64,000 nucleotides of DNA. Source: Massalongia carnosa. Its lineage: Eukaryota. The stretch covers positions 124,001 through 188,000 of the forward strand of contig OZ287082.1 in NCBI GenBank assembly GCA_965645245.1. Direction: 5' to 3'. The position numbers were made by a program, and so were the translations under genes. The notes beneath the pieces were generated by a model that saw only the letters and a program-made list of their open reading frames with translations, ran no database searches and was not told the origin of the DNA. Positions 1 to 64,000 of this stretch are shown here, piece by piece (within the stretch, counting starts at the first letter, position 1; each line of letters begins with the position of its first letter).

Positions 1-3000
1 AGTGCTTAAACTCCTCAATGGACTCGGCAGTTCATTCAACACCTACCTGACCATCCTGAACGAACAAGCCCGGCGGAAGGACAAATTCCCGGCGTTGGAT
101 GACTTACTAAAAACCTGGAGGACGAGGAGGCTCGTATGCGCCAGGACCCTGTCGCCATAGCTAGCATGCTGAAGACAAAGGGTAAGAAGAACCCCACCGA
201 AGAGGGTAAGAACAAATGCAAATGCTGGGGTTATAATCACTCCGGAAAATGCAGGCATAGCAACGCTACATGTAGGAAGTGTAGTAAGATGGGCCATCTG
301 GAACGCGTTTGTGAAAGCAAAGAAGGTAATGAAACCTCAAAACCCCAAATAGTCTGTGCAATAAGGGAATGTTTCCGGACAACGACCCAGAAAACACCGC
401 TTATTTGCCTGGCAAATCTGTACCGAGGCCCCAAAAACACCCACGACCTGTTGATCGACTCCGGTGCCACCGCGCACATTGTTTGCAATAAAACCCTTTT
501 TCAAGAGGGGACCTTTCGGATCGAACACAACCACCTGGAATCAGGTTCCGGAGAGGTGTTATCAACGGAAGGAAGAGGTTCCCTGGTTCTATCAGTAAAC
601 CAATGGAAATGGAAGCGCAATGGACCTCATCCTAACCAACATCCTTTTCGCCCCCGATCTAAAATTCAACCTCATCAGCACAATACAACTCGGCAAGAAG
701 GGCATATCAACGTACCTGATGGCGGATGACAAACCCGCCCAACTGATATACAAAGAAAGGGTGGTTGGACTGACCAAAACAATAAACGACCAATATGTTT
801 TGCATACAACTACTACGGGCCCTCGCCACCACAAATTCGGCAAAGGCCCCTATCCAAACATGGCACGAACGACTCGGCCACCTCAGCTACCCCAACCTCC
901 TAAAATTAAACCATTTGGCCAAAGGAGTCACCATCGAGGGACCTATACCGGAAGGAGTATGCGGCCCATGCATGATGGGTAGACAACAAAGGAAAATAAA
1001 TCGCACCCCAAGGACCCGAGCAACAGGATTTCTGGACCTACTGCATAGCGATCTTGGGGGACCATTCCCGCTGACAAGGTTTGGCGAACGCTTTTATGTT
1101 ACGATAAAAGATAATTATTCCGGGGTAGTGTGGGTTTATCTGATGAAAACAAAAGGTCAAACCTTCGAATGTTTCAAGCAGTTCAAAACATGGATAGAAA
1201 ATCAATCGGGAAAGAAAATAAAGAGTCTTCGAGCTGATGGAGGAGGGGAGTACACCAGTGGCGATTTCCAGGAATTCCTGAAGAAGGAAGGAATCCAATG
1301 GGAGGCCCGGGCACCAAATGTGCCAGAACAGAATGGGAAGGCCGAAAGGCAAAATTATACCCTCATGGTCCCCACCCGGTCCATGATGAAAGCTAAGAAA
1401 AATCCCTTTGGGGGGAGGTTTTGAAGACGGCCGGGTACATTAAGAATATAAGTCCCGGGGTCGACGAGGTCACTCCTTATGAACGCATGAACGATGCGAA
1501 ACCCTTCCTCGGCCACATGAGAATGGTCGGGGCAAGGACGTGGGTACACATCCCAAAAGAGAAAAGAAAGAAGCTGGATGACCGTTCCTGGCAGGGAATA
1601 TTTGTCGGGTACGATGGAAACAATCAATTTCGAATCTACGATCCTCTTACCGGAAAGGTCCAATGTTTGTCGCGATATCACTGTCGATGAAGGCAATGCA
1701 TATGATCTCAAGGACAAAAATGCCTGGGACCTCGCCGACATTCCATGGGAGCAGGACGATGATGGTTTATTTGATGATCCAGACGACTTCGTTGATGAAA
1801 ACAAAGTCGGACATCCAAGTTCGTTATCTCCAGTAACTCCGAGCTCTGAAATATCGAGAAGTCCGGTAGTCCAACAAGACATGGCCCCACCAGCACCACG
1901 AATAATGCTCCAACCAATTGGAGTAGATGCTTCGGGAGGAGGCCAAGCCGAGGAGAATGGGGGCGAGAATGACTCCGATGAAGTGGAGGACATTCCTCGC
2001 TAGCCCATCGAGCCTCGGAGGTCTGGACGAATAAGGGTCCCCAGCCAAAGAGCGCTGGAGAACATTCGGCCCAGCATCAATCTATATAGGTCAGACCAGG
2101 TCCCAAAATCCCACGAACACATGATACGGGTGCTGGCTACCCTGGCAATAGGCGGGGACAACGAGGGCCTCGATGAACCTTTGACTCTGAAGGAGGCAGT
2201 GTCCTCACCCCACTGGGAACAATGGAAAAGGCCATGGAGGCCGAGTATCAATCCCTAATGGAAAATGAAACATGGAAACTGGAAACAGCACCGCTCGATC
2301 GAAATGTGATCACCGGTCGCTAGGTCGCTAGGTGTTCAAAATAAAGAAAGACAGAGACGGGAAAAGTACTGAAATATAAAGCAAGATGGGTAGTTCATGG
2401 CTATAAACAAAAGGAAGGCCTAACCATTCATCAAATGGATGCGGTGACTGCTTTCCTATATGGCTTCCTAGATGAAGCTATATATGTCATACAACCCACC
2501 TTGTTTGAAAAGGGGGAGGACAAGGTCTGCTTACTTCGAAAAGCCCTATATGGCCTGAAACAATCCCCTCGTGTATGGTATCAGACCTTGTAGGATTTTC
2601 TGCAAAAGATGGAGTTTAAACGAAAAATTCCGACTATGGAGTCTTCGTTTCGGACGATATGTTCATAGCGATTTACATTGACGACCTCCTCATCTTCGGA
2701 AAAGATACTTCAAAATTACAGCAGCTGCAACACGAATTTAAGTCTCGATTCCGCATGACGGTCTTGGGAGAAGTTTCCCACTATTTGGGAATTGAGGTGA
2801 ACGTCAACACCGAAAAATCAGTCATAACTCTCCGGCAAACAACCTATCTGAAGAAGGTGCTGCATCGATTTAACATGCTCGATTGCAAATCCATTTCCAC
2901 CCCTATGGACTCCGGTGCCGGAAACACACTCATGCCGTCGGATGACCAGGCCGACAAGGAAACAATTACCTGGTACCAGTCGGTGGTAGGCTGGCTGATG

Positions 3001-3630
3001 TGGCCAGCCATGCATACACGCCCCGACATCGCCTATGTAGTGGGAGTCCTAAGCCGATATTGTTCGAACCCAGGCCCACTTCATTGTAAATACCTCCAGC
3101 GAATTATGCGCTATATTTCCAGTACCTTAAACGAAGGCCTCGTGTTCAGAAGAGACACCGAGGATGACATTGTAGGGTACTCGGACTCCGATTATGCTGG
3201 AACGAAAGATGGGAGAAAATCGACCGGGGCCTATACGTTTTTGTTAGCAGGCGCCCCAATTTCTCACTATTCCAAGCTGCAACCTACCGTCGCCCTATCC
3301 ACCTGCGAGGCCGAATATATGGCCCTGACGGAAGCAGCTAAAGAGGCAATTTGGTGCGCGCGATTTCTGGCAGAGTTAGGATATCGGAAGGACACCCTTG
3401 ACCTACTTCGAGGGGACAATCAAGGGTCAATTGCATTGGATGAAAACCCCGAATTCCACCGTCGAACCAAGCACATCGAAATCAAATGGCATTGGATCAG
3501 GGAGGTGGTTGAATTGAGAAGGGTAAGCATCAAGTTTATCCCTACCACAGAGATGGTGGCTGATGGGCTTACAAAGCCACTGGCCGCTAAACCCTTTGAG
3601 GACTTTAAGTCAATGCTTGGCATGGGGTAA
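1..3630 (+). pseudogene. Copia-1 gag-pol, broken by several frameshifts and stops
   Basis: ORF fragments 136-729, 620-982, 795-1424, 1421-1690, 1578-2003 and 2659-3630 are colinear with the Copia-2 polyprotein at 55930-60329. Confidence 0.9.
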
Positions 3631-3956
3631 ACCCAAAGAGGAAAAAATATCCGGATAGTCTCAAGATGGCTGAATGGGAGTGTTAGATGTTAGATGATGA
3701 GGCCACCATCAATATGGGCATCCATCATGAGCCGCAGGAGGTACCTGGCAAAGTGTGACGAAGCGAGATAGTGAATACTGTGTAGATTTCTACCATTGCG
3801 CCACCTGTCCTCCCGACCAAAAGGCACAATACTTAGTCCGCAGACCAACCTCTATTCTACCGAGAAGACTCGGGACGTCCCCCAAGCAAAAATCATTCCA
3901 AATTAGGACTAGCTACAAGCCACCTCCCCATACTAAATAATTAGGTGCATTTAATA
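1..3956 (+). mobile_element. Degenerate Ty1/Copia LTR retrotransposon (Copia-1), 5' part outside the window
   Basis: Domain order zinc knuckle (CRKCSKMGHLERVC), protease (LIDSGAT), integrase (HSDLGGP, RADGGGEY, PEQNGKAER), RT (IYIDDLL), RNase H (YSDSDYAG, TKHIEIKWH, MVADGLTK). Purine tract GATGGCTGAATGGGAG is followed by the 3' LTR starting TGTTAGA at 3681; the LTR end near 3956 is approximate. Confidence 0.93.
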
Positions 3957-4095
3957 ATAGTATCCCTCTCGCTGTCATTCTAGCACCCCCCCCCAAGCTA
4001 AACCATTGTTGGTTAGAAAGCGCTAAACCTTAAACTTTTGACCAATCAATGTTATTCCTATTCACAAGAAGTTGTACGGAGTATCAGATACCTAT

Positions 4096-7000
4096 TTACT
4101 CGTCCCCTATCATATGAATAGCTTCCCAACAGCTGGCTTTCTTACAGCAGGGCCTGATTGGATTACATCCTCCACAAGCCCATATAGTCTGAGCACCCCT
4201 TCGCCTTCTTTTACGCCCATCGACACTTATTTCAGCCAGTGGCTCTCCCTTCCGCTTTGAAGGTCGTTTTTTCTCGGCGTTACATTGCACACATCTTTTT
4301 CTGCCTTCAAGACGAACGTAATGATGAATGGGAGATGGTACTAAAGCATCAATCGTGGTATTGATGCTTATCTTTGATGAGCCGGGCCTGATGCCCGCTT
4401 GATTTGATATCAGTTCAAGAGCAATCCGACGAAGAAATTCAGAACGAGTAAATTTTATCTCCTCGGAATCGAAAGAGTTCAGCGAGTAAAGTTTATAGGC
4501 ATTCAATCCGGCTGCATCTAAAATAAAAATGAACAAAGGCCACCAGTAACGATCCGTTCGACGATTGTATGAGTAAATCGCTCGTTGCTGAGCGTTTCCA
4601 TCCGATCCCCCCATATGAAGATTATATTCTTTGATTGGGGCTGGTATCGGTAATCCTAAGGGCCGTTGAACCTCTTGATTGAGCAAGGGAATGGAGTGAG
4701 CCAGAGTTGATGGGAAATACGATACAATAGGTTGAAGAGAGGTCTCGGGAATTCCATATCTCTTGTGCGGATTTATATAGTGCATTTCGTACAAGTCCTG
4801 AGGAGAATGACCGGTGGTCATGTACTGCACACCATTATTATCCACCCAGCCCATACAAAGCACCTTATCGTCGACCACCATATGGGCCTGAAGACCCCAG
4901 TCTTTTCCTTTTGAAGTGACGTCCCGTATGGCCAACAATTCTTCTGGAAAGCCCGAGCCCTTTTTAGCAGTTCCACTGGCAGCTATTCCGATTGATCGAA
5001 GTGCCTTGAATAATTTCGTACTAGTAAAGAAATTATCACAGAAAAGATGATAATTCAGTGAGGATGGAAGTTCTTTACATAACTGAATCACTAGCAAAGC
5101 ACTAGGAGTTAGTTTATCTTTTGGCAAAAATCCCAATTGTCTGACTGTTTTCAATTCACTTATTCTGCTACTCTTCGAGGCAAACATAAATGACAACAGA
5201 TAATTATCCTGACAGAGACTGTAGATTTTAAATCCTTTATGGGCACTTTTTGTAGTAATCTGCAAGGTATGTCGAGAACGGCCCTTGAATAACACCAGCT
5301 GTTCATCTATAGATATCATACTTCCTGGTCTGCAATGTTTCAATGAAGTCTTTCGGAAATCAGTAGCCAACGGTTCCAGTTTCTTCCACCAATCAGGTCC
5401 TTGACCAAGTCCGATAGGCTCAGTCTGTCCATTATTGATTTTCAAAAATCGTTTGATTTGTTGAAATCTGTTATGATCTACCTAGAGACTAGTCATAGGG
5501 ACACTAGAAACGAATACAATCAAGATGAAGAAAAGATCAATTGAAAGACAAATCTCGCTCCTATATAGTCCAGCGGCCCCTAGCCCTCGACCGACTCGTG
5601 GAAGGATCTAGAAGGTTCGAGCATTGACCAGCTATGGAAACCGTGAATGCCGCGATGAGTCTAGCGCGCACACGCGATCCCGTGACTTCGGCTTGTGGCT
5701 TGTTCCGCTCCAGTCTACCGAAGTAGTGCCGAGTAGAACCGTGACACTACCCCCCGCTTTAGATCGCGAGTCACCTGACCGCGATAATGTCCGCGTTATC
5801 TCCGCTTAATCTGAGACTAAGTGACCGATGCGATTAGTGCGATCATCGCGGTTTATTTGGGTTTCGTTGATGGAAGTCCTCCACCACTTCTTTTGCATTT
5901 TCGAAACCTTCGGCATCATACCATGTCAGGTCCTCGTCAATTCCCTTCCATTTGACCTTGTATTGTACCTTTCGGTACCGCTTTCGTGAGTCCAGAATGT
6001 CATCAAGTTCCCATTCTTCGCTACCTTCTACTACTATGGGTGGCGGTGGCTCGTTTATCTGACCTGGGAGTGGGTCGTCTGAGGCCTTTCGAAGCAAGCT
6101 GGTATGGAAGACATCGTGAATTTTCATTGATGGTGGCAATTCTAGTTGACAGGATGACCCTACTAACTTCTTGACTCGATAGGGTCCAATCATCTTATGG
6201 TCCAATTTCTTGGACGTTCGTTCTGTCTTGATATTTCGAGTAGATAACCATACCATGTCGCCTACTTCATATGAGACGTCTCTTCGGTGTCGGTCAGCTG
6301 CTGTTATTTGCCTTTCTTGGGCCTTTCCCATATTTTGTTTGACGAAATCCCAGATTTTCTTCATGTCCTCGGTAATCGCTCGGGCTTTTCCATTGGCTAG
6401 CCTTTCCCTTGTTGATTCTGACGACAGTTCGATTGGGTCGAAACTCATCCTTGGTTCATAACCTTTCGTGGCCATGAATGGTGACAGTCCGGTAGTGGCC
6501 GATGGTGCGCTGTTTGCGGCAAATTCCGCTATTGGAAGAAGGTCCGCCCAGTCGTCCTGATTATAGTTCACGAAACTCCGAAGGTGACGTTCCATTTCCT
6601 GATTCGCGATTTCACTTTGTCCATCTGTTTCTGGATGATAGGCTGTGGACAATTTCGCTGTGATTCCAAGGATTTTACACCATGCTTTCCAAACTGTTGA
6701 TGTGAATTGGGGGCCCCGGTCCGATACTATGCTGCTTGGGAGTCCATGATAGCGCCATACGTTGTCCACTAGGAGTTTTGCTGTGGCCTCGGACGTAGTT
6801 CCTTCTTCATCACATGTGCATGGGATATAGTGTCTCTCTTTGGACAGTCGGTCTACTACCATCAGGATGGCGTCATTTCCATTGCTCTTCGGGAGGCCGG
6901 TAACGTAGTCTAGGGTGATGTCCATCCATGGTCTTTCTGGTATGGGTAGCGGTTTCAGCAGTCCATTATACTTGTCCCTTGGGGCCTTGGCTCGTCGACA

Positions 7001-10000
7001 CACATGGCAATTTCGCACATAGCGGCGTATGTCCTTGTTCATGCCTGGCCAATAGTAGTTCCGGCCGATTACATTCACCGTTCTGGCCATTCCGGGGTGC
7101 CCTACCGCCACTTGGTCGTGTATTTGCCGAATAACCTCTAGGATGGTCTCTTTCTTGTCCGGCACCCATAAGCCCTTTCGTTTGTATAGCAGTCCGTTCT
7201 TCTCGGTGCAGTTCTTTATGTCCGGTAGAGAGTCGTCATCAGAGTTTCCTTCCTTTATCGCGTTTCGTATTCGGGTGCAGAGTTCGTCTTCGAGGTTTTC
7301 CTGTTTGATTCTTTCGTCGAGGGTCGGGAGTTCGGGGTCGGGTTCATCGTTCCGTGTCGTTTCTTCTGGTTCCGTCGCTTCTTCAATGGGCTGAAGTTCC
7401 AATCTTTCCGGGGGCAGTAGCGTCTGCAATTGGTGCTGCTGCCTTTCATCATCATCGTCGTGGGGCTTATCGTTTGGCCTTCGGGTTAGCGCGTCTGCTT
7501 TTTCATTTTTCTTTCCAGGCCGGTAGGTGATGACGAAATTGAACTCCGAAAGGAACTCCGCCCATCGGGCTTGCCGTCTAGTTAGTTTCTTCGTGGTCAT
7601 AAAATACTCCAGGCTACGATGGTCGGTGAAGATTTTCACTGGTAACTCCGTGCTTTCGAGTTCCGGCTTCCATTGTTCAAAGCATCGAATGATTGCTAGC
7701 AGTTCCTTGTCATAGATTTCGTAGTTGCATTCCGCTGGGCTCATGTTCTTTGAAAAGAAGGCTACCGGGTGAAGTTCTCCGTCGTCTCCTATCTGGGACA
7801 ACACACCTCCATTGACATGGTCCGAAGAGTCCGTTTCCAAGTAGCACTGCTTGTTCCGGTCGAAATGTATGAGGATTGGGGCTTCACCGATCCGTTTCTG
7901 TAACGTCCTGAAAGCCTTTTCACATGCTGGGGTCCACTCGAATATCCGTTCTTTCTTTGTAAGGGCGTTCAATGGTTTGGCAATTTTTGAAAAACCCCTG
8001 ATGAACCGACGATAGAAATTGCAAAAACCAATGAACGACCGAACTTCACGTAGGCAGGTGGGGGTTTCCCATTCCTGAATAGCTTTGATTTTGGCCGGGT
8101 CCATGCGAATGCCATCAACTCCTATGATCAGTCCCAGATATTTCGTTTCCGTCACATGGAATTCACATTTGTCTACGTCAGCCTGAAGTCCGGCCTCTCG
8201 AAGCTTTGTCAAAACGGCCCGCACATGTTCCCGATGCTCTTTCAGGTTCTTGCTATAAATCAGAATGTCATCCAGGTAAGCCGTGCAGAATTTGTCCAGA
8301 TAATCGAACAACACATCATTGATGAAGTGCTGCCAGGTCGACGGTCCTCCGGAAAGTCCAAACGGTAATACCTTGTATTTATAAGCGCCAAAACGGGACT
8401 TGAACGTGGTCAGGTCTTCAGATTCCATGGCCATTCGGAGCTTGTGGAACGCCTGTCGGATGTCAATTTTTGAAAAGATCTTAGCTTCCTTCAGCTGGGC
8501 CAGTGTTTCCTCGATCAGCGGGATTGGATAGCGGTCTTTCTTTGACAGCTGGTTCAGCCTTCTATAGTCGACACAAAAGCGAAGTCCTCCATTGGGCTTT
8601 CTGGCCAAAAGAATTGGGGACGAACAAGCTGCGTGGCTAGCCTCAATGAACCCTTTTCGGAGGTTCTCTTCCAGGTATTTCTTGACGAATTCCAGCTCTT
8701 TTTGGGACATGCTTCTGAGAGGGCTATGTCCGTGATCTTTTCCGCCTTCCAGAATGATTCGATGATCATAGGGGCGGTGAGGTGCCAGCGTGTCGGATGC
8801 AGCCTTTGAAAAGACATCCAGGAATTCATGGTAATCTGGGGGAACTACGGTCTTCGGGTCAGTAGGGGGACGGTCTTCTTTATTCAGCTGGTACTCGATG
8901 TCTTTCAATGAGATGGAAAATAATTCAACGTCCTTTTGTTTGGACAATAATCGGTACGCAGCGGCCCCTATCATCGCCATCTCTAGCGGCTTTTCCTCGG
9001 TAGTCGGTTTAACCTTGATTCCGGAGTCTGATAGTCCTTCTGATAGTCCCTTGTTCGACGTCGTCTTGGTTGAAATTGCCGGTTCTGGCCTGGTTTTTCC
9101 AGGTTCGTTTTGATTCATTCTGGTCAGGATTTTCATGGCCTTCTTCGGTTCAGCGGGTTCTTTTGTCGTCTTCGTTATCTTCTTTTCTGATGGTGGCTTC
9201 GATATACCCGAATGCGTGCAGTGTCCGGGCCAAAAGACTATCTGGTCGGTGGCCATGTCTATGATCACCCCGTGCTTCCTCATCCATGGTTTTCCGAGAA
9301 TCATCTTGTGTTGTCCGAGTTTGGTGATCAACAGGGGGGCGACCGTTTCCATATGGTCTTGCACGGTAAGAGTAGGATAGATGGCATGAGTAATGTCTTT
9401 ACCTCTTTTACCATCGAACCCTTTCACCGGTTTCGGTCGTGTTAGTCTCTGAGGGGAAATCTGAAGCTTTTCGCAAACTTCACGCGCAGTCGTTTCATCA
9501 ATGAAAGCGTGTCCTGTTGCACCCGTGTCCAACAGTCCCATTACTTTTATTTCTTCGCTGTTACCTAGCCTACATTGTATGACTAGAGGTTCATCCGTAA
9601 ACAAATCGCCTGGTAAACAGCTAGATGAAATCAACAAAGGTTCACCTCCATCCGCGCCTTCGGTGGAGGTCATTCTTTTCCCGAATTGGCTTCCTCAGCG
9701 ATCTCCTGTATTCTCGCTGGCCGATTCTTCTTCTTTTCGCAGTCCCTAGATAAATGTCCCGTTTCCTTGCAAAAGAAACAACGACCTTCCCTTGTCAGTC
9801 GCTCCTTTTCCTCGTCTGACATGTAGTAAGTGGTCCTTGGTGTAGATGGGTTGGAGGTCGGGCGGGGCGGCACGTAGGTCTTGGTGGTGGCCGTCGTGGT
9901 TGTCCTTGTAGCGGAGGTGCTCGGGGTGCTCTGAGCCATGCTAGCACGTTTCTCGGCGAACCGTTCCATGCTGGCCTTACTTCGGTCCGACTCCTTGAGG

Positions 10001-11883
10001 CTCTGGTAAAGGCGTTGACACTTCTGCGCGAATTCGTATAGGTCGGTCGGTTCCAGGTCGCCGGTAGCCAATTGTCTGCTCATTTCCCAAGAGAGCTTAT
10101 ACTTCAATTCACCGATTAGCGTTTCCTCGTTATGGTCCAACTCAGCTGCTAGACGTTGGAACTCGGCCCAAAAGGTGTTGAAGTCCTTGCTTCCTTGTTT
10201 GAGCGATCGGAAATTGTTCATGGCGGTCCGCTTGCGGTTAGGGTCGCCGTATATGCGTTCTAATTGGTCGAACATTTCCTCGGCCGTCGTAAAGGGTCTG
10301 ATGGCACCTTTCCGAAGTCGAGGTTCAAGGTGACCCATAGCTTCGCCACCGACCCGGTTCTCCACGTATGCCTTCTTTAGGACTTCTGTCGGCATGTGGT
10401 CATCATTGGCCGCTAGTTTGCTCCGCATCTTCGTTAGCCAATGGTCAATGGAAATCTCTTTTCCATCGGTAAAGATGGGTGGGTCAGGGAGTTTCATGGA
10501 CTTCTTCTTGTCCGTTCCATCGGTCACCTGGGTGCTGGGTGTGTGAGAAGGAGAGCGAGGGCGTGGTGGTTCTCGGGTTGGTTCCTTGGTGGCCTGACGC
10601 CGTGCCTCCCTGAGTTCCTCCTTCTGGTACTCCACAATTCCCTCTAGCTGGTTTATCCTATCTCGAAAACATTCCATCTTTCCGACCGCGTTACCATGGC
10701 GGATGAGATTGTCGAGGTAGGTGGCCTTCAGATCCTGGAACATGTCGGATACCGCTTGTGGGTCATGCTCCATCCATGCCTTCAATTGTCGCACGTTCTC
10801 CACCATCATAGGTTCAGCTACTTCTAGTTCGTCGTCAGTTTCTCGGGTTTCTGGAATGATGGACTCCCGTCTAGTTGGGAGGTCATCTTCGATTATCATG
10901 GGTCGCGCCATCACTGTAGGGGAGGCTTCCTTCGGTTCTTCTAGGTTCGTTTTCTAGGTTTGGTTCCGTTCGGTTCGGTTCGGTTCGGTGCCAACGCAGT
11001 GGCGGTCTCTGGTTCTTCTGGTTTCGTTTCGGTTCGTCGTTTTGGTTCAGGTTCGGTTTCTTTTCAGTGTCTTCGTGGTTCAGGTGAGTTCTTTTATATC
11101 CCTCACGAAGGATAGCGAAGGTAAATGATCTTGATTGTAATGTTATGATCTACCTAGAGACTAGTCATAGGGACACTAGAAACGAATACAATCAAGATGA
11201 AGAAAAGATCAATTGAAAGACAAATCTCGCTCCTATATAGTCCAGCGGCCCCTAGCCCTCGACCGACTCGTGGAAGGATCTAGAAGGTTCGAGCATTGAC
11301 CAGCTATGGAAACCGTGAATGCCGCGATGAGTCTAGCGCGCACACGCGATCCCGTGACTTCGGCTTGTGGCTTGTTCCGCTCCAGTCTACCGAAGTAGTG
11401 CCGAGTAGAACCGTGACAAAATCGACCAAGCGACATCGCGGACAGAATAGGCATGATAACTGGTTTGTCAGGACGTTGATTCCAATAATCCTCTGTAGTA
11501 GGTAGATGATCGAGTCCCATAAGAATTAATATGCCCAAAAAAACCTCAATTTCCGAGTCAGTAGTGTCAGTCCAAACCCGATGATTGTTCTCCTTCTCCT
11601 TTTCCATGTAGTTATTTGCCTTGATATTGGTATGATTTGCGATGATACGACAATGCTGCCTTGTTATAAATAACCGAAATAATCCCAAAGGATTTCGAGA
11701 ATCGTTTTCAACGAGCGGAACAAAAGGCCTGTTTTCAACCCGAATGGGGGTATATTTTGAGGAAATAGGGGGAAGGTCGATTAAAATATCCCGAACACTT
11801 CTTTTGCGATTTATTTTATGTTGCTTCGCTGAAATGGGAGATTTGTCTGATACACTCGGGATTTCTTCTTCATTGAGCGTCAT
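4096..11883 (-). CDS. piggyBac-family (PGBD-like) DDD transposase, about 610 aa once the Gypsy insertion is removed (11883-11419 + 5463-4096)
   Basis: Motifs ISIDEQLVLFKGR, LFCDNFFTS, YNLHMGGSD, YWWPLFIFILD and a C-terminal Cys-rich domain. The junction reads in frame as AMSLGRF|QQIKRFLKINN. Confidence 0.9.
5843..9673 (-). CDS. Gypsy-1 Pol: protease, RT, RNase H, integrase, chromodomain
   Basis: LLDTGAT; LRFCVDYR and AYLDDILIYS; ETDSSD and YDKELLAI; HPG..CHVC, SDRGPQF, ETDGQSE; chromodomain EEWELDDILDSR..YKVKWKG. Confidence 0.96.
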   Translation of the reverse strand: MTSTEGADGGEPLLISSSCLPGDLFTDEPLVIQCRLGNSEEIKVMGLLDTGATGHAFIDETTAREVCEKLQISPQRLTRPKPVKGFDGKRGKDITHAIYPTLTVQDHMETVAPLLITKLGQHKMILGKPWMRKHGVIIDMATDQIVFWPGHCTHSGISKPPSEKKITKTTKEPAEPKKAMKILTRMNQNEPGKTRPEPAISTKTTSNKGLSEGLSDSGIKVKPTTEEKPLEMAMIGAAAYRLLSKQKDVELFSISLKDIEYQLNKEDRPPTDPKTVVPPDYHEFLDVFSKAASDTLAPHRPYDHRIILEGGKDHGHSPLRSMSQKELEFVKKYLEENLRKGFIEASHAACSSPILLARKPNGGLRFCVDYRRLNQLSKKDRYPIPLIEETLAQLKEAKIFSKIDIRQAFHKLRMAMESEDLTTFKSRFGAYKYKVLPFGLSGGPSTWQHFINDVLFDYLDKFCTAYLDDILIYSKNLKEHREHVRAVLTKLREAGLQADVDKCEFHVTETKYLGLIIGVDGIRMDPAKIKAIQEWETPTCLREVRSFIGFCNFYRRFIRGFSKIAKPLNALTKKERIFEWTPACEKAFRTLQKRIGEAPILIHFDRNKQCYLETDSSDHVNGGVLSQIGDDGELHPVAFFSKNMSPAECNYEIYDKELLAIIRCFEQWKPELESTELPVKIFTDHRSLEYFMTTKKLTRRQARWAEFLSEFNFVITYRPGKKNEKADALTRRPNDKPHDDDDERQQHQLQTLLPPERLELQPIEEATEPEETTRNDEPDPELPTLDERIKQENLEDELCTRIRNAIKEGNSDDDSLPDIKNCTEKNGLLYKRKGLWVPDKKETILEVIRQIHDQVAVGHPGMARTVNVIGRNYYWPGMNKDIRRYVRNCHVCRRAKAPRDKYNGLLKPLPIPERPWMDITLDYVTGLPKSNGNDAILMVVDRLSKERHYIPCTCDEEGTTSEATAKLLVDNVWRYHGLPSSIVSDRGPQFTSTVWKAWCKILGITAKLSTAYHPETDGQSEIANQEMERHLRSFVNYNQDDWADLLPIAEFAANSAPSATTGLSPFMATKGYEPRMSFDPIELSSESTRERLANGKARAITEDMKKIWDFVKQNMGKAQERQITAADRHRRDVSYEVGDMVWLSTRNIKTERTSKKLDHKMIGPYRVKKLVGSSCQLELPPSMKIHDVFHTSLLRKASDDPLPGQINEPPPPIVVEGSEEWELDDILDSRKRYRKVQYKVKWKGIDEDLTWYDAEGFENAKEVVEDFHQRNPNKPR
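9670..10911 (-). CDS. Gypsy-1 Gag
   Basis: KLPDPPIFTDGK capsid-type motif and CCHC knuckle CFFCKETGHLSRDC. Confidence 0.93.
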   Translation of the reverse strand: MARPMIIEDDLPTRRESIIPETRETDDELEVAEPMMVENVRQLKAWMEHDPQAVSDMFQDLKATYLDNLIRHGNAVGKMECFRDRINQLEGIVEYQKEELREARRQATKEPTREPPRPRSPSHTPSTQVTDGTDKKKSMKLPDPPIFTDGKEISIDHWLTKMRSKLAANDDHMPTEVLKKAYVENRVGGEAMGHLEPRLRKGAIRPFTTAEEMFDQLERIYGDPNRKRTAMNNFRSLKQGSKDFNTFWAEFQRLAAELDHNEETLIGELKYKLSWEMSRQLATGDLEPTDLYEFAQKCQRLYQSLKESDRSKASMERFAEKRASMAQSTPSTSATRTTTTATTKTYVPPRPTSNPSTPRTTYYMSDEEKERLTREGRCFFCKETGHLSRDCEKKKNRPARIQEIAEEANSGKE

Positions 11884-12165
11884 ACTTATAATATCAATTC
11901 CGAAGCTAGAAGAATAGTAATTTATGTGATTTATTTTGATTGAATGACCGAATAGTATTCTTTGAAAAGTAAACAAACGCGCAAACACTCTAGAGAAAAC
12001 TAATGTTCTGATGACTCATCGGTGCGGAAGCTAGTCCAATATAGATTAGCTTGGGAGGGGGGTGCTAGAATGACAGCGAGAGGGATAGGCAGCCAACCCT
12101 CTGTATAGATTTATCACTATGATAGGTAGACGGCACTTCTTCTCTCCCTTATCTTTTTCTTTGCT

Positions 12166-13229
12166 ATGGCCCTCACATCAACGTCCCTGGATGCACGTTT
12201 GCAAAGGGCTATAGCGAGTTTATCGTCGTCTCATCGTCTTCCTCCAAGTGAGAGTGAAATCTTTATCCCCTGGGAGGAGGGAAAAACTAGATTTCGTCGC
12301 GGGGGTGTTGATTTGCTGCATGTGGCCGCACATCAATCTATTGATTTTCATAAATCAATAGAAAATGTGCATAGAAGGGAAGGATACGCTCGTGAATTCG
12401 CCAAATTCACTGCTATTTTCAATAAAAAATGGCAGGATAAGGAGCTGGCGAGGCCACTTATCCCTACAACTTTCTCCGACGAAATCCGACCGAAGGACAA
12501 CCTCATGTATAAAAAGAGTGGGAGTCGCCGGCGGGCTTACACTGGCCGTGAGGCAGCTGAGGCAGATGAAGCTAAGCAGCGACGTGCTAAACGTAAGGAC
12601 TCGATTGAAGAAGGGAGGAGAAGAAGGCATGAGGATGAATTGCGGGCAAGCGGTGAAGACAAAGGTATGATTGATGATAAAAAACCCACGATATCAGCAA
12701 ATCGATCGATGTAGCGCGGCTAATATTCGGTGTAGATTCCAGAGATGTTATCATCGTATCTGACGACGATGACCTGCAATATATAGCAACTCAGCCTACC
12801 CCCGATCCTCCACTCTCTCTGAATGAGAATGATGATTTTATCCCTCCATCCCGGGCATCTTCTTCCGATTCATTTGAAGATATTGATGAAGTGCTGGCGA
12901 AACATAGCCAAAAGGCTCTTTCCCAAACGGTTCCCTCTCCAAAAGCTCCTTCCCTTTATAGCCTCAGTCAAAAAAACATCCGCGCTAGCCAGCTACCATC
13001 CACATCGTCTACAACAACAACACGAGGGTTACGGGGTGTGGTAGCCAAAAAATCGAAGGCTCAGTTGGAGTTGGAGTCTCAGCAGAGGGCCGACCAAGCG
13101 GCCAAACAAGCAAGGGCTGAGGAGAGGAAAAACGCAGCTGCAAGAAATGTTGCTAAGACTATGAAGCCTAGAAAGGATGATGTTTCGCAATTGAGTGATG
13201 TATTTTCGGAATTGAGATCAGCGCAATGA
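12166..13229 (+). pseudogene. Probable internally deleted DNA-transposase remnant (MULE-like N- and C-terminal pieces)
   Basis: Short ORFs with HRLPPSESEIF..EEG and a basic RRRAYTGREAAE tail resemble fungal MULE termini; no catalytic core or TIRs were found. Confidence 0.3.
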
Positions 13230-13940
13230 GTGGTAGGAGTAGTAGTAGTAATTCGGCTAAGGCGAAAGGTAATGCCGGGACCGAGTGGAGGCAGGCCGCG
13301 AACAGCCAACAAAGGTCGAAGGACAAAGGAGGATGATGTCCAAAATAGTTGGACAAACAAGGGAGAGAAAGGGCATAAATAGGTGGCCTTTTGGCACTCT
13401 TCTCCTCATCATCACCATTGATTCGGAGTTCAGCACCAAAAGGTCTTTTGCCCACCCACCCACTCCCTGAATCAGCCGCATAGGTAGATGGAGTTTTTCC
13501 CCTCACTGCTGCCAAAACAAAGCCATTATAGGAGAGGCCCTCAGCAAAACTGAGCGCCAGCAGGGCAGCAGCGAGGGGAGAGTTGCCCAAACATAGATAG
13601 AAATTATGTATATGTTCAGCTGACACGATGGAGCCCGCGAATTACCATAGTAGTAGTATGAATAGATGAGGATTTTTCAGAATGCAAGGCTAAGCTAAAT
13701 CAGCTAACGTAACCCACCACTAGTTCGTCACCCACCACTACTTTAAACACCAGAATATCTAAATACCCTCATCGTCATCATCAATGACAGCGACAATAAT
13801 GATGAATTAAATAAATCTGAATAGCCTCGTCGCTCGAAAACAGTCTGATCATCACCCGAGAGTAATTACATCCCCCACCCCCCTTCCATTACCATCCGAA
13901 AAACCTCGTCGTCGAACTTCAACTCTCAAGATTTATGTCT

Positions 13941-16788
13941 TCATAAATCAGGGCTTCCTCCCTCACCACCGGCCTGATAAAATAAGGCGCGTTCAAACTC
14001 GACCCGTAAAGACTCGGAGATGCTTCCAAAGAACNNNNNNNNNNNNNNNNNNNNNNNNNNNNNNNNNNNNNNNNNNNNNNNNNNNNNNNNNNNNNNNNNN
14101 NNNNNNNNNNNNNNNNNNNNNNNNNNNNNNNNNNNNNNNNNNNNNNNNNNNNNNNNNNNNNNNNNNNNNNNNNNNNNNNNNNNNNNNNNNNNNNNNNNNN
14201 NNNNNNNNNNNNNNNNNNNNNNNNNNNNNNNNNNCCTCCTTCTGCATGGCCTTTGCCACTCGTTCACGCTTACGTTCAGCCTTCATTTCATCCTCTTTCT
14301 CTTTCTTCTCAGCCTGAGCGGCCAATCGTTTGATCATCTCATCTTTCTTTCTTTCAGCCTCCTTCTTCTTTTCAGCAGCGTTCACCTTTCTAGTCTCAAC
14401 GGCCTCCTTTCTCAGACGAGTGACCTCTGCTTTCTCCTCCTCTTCTATGCGATATGCCTCGGCCTGAGCCTCGGTGAGAACACGTCCGAAAGCGCTACCA
14501 TAAGTAGCCCTTTCCCCTGCCTCTTTTCTCTTTTTCTTTCTCTCCTCCTTGGCCAGATTCGCTTTGAATAATGACTAAGTAGAGTCTTGAAGAAGTGTTC
14601 GATCTGCGAAGGCGATAGCAGTTGCTCTTTTGAGACGCCGAAGCCGGTCTTGATGTGATTTGGGTATGAACATTTCTAATGAGTTCAACATAGCAGAGTA
14701 ATCGCGCTTGTTAGAAGGAGTTCTATCGAAAGAATTGTTCGAAAATGAACTGTTGATGGAGGTGGAGGTGGAGGTGGAGGTGGAGGTGGAGGTCAAGGGA
14801 AATACGATTGAACTCGAAGGGGCCGAAGGGACCGATTGAAGAAATTGAGGTAATTTCTCAATTACTCGCTGCGGGTCAAAAGGATAAATACCTGAACTTG
14901 TTAGCAAAACATTAAGAAAAGAATGTTACTTTTACTCACCAGTTGCAGCCCAAGCTGACATGATTACATCGGAAGTCATGACCTTTTCCCTTGCCCTCTT
15001 TAAAAACTTCAGATAGTCCAATTTATTCACGTACACCTCTCCGAATTTATTTCGCTCCTCCAGCTGTTTTTTGTATGCTTTGTCCAGAGGTCCGAAACAT
15101 CCTACGTCCAAAGGCTGTAGAAAATGAGTAGTATGAGGTGGAAGACAAAGCGGAACTATATCCACTGACCAGCAGTACTCGATAAAATCAACAGAGACAT
15201 GAGACGCATGCCCGTCAATCAGAAGAAGTCGTCGGCGTCCCAAATGAACTGTCTGAGGATTGAAACACTCTCTCAACCAGGTCAGTCCATGACTGTTGTC
15301 AGTCCAGCCATTCTTGCTAACGGCAAAGGTTCCCTCGGGAAATTCCCCCTTCCAGGCTTTTACTATTCGTTTACCTTCGAAGATAATCATGGGCTTGAAC
15401 ACGCATCCTCGAGTAGAAACGAACTCTATGCAGGTGCTCCATTTCCTGTCTCCAGAATGAACGGAAAAGGCGTTTTTGGCGCATCGTCGCACGATGACGT
15501 TTCTACAAAATAATAAAAATTTTAGCGTAAACATCAAACCTTAAACGATGAGGCTTAAAACTTTAAATCAAGGTTAAATTTTCAACCAATCGATGATCTG
15601 AAATGTAGCCCCGCTCAAGCTTGTTAACCGTAAAACATCTAGTCTCAGATATTTTCTAACCGAAAATGACTTAGCTGAAAATATGATCACTTACCGAATA
15701 TTTCCCGCAACTCCCATCAGATGTCCCTTTTCATCCATGTTATAAACATCACCTGTCGCAATGCCATACTTGTCCATTGTTCTTCGAACAAGCGAGAACC
15801 AATCCTCGAACACTTTGCGATCAGTGTTCCAGTGTCGTTCCTGATCCAAGTGACGAGGAAATCGAGAACGATAGTCCGGATATCGATCAAGAAAGCGCTT
15901 CGTCCAATTAATTCCCAAAGGTGCAGGAGATTCAACGCGAAGTCTCAACAACTTCATGGCCTTTTCACGAACCATATCAAAGCGAGCGGGAAAACCCAAA
16001 GCAGCGCTCGAATCAATGTAATTAAGAATGGATTGCTCCTCGCTGTCATCCAAAAGGCGACGAGTCAGACCATACTCCGCGGCATTTCGACTTCCTTTCA
16101 TTCGACGGGCCACAGTTCCCCTGTTGACCCCGTGAATAAGAGCGACTTCGTTCGCTGTTTTTCTTTTGCTCTTTGCAGCTATGACAGCTAAACCTACACG
16201 ATCTCCTCTAGAAAGCGGCGCAATCACCCGCCTGGCCAAAGGCGATGACATGGGCGAGGAAAACAGGGAAGAACATACCGAGTTCATGCGAGGTGGAGAG
16301 GGCGATGATGCATAAAAAGCCTCCAACTGTTCTTTCACTTCTCCGCGAATTTCTTTGCGCACATGGTGCATGGTCATGTCCGGTACGCGTGCGAGACCTG
16401 TCCAATAGCCCTCCCGTTCTAAGACCTGACAATATGCCAGTTGACGCAGTAGATCAAGCTCCTTGTCGGGGTCATTATCCTTCAAAGCGGCCTCGAGCTC
16501 CGTGTTCAATTGTCGATGCACCCGCTCTCTCCACTCCTTTCCAGATATGCCATCTACAAAAGGTTCTTCGACAAGCTCTTCGAACTGTCGTCGGATGGCG
16601 ACGGCCTGAAACACCGGATTGACTGAACGTTGCGGGAGGGGGGGGGAAGAATAAAACAATGGATGATGACTGGTATCGGGAGTCTCGGAGACCTCGACAA
16701 GATCAGAGCATGGAACCTGTACGTTCTCCTGATTGGACGAGATGGAAGGGCGCGCGCCGGATGGGAATTTTTCAATTGAACTGGCCAT
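13941..16788 (-). pseudogene. pogo/Fot1 transposase (HTH-CENPB, DDE_1) with two introns and a premature TAG near 14575; 3' part crosses the N gap
   Basis: VYNMDEKG, SKNGWTD, LLIDGHASH, LPPHTTHFLQPLDVGCF. Introns ~15694-15504 (GTAAG..TAG) and ~14938-14893 (GTGAG..GCTAAC..CAG). Confidence 0.88.
14035..14234. other. Assembly gap (200 N)
   Basis: Run of N. Confidence 1.
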
Positions 16789-17354
16789 GTCGAAAGGTCT
16801 TTGAAGAGGCAGGAAAAAGATGGAAGATTGTCCAGAAATTCGACAATTATACGACTATTTTACATACAAAAGACAACGAAGATTGGGAGAAATATCCGAT
16901 GAAAAAAGAGCTTTTATGTTCATTTGGGCCTCTGATGATTTCTACTGGGCCTCTGATAATTCCAACCCCTTTGATTTTGATCTTGTTTGTAGCTAATCGA
17001 ACTACTTTCATTCAAAATCACACCCGTCATCTCACTATAATTAATAATGTCGATCATGAAGCTATTACTAAGAGATTTTTCGCCTGGGGAGACTCAGAAG
17101 GCATGGGGAAGTCGGATCAAAAAGGGTGGTTGGTTTGGGCTCTGGGCGGCCAATTGAAGCAATTCCTTCGGTCCGGGGTTCGATTAATGGCTGAATAAGA
17201 GGCGCCTTTAGTTAGATTCATGAAGTTATTCATATCGACGACGTTGCAGCTGGCGACAGCAAGGTAAATGAAGCAATTCTGGTGTTTAAAGTAGTGGTGG
17301 GTGACGAACTAGTGGTGGGTTACGTTAGAGGAAGCTTGCGAAGAGACGGTGGAC

Positions 17355-17455
17355 GTGCACATATTTAGTATTGGGAGGGGGCTTGTAGCTAGTCTTAATT
17401 TGCAATGATTTTCGCTGGGGGGACGGTGGGGGGGGACTGTCCCGAGTCTTCTCGC
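17355..17455 (-). repeat. Fragment of a Copia-1-family LTR
   Basis: The reverse complement matches 3861-3950 (CGAGAAGACTCGGGAC...GACTAGCTACAAGCC..CTCCC.ATACTAAATA). Confidence 0.8.
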
Positions 17456-18020
17456 CCTACAATGACCACCGTTTTGCCTGTTGCCGACATGGAGGGCTTG
17501 GTGGGAGAAAGTCCTTCCTATAGTTTTTAATGAAAGGTCTCGGTAAAGGAGTAAGTCATTTCAAGTGTAGACATATCTCTCATAACTTTATATTCTCATC
17601 AAAAATTATATATATATATATATAATTCTCGAATTAAAACAGCTCGATAACGAAAATGCTTCTTAGCTGAAATGATTGGTGGGAGTTTGCGTCATAAGGA
17701 CAGAAAGACATATATAAAGGATGGGAAAAATCCCAGTTGGGGCTTGTCAGGGACGGAATTAGTTAACATTTCTTTCTAGGGAAAATTCAGGTATGAAGTC
17801 GTTACTCTAAGATGTTTAACGCCTACCTGCTGTCGTATCGGGGTCGATTTTCACGTTTCTGCATGATTCAGTATCTAAGGCACGATACAGTGCTTGATGA
17901 GGGACGTCTCGTTAGTGTATCAGTAGTCAAAGAAGATCTGTTGTTTGTTCGCTTTCTTCATAAGGATTTAAGTTGAATGAGAAGTTGCCCGAAGTTTAAG
18001 AATTAAAACCATTGCCAATC

Positions 18021-20397
18021 TCAATCAACATACTCCGACGCGTCCGCATACCCGGCGCTCTCGGGCATTGCACCGGGAGATCCAAGCCTAACCTTCTCTA
18101 TCAACGACCTGAACAATTTGATCCAGTCGGTATCGCCCCCGTGGTACTTTTCAGCAATCTGAAGCGCACTTAGTTTCTGTTTCGTTACATCTTCAACATT
18201 AATGCCACGAAGATCATACGAATCCACGCTCCGAAGAATCTCATAGTCGCCATTTCTCTGGGCAAGAAAGTGCAGCAATGTCTCCCCGTTGGCCGTTTTG
18301 AGTAGATGATTAGCTCCTTGCTTCAGGAGATGACGAACGACTTGATGATCACCGGACATGGCCGCATGATGAAGAGCACATCCTCCATCTTTGCCCTGGA
18401 TATCGAGGTCTGTATGGCTCTCGATCAGAAATTCGGCAGTGGCTGTATGAACATTAAACGTCGCGATCATGAGAGGCGTATGACCCAATCTCGTTTTTGC
18501 ATTTCTATCGGCTCCTCGATTGAGAAGTGCCTTGATGATGCTGATATCGACGTCGTAACGACAACAATGATGCAGAGGTGTATATCCGTCTTTCTGTTGG
18601 TAGTTAACGTTAAAGCCGGTCTCTAGAATCTTCAAAATACATTCGGTATTACTAGACATGATCGCCGCAGTCAGTATTGAAGTCCCACGGTTGTTTTTGC
18701 TGTTCCTATCAGCCCCGGCTCCGAGAAGAAGGGACACAGCCTGAACATCGCCACGACGCGCTGCCCAGTAGAGAGGTGTTTGGCCCTCCACATCTTTTTC
18801 ATCAATGGCATGATAGGGCATGTCGTCGAGCAAAGGCTTTATTTCAAAACGGCTTATACCCAAAACGCTTCTATGGAGAAGACTCAGATTGGACTCCAAT
18901 GCATAGTTTTCGCTGGACGAGAACGCCACAAGCATTTGGAGGTTCTTTGCTGCTTTATTATTGGTCAAGACAGCCTCCCAAGCAATGTCGACTGCAGATC
19001 TATTTGAATTAGCCAATAGGAGTATCAATAGTCACTCAGCCGCACCTATTTTGGTAGTCTACAAAAAATGGATCAGCCCCCTCATGTAGTAGAATGTTAC
19101 ATATTTCCCCGTGTCCTCGAGAAGCCGCAACCTAAGAAAGAAGATTAGCGAAGGTGGGCCTCGCCATAGAAGAAGATCATACCCCGAGTAATGATCGTTG
19201 GAGTTTAGACATCACATCAAAAGGAGACCCCAACCTAGCTTTGAGCAGGGCTTTCATTCTGGCGACATCTCCTTCATAAGCATAGCGGAAAATGGGCGAC
19301 GAATACTCCACACAGTGAAAGATTCTAATCTTGTGATCGAACCCCCTTATAGTTGTTGTAAGTGCTAAAGTAAATCCCCACGCGAGAAGCCACAGAGGAA
19401 AAAAATAACTCAATGAAAGCATAATGTCTGAACTTGCACAGGACTGTGTACAACCCAGGTTGTTGCAACGAGGTACTACAGATGAAACATCAGAATATCC
19501 AGCAAATATAGTGCCAAAAAGTTGGTCAAAAACTCGAGATGACCTCTTCGAATACCTGTGATGGCAGCAGCAGTCACATCTAGGGGCTAGGTTGGAGATA
19601 TATAAGGTTTTCATTGCCATCGTCAAGGCTTCGTTCTTATATTCTAGTGAAGATTCTTCGACTGCTTTTTGTTCATGAATGGAAAATTTTCGAGTCATTG
19701 GCTCCATCAAAGCTTCCAGCTTTACCCTATGCTTCTCATTGGACTGTTCTAATTTTGCTTGGACTTCTTGAAGTTTCGCCATATTGTTGCTTAAAGATTG
19801 TGCTAATGTTTCGAGACGCATGGAAGTATCCCTTCCAAAATATTATTGTCAGCACATGAGTTATCTCTAACTGATGACGAAAAGTACAGTACTGATGTCA
19901 TGCGACGAAGTGGAAAAGAATCTGGTTGAGTTTCAGAAATCTTACAAGTCGAGAGCTCCGAGCGCTATGTTCAGTCTGGATCTGACATCAAACAGGCCCT
20001 GTTTGAGAAATTTCAATTTTTTCTCCTCTTTCATCCACTTGACCCACTTTCTTGGAGCAAGAATGTCCGAGCAGGACAACAACACACGTAATTGGCTAAG
20101 TGAGCGATGTAATTCGATGACCAGGGCTTCGGCTTGTGCAAGGCAGCTAACCACGCAGGCGGTCGTATCACGATCTAGAGTAACATGATCGCTGCATGAT
20201 ATAAAACCTTTTGATTGTCTGTTGAACAAAGTCTGTACGACAAGGACATCAAGTCGCAGGTGGGAGAGCTCTTCGTCGAAGGCTACGGCCAGACGTGGGC
20301 CGTTTCTGAACGAGGCAATTGTTTCTGAGAGTTGGATACATGTTGAGATTAAACTTGCCAAAGTAATGATGCTCGCCGTCAGTGATAACGGATCCAT
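18021..20397 (-). CDS. Four-exon gene: HeLo-like/fungal STAND-type N-terminal domain, Cys/His motif, hydrophobic segment and C-terminal ankyrin repeats; no NACHT; about 720 aa
   Basis: Starts MDPLSLTASIITLASL; contains RCDCCCHH; ankyrin motifs GQTPLYWAARRG, GYTPLHHCCR, GHTPLMIA, GCALHHAA. Exons ~20397-19946, 19831-19183, 19131-19046 and ~19001-18021 join in frame across GT..CTRAY..AG introns. Confidence 0.82.
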
Positions 20398-20929
20398 GAG
20401 ACCGACTGCGCTGTGAAAAGGAGGTCAAGTTTTACATCGCGGGGATTCAGCTCTATTATATCTCAGATATTCAATTGCAGGTCCAGGTCGTGAGTGTAGC
20501 CCAAAAGCCGCGTCCACCTCGCAAGGCTATGACTTGAAGGCGAGTCGATCTGACAAGGCTATAAATTAAAGACGACTTGATCTAACAAGGCTGCAACACG
20601 AAGGTGATTCTGAACATGCTGTTTAATCTTGTGCATGGCTGCCAAGTAGCCTTCCCAGCGTGAGTTGAATTTTAATCCTCGTGGCCTGACGTAGGAAAAG
20701 GTTGGCATAAATCAATTTCTATAACTTCTTCATTCACCGAGAGGGCCGCTCTGATGGAAGCAACTGTGAGGTTTGCAAGATGTGGTACTGGACAAGTTAC
20801 TTTCCTGCCTTGGTGCTTCGTAAGACCCGATGACCTCAGCTTCTACGGTGGGATCGATGCAGGGCGGGCGGTGCTCATTTTGCGTTCTTCCAAAATCATT
20901 GGACGTGCCTTGATATAATATGTAGAGGA

Positions 20930-23100
20930 CTATAAGATTTCCCGAGGAAATGCCGCGCCCGGCGAAATGCCGCACTTTACAATTCGGCATTAGAATATTG
21001 TTTTCGTCGTTAATCAACAACTACAACGATTAATGGAATGTGTGTTATATATAGTATAAATAGAAAGTATATACACGATATCCGACCCTAAAAACCTTAC
21101 ATAGCAAAACGCCCTGGGCGCTGGACCCTTCTTCCAGTCGAGGTAGTTAAAACCACCTCCTCTACCTCTTTCGCGATAATAACACGAGTAGGCGGCTTTA
21201 CCTTCTTCTTTCGAGTCTTTTGAACTTTATTAGACCCTGTATACTGCTTCTACTGCCTGAGCTGTCCCTTAGGATATCTGTTTGCTGCTTTACGTAACTC
21301 CTTCTAAGCCTGCTTCTCAGCGGCCTTTGCCTTTGCTTCTGCAGTCAATCGCCGCTTCTCTAGAGCGATTGCTACCTTTTCTAGCTTCTCCTTTTCTTTC
21401 TGTAACTTTTTAGTAGTAGCTTGCCGTCGCTTCTCGCTAATATCTAGCTGGCGTTGTGCTTCTACTTCCTCTTTTGCTGCTTGAAATTCCCTGGCAGCCT
21501 GTACTCGCCTAGGACTAAAGAATTGAGGGCCTGAGTCCTCTTCCCCAACTAAATTAAGCCGTTTACCTCTCTTCCTCCTCTTCTTTTCGTTCTGAAGGGT
21601 ATTGCAGAGCCCTTTGATCACGTGTTTGTTGATAGAGTCCTGGGCAGCAAGGCGTTCGTTAGCCCGGAGGATCTTTCCTAGTAATAACTTCGTAGGCGCA
21701 ATATCGTACGCTCGCTGCGTACGGCGAATAGCATGGCTTGTCATTGGTGTTTTTGGCGAATGAAAGGAGCCTCGATTATCTGTGCTGTGATAACATTTAG
21801 TATAAGGCTCGGATTGTAAGCCAAATACCGGTTTTTTCGAAGGCAGAAGTAATTTTTTCCTCCGAAAATGCCTGCTGCCATGCAGGGAAGAAAACGCTCC
21901 AAAAGGCTCTTTTTGACATGTTTATCATGCCTAGACTATCGAACATTAGTCTATTCAGCCCATTGGTATAGAACGTTGCTAACGGCGCGAATAGAGAAAC
22001 GTCCAGAGGCTGTAAACGATGCGTAGAGTGCGAAGGTAGAATCAGGAGAAGAATACGTAACTTTATCGCATTTATCGATAAACTTAAGATTCACGTGGTT
22101 AGAATGACCGTCTACTATCAGTAAACGTCTTCTATTTCTAGCCTTTTGCTTCGTATAACGCAGAAAAACCTGCTCTGGCCAATTCAGGCCAAGGATATCA
22201 CAACTCCATCCTTTCGCCGATACTGCAAAGAACGCCTCGTCATTAGGATTTACATCCTCAACCCATGTATCCTGGAGTATGCCAGAGTCGCCTTTATAGA
22301 TCAAGGCAGGAGGTAAAGCGGTTCCGTCGGCCCCGATACAAGCAAGGAGGCTGATAAACTCCCTATTCCCGTCCTGGCTTGCATGTGTGATCCGCCCTGA
22401 TTCGAGGGTCTCTAGCGACATGATACGTTGCGTGGCACTTGCTTGGCCAATCACAAAGCTCTTTTCGTCCCAATTGTAAAGGTTTTCCCCCGTGATATTG
22501 TATTTTTCGACACCGGCGACTAGCTAATAGAAACATTAGTTATTTTCGATCATAATTAATATTCAACAAATAGGAATGGGTAGTTAACACGCTACCAAAT
22601 CGTAGAATTGCTTAAATAAAGGCGGATACTCAGATTTTATACACTGGCTATCCATATTTCGAAGATAAAGACTTTTAAGCCTATCCTTGTATCGGCGGAC
22701 AAAAGCCCCTGTCCAGTTCTTCCCTACAGGCCCTCCTATCACCTCCTCCGCTAGGGTTCGTACAATTCTCGCGGTTGGGGGCAGTCCACGATCGACAAGG
22801 CGATTGATTTGCTGAATTAATGCCTCTTCCTGGGCCAAGGTAAGTCGTTGCTTGTATTTTGACGCGGCTGCCTTTTGGGACACCGTTTGGCCTTTCCAGC
22901 GCCTCCGGAGGGTACTTTCGACTAGGCTAAACCTTTTCGCTGTACCCCTGAGGTTAGGCTGATCTTGCTGATTCAGATCAGCAATTGCGAGCTCGATACG
23001 AGCGTTGAGGGTGGAATTATTCATGTTTGAAAGTAATGGTTGGAAAGTGAGAAGATGCGGCATTTCGTCGGGTGCGACATTTCCTCGGGAAATCTTCTAC
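20930..23100 (-). mobile_element. pogo/Fot1-type DNA transposon B (decayed, ends imprecise)
   Basis: Inverted repeats AAGATTTCCCGAGGAAATG.CGC.CCCG.CGAAATGCCGCA at ~20934-20974 and ~23056-23096. Transposase fragments include an HTH from ~23024, YNWDEK, GNREFISLLACI and LLIVDGHSNH, with downstream frameshifts. Confidence 0.85.
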
Positions 23101-26100
23101 CCCCCAGCTAGCGCTCCCCTAAAACGCCCATTGAGCGGCTGCGCTCTGCTGCGGGACTCAGTCTCAAACGAGACCAGATTCTGTGGTGGTTGAATTATTG
23201 ATATTTCAAAAACGTGCCTGTTTGGTATCGAACGCGAAGCTCTTGTCTCCCATCTATCGGTTTCAAAGATTTGTAGTCCTCTAAGACTACGTATATTACC
23301 CAAATGAGCGTACATGCCCATCGTTTGTTGAAGGAATTCAGCCCCAAGAAAAGGGACCTGCACATCCTTCGCGACCACCCCAATCCTTCGGTAGAGTATG
23401 GCTTCCTTGGATATCATGGCATCTTTGATGCATCTCACAAGCAAAAGAACTGACAACGAGCACAGTATCTTGGCTGTACACGGACTCGCTGCCGATCCCA
23501 TCGAGACTTGGGTCGAAAAGAAAGAAAAATGGAACTGGCTAGAGAATCAGCTGGTTGAAATCATTCCTGAAGCTCGAGTGTGGACATTCGGCTATAACTC
23601 GAGTTGGTGTGGAGACAAATCAGTCGACACGAGGCTCAATGAAGTAGCAACCAAACTTCTAGACGCTATAATTCAGAATGTATTTTCTTCATGTCATTCG
23701 AAACTTGTGATTCTGAGACATACTCAACGGTCACTAGGGTCTCTTGCACAAGCGTTTGGTATTTTTGGCCCATAGCTTTGGCGGAATTGTCGTTCTCAAG
23801 GTGCCGTTTGGCTGTAAGTGCAAAGATACACTATTGCTTACTGCTATAGGCACTTCTCATGGCCGAAAACCCCGATAATGGACTGGCCAAGCATGGAAAG
23901 GCCCTTAATTTGTTTCAGAGTATCGACGCGGTCCTTTTCTTTGGGACCCCCTTTCGTGGGACACATGAATGGTTTCAAAAAGATCTGCCAAAAATCGCCA
24001 GTGAAATCGAACCTCATGTTGATGAAGGGGTGTTTGAGACAATTCGGAAGGGAAGCGAAACCCTCGATCAACTGCGGAAAGATTTTATAGAAAAACAACA
24101 TAGATACAGAAAACCCAACATAGGCTGTTTTCAAGAGTTACAGGTTTCGAATATTGGTAAAATAGTCGGGAACGAAAAAATCTCAAAGGTACATAGCGCT
24201 TGAGATATAAATATAGCAGAGTTATTTGAAGCTAATCAGATGTACCTAGATAATTCTTGTTCGAAGAAGTGATGCAATTTTGGAAGGTCCGTCGACGGGA
24301 GAACCTCGAGTCTTGGTTCGTCCACTTGAGCGGAATCATTTCAATATGCACAATTTTGGGAAAGATGACCCTGTCTTTCGAACTGTTGAACAAGTTCTAA
24401 AAGCTATTCTTCCAACTCATCTCTATAATACTCCTACCCAGTTGGCCCCGGAAGATGAAGGTATAGGTTTACTTTGCAAATCATTGTTTTCGTACGGGTG
24501 GTTAATATGAATCATAGCAGGCATTCAGTTCTTATCCTTCCCGGAGATGAATGATCGATTTCTTGACATAGAGAAGGCATCTCCAGATACGTGCTATTGG
24601 TTACTTCAAAACCAAACCTATCGCAACTGGTCGGACCAACGCTCAGACTTGCTATGTATAAAAGGCAAGCCTGGTGCTGGGAAATCTACTTTGATGAAAT
24701 TTGCCGTTGCAAACAGAAGCGACCAAAGATCCGTGCTAGCGAAGTTCTTTTTCCACGCTCGCGGCACAGAGTTACAAAAGACCCCTTGTGGCCTATATAG
24801 ATCGCTTTTGCATCAACTCCTTTTACAGGTTCCATCTCTACGCCTCGATTTTCGGCAACACTATCTCGAAAAGAAGCAGGCTCACGGACAGTGTAAATGG
24901 CATGATAACGAGATGCAGGATCTCTTGACCGCTAATATCAGAAAGGCAGTCAAGCTTACTCCCGTTACTATTTATATAGATGCATTAGACGAATGCGGAC
25001 TGGAAGAAGAAAGAAGACTTGCCTCTTATTTACAAGATCTAACAACCAAAGAACCGGTCAAAATATGCTTCTCATGTCGCCATTATCCTCATATGAGCAT
25101 GACCGATTGCTCGGAAATTCTTGTTGAAAAAGAAAATGGGAATGATATAGTCAAGTACATTAACACGTTTTTCGAAGCAAAATCATGGAATATTGCCGAA
25201 GGCCATAATAGCGAAGTCATCAAGGAAATCAGAGAGGATGTTATGAACAAGTCCTCCAATGTATTTCAATGGGTCTTTCTGGTTCTCCAGATCATAGATA
25301 AATTGAGAGCGAAATTCAAAACATGGAAAATTGTGCGAAACAAGATACGAGAGGTGCCTCAAACCCTGAATGACTTATACACACATATTCTTTCGAGTCT
25401 TGATCTTGACGACGAGCAACGAGCTCAGTCATCAACCTTATTGCGGTGGATATGCTTTGCAAAGCGACCGTTGAGCCCGAATGAACTACGCATCGCAATG
25501 GCGTTTGATACGGATGAACCGCCCTCATCTCTCGAAGCCTGGGGAGAATCTGATGGATATTATGAAAATAACGAGGAATTTGGGAAGCTAATCACGACTT
25601 TATCAGGAGGACTTGCAGAGACTGTTCAAACAGTAAGTGACTATGAGAGTGGCGATGAGAGTGACGATGGGATTGACGATGAGAGTGACGATGAGAGTGA
25701 TGAGTATAAAGATAAAAGGTTTAGTGATCGGACATGCACTGTTCAGTTCATCCATGAATCAGTCAATGATTATCTCAAGAACGAAGGCCTTTCAAAGCTG
25801 GGTATTCATCGCGCAGAGAGTGTTGAAGGTCAATGTCATAACCAGATGGCAAAAGCTTGCATTTACTATATCAGATGCGACGATATTTCCGTATATAGGC
25901 TCCGGAAGGTTTATACCTTAAAACATGAATACGAAGAAAAAGAGGGACTCTTCTTCTATGCACTAGAATACTGGTTGTGGCATTCCGAAAAGGCAGAAAT
26001 TGAAAGTTGCTCGCAAGAGCAGCTTTTGACATGGTTCGACTTTCCATCTCCTATCATCTTCCAGAATTGGCTCAATCAATATTGTGATAAGATGTCCGAC

Positions 26101-26373
26101 AGCTATATGTTCGGAAATAAGATAATTCAACGGGACGCAACATTACTACACATTGCCTCGGTTTCGAATTTGATGAGTTTAGCTAAGACTCTCCTGATGC
26201 GGAGTGATGTAACTGTCGATGCTACAAGTGAAAAGCTCGATACACCCCTCATTTCAGCATCCGAAGCAGGAAACGAGGCAATGGTGGAATTTCTGTTAAA
26301 AGCGGGAGCGGACATCAATGCACAAGGCGGAAAGTATGGCAACGCGCTGCATGTTGCCTGTATGCATTGAAAA

Positions 26374-27075
26374 ATGGCGATAGTAGAATTGCTGTTGAAG
26401 GAGGGAGCGGACGTCAATGCTCAAGGCGGAGAGTATGGCAACGCGCTGCAGGCTGCCTGTTGGCGTGGAAACATGGCGATAGTAGAATTGCTGTTGAAGG
26501 AGGGAGCGGACGTCAATGCTCAAGGCGGAGAGTATGGCAACGCGCTGCAGGCTGCCTGTTGGGATGAAAACATGGCGATAGTAGAATTGCTATTGAAGGA
26601 GGGAGCGGACGTCAATGCTCAAGGCGGAGAGTATGGCAACGCGCTGCAGGCTGCCTGTTTGCGTGGATACATGGCGATAGTAGAATTGCTGTTGAAGGAG
26701 GGAGCGGACGTCAATGCTCAAGGCGGAGGGTATGGCAACGCGCTGCAGGCTGCCTGTTGGCGTGGAAACATGGCGATAGTAGAATTGCTGTTGAAGGAGG
26801 GAGCGGACGTCAATGCTCAAGGCGGAGCGGACGTCAATGCTCAAGGCGGAGAGTATGGCAACGCGCTGCAGGCTGCCTGTTGGCGTCGAAACATGGCGAT
26901 AGTAGAATTGCTGTTGAAGGAGGGAGCGGACGTCAATGCTCAAGGCGGAGAGTATGGCAACGCGCTGCAGGCTGCCTGTTGGCGTGAAAACATGGCGATA
27001 GTAGAATTGCTGTTGAAGGAGGGAGCGGACGTCAATGCTCAAGGCGGAAAGTATGGCAACGCGGTGCAGATAGCT
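26374..27075 (+). repeat. Seven near-identical 99-bp ankyrin-coding tandem repeats, one with a 24-bp internal duplication
   Basis: Units start at 26374, 26473, 26572, 26671, 26770, 26893 and 26992; duplication at 26800-26847. Confidence 0.97.
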
Positions 27076-27181
27076 TGTCAAAGTGACAGCGGAGATGAAA
27101 GAATGATAGAGTTGCTGTTAAAATGGGGAGCAAAGGTCATGCGCTCAAGGCGGAAAGTATGGCAACGTGCTACAGGCGGCC

Positions 27182-27474
27182 TGTTAAATGGCAAGGTTAT
27201 CATCGGTTAGATGGTCAGACTACCACTAACATAGGCATCCATCGTGAGCCTCGGGAGGTGCCTTGCAAAGTTCCAAAAAAAAGCAGATATGGGAGTCAAG
27301 GTCTGATCGTCAGGGTGCCTAAACAAGCAAATATGGGGAGACAAGGTCTGACCGTTTAGGCTCCTAGATGTGACTGTTTTGTGACTGCTATATAAAGCAG
27401 ACAAATAGCCCATATAGATAATCACCTTCAATGACAATCATGCTACTATACCTACAAAGTGAATTTATATTTCA
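27182..27474 (+). mobile_element. Copia-type solo-LTR-like insertion in the NLR 3' end (boundaries approximate)
   Basis: TAGGCATCCATCGTGAGCCTCGGGAGGTGCCTTGCAAAG resembles TGGGCATCCATCATGAGCCGCAGGAGGTACCTGGCAAAG in the Copia-1 LTR. Ankyrin coding resumes at ~27476; no TSD found. Confidence 0.6.
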
Positions 27475-30400
27475 TAAAGGAGACGATGAAGACAAGAGAA
27501 TGATACAGTTGCTATTGAAACGGAGAGCAGACGTTAAAGCACAAGGCGGATATTATGGCAACGCGCTACAGGCAGCCTGTTACAAAGGATATATGTCGAC
27601 GGTGAAATTGCTACTGAAGGAGGGAGCGAATGTCAATGTACAAGGCGGATATTATCACAACGCGTTGCGTGCAGCTCGCGAAAACGGAAATCAGGCTGTG
27701 ACTCAGCTCCTACTGAATGCCGGGGCGGAAGACCTTTCTTTGATTCGAGACACAAGTTCGAAAGACCTTTCTTTGAGTGGAGACACCAGTTCGGAATAAA
27801 AGAAGAATCATATGATAAACTGACAAATTGACATTCAAGCCACTGTTTCATTGACTCTCAAATACCAATATAGTTAAATGAAGTAGATAAATCCATTCCG
27901 ATTGCATAGCTCATCGCTCACCGCCCCGGAATATTAATATTTCTCAGTATATCTTTTATTCAAAGATCCGATACATTCTTCTCTAGAAGACTCTTATAAG
28001 ATCAAACCAAAGAACTCAAACCTCATGACTGGAAGAGGGAGTCGTTCGTCTTTCTATAATATCGATAGAGTAGTCCCTATATTAGGGGTTTTCACGGTTG
28101 ATTTTCAAATTTCAGGTTTTCAGGGTTTTATTTTTCAGGTTATCAGGGTTTGGCGTTTAGGCATGAGTGCCCCGAAATTATTAGAAATTTTTAATTTTAA
28201 TGCTTAGTCATTTAATCAGATATTACCAACCTATTTTCTAACCTCTCATCTTCGATCGAGGGGATATTCTTGTTATTTTAAATAGTTATGCCTCGTGTCA
28301 GCTGCAAAGTGCAGCTGGAAAGAGATTTGCGTTATCTTTACTTCCTACATGACGCTACTGCATCATCATCGGATGAATCGGATGAAGCATTGAATTTCCT
28401 ACTTCTAGCAGAAGGAATTCAAGAACAGCGTTATTTAACTCCCCGATTATTCGTACCCAAATCCAATTGGGCGCCAGCTGTCCTTCCCAACCTTTCGGAT
28501 GATCGATTCCGAAGTCTGCTACGCATGAATCGCTTTTCCTTTGATCATGTTCTCGGCTTAATTCGAAATGATCCCGTCTTTTTCAATAAATCTCGTGTCC
28601 CTCAAGCCTCCGTGGAACATCAGCTAAAATACGCTCTTTTTAGAATGGGACATAACGGTAGTGCCAGTGGATTCCTTCCTAAAGCTACCATGTGGGGGAT
28701 ATCAGAAGGGCATGTTTTTAACTGGACTAAACAGGTGATAGAAGCACTGTATCGGCTAAAGAATGACTTCGTTCAATGGCCCAGTGAAAGAGCTAGGATA
28801 AGAGAAAGTTTGACCAATAATCAGAGACAAGATAGATTTATCGGGGTCGTTGGCAAGGTGGATTGTACCCACGTTGTTCTATATACAAAACCAGGTTGTA
28901 AATACGAAGGCGAGCTATTCTTCAACAGAAAAAAGAGATACGCGATAGATTTGTATGCCGTATGTGACTCGATTAAAAGGTTTATTTACTTTCTCAGTGG
29001 ATAGCCAAATTCGGAGCTTGATCAGCGTATATTCGCCGCAGGTGATTTGTGCCGGAATCCCGCCTTTTATTTCTCTCCCGGTTAATATCTATTGGGTGAC
29101 AGTGCCTATACGAATTCCACGTATCTGGTGACTCAATACAAGGCACCGCATACTAGAGATCCGGATATTCGTCGATTCAACAAAAGACTGTCGCGAATTC
29201 GTATAGACATAACGTAACTCACTGGGCAACGGGACAAACTGGGCAACGGGACTAATTAATTCCAAAATCATCACTTTTTACCACTCTAGATGATAAAGCC
29301 TTCATTACATACATTTTACATAAAAATTCAGCTTCAGACATCACAGTAGATTATATTCATCATTTTGAAACTTTATAATCATGGGTGTAGGTAAGAAAAC
29401 CACCTCCCATAAGACCTCCATTCCTTCATGTTTTCACCCCACCTCCACCTATCAACAACGATTACAGTCAGCCTTTTTGGCCTGGAAACAGGCCGATAGA
29501 GCTCTTTCCATTACGAAGGCAGCTTTTCTATATGATGTTTCAAAGTCTACCCTTCATGCCCGCATTCAGGGTCGTAAATCACGATTTACGTCTGGTCAAA
29601 CCAAATAATTGCTGACCCCCGAGGAGGAAGACGCTTTGAAGAACTGGGTTTTACAACTGTACGCATGGGGCTGGCCTGCTAAAATAGCTCAGCTACGTCA
29701 GATGGCCATATAATTACTACGAGCAAGGGGGAATCATACTGTGCTAGTAGTCAATTGGCAACAGTATTTTTTACATCGTCATCCCGATCTGCAGGCTAAA
29801 TACTGTCGCACACTAGATCAAGAACGATTATTGGCTGCGAATGAAGAGATATTTCAGCACCGGTTTGATCTTTTCCTCTTCATGAAAGAAAAGCACGGAA
29901 TTCTTGATGAAGACATCTACAACATGGACGAAAAGGGATTCATGATTGGGGTAGCTACTAGTGCTAAAGTAGTAATTTCTAAGCACGAAAAGCAAGCCTT
30001 TTCAGCACAGTCAGGTAATCGAGAATAGGTGTCGTTGATCGAGTCTATTTGTACTACCGGTCGAAGTTTACCTCTTTTCGTCATCTTCAAAGGAGTTAAC
30101 AAGAAAAAGACCTAGTACGATGCACTGGAGGACATTGACACTGAAATAGCTACCAGCGAAAACAGATGGACAGACAATAAACTAGGTCTTGATTGGTTGA
30201 AAAAGTGTTTTGAACCTGCTACTGCAGAATATCTACACGGTGAATATCGACTTCTTATAGTAGATAGTCATGCTTCCCATATTTCTACCGAATTCATCAA
30301 GTTTTGCAACGAAAAGAAAATCATTCTTTTGTGACTACCTCCATATACTACCCATATGTTGCAACCTCTGGTCGTGAGCGTTTTTAGGCCCTTACCACGG

Positions 30401-31072
30401 GAGTACAAAAAACAATTGGAGGTCGTCACCCGATTCAACGTCTGTTCAGTAGACAAGGTAGATTTTCTGAAGATCATTCAAAAAGCAAGAAAAGAAGCAA
30501 TCTACACAAAAAACGTGCTGACTGCATGGAGAGCAACCGGATTAATACCCTACAATCCATCATCAGTTCTTCAAAAACTCACTAATAAACAATCGGTGTT
30601 GCGAAAGACTGATAGCATCATCACCACCACCACCACCACCACCACCACCACTACTACTACTACCACCACGACGAATATCACCTCCTCTCATCCTAACACT
30701 CCGACAACCCTTCAAAACTCTCACGAAATTGAAAAGACACCTGCAAATATCGATCAAATAAATCAACTGATTCGTCGAATTCGAAATGATAAAGAATCAG
30801 ACTCGACTCCCGTTCGAGCGCTAAATAAATTGATAAAAGGCGCTAAATATGCCTTCGCAGACTCTACCTTGCTACGTATCACCAACAACGAGCTTCTTCA
30901 GGCCAATGTACGGCGCCATCATCGAGCCAATCGTAGCGGGGCTCACTATGGAGGAAAGGCTCGAGTTCTAAGTCTTGAAGACGTTCATCAAAGACAGCAA
31001 TGGGCCAAAGATAAACCAAAGGTGAAAGACGGAAAAAAGAAGGCCGCTCAGCTAAAACGAGCTGAGCAGGAC

Positions 31073-31336
31073 TGTTGAGTTAAATAGGTAGGTAATAGTA
31101 TATATGGGAAGGATTGATTAATCTATCTAGGTGGCTATCTACTATATTTATATAGTTAGATAGATGAGAGATGAATAAGATAGAAGAGAGCAGGCCCAGC
31201 GGCAGGGCAGGTTTGCCTTGAATCTCCCTGCCGTACCACCTCATTAGCTAGCCGTGTGCGGATCACTTGAGACGTTATTCCCAAGCCGTTATGTTGCCGT
31301 CTGGCACGGCACATAGGATGGCTGTCTCATCTAACA
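31073..31336 (-). mobile_element. Solo LTR of the Copia-2 family
   Basis: Close reverse complement of 55539-55799; TG...CA; TSD AGGAC. Confidence 0.96.
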
Positions 31337-31919
31337 AGGACCTTATCAAAACTTTCAGGGAAATGTGTCGATTTGGGCCTGATTTACTAGGACAAATGTC
31401 TACTGCATCTTCGACGAAAAGTCCTCAGAAAAGTCCTCAGAAAGCACCTGATATTTCACAAAGTAAGCCTATTTGTTCTTTTCAAAGACGATTATTACCT
31501 CCTCCCGTGCTTCAACCAATGACAGAAGAGGTAGAGGGGGTGGAGGAGGTAAAGGTAAGTGGTGTCATGGAGTGACTGGGCACCTGCCACACTAACCGGT
31601 TAGCCGGTCCGAAAGGAACTAAGCTTAATCCGGACCAGTTAGGGCAACGGTAGGTGTTCCGGCCGTCAATAGTGTCATGGCGATAGTGTCATGCCAGGGA
31701 CTCGAGGGAAATTGGATCAATAGCTGGATCGGGACTAGTTCCGTTCGCCAGAGTCTTATACTCGCCCACGTTTGATTTTCTGATTCTTTTCTCCTTGTCG
31801 AACGTCTTGTCCACCTAGCTAGACAATCAAGTAATACGTTTGCACCACCTGAATTCCTACCTGACCTCGCACCGTGACACTACGTTCGACCAGCCTATTC
31901 ACCTGGTGCATCATCATCA

Positions 31920-33067
31920 TGTCCATCAACCTCGACCCCCCTACCTCCGTTTCCAACGCCGACGAACTGAGCACTGCAGTGCAGCAACAGCCACAGGCAT
32001 GGCTCGACTTCCTCCTTCGCGTCACCAACTTCTCGGTTAATGCTCAGGAAATCATTACCAGCTTAGAGACTGACAAAGCATCCGCACTATCTTCCCTCGA
32101 ACAGGCTAATGCCACTCTGTCCGAGAATGCAGTCACCATGGCCGCTGGACAAGCAGTCATGGACGAACTCCGCACCAATCTGGCCGATGCCTCGCAGTCT
32201 AAATCGCACCGTTCCACCAAGCATCCGGACCCATCTTCCTTTGGTGGCGATAAGGCAGAACTGAGAGGATGGATGACACAACTCCGAATTAAACTGAACA
32301 TCAACAAGGACCACTACCCTACCGAACAAAGCAAGCTCGCTTATGCACTAAGCCGCTTGAAGGAGAGAGCATTGGAACAACTGCAGCCGTACCTGGAAAA
32401 AGATGGAAACATCGCTCTTGCTGATATGGAAGCGTTCTATACCAAATTGCAGTTGGCCTTCGGTGACCCCGATAGAAAAGCAACCGCACAAAGGGAACTG
32501 CGACAGCTTCGACAAAAGAACAAAGAGTTCTACTTATACCTCTCCGACTATCAACGCCTTGTTCCCGACACCGGCTTCGACGATGAAGCCAAACGTTCTA
32601 TTCTTCTGGACGGTCTCAGCGATGAGTTAAAATCCGCCCTAATCACAGTGGACCTACCCACCTCGTTGGACGACACCATCCAAATTCTCCAGAAAATCGA
32701 CAATCGATTCCGCTCCGTCCAGGCCTCCATCCGCAAACCATTCTCATATGGTTCATCTCGCTCTTCCTCCGCTCCGTCCACTCCGACTACTAAAACCTCT
32801 TCCACCCCCAGCACTCCCGTTCCTCGCCCCGCTCCCATCTCACCTGCAGATACGGATGCCATGGACCTGTCGACCTCCAGGCGTCGCGGTCCCATCACCC
32901 CGGCGGAAAGATCACGCCGCATGAACGAAGGACTATGCATGTACTGCGGAGGGTCAGGACATTTCGCCAATTCCTGCCCAGCCTCCAAGGGAAAACCTAG
33001 AGTGAGGACATATGAATTGAGCACGGTGACTCCGGAAGAGGAGGGAAAAGTTCAGTCTTCGGCCTAA
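31920..33067 (+). CDS. Gypsy-2 Gag (start codon approximate)
   Basis: KHPDPSSFGG, DAMDLS and CCHC knuckle CMYCGGSGHFANSC. Confidence 0.92.
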
Positions 33068-36000
33068 GTCGCGGCCGAAGACAAAAAGAAGCTATTTCGA
33101 TTTCGGCATTTTCCTTGTCCAAAGAACCTCTGTCCGAAGAAGATCTGGATGGAAGGCATTTGGTTGTGTCTCTTGTTGTTTCCATAGGAACAATCAAAAT
33201 CAAGACTTATGCATTGATTGATTGTGGAGCATCTGGATTTGCCTTTGTTGATTCCTCGTTCGCGCACCACCATCGCATACCCCTCGCCCCCATGAAGAAA
33301 CCCCGTATTCTTGAACTCGCAGACGGCCGTCCCGTGTCGTCTGGAAAGCTTACTCACCTCGCACGTCTGAACCTTGACATCGCCTCGCATTCCGAACCCG
33401 CTAACCTTCTCGTCACCAGCCTCGGCCACTACCCCATCGTTCTCGGCATTAAATGGCTGCAAATTCACGACGTCAGCATACGATGGGCCACGAACTCTCT
33501 CACTTTCAACTCACCTTACTGTCGTCAGCACTGCCTTGACAACTCCGAGTCAAACACGGTCATCGGCATAACCAATGTTCCAGAACTCCGCGCTGAAAAA
33601 CCCCTCGTCGTTGAAAGTAGCGCTAGTCCCGACTCGACAGCGGCAATCACCGAAGACTCTAGTCCCGAAGCGGTTAGATTTGACAGGCCCAGCCGGTTAA
33701 ATCGGCGCGTTAATCCAGCGATCGCCACCCCCTCGCCTATCTTACCCGCGACCTTGCCCGTTCCGTCCCCGTTCGTCCCGTTCTCGCTCATTCCGACGCC
33801 GACCAATAAGAATCCACCATTGAGCATATGTATGATAGGGGCAGCCCCCTTTACCCGTTTAGCGAAGAAGAAGGAGTGTGAGCTCTTTACCGTGAACATG
33901 CGAGATATTGAACATGCCTTGAACCCCAAGCCGGAAGTTGATCCTGCTACCGTGTTGCCGTCGGAATATCATGAATTTCTTGATGTATTTTCCAAGAAAG
34001 AAGCTGATAAACTTCCAGAGCGACGTAGCCATGATCATAAAATTCCGTTGATGGAAGGAAAGGAACCCACGTATGGCCCGTTATATGGCATGAGTCGAGA
34101 TGAACTGTTAGTTCTGCAGAAGTACCTGACGGAAAACCTGAAGAAGGGTTTTATTCGGTCCAGTTCTTCCCCTGCTGCGTCCCCGGTGTTGTTCGTTAGA
34201 AAACCAGGCGGAGGCCTGCGTTTTTGTGTTGATTACAGAGCATTAAATGCGATAACGATCAAGAACAGATACCCCCTACCTTTGATCAGAGAAACCTTGG
34301 ATCGCTTGAGTAAGGCAGTTATCTTTACTAAGCTGGATATTGTCGCGGCCTTCAACCGTCTCCGTGTAGCTCATGGAGAGGAATGGAAGACTGCCTTTCG
34401 AACACGCTATGGATTATACGAATATCTTGTCATGCCGTTTGGACTCTGTGGAGCCCCATCCTCGTTTCAGGAGTACATTAATGATGTGCTTCGTGAATAT
34501 CTAGACATCTTTTGCACCGCGTACATCGATGACATATTGATTTACAGCAACTCCCTGAAAGAGCACAAGGATCATGTGAGAAAAATACTGATGGCCCTAG
34601 AAAAAGCCGGATTACAACTTGACATCTCGAAATGTGAATTCCATGTCACGGAGACCATTTATTTAGGAATGATAGTATCCAAAGACGGCATAAGAATGGA
34701 TCCCAAGAAAATTGAGACTATTCAGAATTGGAACACTCCAGAGAACCTAAAAGACGTGCAGGCCTTCATAGGATTCGCGAATTTCTATCGTCGATTTGTC
34801 AAGGGGTTCTCTCGCATAGCTGGACCACTGACAGCTATGTCAAAAAAGAAGACACCATTCGTATGGACCAATGACTGCGCCAATGCTTTCGAGGATCTGA
34901 AGTCTATGTTTACTAGTGACATTGTTCTGCTGCATTTTGACCCCGATAAGGAAAGCGTGGTTGAAACTGACTCTTCTGATTATGTCAATGCCGGAGTCCT
35001 CTCGCAGTATGATGACGATGGAGTCCTTCGCCCCGTAGCCTTTTTCTCGCGACGTTTGTCCCCGGCGGAGTGCAATTACGAGATTTATGATAAAGAGCTA
35101 TTAGCCATAATACGTGCCTTCGAGGAATGGAGACCAGAACTTCAAGGAGCTGCATACCCGGTTAAAGTAATCACTGACCATAAAAACCTGGAGTATTTCA
35201 CCACCACCAAGCAGCTAAGTAGGCGACAGGCCCGTTGGGCAGAATATCTCTCACGTTTCGACTTCAAAATCACGTATCGACCCGGCAAATTAGGCGGAAA
35301 ACCTGACGCTTTGACTAGAAGATCAGGAGATCTTCCTAAAGAAGGGGACGTGAGACTGGAACATCAGAATCAGGTGGTATTAAAACCGCATAATTTTGAA
35401 CTTCATGCTAACAACGTGCCTCGTGTGACTGACGTGTCCGACTCTGAACCTGACATCGCACCTGACATCGCTATTGAACCATCGAACCTCGCCCCTGCCC
35501 TCGACTCGGAAGAGAAATCTATAGACGAACTCATTGATCTAGGATATGAACATGACCCCACGCCTAACAAAATCCTGACCCTTCTCCGAAACGGTGCTCG
35601 ACACAGCAAGGACATCACCCTAGCCGAATGTGAAGACAGGAATGGAAGACTATACTACAAGGAAAGGCTATACGTCCCTGACTGGCATGAACTAAAAAAT
35701 GAGACTATGCAAAGAATATCATGACAGTCCAGTCGCCGGTCATCCAGGCAGATCTAAAACATTTAGTCTAATGGCGCGAGACTACTACTGGCCCCGATAT
35801 CATCAGTTCATTGCTCGCTATGTCCAACACTGTCATACATGCTCTCGCAGTAAAGCTTCTCATCATGCTAAGTACGGAGTGTTGAAACCTTTGCCCGTTC
35901 CCCAACAACGATGGAAGGACATATCCATGGATTTCGTCACCGGCCTACCCGAAAGTAGTGATAAAAACGCCGTATTAAGCGTTGTTTGTCGGCTAACCAA

Positions 36001-37000
36001 GATGAAGCATTTTATTCCCTGCAGAGAGACCACCGACGCTAAGGCCTTGGCTAGACTATACGTTGAACATGTCTGGAAACTTCATGGCCTACCTGACTCC
36101 ATTGTGTCGGATCGAGGAGGCCAGTTCATAGCTGACTTTTGGAAAGCACTTTGTGAACGACTAAGGATCAACAGTCGGCTATCTACGTCATTTCATCCGG
36201 AGACTGACGGTCAAACGGAACGTTATAATGCAGTCATGGAACAATACCTCAGAGGCTATGTGTCCTATCAACAAGATGATTGGACCGACTGGCTACCCAT
36301 GGCTGAGTTCGCTAGTAATAACTCCGACTCCGAAACAACGTCCGTCAGCCCGTTCCTTGCCAACTATGGTTTCCACCCCCGTCTTGGTTTTGAACCTGTT
36401 CATCGCGACTCCCCCAATGCACATGTCATTAGCGCTGATGAATTCGCCTCCAAAATGCAAAGTATCAGTGAACACCTCGGAGACGAAATGCGCCTAGCTC
36501 AAGCACGTTATGAAGCATCTGCTAATGCAAGTAGGACCCCGGCTCCCAAATTTCAGATCGGTGACGAGGTCTGGTTGGACGCTAGACATATAAAGACCAA
36601 ACGGCCGTCGCGAAAGTTGGACTGGAAAAAGCTTGGAAGGTTCATTATAAAGAAAGTTGTCAGCAAGTACGCATACGAGTTAGACCTTCCCGCCTCCATG
36701 AACGTTCATCCTGTATTCCACGTCTCCCTTCTAGAGCCTGTCTCTCAACACCCTCACGTCGGCCACATACCCGCTCCTTCCCCTCCTGTCGAAGTTGAAG
36801 GTGAAACAGAGTGGGAGGTCGAGGAAATTTTGGACTCTCGTTTCTTCCGAAGACGCTTACAGTACCTGATCAAGTGGACTGGTTGGGACGCACCCGACTG
36901 GACCGAAGCTAAGGACGTCACCCACTGCTCCGACCTACTGGAAGACTTTCATCGACTGAGGCCTAACAAGCCTGGTGGTCCTCGCGGAGCTCGGACCTAA
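33043..37000 (+). CDS. Gypsy-2 Pol (PR-RT-RH-IN-chromodomain); one +1 A frameshift near 35694-35699
   Basis: ALIDCGAS, AYIDDILIYS, YDKELLAI, SDRGGQF, ETDGQTER, EWEVEEILDSR..YLIKWTG. ORFs 33115-35724 and 35699-37000 join at an A6 run. Confidence 0.93.
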
Positions 37001-38238
37001 AAGGGGAGCTGCTGTCATGGAGTGACTGGGCACCTGCCACACTAACCGGTTAGCCGGTCCGAAAGGAACTAAGCTTAATCCGGACCAGTTAGGGCAACGG
37101 TAGGTGTTCCGGCCGTCAATAGTGTCATGGCGATAGTGTCATGCCAGGGACTCGAGGGAAATTGGATCAATAGCTGGATCGGGACTAGTTCCGTTCGCCA
37201 GAGTCTTATACTCGCCCACGTTTGATTTTCTGATTCTTTTCTCCTTGTCGAACGTCTTGTCCACCTAGCTAGACAATCAAGTAATACGTTTGCACCACCT
37301 GAATTCCTACCTGACCTCGCACCGTGACAAGTGGGGGGGTAGAGGTGGAGGTGGAGGTGATAGAGGAGGTGAAGAAGGTTTAAACTATTAGACGGGGTCG
37401 TATTGTACGTCAACCACGTAAAATGTGATTAAGTTGCATGCAGACAAAATATCAATTTCACGTCTAATAGACATTGAAGCCGAATTTGTATGCAAAACGG
37501 GTGAGGGGGAGGCTGTAGAAATTAAGCGAAATTTAGTTAGTCCCGTTGCCCATTTTGTCCCGTTGCCCAGTAAGTTACGTTAGAACATGCATTTGGAATT
37601 CTGAAAGGAAGATGAAAAAATCTGACCGGGCTGAGAATTCGAGTCAGGAACAAGAAAAGCTATACCTACGTCATCAAATTGATAACTGCATGTGTGGTGC
37701 TTCATAATATTCTTCAAGACATTCGAGATGAATGGAATGAAGAAGAAGGATGGTTGACAGAAGAAGAAGAGGCACATGACGAAGAGATGAAACAGCTACT
37801 CAGCAGTCAAATGACTGAAGGTCTGATCACAAGAGATCAGGTAAAACGATTGTTCATCGGCAGTTAAGATGACTGGTGATTGATCTTATACAACCCTAGT
37901 TGTCATTTCATTTCTTCCATTTTAAAGACTAGCATTTTTTTGATTTGATGTCGTCTGATTTCCTAGTCTTCATTGGTCGCTCCCCCCCCTTCTTATTACC
38001 GCCCCCTCCTCTCCTGTTGGGGCTGGTTCTGAGAATTTCTATTGACTAGGTTTTCTTACAATATTTCTAGACGAAGTTTCGAAGCTTCGTGGGTGGGAGG
38101 CTATTTATCCCCTTTCCCCGTGACCGAGTTCTAGCCCTATTAGCTTTAGGAGTCTCGGTCCTATCCGTAGCTGCCCATTTTAAAGTTGAATCCTGATTCT
38201 GTCCTGTCATTAAACTTACCTGAGGTTCATTGAACCCA

Positions 38239-38697
38239 TGTCAAGGACTGGGTTGGGAATTGAACTGATGTTCCTAGGAATTGCATTGGATGATCAAGAT
38301 GTCTTTATTAATAAGGTTATAACTAGGAGGTGGTTTGCTATACAAGACGTCGGACGAGGAGTCAACTATCTATAGGATATATCCTCTTTTTATACCTTAG
38401 CCGGCCCCTTCTTTCTCATGTTTTACCTTCACCCTAGATGAGAGATTTTGGTGATGGTGGCGGCGATATGGTAGAGCGATAAGTGGGCCAGTGGATGTGA
38501 TCGTCCTAGCAATAAGAGGGTATAGTGGAGTGAGGAGATAGGTGGAGTGGAGTAAGGGGGGTGGAGTAGAGTAAGGGGTTTATTCAGACTCATGCCGAGG
38601 ATGAATCTGAATAGGCTTTCAGGTAGCTTTACCTCGATCGCCGCTTGGCGGTTCGGGGTAATCAATTAGGTTTTAACTCAAACTTTATTTCATGACA
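38239..38697. mobile_element. Solo LTR (same family as 49454-49894, inverted)
   Basis: TGTCA...TGACA; flanks ACCCA/ACTTA read as a decayed TSD; matches the reverse complement of 49454-49894. Confidence 0.88.
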
Positions 38698-39537
38698 ACT
38701 TACCTCATTAGCTTCATTTCTCAGGTTGGGCCCTGACACCGCTAAATCCTTTGAAAGGGGGCATGTAGATTGTTTGAGAAAATGAGGGTTCTGATATCAA
38801 GCGAGGAATACTGGTATCAAGAGGGGGGTTTACTGGTATAAAGAGGGGGGTACTGGTATCAAAAGGGGGGTGTTGATAGTAATTCCCTTCTTATTATCCC
38901 ACTGAAACGGGGAGACCTTCTCCCAGCAGGCATTCACTACTGGAAGATGGGATCCACAGGGGCTACACAACGTGATGGTCACAATAGAGGTACAAAATAG
39001 GTAGGGTCGGGTCAAAGGGTAGACTAAATGCTACCCTTTTGAAGTGCTTGATCATTGATCTATATAGAATAGGACAATCCACAACCTAAGCTCTTCTTCC
39101 GTACCTTGCCCATACTACCTGGTATTTTCGGTCTCCGAAATACTTCGGTCACCGAAAGACACAGGTAGATGAGACTAGGCAGGCGAGCTAGAGGAGATGA
39201 GGCGAGGCGAGGGGATACTTCGTGTACTACGAAAACACCTCCATAATAAGTTAAGTCCCCACACTATGCCTAACTGGGTTAGGCGGGACCTTATTGTCTT
39301 GGTGGTTGTTTTGGCTGTACATATCCCACATAGCCACATAGGCCAGTCTTACGTTCAACGAACGCATACTTTGCCTACCCTATTACACCCACCCTTTCAT
39401 ATTTACCCCCTCCGTCATCCTTTTCTATTCACCTCCTCTCCCCTTTCTTATCATTCTTTTTCTTCCTTCCTGATTAAGAAGTAGGCATCTTTAAAAAAAG
39501 GTTAGCTAGTTCAAAATCGAAGTTTAAATGAACTTAC

Positions 39538-40576
39538 CACTTCTTTTGAGTCTTCTCTAACTCAATTTGTAGCCTCATCATCTTTTCCTCGTGTTGCATA
39601 CAACTTATAGCAATTATTTCTTCCTATTTGAGACAAATCTCTTTATGATATTGATCTCTTTGACTGGTTTCAGCATCAAACCGCTTTTGAAGTTGAATTT
39701 GTTCGAATTCAAAGTGTTTACTGATGTCATTGGACTTCATGATCTGCACCTCAACCAAGGCGTCTGCCACGGATCGGACTTTTTCCAGTCTGAATCCTCG
39801 TTTGGTAATGACTTTTGATCGCGTGTCATCACTCTCCGAATCTATCTCCAAAGGTCGTTTACGATGGCCACGACCAGGTGTAGGTGTAATTTGTTCAGTA
39901 CTAGAGTCAGGTTTGACTTTTTTATTCCTGATTGCATACTTTTCTTTGGCACGTTTAACCAAATCAGTCTTTGGTTTTGAGATATCATCTTCAAGCCAAT
40001 GACCAGCATCAGATAACTGCCTGTTCATGTCGCTATCACCGTCTCGAGCCCGTTTTTCATAGTCCTCCTCATCGATAGTTTCAACTTCCGTATCTTCCGC
40101 ATCTTCTTTTCCTTCAGCGGTACCAGGTCTTTCGGACTCCATTATATAGGGTGGAGTGATAGTGGGAAGATCTCCCATAATCTCTTCCAACTCGTAGTAG
40201 AAAGAGCATTTTTAATCAAGACCTCCTTGATGGTTATTCCCCGCGTGTTTTCCGCCACTACTTTATGTTTTGTTGGATCTACCCCCCATCCCGTCTGATC
40301 CGCGAGGGCCCTGATTTCTTTGAAAGATTTAATCATTTGGGCGACTTTATCTCTGGCTTTTTGCTTGGATACATCGGGTCGTTGAGTACTCAGTCCAGAC
40401 TCCAACAGAATTCTTCTACAAGCTTCTACCTTGTTTCCTTTTGGATAGAGATTGAGATTGACGGAAATACCCTGATCGCCTCTGATACAAAGCCATTGAA
40501 TGACTAGTTGAGTGTCTTCATCTTTCCAACGGATATTGGGACCTCGAGGTCGAGTTGGAAGAGTAATGAACGTCAT
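39538..40576 (-). pseudogene. Harbinger ORF2, Myb/SANT-like DNA-binding protein (frameshift near 40210, stop at 39624)
   Basis: RWKDEDTQLVIQWL, DQTGWGV and rejoined KCSFYYELEEIMGD; convergent with the transposase inside the TIRs. Confidence 0.8.
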
Positions 40577-40657
40577 GTTTAATGATTAGGAATGATCAAG
40601 ATGAGATAATAATAATTGAGTTAAAATAAACCAGCTAAGATAACCTAAACAACGTGA

Positions 40658-40763
40658 CTCAGCCCTACTTTTCGAAAATTAAAACCTGAAAACCTGAAAT
40701 TCCAGTCTCATGAGACCGGAATATCAGGTTTTCAGGTTTTAAATTTCGAAAAGTAGGGCTGAG
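40658..40763. repeat. 106-bp near-perfect palindrome
   Basis: 53-bp arms with 3 mismatches and no loop, centred on TCATGA. Confidence 0.95.
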
Positions 40764-41660
40764 AATTTATACCTAAATAGGTTTAATGTGCCTACATAAA
40801 AAACCTGAAAACCTGGCCAAAAAAACTCAACCGTGAAAACCCCTATTAAGGCGATCTGCGACCACGACTCCTCCGCCCAGCGCATAGACTTCTAACATTA
40901 TTCATCTTCTGCTTCGGCTTTCAATCCGACTTCGCCTTCCCCTCTTGATTCTGCTTCTGCTCCTGCTCTACTCTTGCTTCCGCTTCTCTAATATAGCAAC
41001 ACTCATACGTGCGTCTATTCATTATTTCAAAGAATTAAGACTGACAGAAGCATAGCAATAGCCAACGAAAGCAGGTTTGAATAGTTATACAAACTTTGGA
41101 TAACTGGTATATAGTAGCTAATATCTGAAACAAATACTCGCATGTATAAGTAATTCAGTTAAGGCGAAAGATAATGCCGGGATCGAGTAATAGCAGGTTA
41201 TGGATAACCAACGAAGGTTGAAGATCGTGTTGAAGTGAATTGTTGATCCACTACAGTGCATGTACGAATATTTAGAAGGAATAGTTTTGATTTAATCTAT
41301 CGTCGGTGCTTTTTGAGCACCCATATCGGCTAAATTACCCTAGGCCTATTCTGGCCAAGCAGTCATCAACTACCTGAAACTTATCTGTTAGCGTAATGTT
41401 TAAGATAACCTTAATACTCTCATTAGGCATGATGTCTGTTAAATGAACAGTTGACGAGATAATGTTGAAATTACTACGAAGGTGACTGCTTATAGCAGTC
41501 ATGGCAGCCTTCAGAGCTGAGCTAGAAGTAATGAGATTAAGTGAGTATTCCAACAATATCTGCTTTGAAGATTGATGTTATTCAGAAATTCGTTTTATCT
41601 TATTTCTGTAACAAGGGTGGTAATAAGTCACGTAAGCCACTGAGCTAAAAGGCTACTATA

Positions 41661-41891
41661 TGTCACGATTGCCTCGCTAGCACCCGAATCGAGTCAGGGC
41701 GCTAAGGCTTAAATGATAAGCGAGGGCTAGTCTCAGCATGGTTGGCGCGATCAACCGAAAGATTATATCTTTGCTTTCGCTGTTAAATTTTTCTTTCTTC
41801 CTTGTCGAACGTCATGTAAAAATCCGATTGCCTACCTATAGAAAAGAATTCGTACCACCTGATCTTATCTCACCGAGTTCTTCTCGTCACA
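41661..41891 (+). mobile_element. Solo LTR related to Gypsy-2
   Basis: TG...CA, TSD CTATA; shares CCTTGTCGAACGTC and ACCACCTGA with the Gypsy-2 LTR. Confidence 0.85.
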
Positions 41892-42041
41892 CTATAGTAG
41901 TTCTCCTATAGAGTCACTACCGCTTATTACACTACATATAGACGCCCCGCGTCCGGTACGTTACCGTACCTCGTTAGGCGCTCACATATTGCGCCCGCTG
42001 GCTAGCAGTACTGAGTAGTGCTGTAGTAATTTCATGCTTAT

Positions 42042-43584
42042 TGTAATACGGATGGCGCTAGAAGGATACGTGATCGCCTACGGCGGTTGCGGGTTTAACT
42101 AGCATGAGCCAGGCCGTAGTACTTAGTCGCACAGCCGTCGAGGTAGACACGACGCCACCTTGCCACACGACTCCGAATCCTACGTTCTAGACTGCTTACA
42201 GATCAAACACCTGTCGAGGCCGTGGTGGTAGATTGCCATGGAGTAAGGCGAACTCATGTGGAGAAGCCGTGAACTCTATATTGGAATTTGCCGAGATAGC
42301 TGAATATTTGCGACCGAGGTTCTTTTGCCTCCTGCTTACTAATTTCCAGATTAGGCAATCATATGCTATATGCGAAAAGCTTCAGATATCGGCACGACTT
42401 CGGCAACTACGAGGAGGCAAAAGTATTCAGCAAGAATGCTACATTTCGGAGGCAATTCAGCTGTTCATGATCACTAAGTGTCTCGGTGTCTCCGGTCAGC
42501 AATGAGGTGTATTTTGCCCAGCTGAAAAGGTTCAAAGGAAGCAGGTTCATGCGTTTGATATAGGCGGAGATGGAGGCCCTCAAGCAGTATTAAGAGACGA
42601 TGATTCCTCATGTAATTTAGCTATTCAGTCGTTCAGAATTCAGTTCAGCAGATAGCTAAATTTGGAGTATCTTCACTGGAAAGACGGAGTACCTGCATCA
42701 CGTTTGCCAAGCACTTCTCTTTGCCTATCCTTGATAGCCCTAGACCCTCTTCTCCTGCATCCCGCTGCCGTATGCCTGGTTGATTTTTTGATCAACACTC
42801 TATATGGAATCTACTGGCCTACTTGGAGCTACTCGATCAGTTGATGGATCAAGAGTTGTAGCAGGAGGCACGGCTAGCTGGACGCAGCTTGAGCTCGGCC
42901 TTCCCGGTGTAAACTTCAGCTTCTACCTTTATTGCTACGTTGGTAGTGATGTCGGCTGAATCAACCTACATGACCTTGTGGTCCAGACTTTGTGTCTAGA
43001 GGCAGGTCCGCAGTGTAGATAAAGATTCAGTCGGAGGTAACCTTCCATCGCTACGTTGGTAGTGGTGACGGCGAAATGAAGCTACATAGCCTCGGCGTCT
43101 AGACTTTATATTTCGAGGCGGGCTAGCAATGTAGTAAGGGATCTAGCCGGAGGTAGAAGTGTTCTACCTTGCAAGGGAAGGTCTAGAAGGCTGCTCGAGG
43201 CTGACTAGATGATCCAGTGAACGCCGAGTTCGTAGATAGATCTTGAGGGATGGTTAGATGTAAGGCGATAAGGTCAGAAGTGGGTTGCAAGGCTCCTAAG
43301 GTTCCAAGGCTCCCAAGGCTATAGGCTTGGGGTGAGTAGGGTAAATACCAGAACGAATCCTGTAGTATTCGTTAGCTATTAGTCTTTATTCTATGAACAA
43401 CCTACGTTTGGGTCTCGGACGAGATCTCTTGGTCCAAGCACTTCCATATCCATTAGTTCTTTAGATCACATATACTCTCGGAGACCAGCACGTAGTAACT
43501 ATCTTCCACCTCTCACGCTGAGTATTTCCCCTTTCGAGATCAGTGTCGCTCGTGATTAGCTTACTGGTCTCGTAGCCCATTATA
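42042..43584 (+). mobile_element. About 1.02-kb solo-LTR-like element, copy A, with a nested solo LTR
   Basis: TGTAAT...ATTATA, TSD CTTAT; inverted homolog at 48229-50224. Confidence 0.85.
42279..42797 (+). mobile_element. 519-bp solo LTR nested in copy A
   Basis: TATTG...CAACA, TSD CTCTA; the empty site is visible in copy B near 49975-49985. Confidence 0.88.
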
Positions 43585-44088
43585 CTTATCATGACTCTAA
43601 ACACTTTGATTTTTATTGATGATAACGACCTTGTCATTTTATTTGTTGTTATCTCATTAGTTGAAAGATATGTGAAGATAATATTTCGATTTAACACAAC
43701 TTTTCTCATTGAATGATTTCGTATAAAAATAAGTTTTGTTCGTTTATGAAACTTCAAACTGACAATGAAATAAACTGGTTATTTATTAGCTGCTAAATGA
43801 TCGACTGATTGTTAAAATAATCGATGATTGAGAATCTCGATAATATGAATGCATTAAAACATCTTTATTTATGTTTTGGTAATGATCATATATTCGATTT
43901 GACAAGAGAAAAGAATTACGATCAATTGTTTATTTTGATTGATATGAAATTGAATCGTTCGAAAAAATTCAAACGTATTTATCGATTGATTATTTTTAAT
44001 TTACTATTCGCGTTTAATCAAAATCGTTGTATTCAATTAATTCATTCGAGGAATAAATCGAGAATATCTATTTTATGATCAATGTTTC

Positions 44089-44541
44089 TGTCAGGGAATC
44101 GCTTCGCACCCTCCCGCTTGTCCTGATCGGGTTAGTATTTAACAGGGTCCAATGCTGTGAAACCTCACCCATCGTGCTTAGGCTTTCTTCTGCCGACCTC
44201 AGCGCACTATTAGTCTCCTACAATCCGTATCCAATCTCAACGTCTCCACTATCCAGGCTTATGACTGAGAGGGCTCAGCATAGAGAGATTACTTCAGCAC
44301 AGATAAAGGCGGGATAGGTCAAAGCAATCATGTCAAGGAAATTAGTAAAGGAACAGAGATGGGGCAAGTCGAGAATAGAAGAGTTGAAAGCCATGGCTAT
44401 AAAGTCTATATCGTTTCCCAGGTGTTTAGAGCTCCTCATCGGACGTCTTATGTATTATTCTCAACTTCTAGTTTTAGCATATTCTAGATATCCGTTCTGC
44501 AAGATAGAGTCTTGTATCTCTCCAGCCCTCCTCCCCTGACA
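44089..44541. mobile_element. Solo LTR
   Basis: TGTCAGGG...CCCTGACA, TSD GTTTC. Confidence 0.85.
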
Positions 44542-44637
44542 GTTTCTGTTAAATATCGAAAGATTTATTTGATTAATTTTATATGAGTAAATTCTAGATT
44601 GCTGCAATAACGATTGAGAATTTTCACAAAATAAAAA

Positions 44638-47578
44638 GGGAACGGATAACAGGACACCACTTTGGTTAGATAAACACCACCTCCGGTTAGGTAAATACCG
44701 CTAGCCCAGGTAGGGTAGATTCCTCGGCCCCGCCCGCCTCTTCCCCTTTTAGGTCTAGCGGTTGAAATTCCCATATTCTACCTGTACCTCATCCTTGCAC
44801 TCATATTTCACATTTGATCTGCAGGCACCCTGCCGCCGCCATGTCGTCATGCCGCTTCGACCTCCCGAAGATAGTCAATCCTTTGTATCACTAGAAGGAG
44901 CATGCCGCCACCGAAGGCTACGCCGTTGTGCTTCTTCGAACCAAGAAAACCAAGCTGGGAGTGAGAAATAAAGCTTGGTTAAAATGCGACCGAGGTGGAA
45001 AAGTCAGAGAACCGCAGGGTCAGGATCGTCGGCACACCAGCAGTCGACTAATTGCTTGTCCATTTGCCCTGACAGCCAAAATGGACGACGAGGTGTGGTT
45101 TTTGGAGGTGGTAAATAGGACACACAATCATCCGTCCAGTCTTGCTGGCTCTCATCCTGCCTTGAGAAAAATCGCTCTGACCGGAGTAAAGGATGACGTT
45201 ACCAGACAGTTAACAGTACAAACGTCGGCGTCAAAGGTTTTGTCTAGTCTGCGTGTTCCCGATGTGAAGGCAGATCTCAGTCCTCATGATCCCAATGCCG
45301 AGATCATTGTGAATCCGATGTTTAAACCTCGGGACATCTACAACTTAAAGGCGCAGATGAGACGTGATGTCTTGGGACTATTGACTCCTCTTCAGGCAGT
45401 GATTCGTGAGTTTGACGAAAAGGATTGGGTGTACAACTTTCAACAAGACATTCATCAGCAGATTACGCATCTCTTCTTCATCAAGGGCAGTTCCCAAACT
45501 CTTCTGATAGATAATCATGAAGTTCTCATTATGGATTGCACGTACAAGACCAATCGATACAAAATGCCTCTTCTCGTCATCAGCGGACAAACCGCGCTAC
45601 ATACTATCTTTTATGTCGCCTTTTGCTTTCTGATCACGGGGAAAGCAGAGGACTACATCTGGGCTTTACAGCAATTGAAGGAGGTATATTCTCGATTGGA
45701 ACTTCCTGATTCGATTATTCTCGTGTCCGACATTGAGAAAGGATTAATGTTGGCATCTTCTATAGTCTTTCCAAATATCAATCATTTGCTATGCATCTGG
45801 CACATCGATCAGAATGTGTTGACAAATTGCAAAAAAACTTTCGACAATGAGGAATGGAAGATCTTTTTGTCAGCTTGGAAATCAGTAATCTATGCAGCAA
45901 CCGAGCCTCAATTTTGGAAGCTATGGGAGCAGTTTTCTGCTATCTATATGACTTCTCATGAAGATTGTATTCGATATTTGAAGTCCACCTACATTGATAA
46001 TTATCGCGATCGCTTTGTGGCATGCTACACCAACAAGGTGCTGCATTTTGAGACAACGGTAACGTCGCGAGGGGAAGGCGTACATGAAGTATTAAAACGT
46101 CAATTAGGATCATCGACCGGAGATTTGAAGCTGGTAGTTGAAGGCATTAATCTGCTACTAATAAATCAGTATCATGATCATCTGATTGCTTTTTATTGTA
46201 ATTGAAGATCTGCTGGCATAGTAAAAAGCTCACTTTTGAAACGATTGATCTTTCTATCTACCTATCTAAGGACCGTGTTTATATAGATAGAAAAACATGC
46301 CGAAAACCGTTCTCCCTATGACTCACCTTCCTGCTTCCTAGAAATCTAAGATTGGTGATTGACTCATATCAAATTTATGACTCGATAGGAATGTTCATAG
46401 AAGTTTTGCGGTGCTTCTCGAGGTCGTTATGTGTTGCCTAATGTTCTTACCAACGCACTAATCCCAATGCGGTACCATGTGACTCTGAACACTTTACTAG
46501 GCATCAGCCGGGTGACTTTGCACATTACAACACTTTTGAAGAAGCCAGAACACGTTTTCCACTTCATCTTCGCAAAGTTATCTTCCAGCAACTGAGAGCA
46601 TTTATCAGTCCCTATGCCCTGAAAAAGATTCTACACCAATACGAGTTATTAACAGGAAGACCGACAGTTATTCCAGCTTGTACCAACGTCTTCACAACTA
46701 TCACCGGCTTGCCTTGTAGTCATCTGATTCAGCAACGATTATTCGAGAATGAAGGAAGTCTGACATTAGAAGATGTGCACCCGCATTGGAAGTAGGTTAT
46801 TGTTATTTAATCGATGGTCAGCGATCAGCTACTAACAACAGTTCACGGTTGGAAAAGCGCGCCCCTCCGATTGCTTTGATTAATCCTCTTCTTCTAGTGA
46901 GGGAACCGGAGATAGCCCGACCTCGTGGTCGCCCTCAGGGAGCGGAAAACAGACGAGCGGAGGCATTGGACAATTCCACTCATCGATTACCATCTCAATT
47001 CGAACAGGTTGAAATGGAAACAGCTGATGCAATAGCTCCGGAGGTGGAACGAGCTATTCATCGAGCCAATACTACACCAGGCAGGGTAGGACGTCGGGGG
47101 CGAGGGCGAGGGCGAGGACGAGGGGGAGGGAGAGGAGGGGGAGGGGGAATTGGTGAAAGAGCTGAGACAAACACAAGGACCGGCCGAGCTAGGGCTAGGG
47201 CTAGTCGAGGCAGAGCTGGTCGAGGAAGGGAAGACGGGATTGGCGGGGATGCAGCAGATGGAATTGGCGGGGATGCAGCGAATGCGGCTCCAATCAACTG
47301 ATTTGCATTACTAAGCTTCAAACAAAGGGTGCGATTCATGAAGACAGTGCCAATCGACAAATCCAATGTCTAGTAATCGATGGTTGAAAGCTGAATTGAA
47401 TTTTTTCTTGAGGTGTCAATGTTGGGATGTGGACTGCTAGACCTAAAAGGGGAAGAAGGCGGCGGGGCCGAGGAATCTACCCTACCTGGGCTAGCGGTGT
47501 TTACCTAACCGGAGATGGTGTTTATCTAACCGGAGGTGGTGTTTATCTAACCAAAGTGGTGTCCTGTTATCCGTTCCC
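44638..47578 (+). mobile_element. Mutator-like element (MULE) with decayed transposase
   Basis: About 120-bp TIRs starting GGGAACGGATAACAGGACACCACTTTGG (the right copy has a ~21-bp duplication), 8-bp TSD AATAAAAA; MDCTYKTNRYKMPL, LLCIWH, TSRGEG.H, GLPCSH. Confidence 0.93.
46194..46532. mobile_element. Solo LTR inserted in the MULE transposase
   Basis: TATTGTAAT...ATTACAACA, TSD CTTTT; removing it restores HLIAF|EEARTRFP. Confidence 0.88.
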
Positions 47579-47602
47579 AATAAAAAATGTTCAGTCGAAT
47601 AT

Positions 47603-47874
47603 TGTTGAAATAGGTATATGACTATGGCTATATAGATATGTAATAATAAAGGTATGTATGACGGTGATTTTAAGGATGAAGAGTTGCTATGCAGTAATCT
47701 TTTCCTATTACTGGTCACCCTTCTAAGCGAGGTGATCTTATCTTATCTTGGGACTAATCCTAATGCGGCATCTACGGTTTCCGTAGATTATCTGTCAATC
47801 TAGGGCAGCCGTAGGTGCTATGTTTATTGAACTGATAGGTGTTCATTATGCTGGTAGGAATTGGATATTTAACA
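47603..47874 (-). mobile_element. Solo LTR of the Copia-3 family
   Basis: TGTT...AACA, TSD AATAT; inverted match to 50827-51094. Confidence 0.92.
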
Positions 47875-48318
47875 AATATGAACTGTTAAGCATATCAATA
47901 ATTGAATTGCTGAATAATACCAGGAAAAGATGACTTTTTCGTCATCTGTTTCAAAAAAAAAAAGAATTCGTCATTTTCTAATTTATTTATATAAAACCTT
48001 GCTTGCTGTCGATTATTTCCAAACGATTCAAAATCTTTTTGAAAAAAATAACTTGATGATAGATCGTGATTTTTTCAAAATTAACCTCAATTTTCGTTTT
48101 GAAATAATAAAAAACGGAATTTAAATTCGTCATTTTTAATCTATCATATAATTGGTTTTGTATAAACTCGAGATGAGATACGTCTGTTTAAAAAAATTAT
48201 TAATCGTTTACGTAAATCCTTATGTATTTGTAATGGGCTACGAGACCTGTAAGCCAATCACGAGCGACACTGATCTCGAAAGGGGAAATGCTCAGCGCTA
48301 GAAGAGGAAGATAGCTAC

Positions 48319-48836
48319 TGTTGAACAAAAATTCAACCAGGCATACGGCAGCGGGATGCAGGAGGAGAGGGTCTGGGGCTATCAAGAAAAGGCAATGAGA
48401 AGTGCTTGGCAAACGTGATGTAGGTACTCCGTATTTCCAGTGAAGATACTCCAATTTAGCTATCTGCTGAACTAAATTCTGAACGACTGAATAGCTAAAT
48501 TACATGAGGAATCACCGTCCCTTTATACTGCTTGAGGGCCTCAATCATGACCTATATCAAATGCATGAACCGGCTTCCTTTGAACATTTTCAGCTGGGCA
48601 AAATACACCTCATTGCTGACCGGAGACACCGAGACACTCAGTAATCATGAACAGCTGAATTGCCTCCGAAATGTGGCGTTCTTGCTGCATACCTTTGCCT
48701 CCTCGTAGTTGCCGAAGTCGTGCCGATATCTGGAGCTTTTCGCATATAGCATATGATTGCCTAATCTGGAAATTAGTAAGCAGGAGGCAAAAGAACCTCG
48801 GTCGCAAATATTCAGGTATATCGGCAAATTCCAATA
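48319..48836 (-). mobile_element. 518-bp solo LTR (same family as 42279-42797)
   Basis: TSD GCTAC; the empty site is visible in copy A near 43490-43500. Confidence 0.88.
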
Positions 48837-49453
48837 GCTACTACGTGCTGGTCTCCGAGAGTATACGTGATCCAAAGAACTAATAGATGTGGAAGTGCTT
48901 AGACCAAGAGATCTCGTCCGAGACCCAAACGTAGGTTGTTCATAGAATAAAGACTAATTGCTAACGAATACTACAGGATTCGTTCTGGTATTTATCCTAC
49001 TTACCCTAAGCCTATAGCCTTGGGAGCCTTGGAACCTTAAGAGACTTACAACCCACTTCTGACCTTATCGCCTTACATCTAACCATCCCTCAGGATCTAT
49101 CTACGAACTCAGCGTTCGCTGGATTATCTAGTCAGCTTCGAGTAGCCTTCTAGACCTTCCCTTGTAAGGTAGAACACTTCTACCTCCGGCTAGATCCCTT
49201 ACTACATTGCTAGCCTGCCTCTCAATATAACGTCTGGACGCCGAGGCTGTGTAGCTTCATTTCGCCGTCACCACTACCAACGTAGCGATGGAAGGTTACC
49301 ACCGACTGAATCTCTCTCTACACTGTGGACCTTCCTCTAGACACAAGGTCTAGACTACAAGGTCATGTAGGTTCATTCAGCCGACATCACTACCAACGTA
49401 GCAAAAAAGGTTGAAGCTGAAGTTTACACCGGGGATGCCGAGCTCAAGCTGCG

Positions 49454-49894
49454 TGTCATTGAAAAAAGTTTGAGTTAAAACCTAATTGATTACCCCGAAC
49501 CGCCAAGCGGCGATTGAGGTAAAAGCCATCTGAAAGTCTATTCAGATTCATCCTCGGTATGAGTCTGAATAAACCCCTTACTCTACTCCACCAATCTCCT
49601 CACTCCACCATACCCTCTTATCGCTAGAACGATCACATCTACTGGCCCACTTATCGATCCACCTTATCGCCGCCACCATCACCAAAATCTCTCATCTAGG
49701 GTGAAGGTAAAACATGAGAAAGAAGGGGCTGGCTCAGGTATAAAAAGAGGACATATGCAGTAGATAGCTGACTCCTCGTCCGACGTTTTGTATAGCAAAC
49801 CATCTCCTAGCTATAGGCTCATTAATAAAGACATTTTGATCATCCAATCCAAATCCTAGGAATATTAGTTCAATTCCCAACCCACTCCTTGACA
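49454..49894. mobile_element. Solo LTR (same family as 38239-38697)
   Basis: TGTCA...TGACA, TSD CTGCG. Confidence 0.9.
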
Positions 49895-50622
49895 CTGCGT
49901 CTAGCTAGCCATGCCTCCTGCTACAACTCTTAATCCATCAAGAGATCGAGTAGCTCTGAATGGGCCAGTAGATTCTATATAGAGTTCACGGCTTCTCCAC
50001 AGGAGTTCGCCTTACTCCATGGCAATCTACCACTACGGCCTCGACAGGTGTTTGATCTGTAAGCAGTCTCGAACGTAGTAACAACTAATTTAGAGTTATG
50101 TTGCAAGGTGGCGTCGTGTCAACTTCGACGGCTGTGTGACTAAGTACTACGGCCTGGCTCATGCTAGTTAATCCCGCAACCGCCGTAGGCGATTATGTAT
50201 CCCTCTAGCGCTATCCATATTACAGTTTTGCTTTTTGTCGTTTAAAACTAACAACTTATGATTTATCTGCAATCGATAAAATTTTAACTTCTTTACAAAA
50301 TCGATTAAAATTTTATATTACATTTGTGACGATTGATTTAATTCAAAAATTGTTTTGATTAATTTACAAATTAAATAAAAGACGATAATAAATATATGAA
50401 ATTGTTCAACATAAATCAATTCGTCGAGATAAAATTAACCAGATATTTTGAATTCAAATACAAGAACTTGGAGATATAAGACTTGAAAGATTTAAATCGA
50501 TAAGAAAAGAAATTTTATCTATAATAGTCACGTACGACAAAAACGAACGAGTATTGAGATTTCATGTTGAAGTTACACAAAATGACTTTGATTTTTAATT
50601 AGAATACAAAAACTCTGACGAT

Positions 50623-50826
50623 TGTCGCGATGCGAGGTAGGCTAAGAAGTCAGGTGATGTAAGCGTATTACTTAATTGTTTAACTAGATGAACAAGACGT
50701 TCGACAAGGAGAAAAGAAACAAAAAATCAAATGTGAACGAGTATGAGACTCTGACGAACGAAACTAGTTTCAATTCAACTATTGATTCAATTTTCTTCAA
50801 GTTCCTGACATGACATTATTGTCATG
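50623..50826 (-). repeat. Heavily mutated partial Gypsy-2-family LTR, cut by Copia-3
   Basis: Aligns to the reverse complement of ~31676-31879 with many C>T and G>A changes. Confidence 0.85.
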
Positions 50827-52121
50827 TGTTGAATATCCAATTCTTTCAAGTACAATGAACACTTATCAGTTCAATATACATAGCACCTACGGCTGCCCTA
50901 GATTGACAGATCATGGAAACCGTAGATGCCGCATTAGGCTTAGTCCCAAGATATGATAAGATTACCTCGCTTAGAAGGGTGACCAGTAATAGGAAAAGAT
51001 TGCTGCATAGCAACTCTTCATCCTCAACATAACGGTCAAGCATACCTTTATTATAACATAGGCATAAAGCAATAGTCATATATCTATTTTAACAGGTTTT
51101 GAGCCCGGAAGGGATCTATCGATTTAAAACGAATAGAAGCTTTTAATCCGCAGCATCGCAGTGCAATCAGCTAAACACCGTTCCTATTCAATGAATCGTA
51201 GACACATTACTAAAATCTTTCTGTTTCTTTAGAAACGATCCCTCAAATCACATCAATCAGTTCACTCTTCTGTACACAGCGATTTCTTGTCAGAAGTACA
51301 AAAATTACGTATTAGATAGAGTGTGAACATATTAATTGTTCTACATCGAAGCCCTCGGACACCGAAGAGCTTGCTTAGCTCGATGGTCGAAGGCACCCAA
51401 GTCTGGAAACCAAAGAGCTTGCTAAGCTCGAAGGTCGAAGGCACCCAAGTCCTCGGACACCAAAGAGCTTGCTAAGCTCGAAGGTCGAAGGCACCCAAGT
51501 CCTCGGACACCAAAGAGCTTGCTAAGCTCGAAGGTCGAAGGCACCCAAGTCCTCGGACACCAAAGAGCTTGCTAAGCTCGAAGGTCGAAGGCACCCAAGT
51601 CCTCGGACACCAAAGAGCTTGCTAAGCTCGATGGTCGAAGGCACCCAATTCCTCGGACGCCAAAGAGCTTGCTAAGCTCGATGGTCGAAGGCACCCAAGT
51701 CCTCGGACGCCAAAGAGCTTGCTAAGCTCGATGGTCGAAGGCACCCAAGTCCTCGGACGCCAAAGAGCTTGCTAAGCTCGATGGTCGAAGGTACCCAAGT
51801 CCTCGGACGCCAAAGAGCTTGCTAAGCTCGATGGTCGAAGGTACCCAAGTCCTCGGACACCAAAGAGCTTGTTAAGCTCGATGGTCGAAGGCATTCAAGT
51901 CCTCGGACACCAAAAGAGCTCGCTAAGCTCGATGGTCGATGGCAAAAAAGTATATTGCTGGGCCTGAGCGCCTCATTGGCACAAATATCATCAAAGCGTC
52001 AGTTTCAACCGCGATTGAATTCTGGACACGCAAAAATACAAAATCCCTCGGACATCAAAGAGCTTAGTAAACTCATTGATCGAAGGCACAAAGACCTTTC
52101 TTTTTGGCAATTATGCCTCAT
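50827..52121 (+). mobile_element. Copia-3 5' LTR (50827-51094), PBS and non-coding internal region; truncated or non-autonomous
   Basis: The LTR is followed directly by GGTTTTGAGCCC, the same PBS type as Copia-2; no gag ORF is visible. Confidence 0.75.
51353..51943. repeat. Tandem array of about 12 x 50-bp units with an internal hairpin
   Basis: Unit CCTCGGACACCAAAGAGCTTGCTAAGCTCGA(A/T)GGTCGAAGGCACCCAAGT; a degenerate extra copy lies at ~52046-52089. Confidence 0.98.
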
Positions 52122-52344
52122 TACAGTCGACTGCAAAAGGTTGGTCGCGACCCTGAATTTGGGACCACACATCAAATATTTACGCGAAAATGGCAAAATG
52201 CCGGCAAAAATCCGAAAAACTACCCTCACCGCCTACATGCCAATGAAGTCGTACTACTGGTCAGTATTGAAGCGACTTGTAGATTAGTATATGTAGATGC
52301 CATTCCCCGTCTTTTTTCCCTCTCTCCTCTGCCATTTTCCCAAA

Positions 52345-53393
52345 ATGCCCCCCCCTCTCAGTGAGACCCTTCGTGAGACAATCACGCTTCGTTTTGTACG
52401 AGGTGACAGCAATAAGACAATTGCATCTGTCACTGGTGTTGGCATCAGACAGATTCAACGAATGAGACGTAATTGGACTCATTTTGGAGATGTGGTTCTA
52501 CCTCAATTGTCAATTGGACATCGCCCTCGTAAACTCAGTCAATTTCATGAGATTGAACTTCTGAAATATCTGGAGCAACGTCCGCATGCCTATCTGGACG
52601 AAATGTGCTGGTTCATTTGGGACCAATTTCAGATCTCTGCAGATGAGACCACCGTTGGTCGTGCCCTAAAAATGCTTGGTTGGAATCGAAAGAAGGTGAT
52701 CAAACAAGCAGCTCAAAGAAATCAAGGCCTTCGAGATGGATGGATGCAGAGACTCGGAGAATGGACTGCAGAGCAATTGATCTTTTTGGACGAAAGTGCA
52801 GCTTGCGAAAGAACCGGCTATTTCCTATCTCATCTTTCATCCCATCTTCGTCATTTTTCTGACTTTCTGACTAGGTGATCGACGATACGGATGGGCTCAG
52901 GCAGTCGTCCCTCCAATCATGATTCAGGATTTGAAAAGGTCAAAGAAATGGAGCATTCTTCCTGCATTTACCGTCGATGGATATATATATAGCTTGGGAG
53001 GTGCATCAGGGCTCCATAACTGCCGAAATTTTCAACGGCTTCGTTCGAAATCAGGTTCTTCCTCAGACGACTGCCAATGGAGGTCCTAGATCTGTTTTAG
53101 TACTAGATAATGCCAGCATTCATTGGAATCAGGAGCTTATTCAGATGTGCGAGACAGCCTACGTCACCTTGGCACGACTACCTCCTTATTTTCCAGATTT
53201 CAATCCAATTGAATCGTCGTTTGCATTGCTAAAGGCATGGATTCGACGGAATGGAGAAATGAGTCTTTCGTACACGGAGGAGTATGGGGGATTCGGACAA
53301 TTTCTTCGGGATGCAGTCAAAGATCTGAGAATGGGAGACCCGGGAAATTTATTTAGATTGGCTGGCATTCAGTATCCCACCATTTCAATCTAA
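52345..53393 (+). pseudogene. Tc1/IS630-like DD34E transposase; probable intron ~52817-52874; +4 frameshift in a (TA)n run at 52982-52991
   Basis: HTH, YLDEM, LIFLDES, VLVLDNASIH..LPPYFPDFNPIE, with 34 residues between the second D and the E. Confidence 0.9.
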
Positions 53394-53408
53394 TTAGATA
53401 CATAGTAT

Positions 53409-56400
53409 CTAATCCTCATCTTCATCTTCGGCATAATCGTATTCTAGACTATGCGTCTTATCTTCCTCAATTGTATCTCTCACTCCAGATCCTACCTCCC
53501 CGCCCCCGTTCACCTCCCCATCCTCCATCCCCTTATCCACCCGAGTGACCGCCTGAGTGACCGCCTGAGTGACCGCTTGAGTGGCCATTTGCGATGTCGG
53601 TAAATGGCGTTGACGCCGAGGGGGAGGCGGGGGCATTTGCTGAGATATCTGTCGAGACATTTGCAAAGGCATTTGCCGAGACATTTCTCTTCCAAATTTA
53701 CTGACGTCTCGCGCCAGTTGAATCCCGATTCCCGGAGGAATTCCTAGCTCCTGCCAGAACGTCTGATGCTCGATGCCTTTCAAGGATTGAACGGTCATCA
53801 GATCGTACCCACCTTCCATCAATCGATCGCAGGCGTTGGTGAGCACTCCTTTCAAATGAGGCTTCATTTGAACGAGCCAACTGACATAGTCTTCCAGATC
53901 TTCTTCCACTGGACTGCTGCGGCGGACGGAGAGGAGAGGGAGAAATCGACTCACGCTTCGACTGCTTCTGGATGATCTCGAATCTCTCCAATCCAACGGC
54001 GTTTCCTCACGGGCTCGTCTCGAGTCAGGTAATGTAGAAGGAGCATACTGAGAAGGATAAAATGCCGAGGGGGGAAATGCCGAGGGGGGAAATGCCGAGT
54101 GAGGAAATGCCGAGGGGAATGCCGAGGGAAATGTCGAGGGGAATGCCAATGACGAGGGGGGAAATGTCGAGTGGGGGATTTGGTACGAGTGGTGTTGATA
54201 CATGGGATGTTGATAAATGGAATGCCCACCTCCAAAGGGCGTTTCCTGAGACGAGGTTTCCTGTTTTGGAGATGATGATTCAGTCTTTTTCTTACCTTTA
54301 TTCAGGGAGAATAAATTCTCTCTGATCTTCGGTGGAGGTGTTCGAGAATCAACGCCTGAAATTCCATCATCTAGTGCTTTATTCCAGGTCACGAAATGAG
54401 CACTGTTGAGAGGATAATGCTGATTCTTCGTCTCATCATTCCAACAGTACTGTCCGAAATTCCTACATGCGCGTTTTTCACAGAGATGCAGACTTTGCAA
54501 TTCGGACATTCTTTCGGCCGTCATGCCTTGCAACATGGCTCGTTCCTCCATCTCTTTTTGCAGCTTCATGGTCGCGGTTCCCAATTTCTTGGTGGCGACA
54601 GCTGTGGCAGCAGCAATAGGATCATCGGGAGGAATGACGCCATCTTTGGTACGACTGAAGATGAAAATAAGATCAACCGCGAAGCTTTTCTTTCGAATGC
54701 TGCTGTCTTCTAAATGAATTAGAACCTCCTCAATGGGCTGCCAGGATTCGATCAACATGAGAGCTGATTTTTCATGCGGTTTGATTCCATTCCATAACAC
54801 GGTCGCTTTGATATCGACCAAATGACAAGCATACATTTTGGAATTCGCATACGTCTCGGCTTTCAAACTCATGTCCCCGGTGTAGCTTCTCAAAAAGAAT
54901 CTTTTCGACGTAGTTGAATTGACTTCGTATGGAATCACCGTCTCGAAAACGACGTGCTTCTCATACGACATCTTCACATTTAGTAGATATTTGATTACCG
55001 TCGGAGGCAGTGGCGAAGGGGATAAACGGGAGGGTTCCTTTCTTCTTGGTTTTCTAGACTTCTTACTGACAATCAAGTTACTAGGCACATTGAGATCTTC
55101 GACATCATCTTCGGCATCATCTTCGGAATCATCTTCGGCATCATCTTCGGAATCATCTTCGGCATCATCTTCGGCATCTACAGCTTTCATCGCGTTCTCC
55201 TTTCTCCACTGACCCTGCCACCTCTGCTTCTCGTCTTCATCCGTCCAGTCGTCGGAGGAATCCTCCGTAATGACAAGGGGACTATAATAATTCGAATCGA
55301 AAGTCTTTGACTGCTGAGGCTGGACCTTTGACTTGGGAGGGGCCTTTGGCTTGGGAGGGACCTTTGGCTTGAGGGGGGCCTTTGGCTTGAAGGGGGGCTT
55401 TGACTTGAGGGGAGGCTTTGGCTTGGGAGGGGCCGACGTCGATTCCGGCGAGGCTTCATCGATGCCGGCGGCGACAATGGCTCTGGCTTTCGGCCCTCCC
55501 AAAGTCAGTTTGATTCTCTTACCTTTGAAAGGCTCTTTTGTTAGATGAGACAGCCATCCTATGTGCCGTGCCAGACGGCAACATAACGGCTTGGGAATAA
55601 CGTCTCAAGTGATCCGCACACGGCTAGCTAATGAGGTGGTACGGCAGGGAGATTCAAGGCAAACCTGCCCTGCCGCTGTGCCTGCTCTCTATCTTATTCA
55701 TCTCTCATCTATCTAGCTATATAAACATAGTAGATAGCCACCTAGATAGAATAATCAATCCTTCCCACACATACTATTACCTACCTATTTAACTCAACAG
55801 GTTCTGAGCCCGGCTGCACTTAAGCGCACCCTTTTAAAATAGTATCGATTGATTCCCTATCTCTCCTCCTTTATATCAAAACTACCATTCCCATTCTCTC
55901 TCCATTCGCTTTTCTCCCCTTGCTCCAAGATGGCAAAGAAAGACCTCCCCTACACTTTCCCCAAGCTATACGGCAGCACCAACTATAAGCAATGGGCTCG
56001 CGATATGTCGTTCGCCCTCAGCGAAGCCGAGCTGCTGGGATATATAACGGGAGATAGGATCAAGCCAGAGATAATGATACCAACGGACAAAGATGACGAC
56101 GTCCGCATTCGGGAAATCAGGCAGAACAGCCTTGATTTGATGGAGTTTAAGGAGAAAGAACAAAGAGTGGTAGGCAAAATAGGGAGAATGTGCTCCAAGG
56201 ATGTGCAGTCTGAATTCCTCTCTATTTTGGGAAATATAACCATCATAGTCCCCCTAAAGCTCTGGAAACATCTGGCGGCACGTTACACCCTACAGAATTG
56301 GAGCTCGAAGTGGGCTACTTTCAACAGGCTAGATGAGATTAACTATGAGAAGTGCAAGTCCATCGAAGAATATGGTGCCCTGATAGAGGAGATCGAGGCC

Positions 56401-59400
56401 GAGATGATAGATAGTGCCCTCACCATCAAACAGATGATCGTTCTCAAAATGTTGAACGGACTCGGATCCAGCTTCTCCACCTATCTCACCATCATTAACG
56501 AACATGCTCGCCGGGACAAGGAGCTCCCTGACAAAAGCAGCCTTCTTAAAAATCTGGCAGATGAAGAATCTCGGACGAAGACTACCACCGAAGCTACTGC
56601 CAACTTCGTAAAGAAGAAAGGAAAAGGTAAGGTCACCGAAACAAAATTAGATGATAAAGATAAGTGTCATCGGTATGGAAACAAACATTCCGATACGTGC
56701 AAATTCATCAAAACGAAGTGCACCGGATGTGGAAAAATAGGGCATATTGAAAGAGCTTGCAATAGCAAAAGGGGAAAGGAGAAAGACGATGACTCGGATG
56801 TCGAAAGGAAGAAAATCTTCTGCGTACTCACCACTCATTCTCCTCCTTCAACAGACTCCTTTGTCTTCCCTGACACTGCTGAAGAAGATGGCTCTAATAT
56901 CAAGCACCCCGAAACCAATATTAACAAGACTTTCCAGACAAGGAAATTTCTCTGCACCATCAACCGCTCCATCCCCATCTCTAAACCAGTAGATTTATTG
57001 ATAGATTCTGGTGCTACTGACCATGCTCTTTGCAACAAAGACCTTTTCGAACCCGGATCCTATCGCATTATGCCAAATAAACTGGAAAAAGGCTCCGGAG
57101 AGGTGCTAAAAACAGAAGGAAGAGGATCTTTGTCTTTATTCTTAAAGAACGAAACAGGAGGTGTTCGAGAGTTTGTTCTAACAGACGTTCTGTACACTCC
57201 TGACCTGAACTTCAATCTCATCAGCACTGCTAGGCTAGCACAAAAGGGAGTGGAAATTTTCCTTCGAAAGGCGGGGGAACTCTCCAAAATCTATTACGAA
57301 GAGGAGGTAATTGGCCACACCAAACTGATCGATAACCAGTATGTTATCCAAACCACACCCAACTCTCGCGCTCTCGCAACAACCAAGAATATCTCCATCC
57401 AAACCTGGCATGCCCGTATGGGGTATCTTGGTTATCACAACCTTTTGAAGCTCAACCAACTGGCCACAGGAGCCTCAATCATCGGTTCCGTTCCGGAAGA
57501 AATCTGCGGAGATTGCATGGTTGGAAGGCAACAAAGGCTGGTAAACAGGAGCCCAAGATCTCGAGCTCCAGAATTCCTGGGAATCATTCATACAAATCTT
57601 GGAGGCCCTTACACACCAACCAGGTACGGTGAGAGATATTTCATGACCCTAAAGGATGACGCAACGGGCGTCGTATGGGTATTTCTGTTGAAGACCAAAG
57701 GCCAAACACTTGACAAGTTCAAACAGTTCAAGGCCTGGATAGAGAAGCAATCTGGCCAGAAGATCAAATACGTCAGAGGGGATGGAGGGGGAGAGTATGT
57801 AAACACAGAGCTACTAACCTTTTTTAAAGAAGAAGGAATTCAATGGGAGGCCAGAGCTCCATATGTGCCTGAACAAAATGGGAGAGCCGAACGGCAAAAT
57901 TCCACCCTGATGGCAACAACGAGGAGCTGGCTCAAAGCCAAAAGGCTCCCAAAATCACTCTGGGGCGAGGTAATCAAAACCTCTGCCTACATCAAGAATC
58001 GATGTCCCGGCGTCGATGAAATCACACCATATGAGCGCCTCAATAAGGAGAAGCCTACCTTAAGCCACTTAAGGATCATAGGTTCGAGGACGTGGGTGCA
58101 TATTCCCAAGGAAAAAAAAGGACCAAATTGGATGATAGATCTTGGCAAGGGATCTTTGTTGGATACGATGGAACAAATCAGTTTCGAATCTATGACCCTC
58201 GCACCGGAAAAGTTCACATCTCTCGTGATATACAAGTAGATGAGCTTAACACCTATGATTCCAAAGAGACGAAGGACTGGGACCTAGCTGATGTAGCATG
58301 GGATGAAGATGATGATGCTTGTTTTCAAGATCCAGATGACTTTGAAGATCTGAAACATAAAAATAGCACTCCACTATATCCGGCATCAAATTCCCATAGT
58401 TCATTGAACAGCCAACAACGATTATCGCTAACAACACCTCGAAATGAGTCTTATCCAATGGGAGAAACAGCTCCGGAGGTAACCAATGATGATACCAATC
58501 ATCGAGACCAGGAATCTGAAGAATCTGACCCAGATCAGCCTTCAATTCCCGCACCAAGGAGATCCGGAAGGTTACGAAATCCTTCCAAACCTGCAGCAGA
58601 CACTATTCGGTACGATATATCGAAGAAATCGCTGCCAAAAGTGGCCAACGACGGCCATTTGGTAAACAAAGTTACCACATTTACCAGCACCCAGACCCCT
58701 AAATCCCACGAGCATATGGTAAGAGTCCTAGCTCTACTAGCCAGAGGATCGGAGACTGCTGGGCAGGATGAACCTGCAACATTGAGAGAGGCTATGGCCT
58801 CCCCCCACTGGGATGAATGGAGAAAAGCTATGGAAGCTGAGTACCAATCCCTGATGGATAACGAAACTTGGACTTTAACCGATGCTCCAACGGATAGGAA
58901 AACTATCACAGGACGGTGGGTTTTCAAGCTGAAAAAGGATAGAAATGGAGATATATTGAAGTATAAAGCAAGATGGGTAGTCCATGGATATAAGCAAAAA
59001 GAAGGCCTAGATTACCTAGACACCTTTGCCACCGTGGTAAAACCTATCTCCTATAAGACACTGATAGGAATCAGTGCTAAAAGGGGTCTCTCCATTCGAC
59101 ACATGGATGTTGTGACTGCCTTCCTATACGGATATCTCGATGAAGAGATATATATCATCCAACCAACCCTGTTCGAAGTAGCAGGGGGAGAGCAGAAGGT
59201 CTGCTTGTTGCGAAAGGCTCTATATGGGCTAAAGCAATCTCCTCGTGTTTGATATCAAACCCTATTGGATTTTCTCCAGAAGATAGGGTTCAAACACACC
59301 GAATCAGATCATGGAGTGTTTGTTTCCGAAGACATGTTTATTGCCATCTATGTGGATGATCTTCTCATCATGGGCAAAGACACTTTGAAACTGCAGCAAC

Positions 59401-60680
59401 TCCAAGCTGAATTGAAGTCGCGATTCCAGATGACGGATCTGGGTGAAGTATCGCACTATTTAGGCATCGAGGTAGACATTAGCAAAGATAGGTCTACTAT
59501 CGCACTCCGCCAAACAACTTATCTAATGAAAATCCTCGAACGGTTCAACATGGCTAATTGCAAGCCTATTTCAACCCCCATGGAGCCTGGAATCGGAAAC
59601 ATTCTCATGCCATCCGAAGACCAGGCTGATAAAGAGACTATATCATGGTATCAGTCTCTGGTAGGGTCTCTCATGTGGCCCGCCATGCATACAAGGCCTG
59701 ATATAGCCTATGCAATGGGAGTTCTAAGCAGATATTGCTCCAATCCAGGTGCTGATCACTGCAACCACCTACAGAGAGTGCTTCGATATATTTCGGGCAC
59801 CCTAACAAGAGGTCTGATATTCCGGAGAGATTCTGACGAGGATATAACCGGCTATTCTGACTCGGACTTCGCTGGCCTAAAGGATGGGAGAAGATCTACC
59901 GGTGGGTATGTTTTCATGTTAGCAGGTGCTCCGATATCTCATTCGTCAAAACTACAACCTACGGTGGCGCTATCCTCTTGCGAAGCAGAATACATGGCAT
60001 TAACGGAGGCTACCAAGGAAGCTCTATGGTGCTCTCGTTTTCTCAACGAACTGGGATTTCGGGAGGCCAATTTACCAATTCTACTGCGAGGAGATAACCA
60101 AGGTGCTATAGCTCTCACCGAAAATCCAGAATTCCACCGAAGAACCAAACATATCGAAATAAAGTGGCACTGGATAAGAGACGTAGTCAAAGAGGGAAAG
60201 GTCAAAATAGAGTATATCCGTACTAACGAAATGGTAGCAGATGGGCTGACTAAGCCACTGCCCTCTAAGACTTTCAACTCTTTCGTAAACATGATGGGTA
60301 TGGGGCAAATCACTAATAAAAATCTCTAAATAGCCTCACTGAATGGCTGAATGGGAGTGTTAGATGAGACAGCCATCCTATGTGCCGTGCCAGACGGCAA
60401 CATAACGGCTTGGGAATAACGTCTCAAGTGATCCGCACACGGCTAGCTAATGAGGTGGTACGGCAGGGAGATTCAAGGCAAACCTGCCCTGCCGCTGTGC
60501 CTGCTCTCTATCTTATTCATCTCTCATCTATCTAGCTATATAAACATAGTAGATAGCCACCTAGATAGAATAATCAATCCTTCCCACACATACTATTACC
60601 TACCTATTTAACTCAACATCTTTTCCAGCCGGGGGGGGGCCGGAATTTGATCTTTTTGCTCTCGGTTCACGAAGTTTCAT
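53409..60680 (-). CDS. Unknown 728-aa protein carried by the Tc1 element (60680-60619 + 55533-53409), split by Copia-2
   Basis: Removing Copia-2 and one TSD gives a continuous ORF MKLREPRAKRSNSGPPPAGKE|PFKGKRIKLTLGGPK... of 2187 nt. Confidence 0.82.
55539..60618 (+). mobile_element. Full-length Ty1/Copia (Copia-2)
   Basis: 261-bp LTRs at 55539-55799 and 60358-60618 (identical by eye), TSD TCTTT, PBS GGTTCTGAGCCC, PPT GAATGGGAG. Confidence 0.97.
55930..60329 (+). pseudogene. Copia-2 gag-pol with an A-run frameshift near 58112-58119 and a TGG>TGA stop at 59250-59252
   Basis: CTGCGKIGHIERAC, LIDSGAT, RGDGGGEY, YKARWVVHG, MDVVTAFL, LYGLKQSPR, IYVDDLL, MVADGLTK. Confidence 0.94.
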
Positions 60681-60914
60681 ATCTGAGATAAAAAATGGGG
60701 ACTGGCAGAGGGGGGAGGGAAAAAAGACGGGGAATGGCATCTACATATACTAATCTACAAATCGCTTCAATACTGACCAGTAGTACGACTTCATTGGCAT
60801 GTAGGCGGTGAGGGTAGTTTTCAGATTTTTGCCGGCATTTTGCCATTTTCGCGTAAATATTTGATGTGTGTTCCCAAATTCAGGGTCGCGACCAACCTTT
60901 TGCAGTCGACTGTA

Positions 60915-61616
60915 TGTAAAGCGGATTTCATGACTTTTTCGTTGACGGGGGCTGCAAATCATTTGATTCGCGTAAGGGATCAATGGGAAAATAGAGCTCG
61001 CGCTGAAAAAGCTAGCTTTCTTACTACTAGCACGGCCGAATGCCAGGAATGCCCTCATCTACGAAAATTTCCCTTTCCAGTGCAAAAGCTTATAGTTGAT
61101 CAATGGAAGCTAGCTGCTAAAAGCCTAGCAGACGGTGAAGCACCGGCAGGTGAAATGCCAGATGAGCTGACATGTCCTGTAGATTGTTTATTTTATCGAC
61201 AATATCAACTTCCATGCAGGCATCTATGGCATTATCACATCGTTTTTGAGATGTTTCAGGAGTCCGATTGGTTGGCTTGGGCCGAGATGTTTGAAGATAG
61301 CGGCTTTGAGATGTATGAAACGTTGGCTAGACTGAATATTGAACGTCACGAAGATATCGAGGAACCTGATCGTCATATGCTGCAGATGAGGGAGGTTTTA
61401 GACACTATAAAAGAGAAATTCTACGAGGTTATGGAGCACACCGCTGATTGGACAGCTGAGGAAAGAAATCCTCAAATAGAGAGATGGCTTGGCTGGCTGG
61501 AGAAATTGACTGGCCCAATCAGAAGACAGGGGGTGGAGGAGGCCTTGCAAGAGCTGAAAGATGAGGCGGCGACGGGGGGATTTTGGATGCGGCGACGAGA
61601 TGAAAATGATGACTAA
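60915..61616 (+). pseudogene. C-terminal fragment of a SWIM-finger (MULE-type) transposase-like protein
   Basis: CPVDCLFYRQYQLPCRHLWH fits a SWIM-like CxxxC..CxH; three ~30-bp repeats follow at 61618-61702, possibly subterminal. Confidence 0.6.
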
Positions 61617-62259
61617 GGGGGGGATTTTCTATGTTGGCGCCGGGGGGAATTTTTCTATGTTGGCGCCGGGGGAAATTTTTTATGCTGGCACCGGGGGGGT
61701 TTTCTCATCTAAGCAGCGAGAAATTTACTATACTTATGTGGGGTTGAATAGTGTATGTTCATTGAACATAAGCCAAGTTCATTGAACATAAGCCAGGTGA
61801 TGTAAGTAAGCAAATGGGGCTGACTAATGGTGCTGCGGGAGCTACGTTGTATGAAAAATAGAAAACGTCTGAGGTATAGAAGCTCCCCACTAATCGCGCT
61901 TCGCACGTGCACGGCTCTGGAAGGCAATTGCCGGACAAGCTGGGCAGCAATTGGGTTGACGCAATCAAGCTCATCTGGTTCCTTGGAAGATCGTTGGGAA
62001 GAAATAGCTGGCGACAAGGTGCCTTCCCGTGATGAGTTTCCTGGTCATGGTCCGAGAAATCGTAGACTTGCCTGTGCCAGCCTTGCTCTATAGCCAGAAT
62101 ATGCATTCTCCTTCTGTACCGGTGGCCCATTCCTTAATCCTCTGGAGGAGTTTAACGCGGGTGCCACGATGACATTCTGTTCCCGCTCCTTGGATTCCTG
62201 CTCCTCGGATTCCATGCAGTCTGGGTCGAATACAGCGCGTTCTAGAGGTTTTAATTTCT

Positions 62260-62611
62260 CCGCCGTCAAGACGACAACAATGTAGACAGTTGCAGCGGTC
62301 AACTAGGCAATGTTATCCTGAATGAAGCTACCGTACTGGCTCCAGTGTGACATATACCCGCCCAGGAATAGTGACTGCCGCGAGAAACGATATATCAAGT
62401 TCAAACGGTGCAAACGGAGCTCTCCGTACTTGAATCGTTCATCGATTTGAGAATAGAAGTTCCCGTCCTCAGTGCCGAGCTGCTCTGCTAGGGTCACCCA
62501 CGCAGTCCACTTCATGTCTTTTGAAAGCAAGTTTTTCTCCTGCGCAATCTTGAAATCGCTCTCATATGCGATGAGGGAGGCATAAGAGAATAGGAAGCCA
62601 AGCCGAATCAC
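62260..62611 (-). pseudogene. Fragment of a conserved fungal hypothetical membrane protein (DUF6601-like)
   Basis: GFLFSYASLIAYESDFKIA and RFKYGELRLHRLNLIYR, an in-frame TAG, then TAATVYIVVVLTA. The family is recognised from memory only. Confidence 0.55.
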
Positions 62612-64000
62612 ATCCTACTAGATCTCACACCTCGTTCCCACCAAGTTCAATCATGCCCTTCGAAAGCCGCTGCTAGGGCAGCCGATCCTCGGAGCTCCCA
62701 AAGCATCATGACTGTCTCCATGCCAAAGCCGTGAGTCACTGTGATTCCTACCTTCTCTTCAGCGGTAGTCGCACAGAGTAGTCGAGCAGTAAAAGCTAAG
62801 CATCTGCGACACAGTTGCTGGCTTAGCACAAGCTATGAGAGTATGTCAGAAAAGAGCGTAGCAATCAAAGATGGAGGGAGAAAAAGAGAGACCGAGAGAG
62901 CACGGAAGCTAACGCGTATCTGCTATCCGCACTGTCTAAGCTTGTTTGTTCTAGTGAGGTATTACCATCATGGCTCAAGAAGTCTTTTGTTGGTTGTCTA
63001 TTATGCCTTTTAGGGCCCAACGCATCGATCACGACAAGTTCAATGACTTCCTTACGAGCAGCACAGATGGATATATTGCTGCTATGCGTACCTCTGAGTG
63101 CCCAGCCAACCCATCTTATGTCATTCGAGTTTTTAGGAAGATGAAATATTTTACCCTTGAGTCAAAACGCTATTTCACACCCATCGTTGCTGACGATAGA
63201 ACAATCGCCTTTCTGTCTGAACATTAATGAGTCCGACGTCATCAACCTCAACTTTGCGAAAGTCAACGCCTCCAACATTTTCGAGTGCATAGTCCATGAA
63301 CGCTTCTACGAGATCAACCTATACCAGAAGGACCCAGTCAATAAGCACCATTGGCGTGCAAACGTATGGGAGCATAGCCATCGAAATCAAGAAGGACATG
63401 ATGGCACGAAATCCGACGAATCCGAGAATTCCGACTCCGTTATTGATGCCCTCACTCAGATGCGGCTTTGATGATGACGACGATAGTGATGTCTATGGTG
63501 GAGATGACAGCGTAGAGTCTCCTACAGACTTACTGCCTGTAGCCTCGAAGATTGTGGTTATTGTGGACATTGCGATTATTAGCCTCTTGTACTTCTCTTG
63601 TAGGTTGTCATCGATCATGGTCTAGTTGTGACAGAAGTTAATATGAAGCCTACAACACATTAAGATGATGCTCAGGATAGAAAATAAGTGCTAGACCTCA
63701 CTATCTCCTAAAAATTCGTGGAAATACACTTTCGTTGCTGTGGCCTGTGACATTAACAATGCTGTGGAAAAGACGGTGCTGTGAGACTGACGGTGCTGTA
63801 AAATTGACGGTGCTATAACGGAGCTGGTGCTGTGAAGCTGACGGTGCTGTTGACCTGACAGTGCTGAGAGAGCTACAGCGCTGCAAAGGAATCAGTGTTG
63901 TAATATGAAACGCAAGTCAGGATAATGAGGTCATCCAGAAGTCAAACGCACAGCTCGTGCTCAGGAATGCCATCAAAAGAGTATAGTCCAGAACGCAGGC

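Follow-up and report, generated by a model that had tools for sequence, protein, structure and literature searches.

A Tc1-type element from Massalongia carnosa with two convergent genes between long terminal inverted repeats

A Tc1/mariner-type element was delimited at positions 52124–60912 of a 64,000-nucleotide stretch of Massalongia carnosa DNA (GCA_965645245.1, contig OZ287082.1, positions 124,001 to 188,000 of the forward strand; 'the window' below means this whole stretch). The element measures 3,704 bp after subtraction of a nested Copia retrotransposon, in agreement with the 3.7 kb given in the original prediction. Both termini carry CAGTCGACTG, at 52124 on the plus strand and at 60912 on the minus strand, and the window holds exactly two copies of the terminal 29-mer, against an expectation of zero. 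The terminal inverted repeats (TIRs) start with CAGT and share about 211 bp of homology, over which they are 97% alike (6 mismatches and 1 gap); a search of the TIR for a second inner repeat of the IR/DR type found none. A DD34E transposase gene on the plus strand and a second gene, ORF2, on the minus strand were identified, confirming the earlier claim that two convergent genes fill the space between TIRs of about 210 bp. The start codons, predicted to lie about 10 and 23 bp inside the TIRs, were placed at element offset 222, 10 nt beyond the TIR, for the transposase, and at offset 233 on the opposite strand, approximately 22 nt beyond the TIR, for ORF2. The stop codons (TAA at 53391–53393 for the transposase; CTA, equivalent to TAG, at 53409–53411 for ORF2) are separated by 15 nt, as had been stated. 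ORF2 takes up all the room between the inner end of its TIR and a point 15 nt short of the transposase stop, leaving no surplus DNA on either side. Assignment to the Tc1 type is supported by the DD34E signature and the TA duplication, and the two-gene layout is genuine and uncommon among elements of this type. The coordinates of all features are collected in Table 1.

Table 1. Features of the two-gene element and of the nested Copia retrotransposon (window coordinates)
Feature	Position	Strand	Remarks
TA target-site duplication, left	52122..52123		
Left TIR	52124..52334	+	~211 bp; starts CAGTCGACTG
Transposase exon 1	52345..52816	+	Putative helix-turn-helix N-terminus, first catalytic D
Intron	52817..52874	+	58 nt; two CTGAC branch-like motifs, 3' AG
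Transposase exon 2	52875..53393	+	DDE_3; second D and E; stop TAA
Spacer between convergent stop codons	53394..53408		15 nt
ORF2 codons 20-728 and stop	53409..55538	-	P0001, 709 aa
ORF2 C-terminal helical domain, predicted SAM-like / RAD51-N-terminal-like	53643..53915	-	SSPV and LGIPPGIGIQLA motifs
ORF2 C-x4-C-x6-C-x8-H motif	54417..54482	-	P0001 C353, C358, C365, H374
ORF2 predicted beta-grasp / PB1-like domain	54648..54998	-	Model residues 22-138, pLDDT >90
Copia LTR retrotransposon	55539..60618	+	Interrupts ORF2 after codon 19-20
ORF2 first 19 codons	60624..60680	-	MKLREPRAKRSNSGPPPAG; start common to homolog P0004
Right TIR	60703..60912	-	
TA target-site duplication, right	60913..60914		

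The transposase matched PF13358 (DDE_3) with 57.5 bits, above the cut-off of 28.6 (E 1.9e-15), and its homologs bear the precomputed family PF13592. Catalytic residues were assigned to D149, D234 and E269, with 34 residues from the second D to the E by script count. Matches of the N-terminus to HTH_33 (21.1 bits) and HTH_32 (20.7 bits) both fell below their cut-offs. The original prediction was correct in reading a DD34E transposase of the Tc1 type; it was wrong in treating the gene as a single ORF, having overlooked an intron, its GC donor and a frameshift. NCBI gene models of homologs splice at the identical point, between ERTG and DRRYGW, so the intron position is conserved, and the donor is GC in the window copy and GT in public sequencing runs (52818 C>T). 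A 4-nt insertion at 52982–52985 shifts the frame of the window copy and is absent from all four public runs compared; the family form of the protein comprises 328 amino acids with no internal stop. Most transposase homologs begin at the conserved sequence MPPPLS. An ATG within the TIR at 52297, in frame with the transposase, is probably not a start codon, being unconserved among homologs. The in-TIR ATG is common to both the transposase and ORF2 frames.

Once the Copia sequence is removed, ORF2 is an intronless frame of 728 codons that reads through the insertion site without a stop, confirming the predicted 728-aa length; the suggestion that the insertion conceals the two-gene layout was likewise supported. 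The Copia LTRs (55539–55799 and 60358–60618) are 261 bp each and 100% identical, a 5-bp duplication, TCTTT, lies on either side (55534–55538 and 60619–60623), and the insertion within ORF2 is young. The window copy is therefore dead on both genes, through the +4 frameshift and GC donor in the transposase and through Copia in ORF2.

ORF2 had been described as an unknown protein, and it proved to belong to a real, conserved, multicopy family without a Pfam name. No Pfam family was matched at its curated cut-off (best E 0.0059, 15.8 bits versus 25), and 24 of 25 long homologs lacked a Pfam family at 1e-5. At E<=1e-3 its relatives fell into 144 representative clusters, and a threshold of <=1e-10 kept 44; identity ranged down to 22%, and conserved columns comprised C, C, C, H, W and SSPV. 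One 55%-identity cluster contained six members on six different Mb-scale contigs, and 10 of the 30 homolog contigs below 25 kb were element-sized (3.0–4.2 kb). The two named members, from lichen fungi, are annotated 'hypothetical protein', and host-type annotation was found on none of the homologs. Two metagenome scans and one prokaryote-genome scan returned no relatives. An Atlas search gave unnamed Basidiomycota clusters (0.91) and a SAM cluster (0.80), taken as leads only. A search confined to the literature found no description of this two-gene family.

Structure prediction assigned a pLDDT of at least 90 to 237 of 481 residues in an AlphaFold model of ORF2. The model points to confidently folded modules: a PB1-like beta-grasp, a Cys3His module and a SAM-like or RAD51-N-terminal-like helical domain. 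The predicted PB1-like domain aligned with a PB1 complex (4mjs_A) at Z 7.2 and rmsd 3.1 over 85 residues, and the C-terminal domain with the tankyrase SAM (5jti_A, Z 6.3) and the RAD51C N-domain (8gj9_B, Z 6.0); such Z scores of 6–7 are in the middling range and may reflect common arrangements. For the PB1 likeness, Foldseek gave a best E of 9.4e-3, and the middle Cys/His domain, folded alone, did not clearly resemble any fold (best Z 4.6). ORF2 resembles PB1, SAM and RAD51/RAD51C N-terminal domains in predicted fold but lacks a matching sequence profile: the Pfam PB1, SAM and HhH models did not match it, and a profile search of the PDB returned only weak Lon-protease rows. PB1 and SAM are self-associating modules. 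The LGIPPGIGIQLA motif resembles hPGhG...A, the helix-hairpin-helix signature. The N-terminus is basic, with KRxSS and PK-rich repeats, and an acidic run is present. Low-complexity stretches in ORF2 are acidic, PK-rich or FPS-rich.

Other copies were compared in contigs from four public sequencing runs. A Copia-free joint (55533 to 60619, skipping 5085) was present in three of the four (X1, X2 and X3, from three studies), and each of these three also yielded contigs spanning both stop codons. Contigs of three runs contained the order left-TIR inner end, transposase, spacer and ORF2, and likewise showed ORF2 running on into the right TIR. In this way the TIRs, and the order and orientation of the genes, were established for near-identical copies only; these copies show that a standard unit of the family carries both genes, convergent, between TIRs of ~211 bp. 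All six indels listed within ORF2 were multiples of three (12, 12, 15, 24, 18 and 18). The listed coding differences that separate the window copy from the runs were nonsynonymous in 19 of 19 cases, a pattern with no sign of purifying selection among the compared copies. RIP was rejected as the source of the differences, since 7 of 23 transitions lay in CpA/TpG context and the indices were normal. One X3 contig departs from the element at 53384, immediately before the transposase stop, and may come from a variant that lacks ORF2 or from a different insertion. In other contigs the left and right flanks of the window copy each run on into different sequence, leaving loose ends at 52123 and 60916, which indicates that these flanks are repeats that are not contiguous elsewhere.

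For more diverged relatives, co-location was assessed by comparing 48 contig sizes from ORF2 homologs with 66 from transposase homologs. Five sizes were common to both lists (3050, 19832, 2020593, 2241206 and 3628741), of which two are short or mid-size matches; the matches on Mb contigs do not show adjacency. As a positive control, the two halves of the transposase had seven contig sizes in common. The 3050 match could be due to chance, with roughly 0.2–0.4 chance matches expected among short contigs. Linkage to a transposase could be shown only for relatives with at least 39% identity in ORF2 and at least 65% in the transposase, and distant full-length ORF2 homologs on 3–4-kb contigs had no transposase partner within the two lists. 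For anything but near-identical copies, ORF2 is tied to the transposase by indirect evidence only.

Tc1/mariner is the textbook minimal transposon, one gene between two repeats, and hence a gene-transfer tool. The present element shares with fungal Tc1 (DD34E) elements of the IS630-Tc1-mariner group the TA duplication, CAGT TIRs, DDE_3 domain, putative helix-turn-helix N-terminus and DD34E spacing, but differs from them in its convergent 728-aa second gene and long TIRs of ~211 bp. A second element-encoded protein is known from PIF/Harbinger (a Myb-like ORF), CACTA, MuDR (MURB), VANDAL (VANC) and the ciliate TBE/Tec elements, the last of which belong to the Tc1/mariner group; those second proteins that have been studied act in DNA binding, targeting, nuclear import or anti-silencing. 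These systems belong to other superfamilies or kingdoms, and no sequence or domain likeness to ORF2 was found. The original prediction started from the premise that Tc1/mariner elements normally carry a transposase only, to which there is a published fungal exception, MarCry-1_FO of Fusarium oxysporum, a Mariner-type element fused with a Crypton and flanked by TA duplications (PMC3212892). MarCry-1_FO is reported to be active in experimental evolution (bioRxiv 10.1101/2025.02.18.635021). Both it and the present element are fungal, of Tc1/mariner type, and have coding capacity beyond the DDE transposase; MarCry-1_FO, however, owes its extra capacity to a tyrosine recombinase bearing a GCR1_C domain and has TIRs of 16 bp, whereas ORF2 has neither a recombinase nor any other Pfam domain and lies between TIRs of ~211 bp.

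We favour, at a probability of about 60%, the reading that the window holds a dead copy of a 3.7-kb DD34E Tc1 element, from a filamentous and probably lichen-forming ascomycete, of which ORF2 is an integral part, a gene borne by the element rather than a passer-by, that aids or regulates the transposition complex or acts in anti-silencing. Because each ATG sits 10–22 nt past the inner TIR end, both genes would be transcribed from the identical TIR sequence, acting as mirror-image promoters, and with stops 15 nt apart the transcripts must then overlap at their 3' ends. A twin-promoter TIR and an accessory role for ORF2 are plausible proposals. The predicted folds and motifs suggest a nuclear scaffold associated with nucleic acid or chromatin, which may help to build the transposition complex on the long TIRs, may regulate that complex, or may instead block host silencing. 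Vertebrate Tc1 elements leave the paired-end complex job to host HMGB1. A bolder version, in which a Tc1 lineage across lichen-forming ascomycetes encodes a self-polymerising PB1-like/SAM-like DNA-binding scaffold, driven by mirror promoters, that builds or regulates the paired-end complex or blocks silencing, we regard as speculative and unlikely to hold; if true, it would make this the first Tc1 family to depend on an accessory protein. A conserved and structurally distinctive second gene, if kept by a Tc1 family, would show that even Tc1/mariner recruits accessory proteins, and the shared repeat, if it drives both genes, would offer a testable case of one TIR serving two genes in mirror image. 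An unannotated family of 144 clusters, with named members called 'hypothetical', would gain a name and a context, and, for annotation, ORF2-family members in the genomes of lichen fungi should probably be read as genes of a transposon rather than of the host.

ORF2 might instead be a passenger, a host or mobile-element gene captured once by a Tc1 element and multiplied with no role in transposition. MarCry-1_FO is an example of such a composite arising and remaining active (PMC3212892; bioRxiv 10.1101/2025.02.18.635021), and both the showing of transposase linkage for closer relatives only and the X3 contig that diverges at the transposase/ORF2 boundary are consistent with a single capture. 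The exact fit of ORF2 between TIR and transposase stop, the many family members on element-sized contigs in a multicopy family and the lack of host-type annotation on any homolog argue against a passenger, which we consider unlikely, though deserving of serious weight.

The preferred reading, in which ORF2 is integral, must also be weighed against the view that the ORF2 family is chiefly at home in some other, undescribed kind of element or in a multigene family of the host, and came to lie here by local rearrangement such as recombination between two Tc1 copies enclosing ORF2. The loose ends of both flanks would fit such an event, and TA duplications cannot separate a true insertion from a recombinant. 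Against it stand the internal arrangement, which recurs in contigs of three runs, each run from a different study, and two co-location matches on short or mid-size contigs among diverged relatives, and we think it distinctly improbable. The idea that ORF2 might be no more than a chance open frame or antisense artefact, as its partial low complexity (acidic, PK-rich and FPS-rich) might suggest, was refuted by 144 homolog clusters reaching down to 22% identity, by conserved Cys/His and other columns, and by the three domains that the AlphaFold model predicts to fold confidently.

Both ends of the element carry the 29-nt sequence CAGTCGACTGCAAAAGGTTGGTCGCGACC. The 64-kb window contains exactly two copies of it, one at 52124 (+) and the other ending at 60912 (-), none being expected by chance; TA adjoins the element at each end. 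The terminal inverted repeats (TIRs) match over ~211 nt, apart from 6 mismatches and a single-nucleotide gap, and diverge beyond. Once the nested Copia is taken out together with one of its two duplication copies, the element measures 3,704 bp. The frame of ORF2, the second gene, is kept across the Copia site, and the stop codons of ORF2 and the transposase gene lie 15 nt apart. All figures of the original prediction for TIRs, ATG offsets, stops and sizes proved correct on recomputation, and the element agreed with the Tc1 (DD34E) family in every structural feature that could be assessed: TA duplication, TIRs, DDE_3 transposase and DD34E spacing.

Features of the element, contigs bridging the stop-codon spacer, and surroundings (window positions)
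Feature	Position	Strand	Remarks
Transposase frame	52345 to TAA 53391-53393	+	start at element offset 222
Transposase intron	52817-52874	+	58 nt; two CTGAC motifs ahead of 3' AG
ORF2	start 60680, TAG at 53411-53409	-	start at offset 233 from that end; 728 codons, stop-free
Nested Copia	55539-60618		two 261-bp LTRs, identical
Copia 5-bp duplication	55534-55538 and 60619-60623	+	TCTTT
X1 record 2	52293-54822		bridges stop-codon spacer
X2 record 8	53215-54353		bridges stop-codon spacer
X3 record 17	53379-53982		bridges stop-codon spacer
Copia RT piece	2659-3630
piggyBac-type transposase	4096-5319
Ty3/Gypsy elements (two)	5843-10911 and 31919-37000		chromodomain integrases
Tc5/pogo-type HTH	15691-16788
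NACHT/NPHP3_N-ankyrin gene	24547-27210

The C-terminal part of the transposase matched Pfam DDE_3 (1.9e-15), and its N-terminal part scored just below the cut-offs of the helix-turn-helix models. The frame breaks after ...ACERTG, and every ORF-called homolog stops or runs off at the same ERTG point; NCBI gene models of homologs read on from ERTG directly into DRRYGW. A 58-nt intron fits the break, in agreement with these gene models. At 52818 the window has C (a GC donor) where public contigs have T (a GT donor), and four letters at 52981-85 are absent from all four compared runs; deleting them restores the frame ...FTVDGYIAWEVHQGS..., as in homologs. Freed of intron and extra letters, the gene has 328 stop-free codons with catalytic residues D149, D234 and E269, that is, DD34E. 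Judged by the GC donor and the four extra letters relative to the runs, the transposase gene of the window copy is defective, and ORF2 of the same copy is also interrupted.

A search of public sequencing runs returned six with the whole or part of the stretch, from four studies, one labelled lichen metagenome and the rest covering three organisms, and contigs of four (X1, X2, X3 and X6) were compared with the region. In three of the four (X1, X2 and X3), a contig joined 55533 to 60619; the 5,085 nt skipped are exactly the Copia plus one duplication, and a Copia-free element therefore exists as DNA. Contigs of the same three runs spanned the spacer between the stop codons, and X1 record 3 links ORF2 with the right TIR across the unoccupied Copia site. 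X6 gave four short pieces only, at a depth of ~2. One X3 contig departs from the element at 53384, just ahead of the transposase stop, and either counts against the two-gene reading or is unexplained. Other contigs give the flanks of the window copy different continuations (loose ends at 52123 and 60916); these flanks are therefore repeats, and no empty site can be reconstructed for this insertion.

The Copia ORFs have RVT_2-type content, as in the window's other Copia piece, and the 100% identity of the LTRs indicates a very recent insertion. Its pol is nonetheless split into three ORFs (55930-58239, 58458-59252 and 59334-60329). Public contigs have 2 letters fewer at 58112, a difference that suggests a frameshift in the window Copia, young though it is. 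The six ORF2 indels listed between runs and window (12, 12, 15, 24, 18 and 18 nt) are all multiples of three, which is weak evidence because they fall in repeats built of units that also have lengths divisible by three. Among the best-supported 40 of 129 differences between the window and X1-X3, all 19 coding single-letter changes were nonsynonymous (11/11 in ORF2, 8/8 in the transposase), against ~78% expected for random changes, a pattern left without explanation. Most of these 40 have A or T in the window and G or C in the runs, and a search for the RIP signature (CpA/TpG context) in the differences found none.

Both genes fit exactly between the TIRs, with only the 15-nt spacer between them, and the 211 nt upstream of the transposase and of ORF2 are identical, TIR mismatches aside. 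Because the element has no other upstream sequence inside, the TIR would serve both genes as 5' region and promoter. The two transcripts would overlap tail to tail, an overlap that could feed back via antisense or small RNAs, and ORF2 would act on the transposition or silencing of its own element. Both genes have an in-frame ATG inside the TIR (offset 174; 52297 and 60739); translation from it would begin the two proteins with a common leader, MPFPVFFPS.LC, identical over 9 residues (12 with one substitution). The leader was not conserved in transposase homologs; we regard this shared start as coincidence, because most homologs begin at the later MPPPLS.

ORF2 gave nothing above Pfam cut-offs. 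A word-indexed search returned three relatives (95%, 55% and 55% identity), and one of the three, P0004, has the same N-terminus as ORF2, MKLR..., supporting the start at 60680. In the 95% relative, P0002, the stop position reads Y, and the frame runs 5 codons longer, to a TAA overlapping the spacer by the transposase stop. An exhaustive HMMER search with ORF2 residues 160-640 against 1.84 billion representatives yielded 144 clusters at E<=1e-3, 44 at <=1e-10 and 5 at <=1e-30, the full-length homologs measuring 560-810 aa. A 16-member alignment revealed a common plan: the N-terminus is basic and carries K/R-R-x-S-S; low-complexity parts that vary between members and a conserved ~120-residue block come next; the motif C-x4-C-x6-C-x8-H has a conserved W and PP..IR after it; and a linker rich in proline leads to a C-terminal block with SSPV(E) first and LGI.PGIG.QLA inside. 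At 1e-5, 24 of 25 long homologs had no Pfam match, and the other, with a DUF7924 fragment, is probably a chimeric gene model. Where the source gives homologs a name, it is 'hypothetical protein'; two such records come from the lichen fungi Brigantiaea leucoxantha (MAG) and Puttea exsequens. By sequence comparison, ORF2 represents a real protein family, without a name and new to annotation.

AlphaFold2, run on a 481-residue piece with a 91-sequence alignment, gave three confident parts, among them a beta-beta-alpha-beta-beta-alpha-beta unit (residues 22-138 of the piece) and a helical bundle (383-473). The solved folds nearest to the former were PB1 domains (4mjs_A, Z 7.2, rmsd 3.1, 85 aligned; 2npt_A, Z 6.4) and other beta-grasp domains, and those nearest to the latter were SAM domains (tankyrase, 5jti_A, Z 6.3), along with the N-terminal domain of RAD51C/RAD51 (8gj9_B, Z 6.0; 8faz_C, Z 6.3); because Z below 8 may, as the fold tool cautions, reflect only common arrangements, PB1-like and SAM-like describe shape, not family membership. 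Foldseek found nothing at <=1e-3 for residues 22-138 (best E 9.4e-3), and the middle Cys/His part, modelled alone (mean pLDDT 82), had no clear match among solved folds (best Z 4.6). Head-to-tail self-association is typical of PB1 as well as SAM domains, and the hPGIG...A stretch resembles the signature long associated with DNA-binding helix-hairpin-helix motifs. In combination, these predicted features, the basic PK-rich N-terminus and an acidic run suggest a nuclear, DNA- or chromatin-binding, oligomerising protein.

Three indirect lines of evidence bear on the tie between ORF2 and the transposon: copy number, contig size and shared contigs. The 55% cluster has six members of at least 90% mutual identity on six separate Mb-scale contigs, one of which (3,767,895 bp) also carries P0002. 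Ten of the 30 ORF2-homolog contigs below 25 kb measured 3.0-4.2 kb, the size to which a repeated 3.7-kb element collapses in assembly. We then compared longest-contig sizes between 48 ORF2-homolog entries (30 of the 144 clusters plus word-indexed relatives) and 66 transposase-homolog entries (from 26 N-half and 47 C-half clusters), taking coincidence as a shared contig. Five sizes were common to both: 3,050 bp (P0019, 54%, with transposase homolog P0198, 75%; both JGI), 19,832 bp (P0011, 39%, with P0179, 65%; both ENA), and, from ENA, 2,020,593 bp (P0153 with P0166), 2,241,206 bp (P0003 with P0194) and 3,628,741 bp (P0150 with P0163 and P0192). In the positive control, seven sizes were common to the N and C halves of the transposase. 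Chance coincidences, roughly estimated, number ~0.2-0.4 among the many 1-4-kb contigs, which is not negligible, and ~0.003 near 20 kb, where such a coincidence is unlikely. No transposase partner was found for distant full-length ORF2 homologs (22-30% identity), word-indexed transposase searches reaching only ~46% identity. The anatomy of the two-gene element is solid; a role of ORF2 in the element's activity and its deep linkage to the transposase are putative.

Tc1/mariner elements seldom carry additional genes, but precedents exist. Ciliate TBE/Tec elements also carry several ORFs. The premise of the original prediction, that Tc1/mariner elements normally hold a transposase alone, has a fungal exception in MarCry-1_FO of Fusarium oxysporum, a Mariner-type element with 16-bp TIRs and TA duplications to which a Crypton tyrosine recombinase is fused (PMC3212892). 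An evolution experiment placed it among the elements with the highest activity (bioRxiv 10.1101/2025.02.18.635021). The available sections of a survey of fungal cut-and-paste elements treat accessory domains in general terms only and name OTU, helicase and C48 protease among domains used for filtering (PMC5751038), and those of a Peltigerales lichen TE preprint represent the Mariner class by Fot1 and Sagan only. A literature search, with Repbase and Dfam outside its scope, uncovered no account of a Tc1 family carrying an ORF2-type second gene.

Window positions 1-50000 form a transposon-rich stretch of a filamentous ascomycete. A tandem array of ~14 units of 50 bp (51305-52004) lies directly left of the Tc1 element, and the right flank (60915-61616) runs into an ORF that lacks a Pfam match but contains a SWIM-like CxC...CxH stretch. 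A MULE transposase domain lies at 45081-46205, and a degraded Mutator-like element may enclose or adjoin the Tc1 copy.
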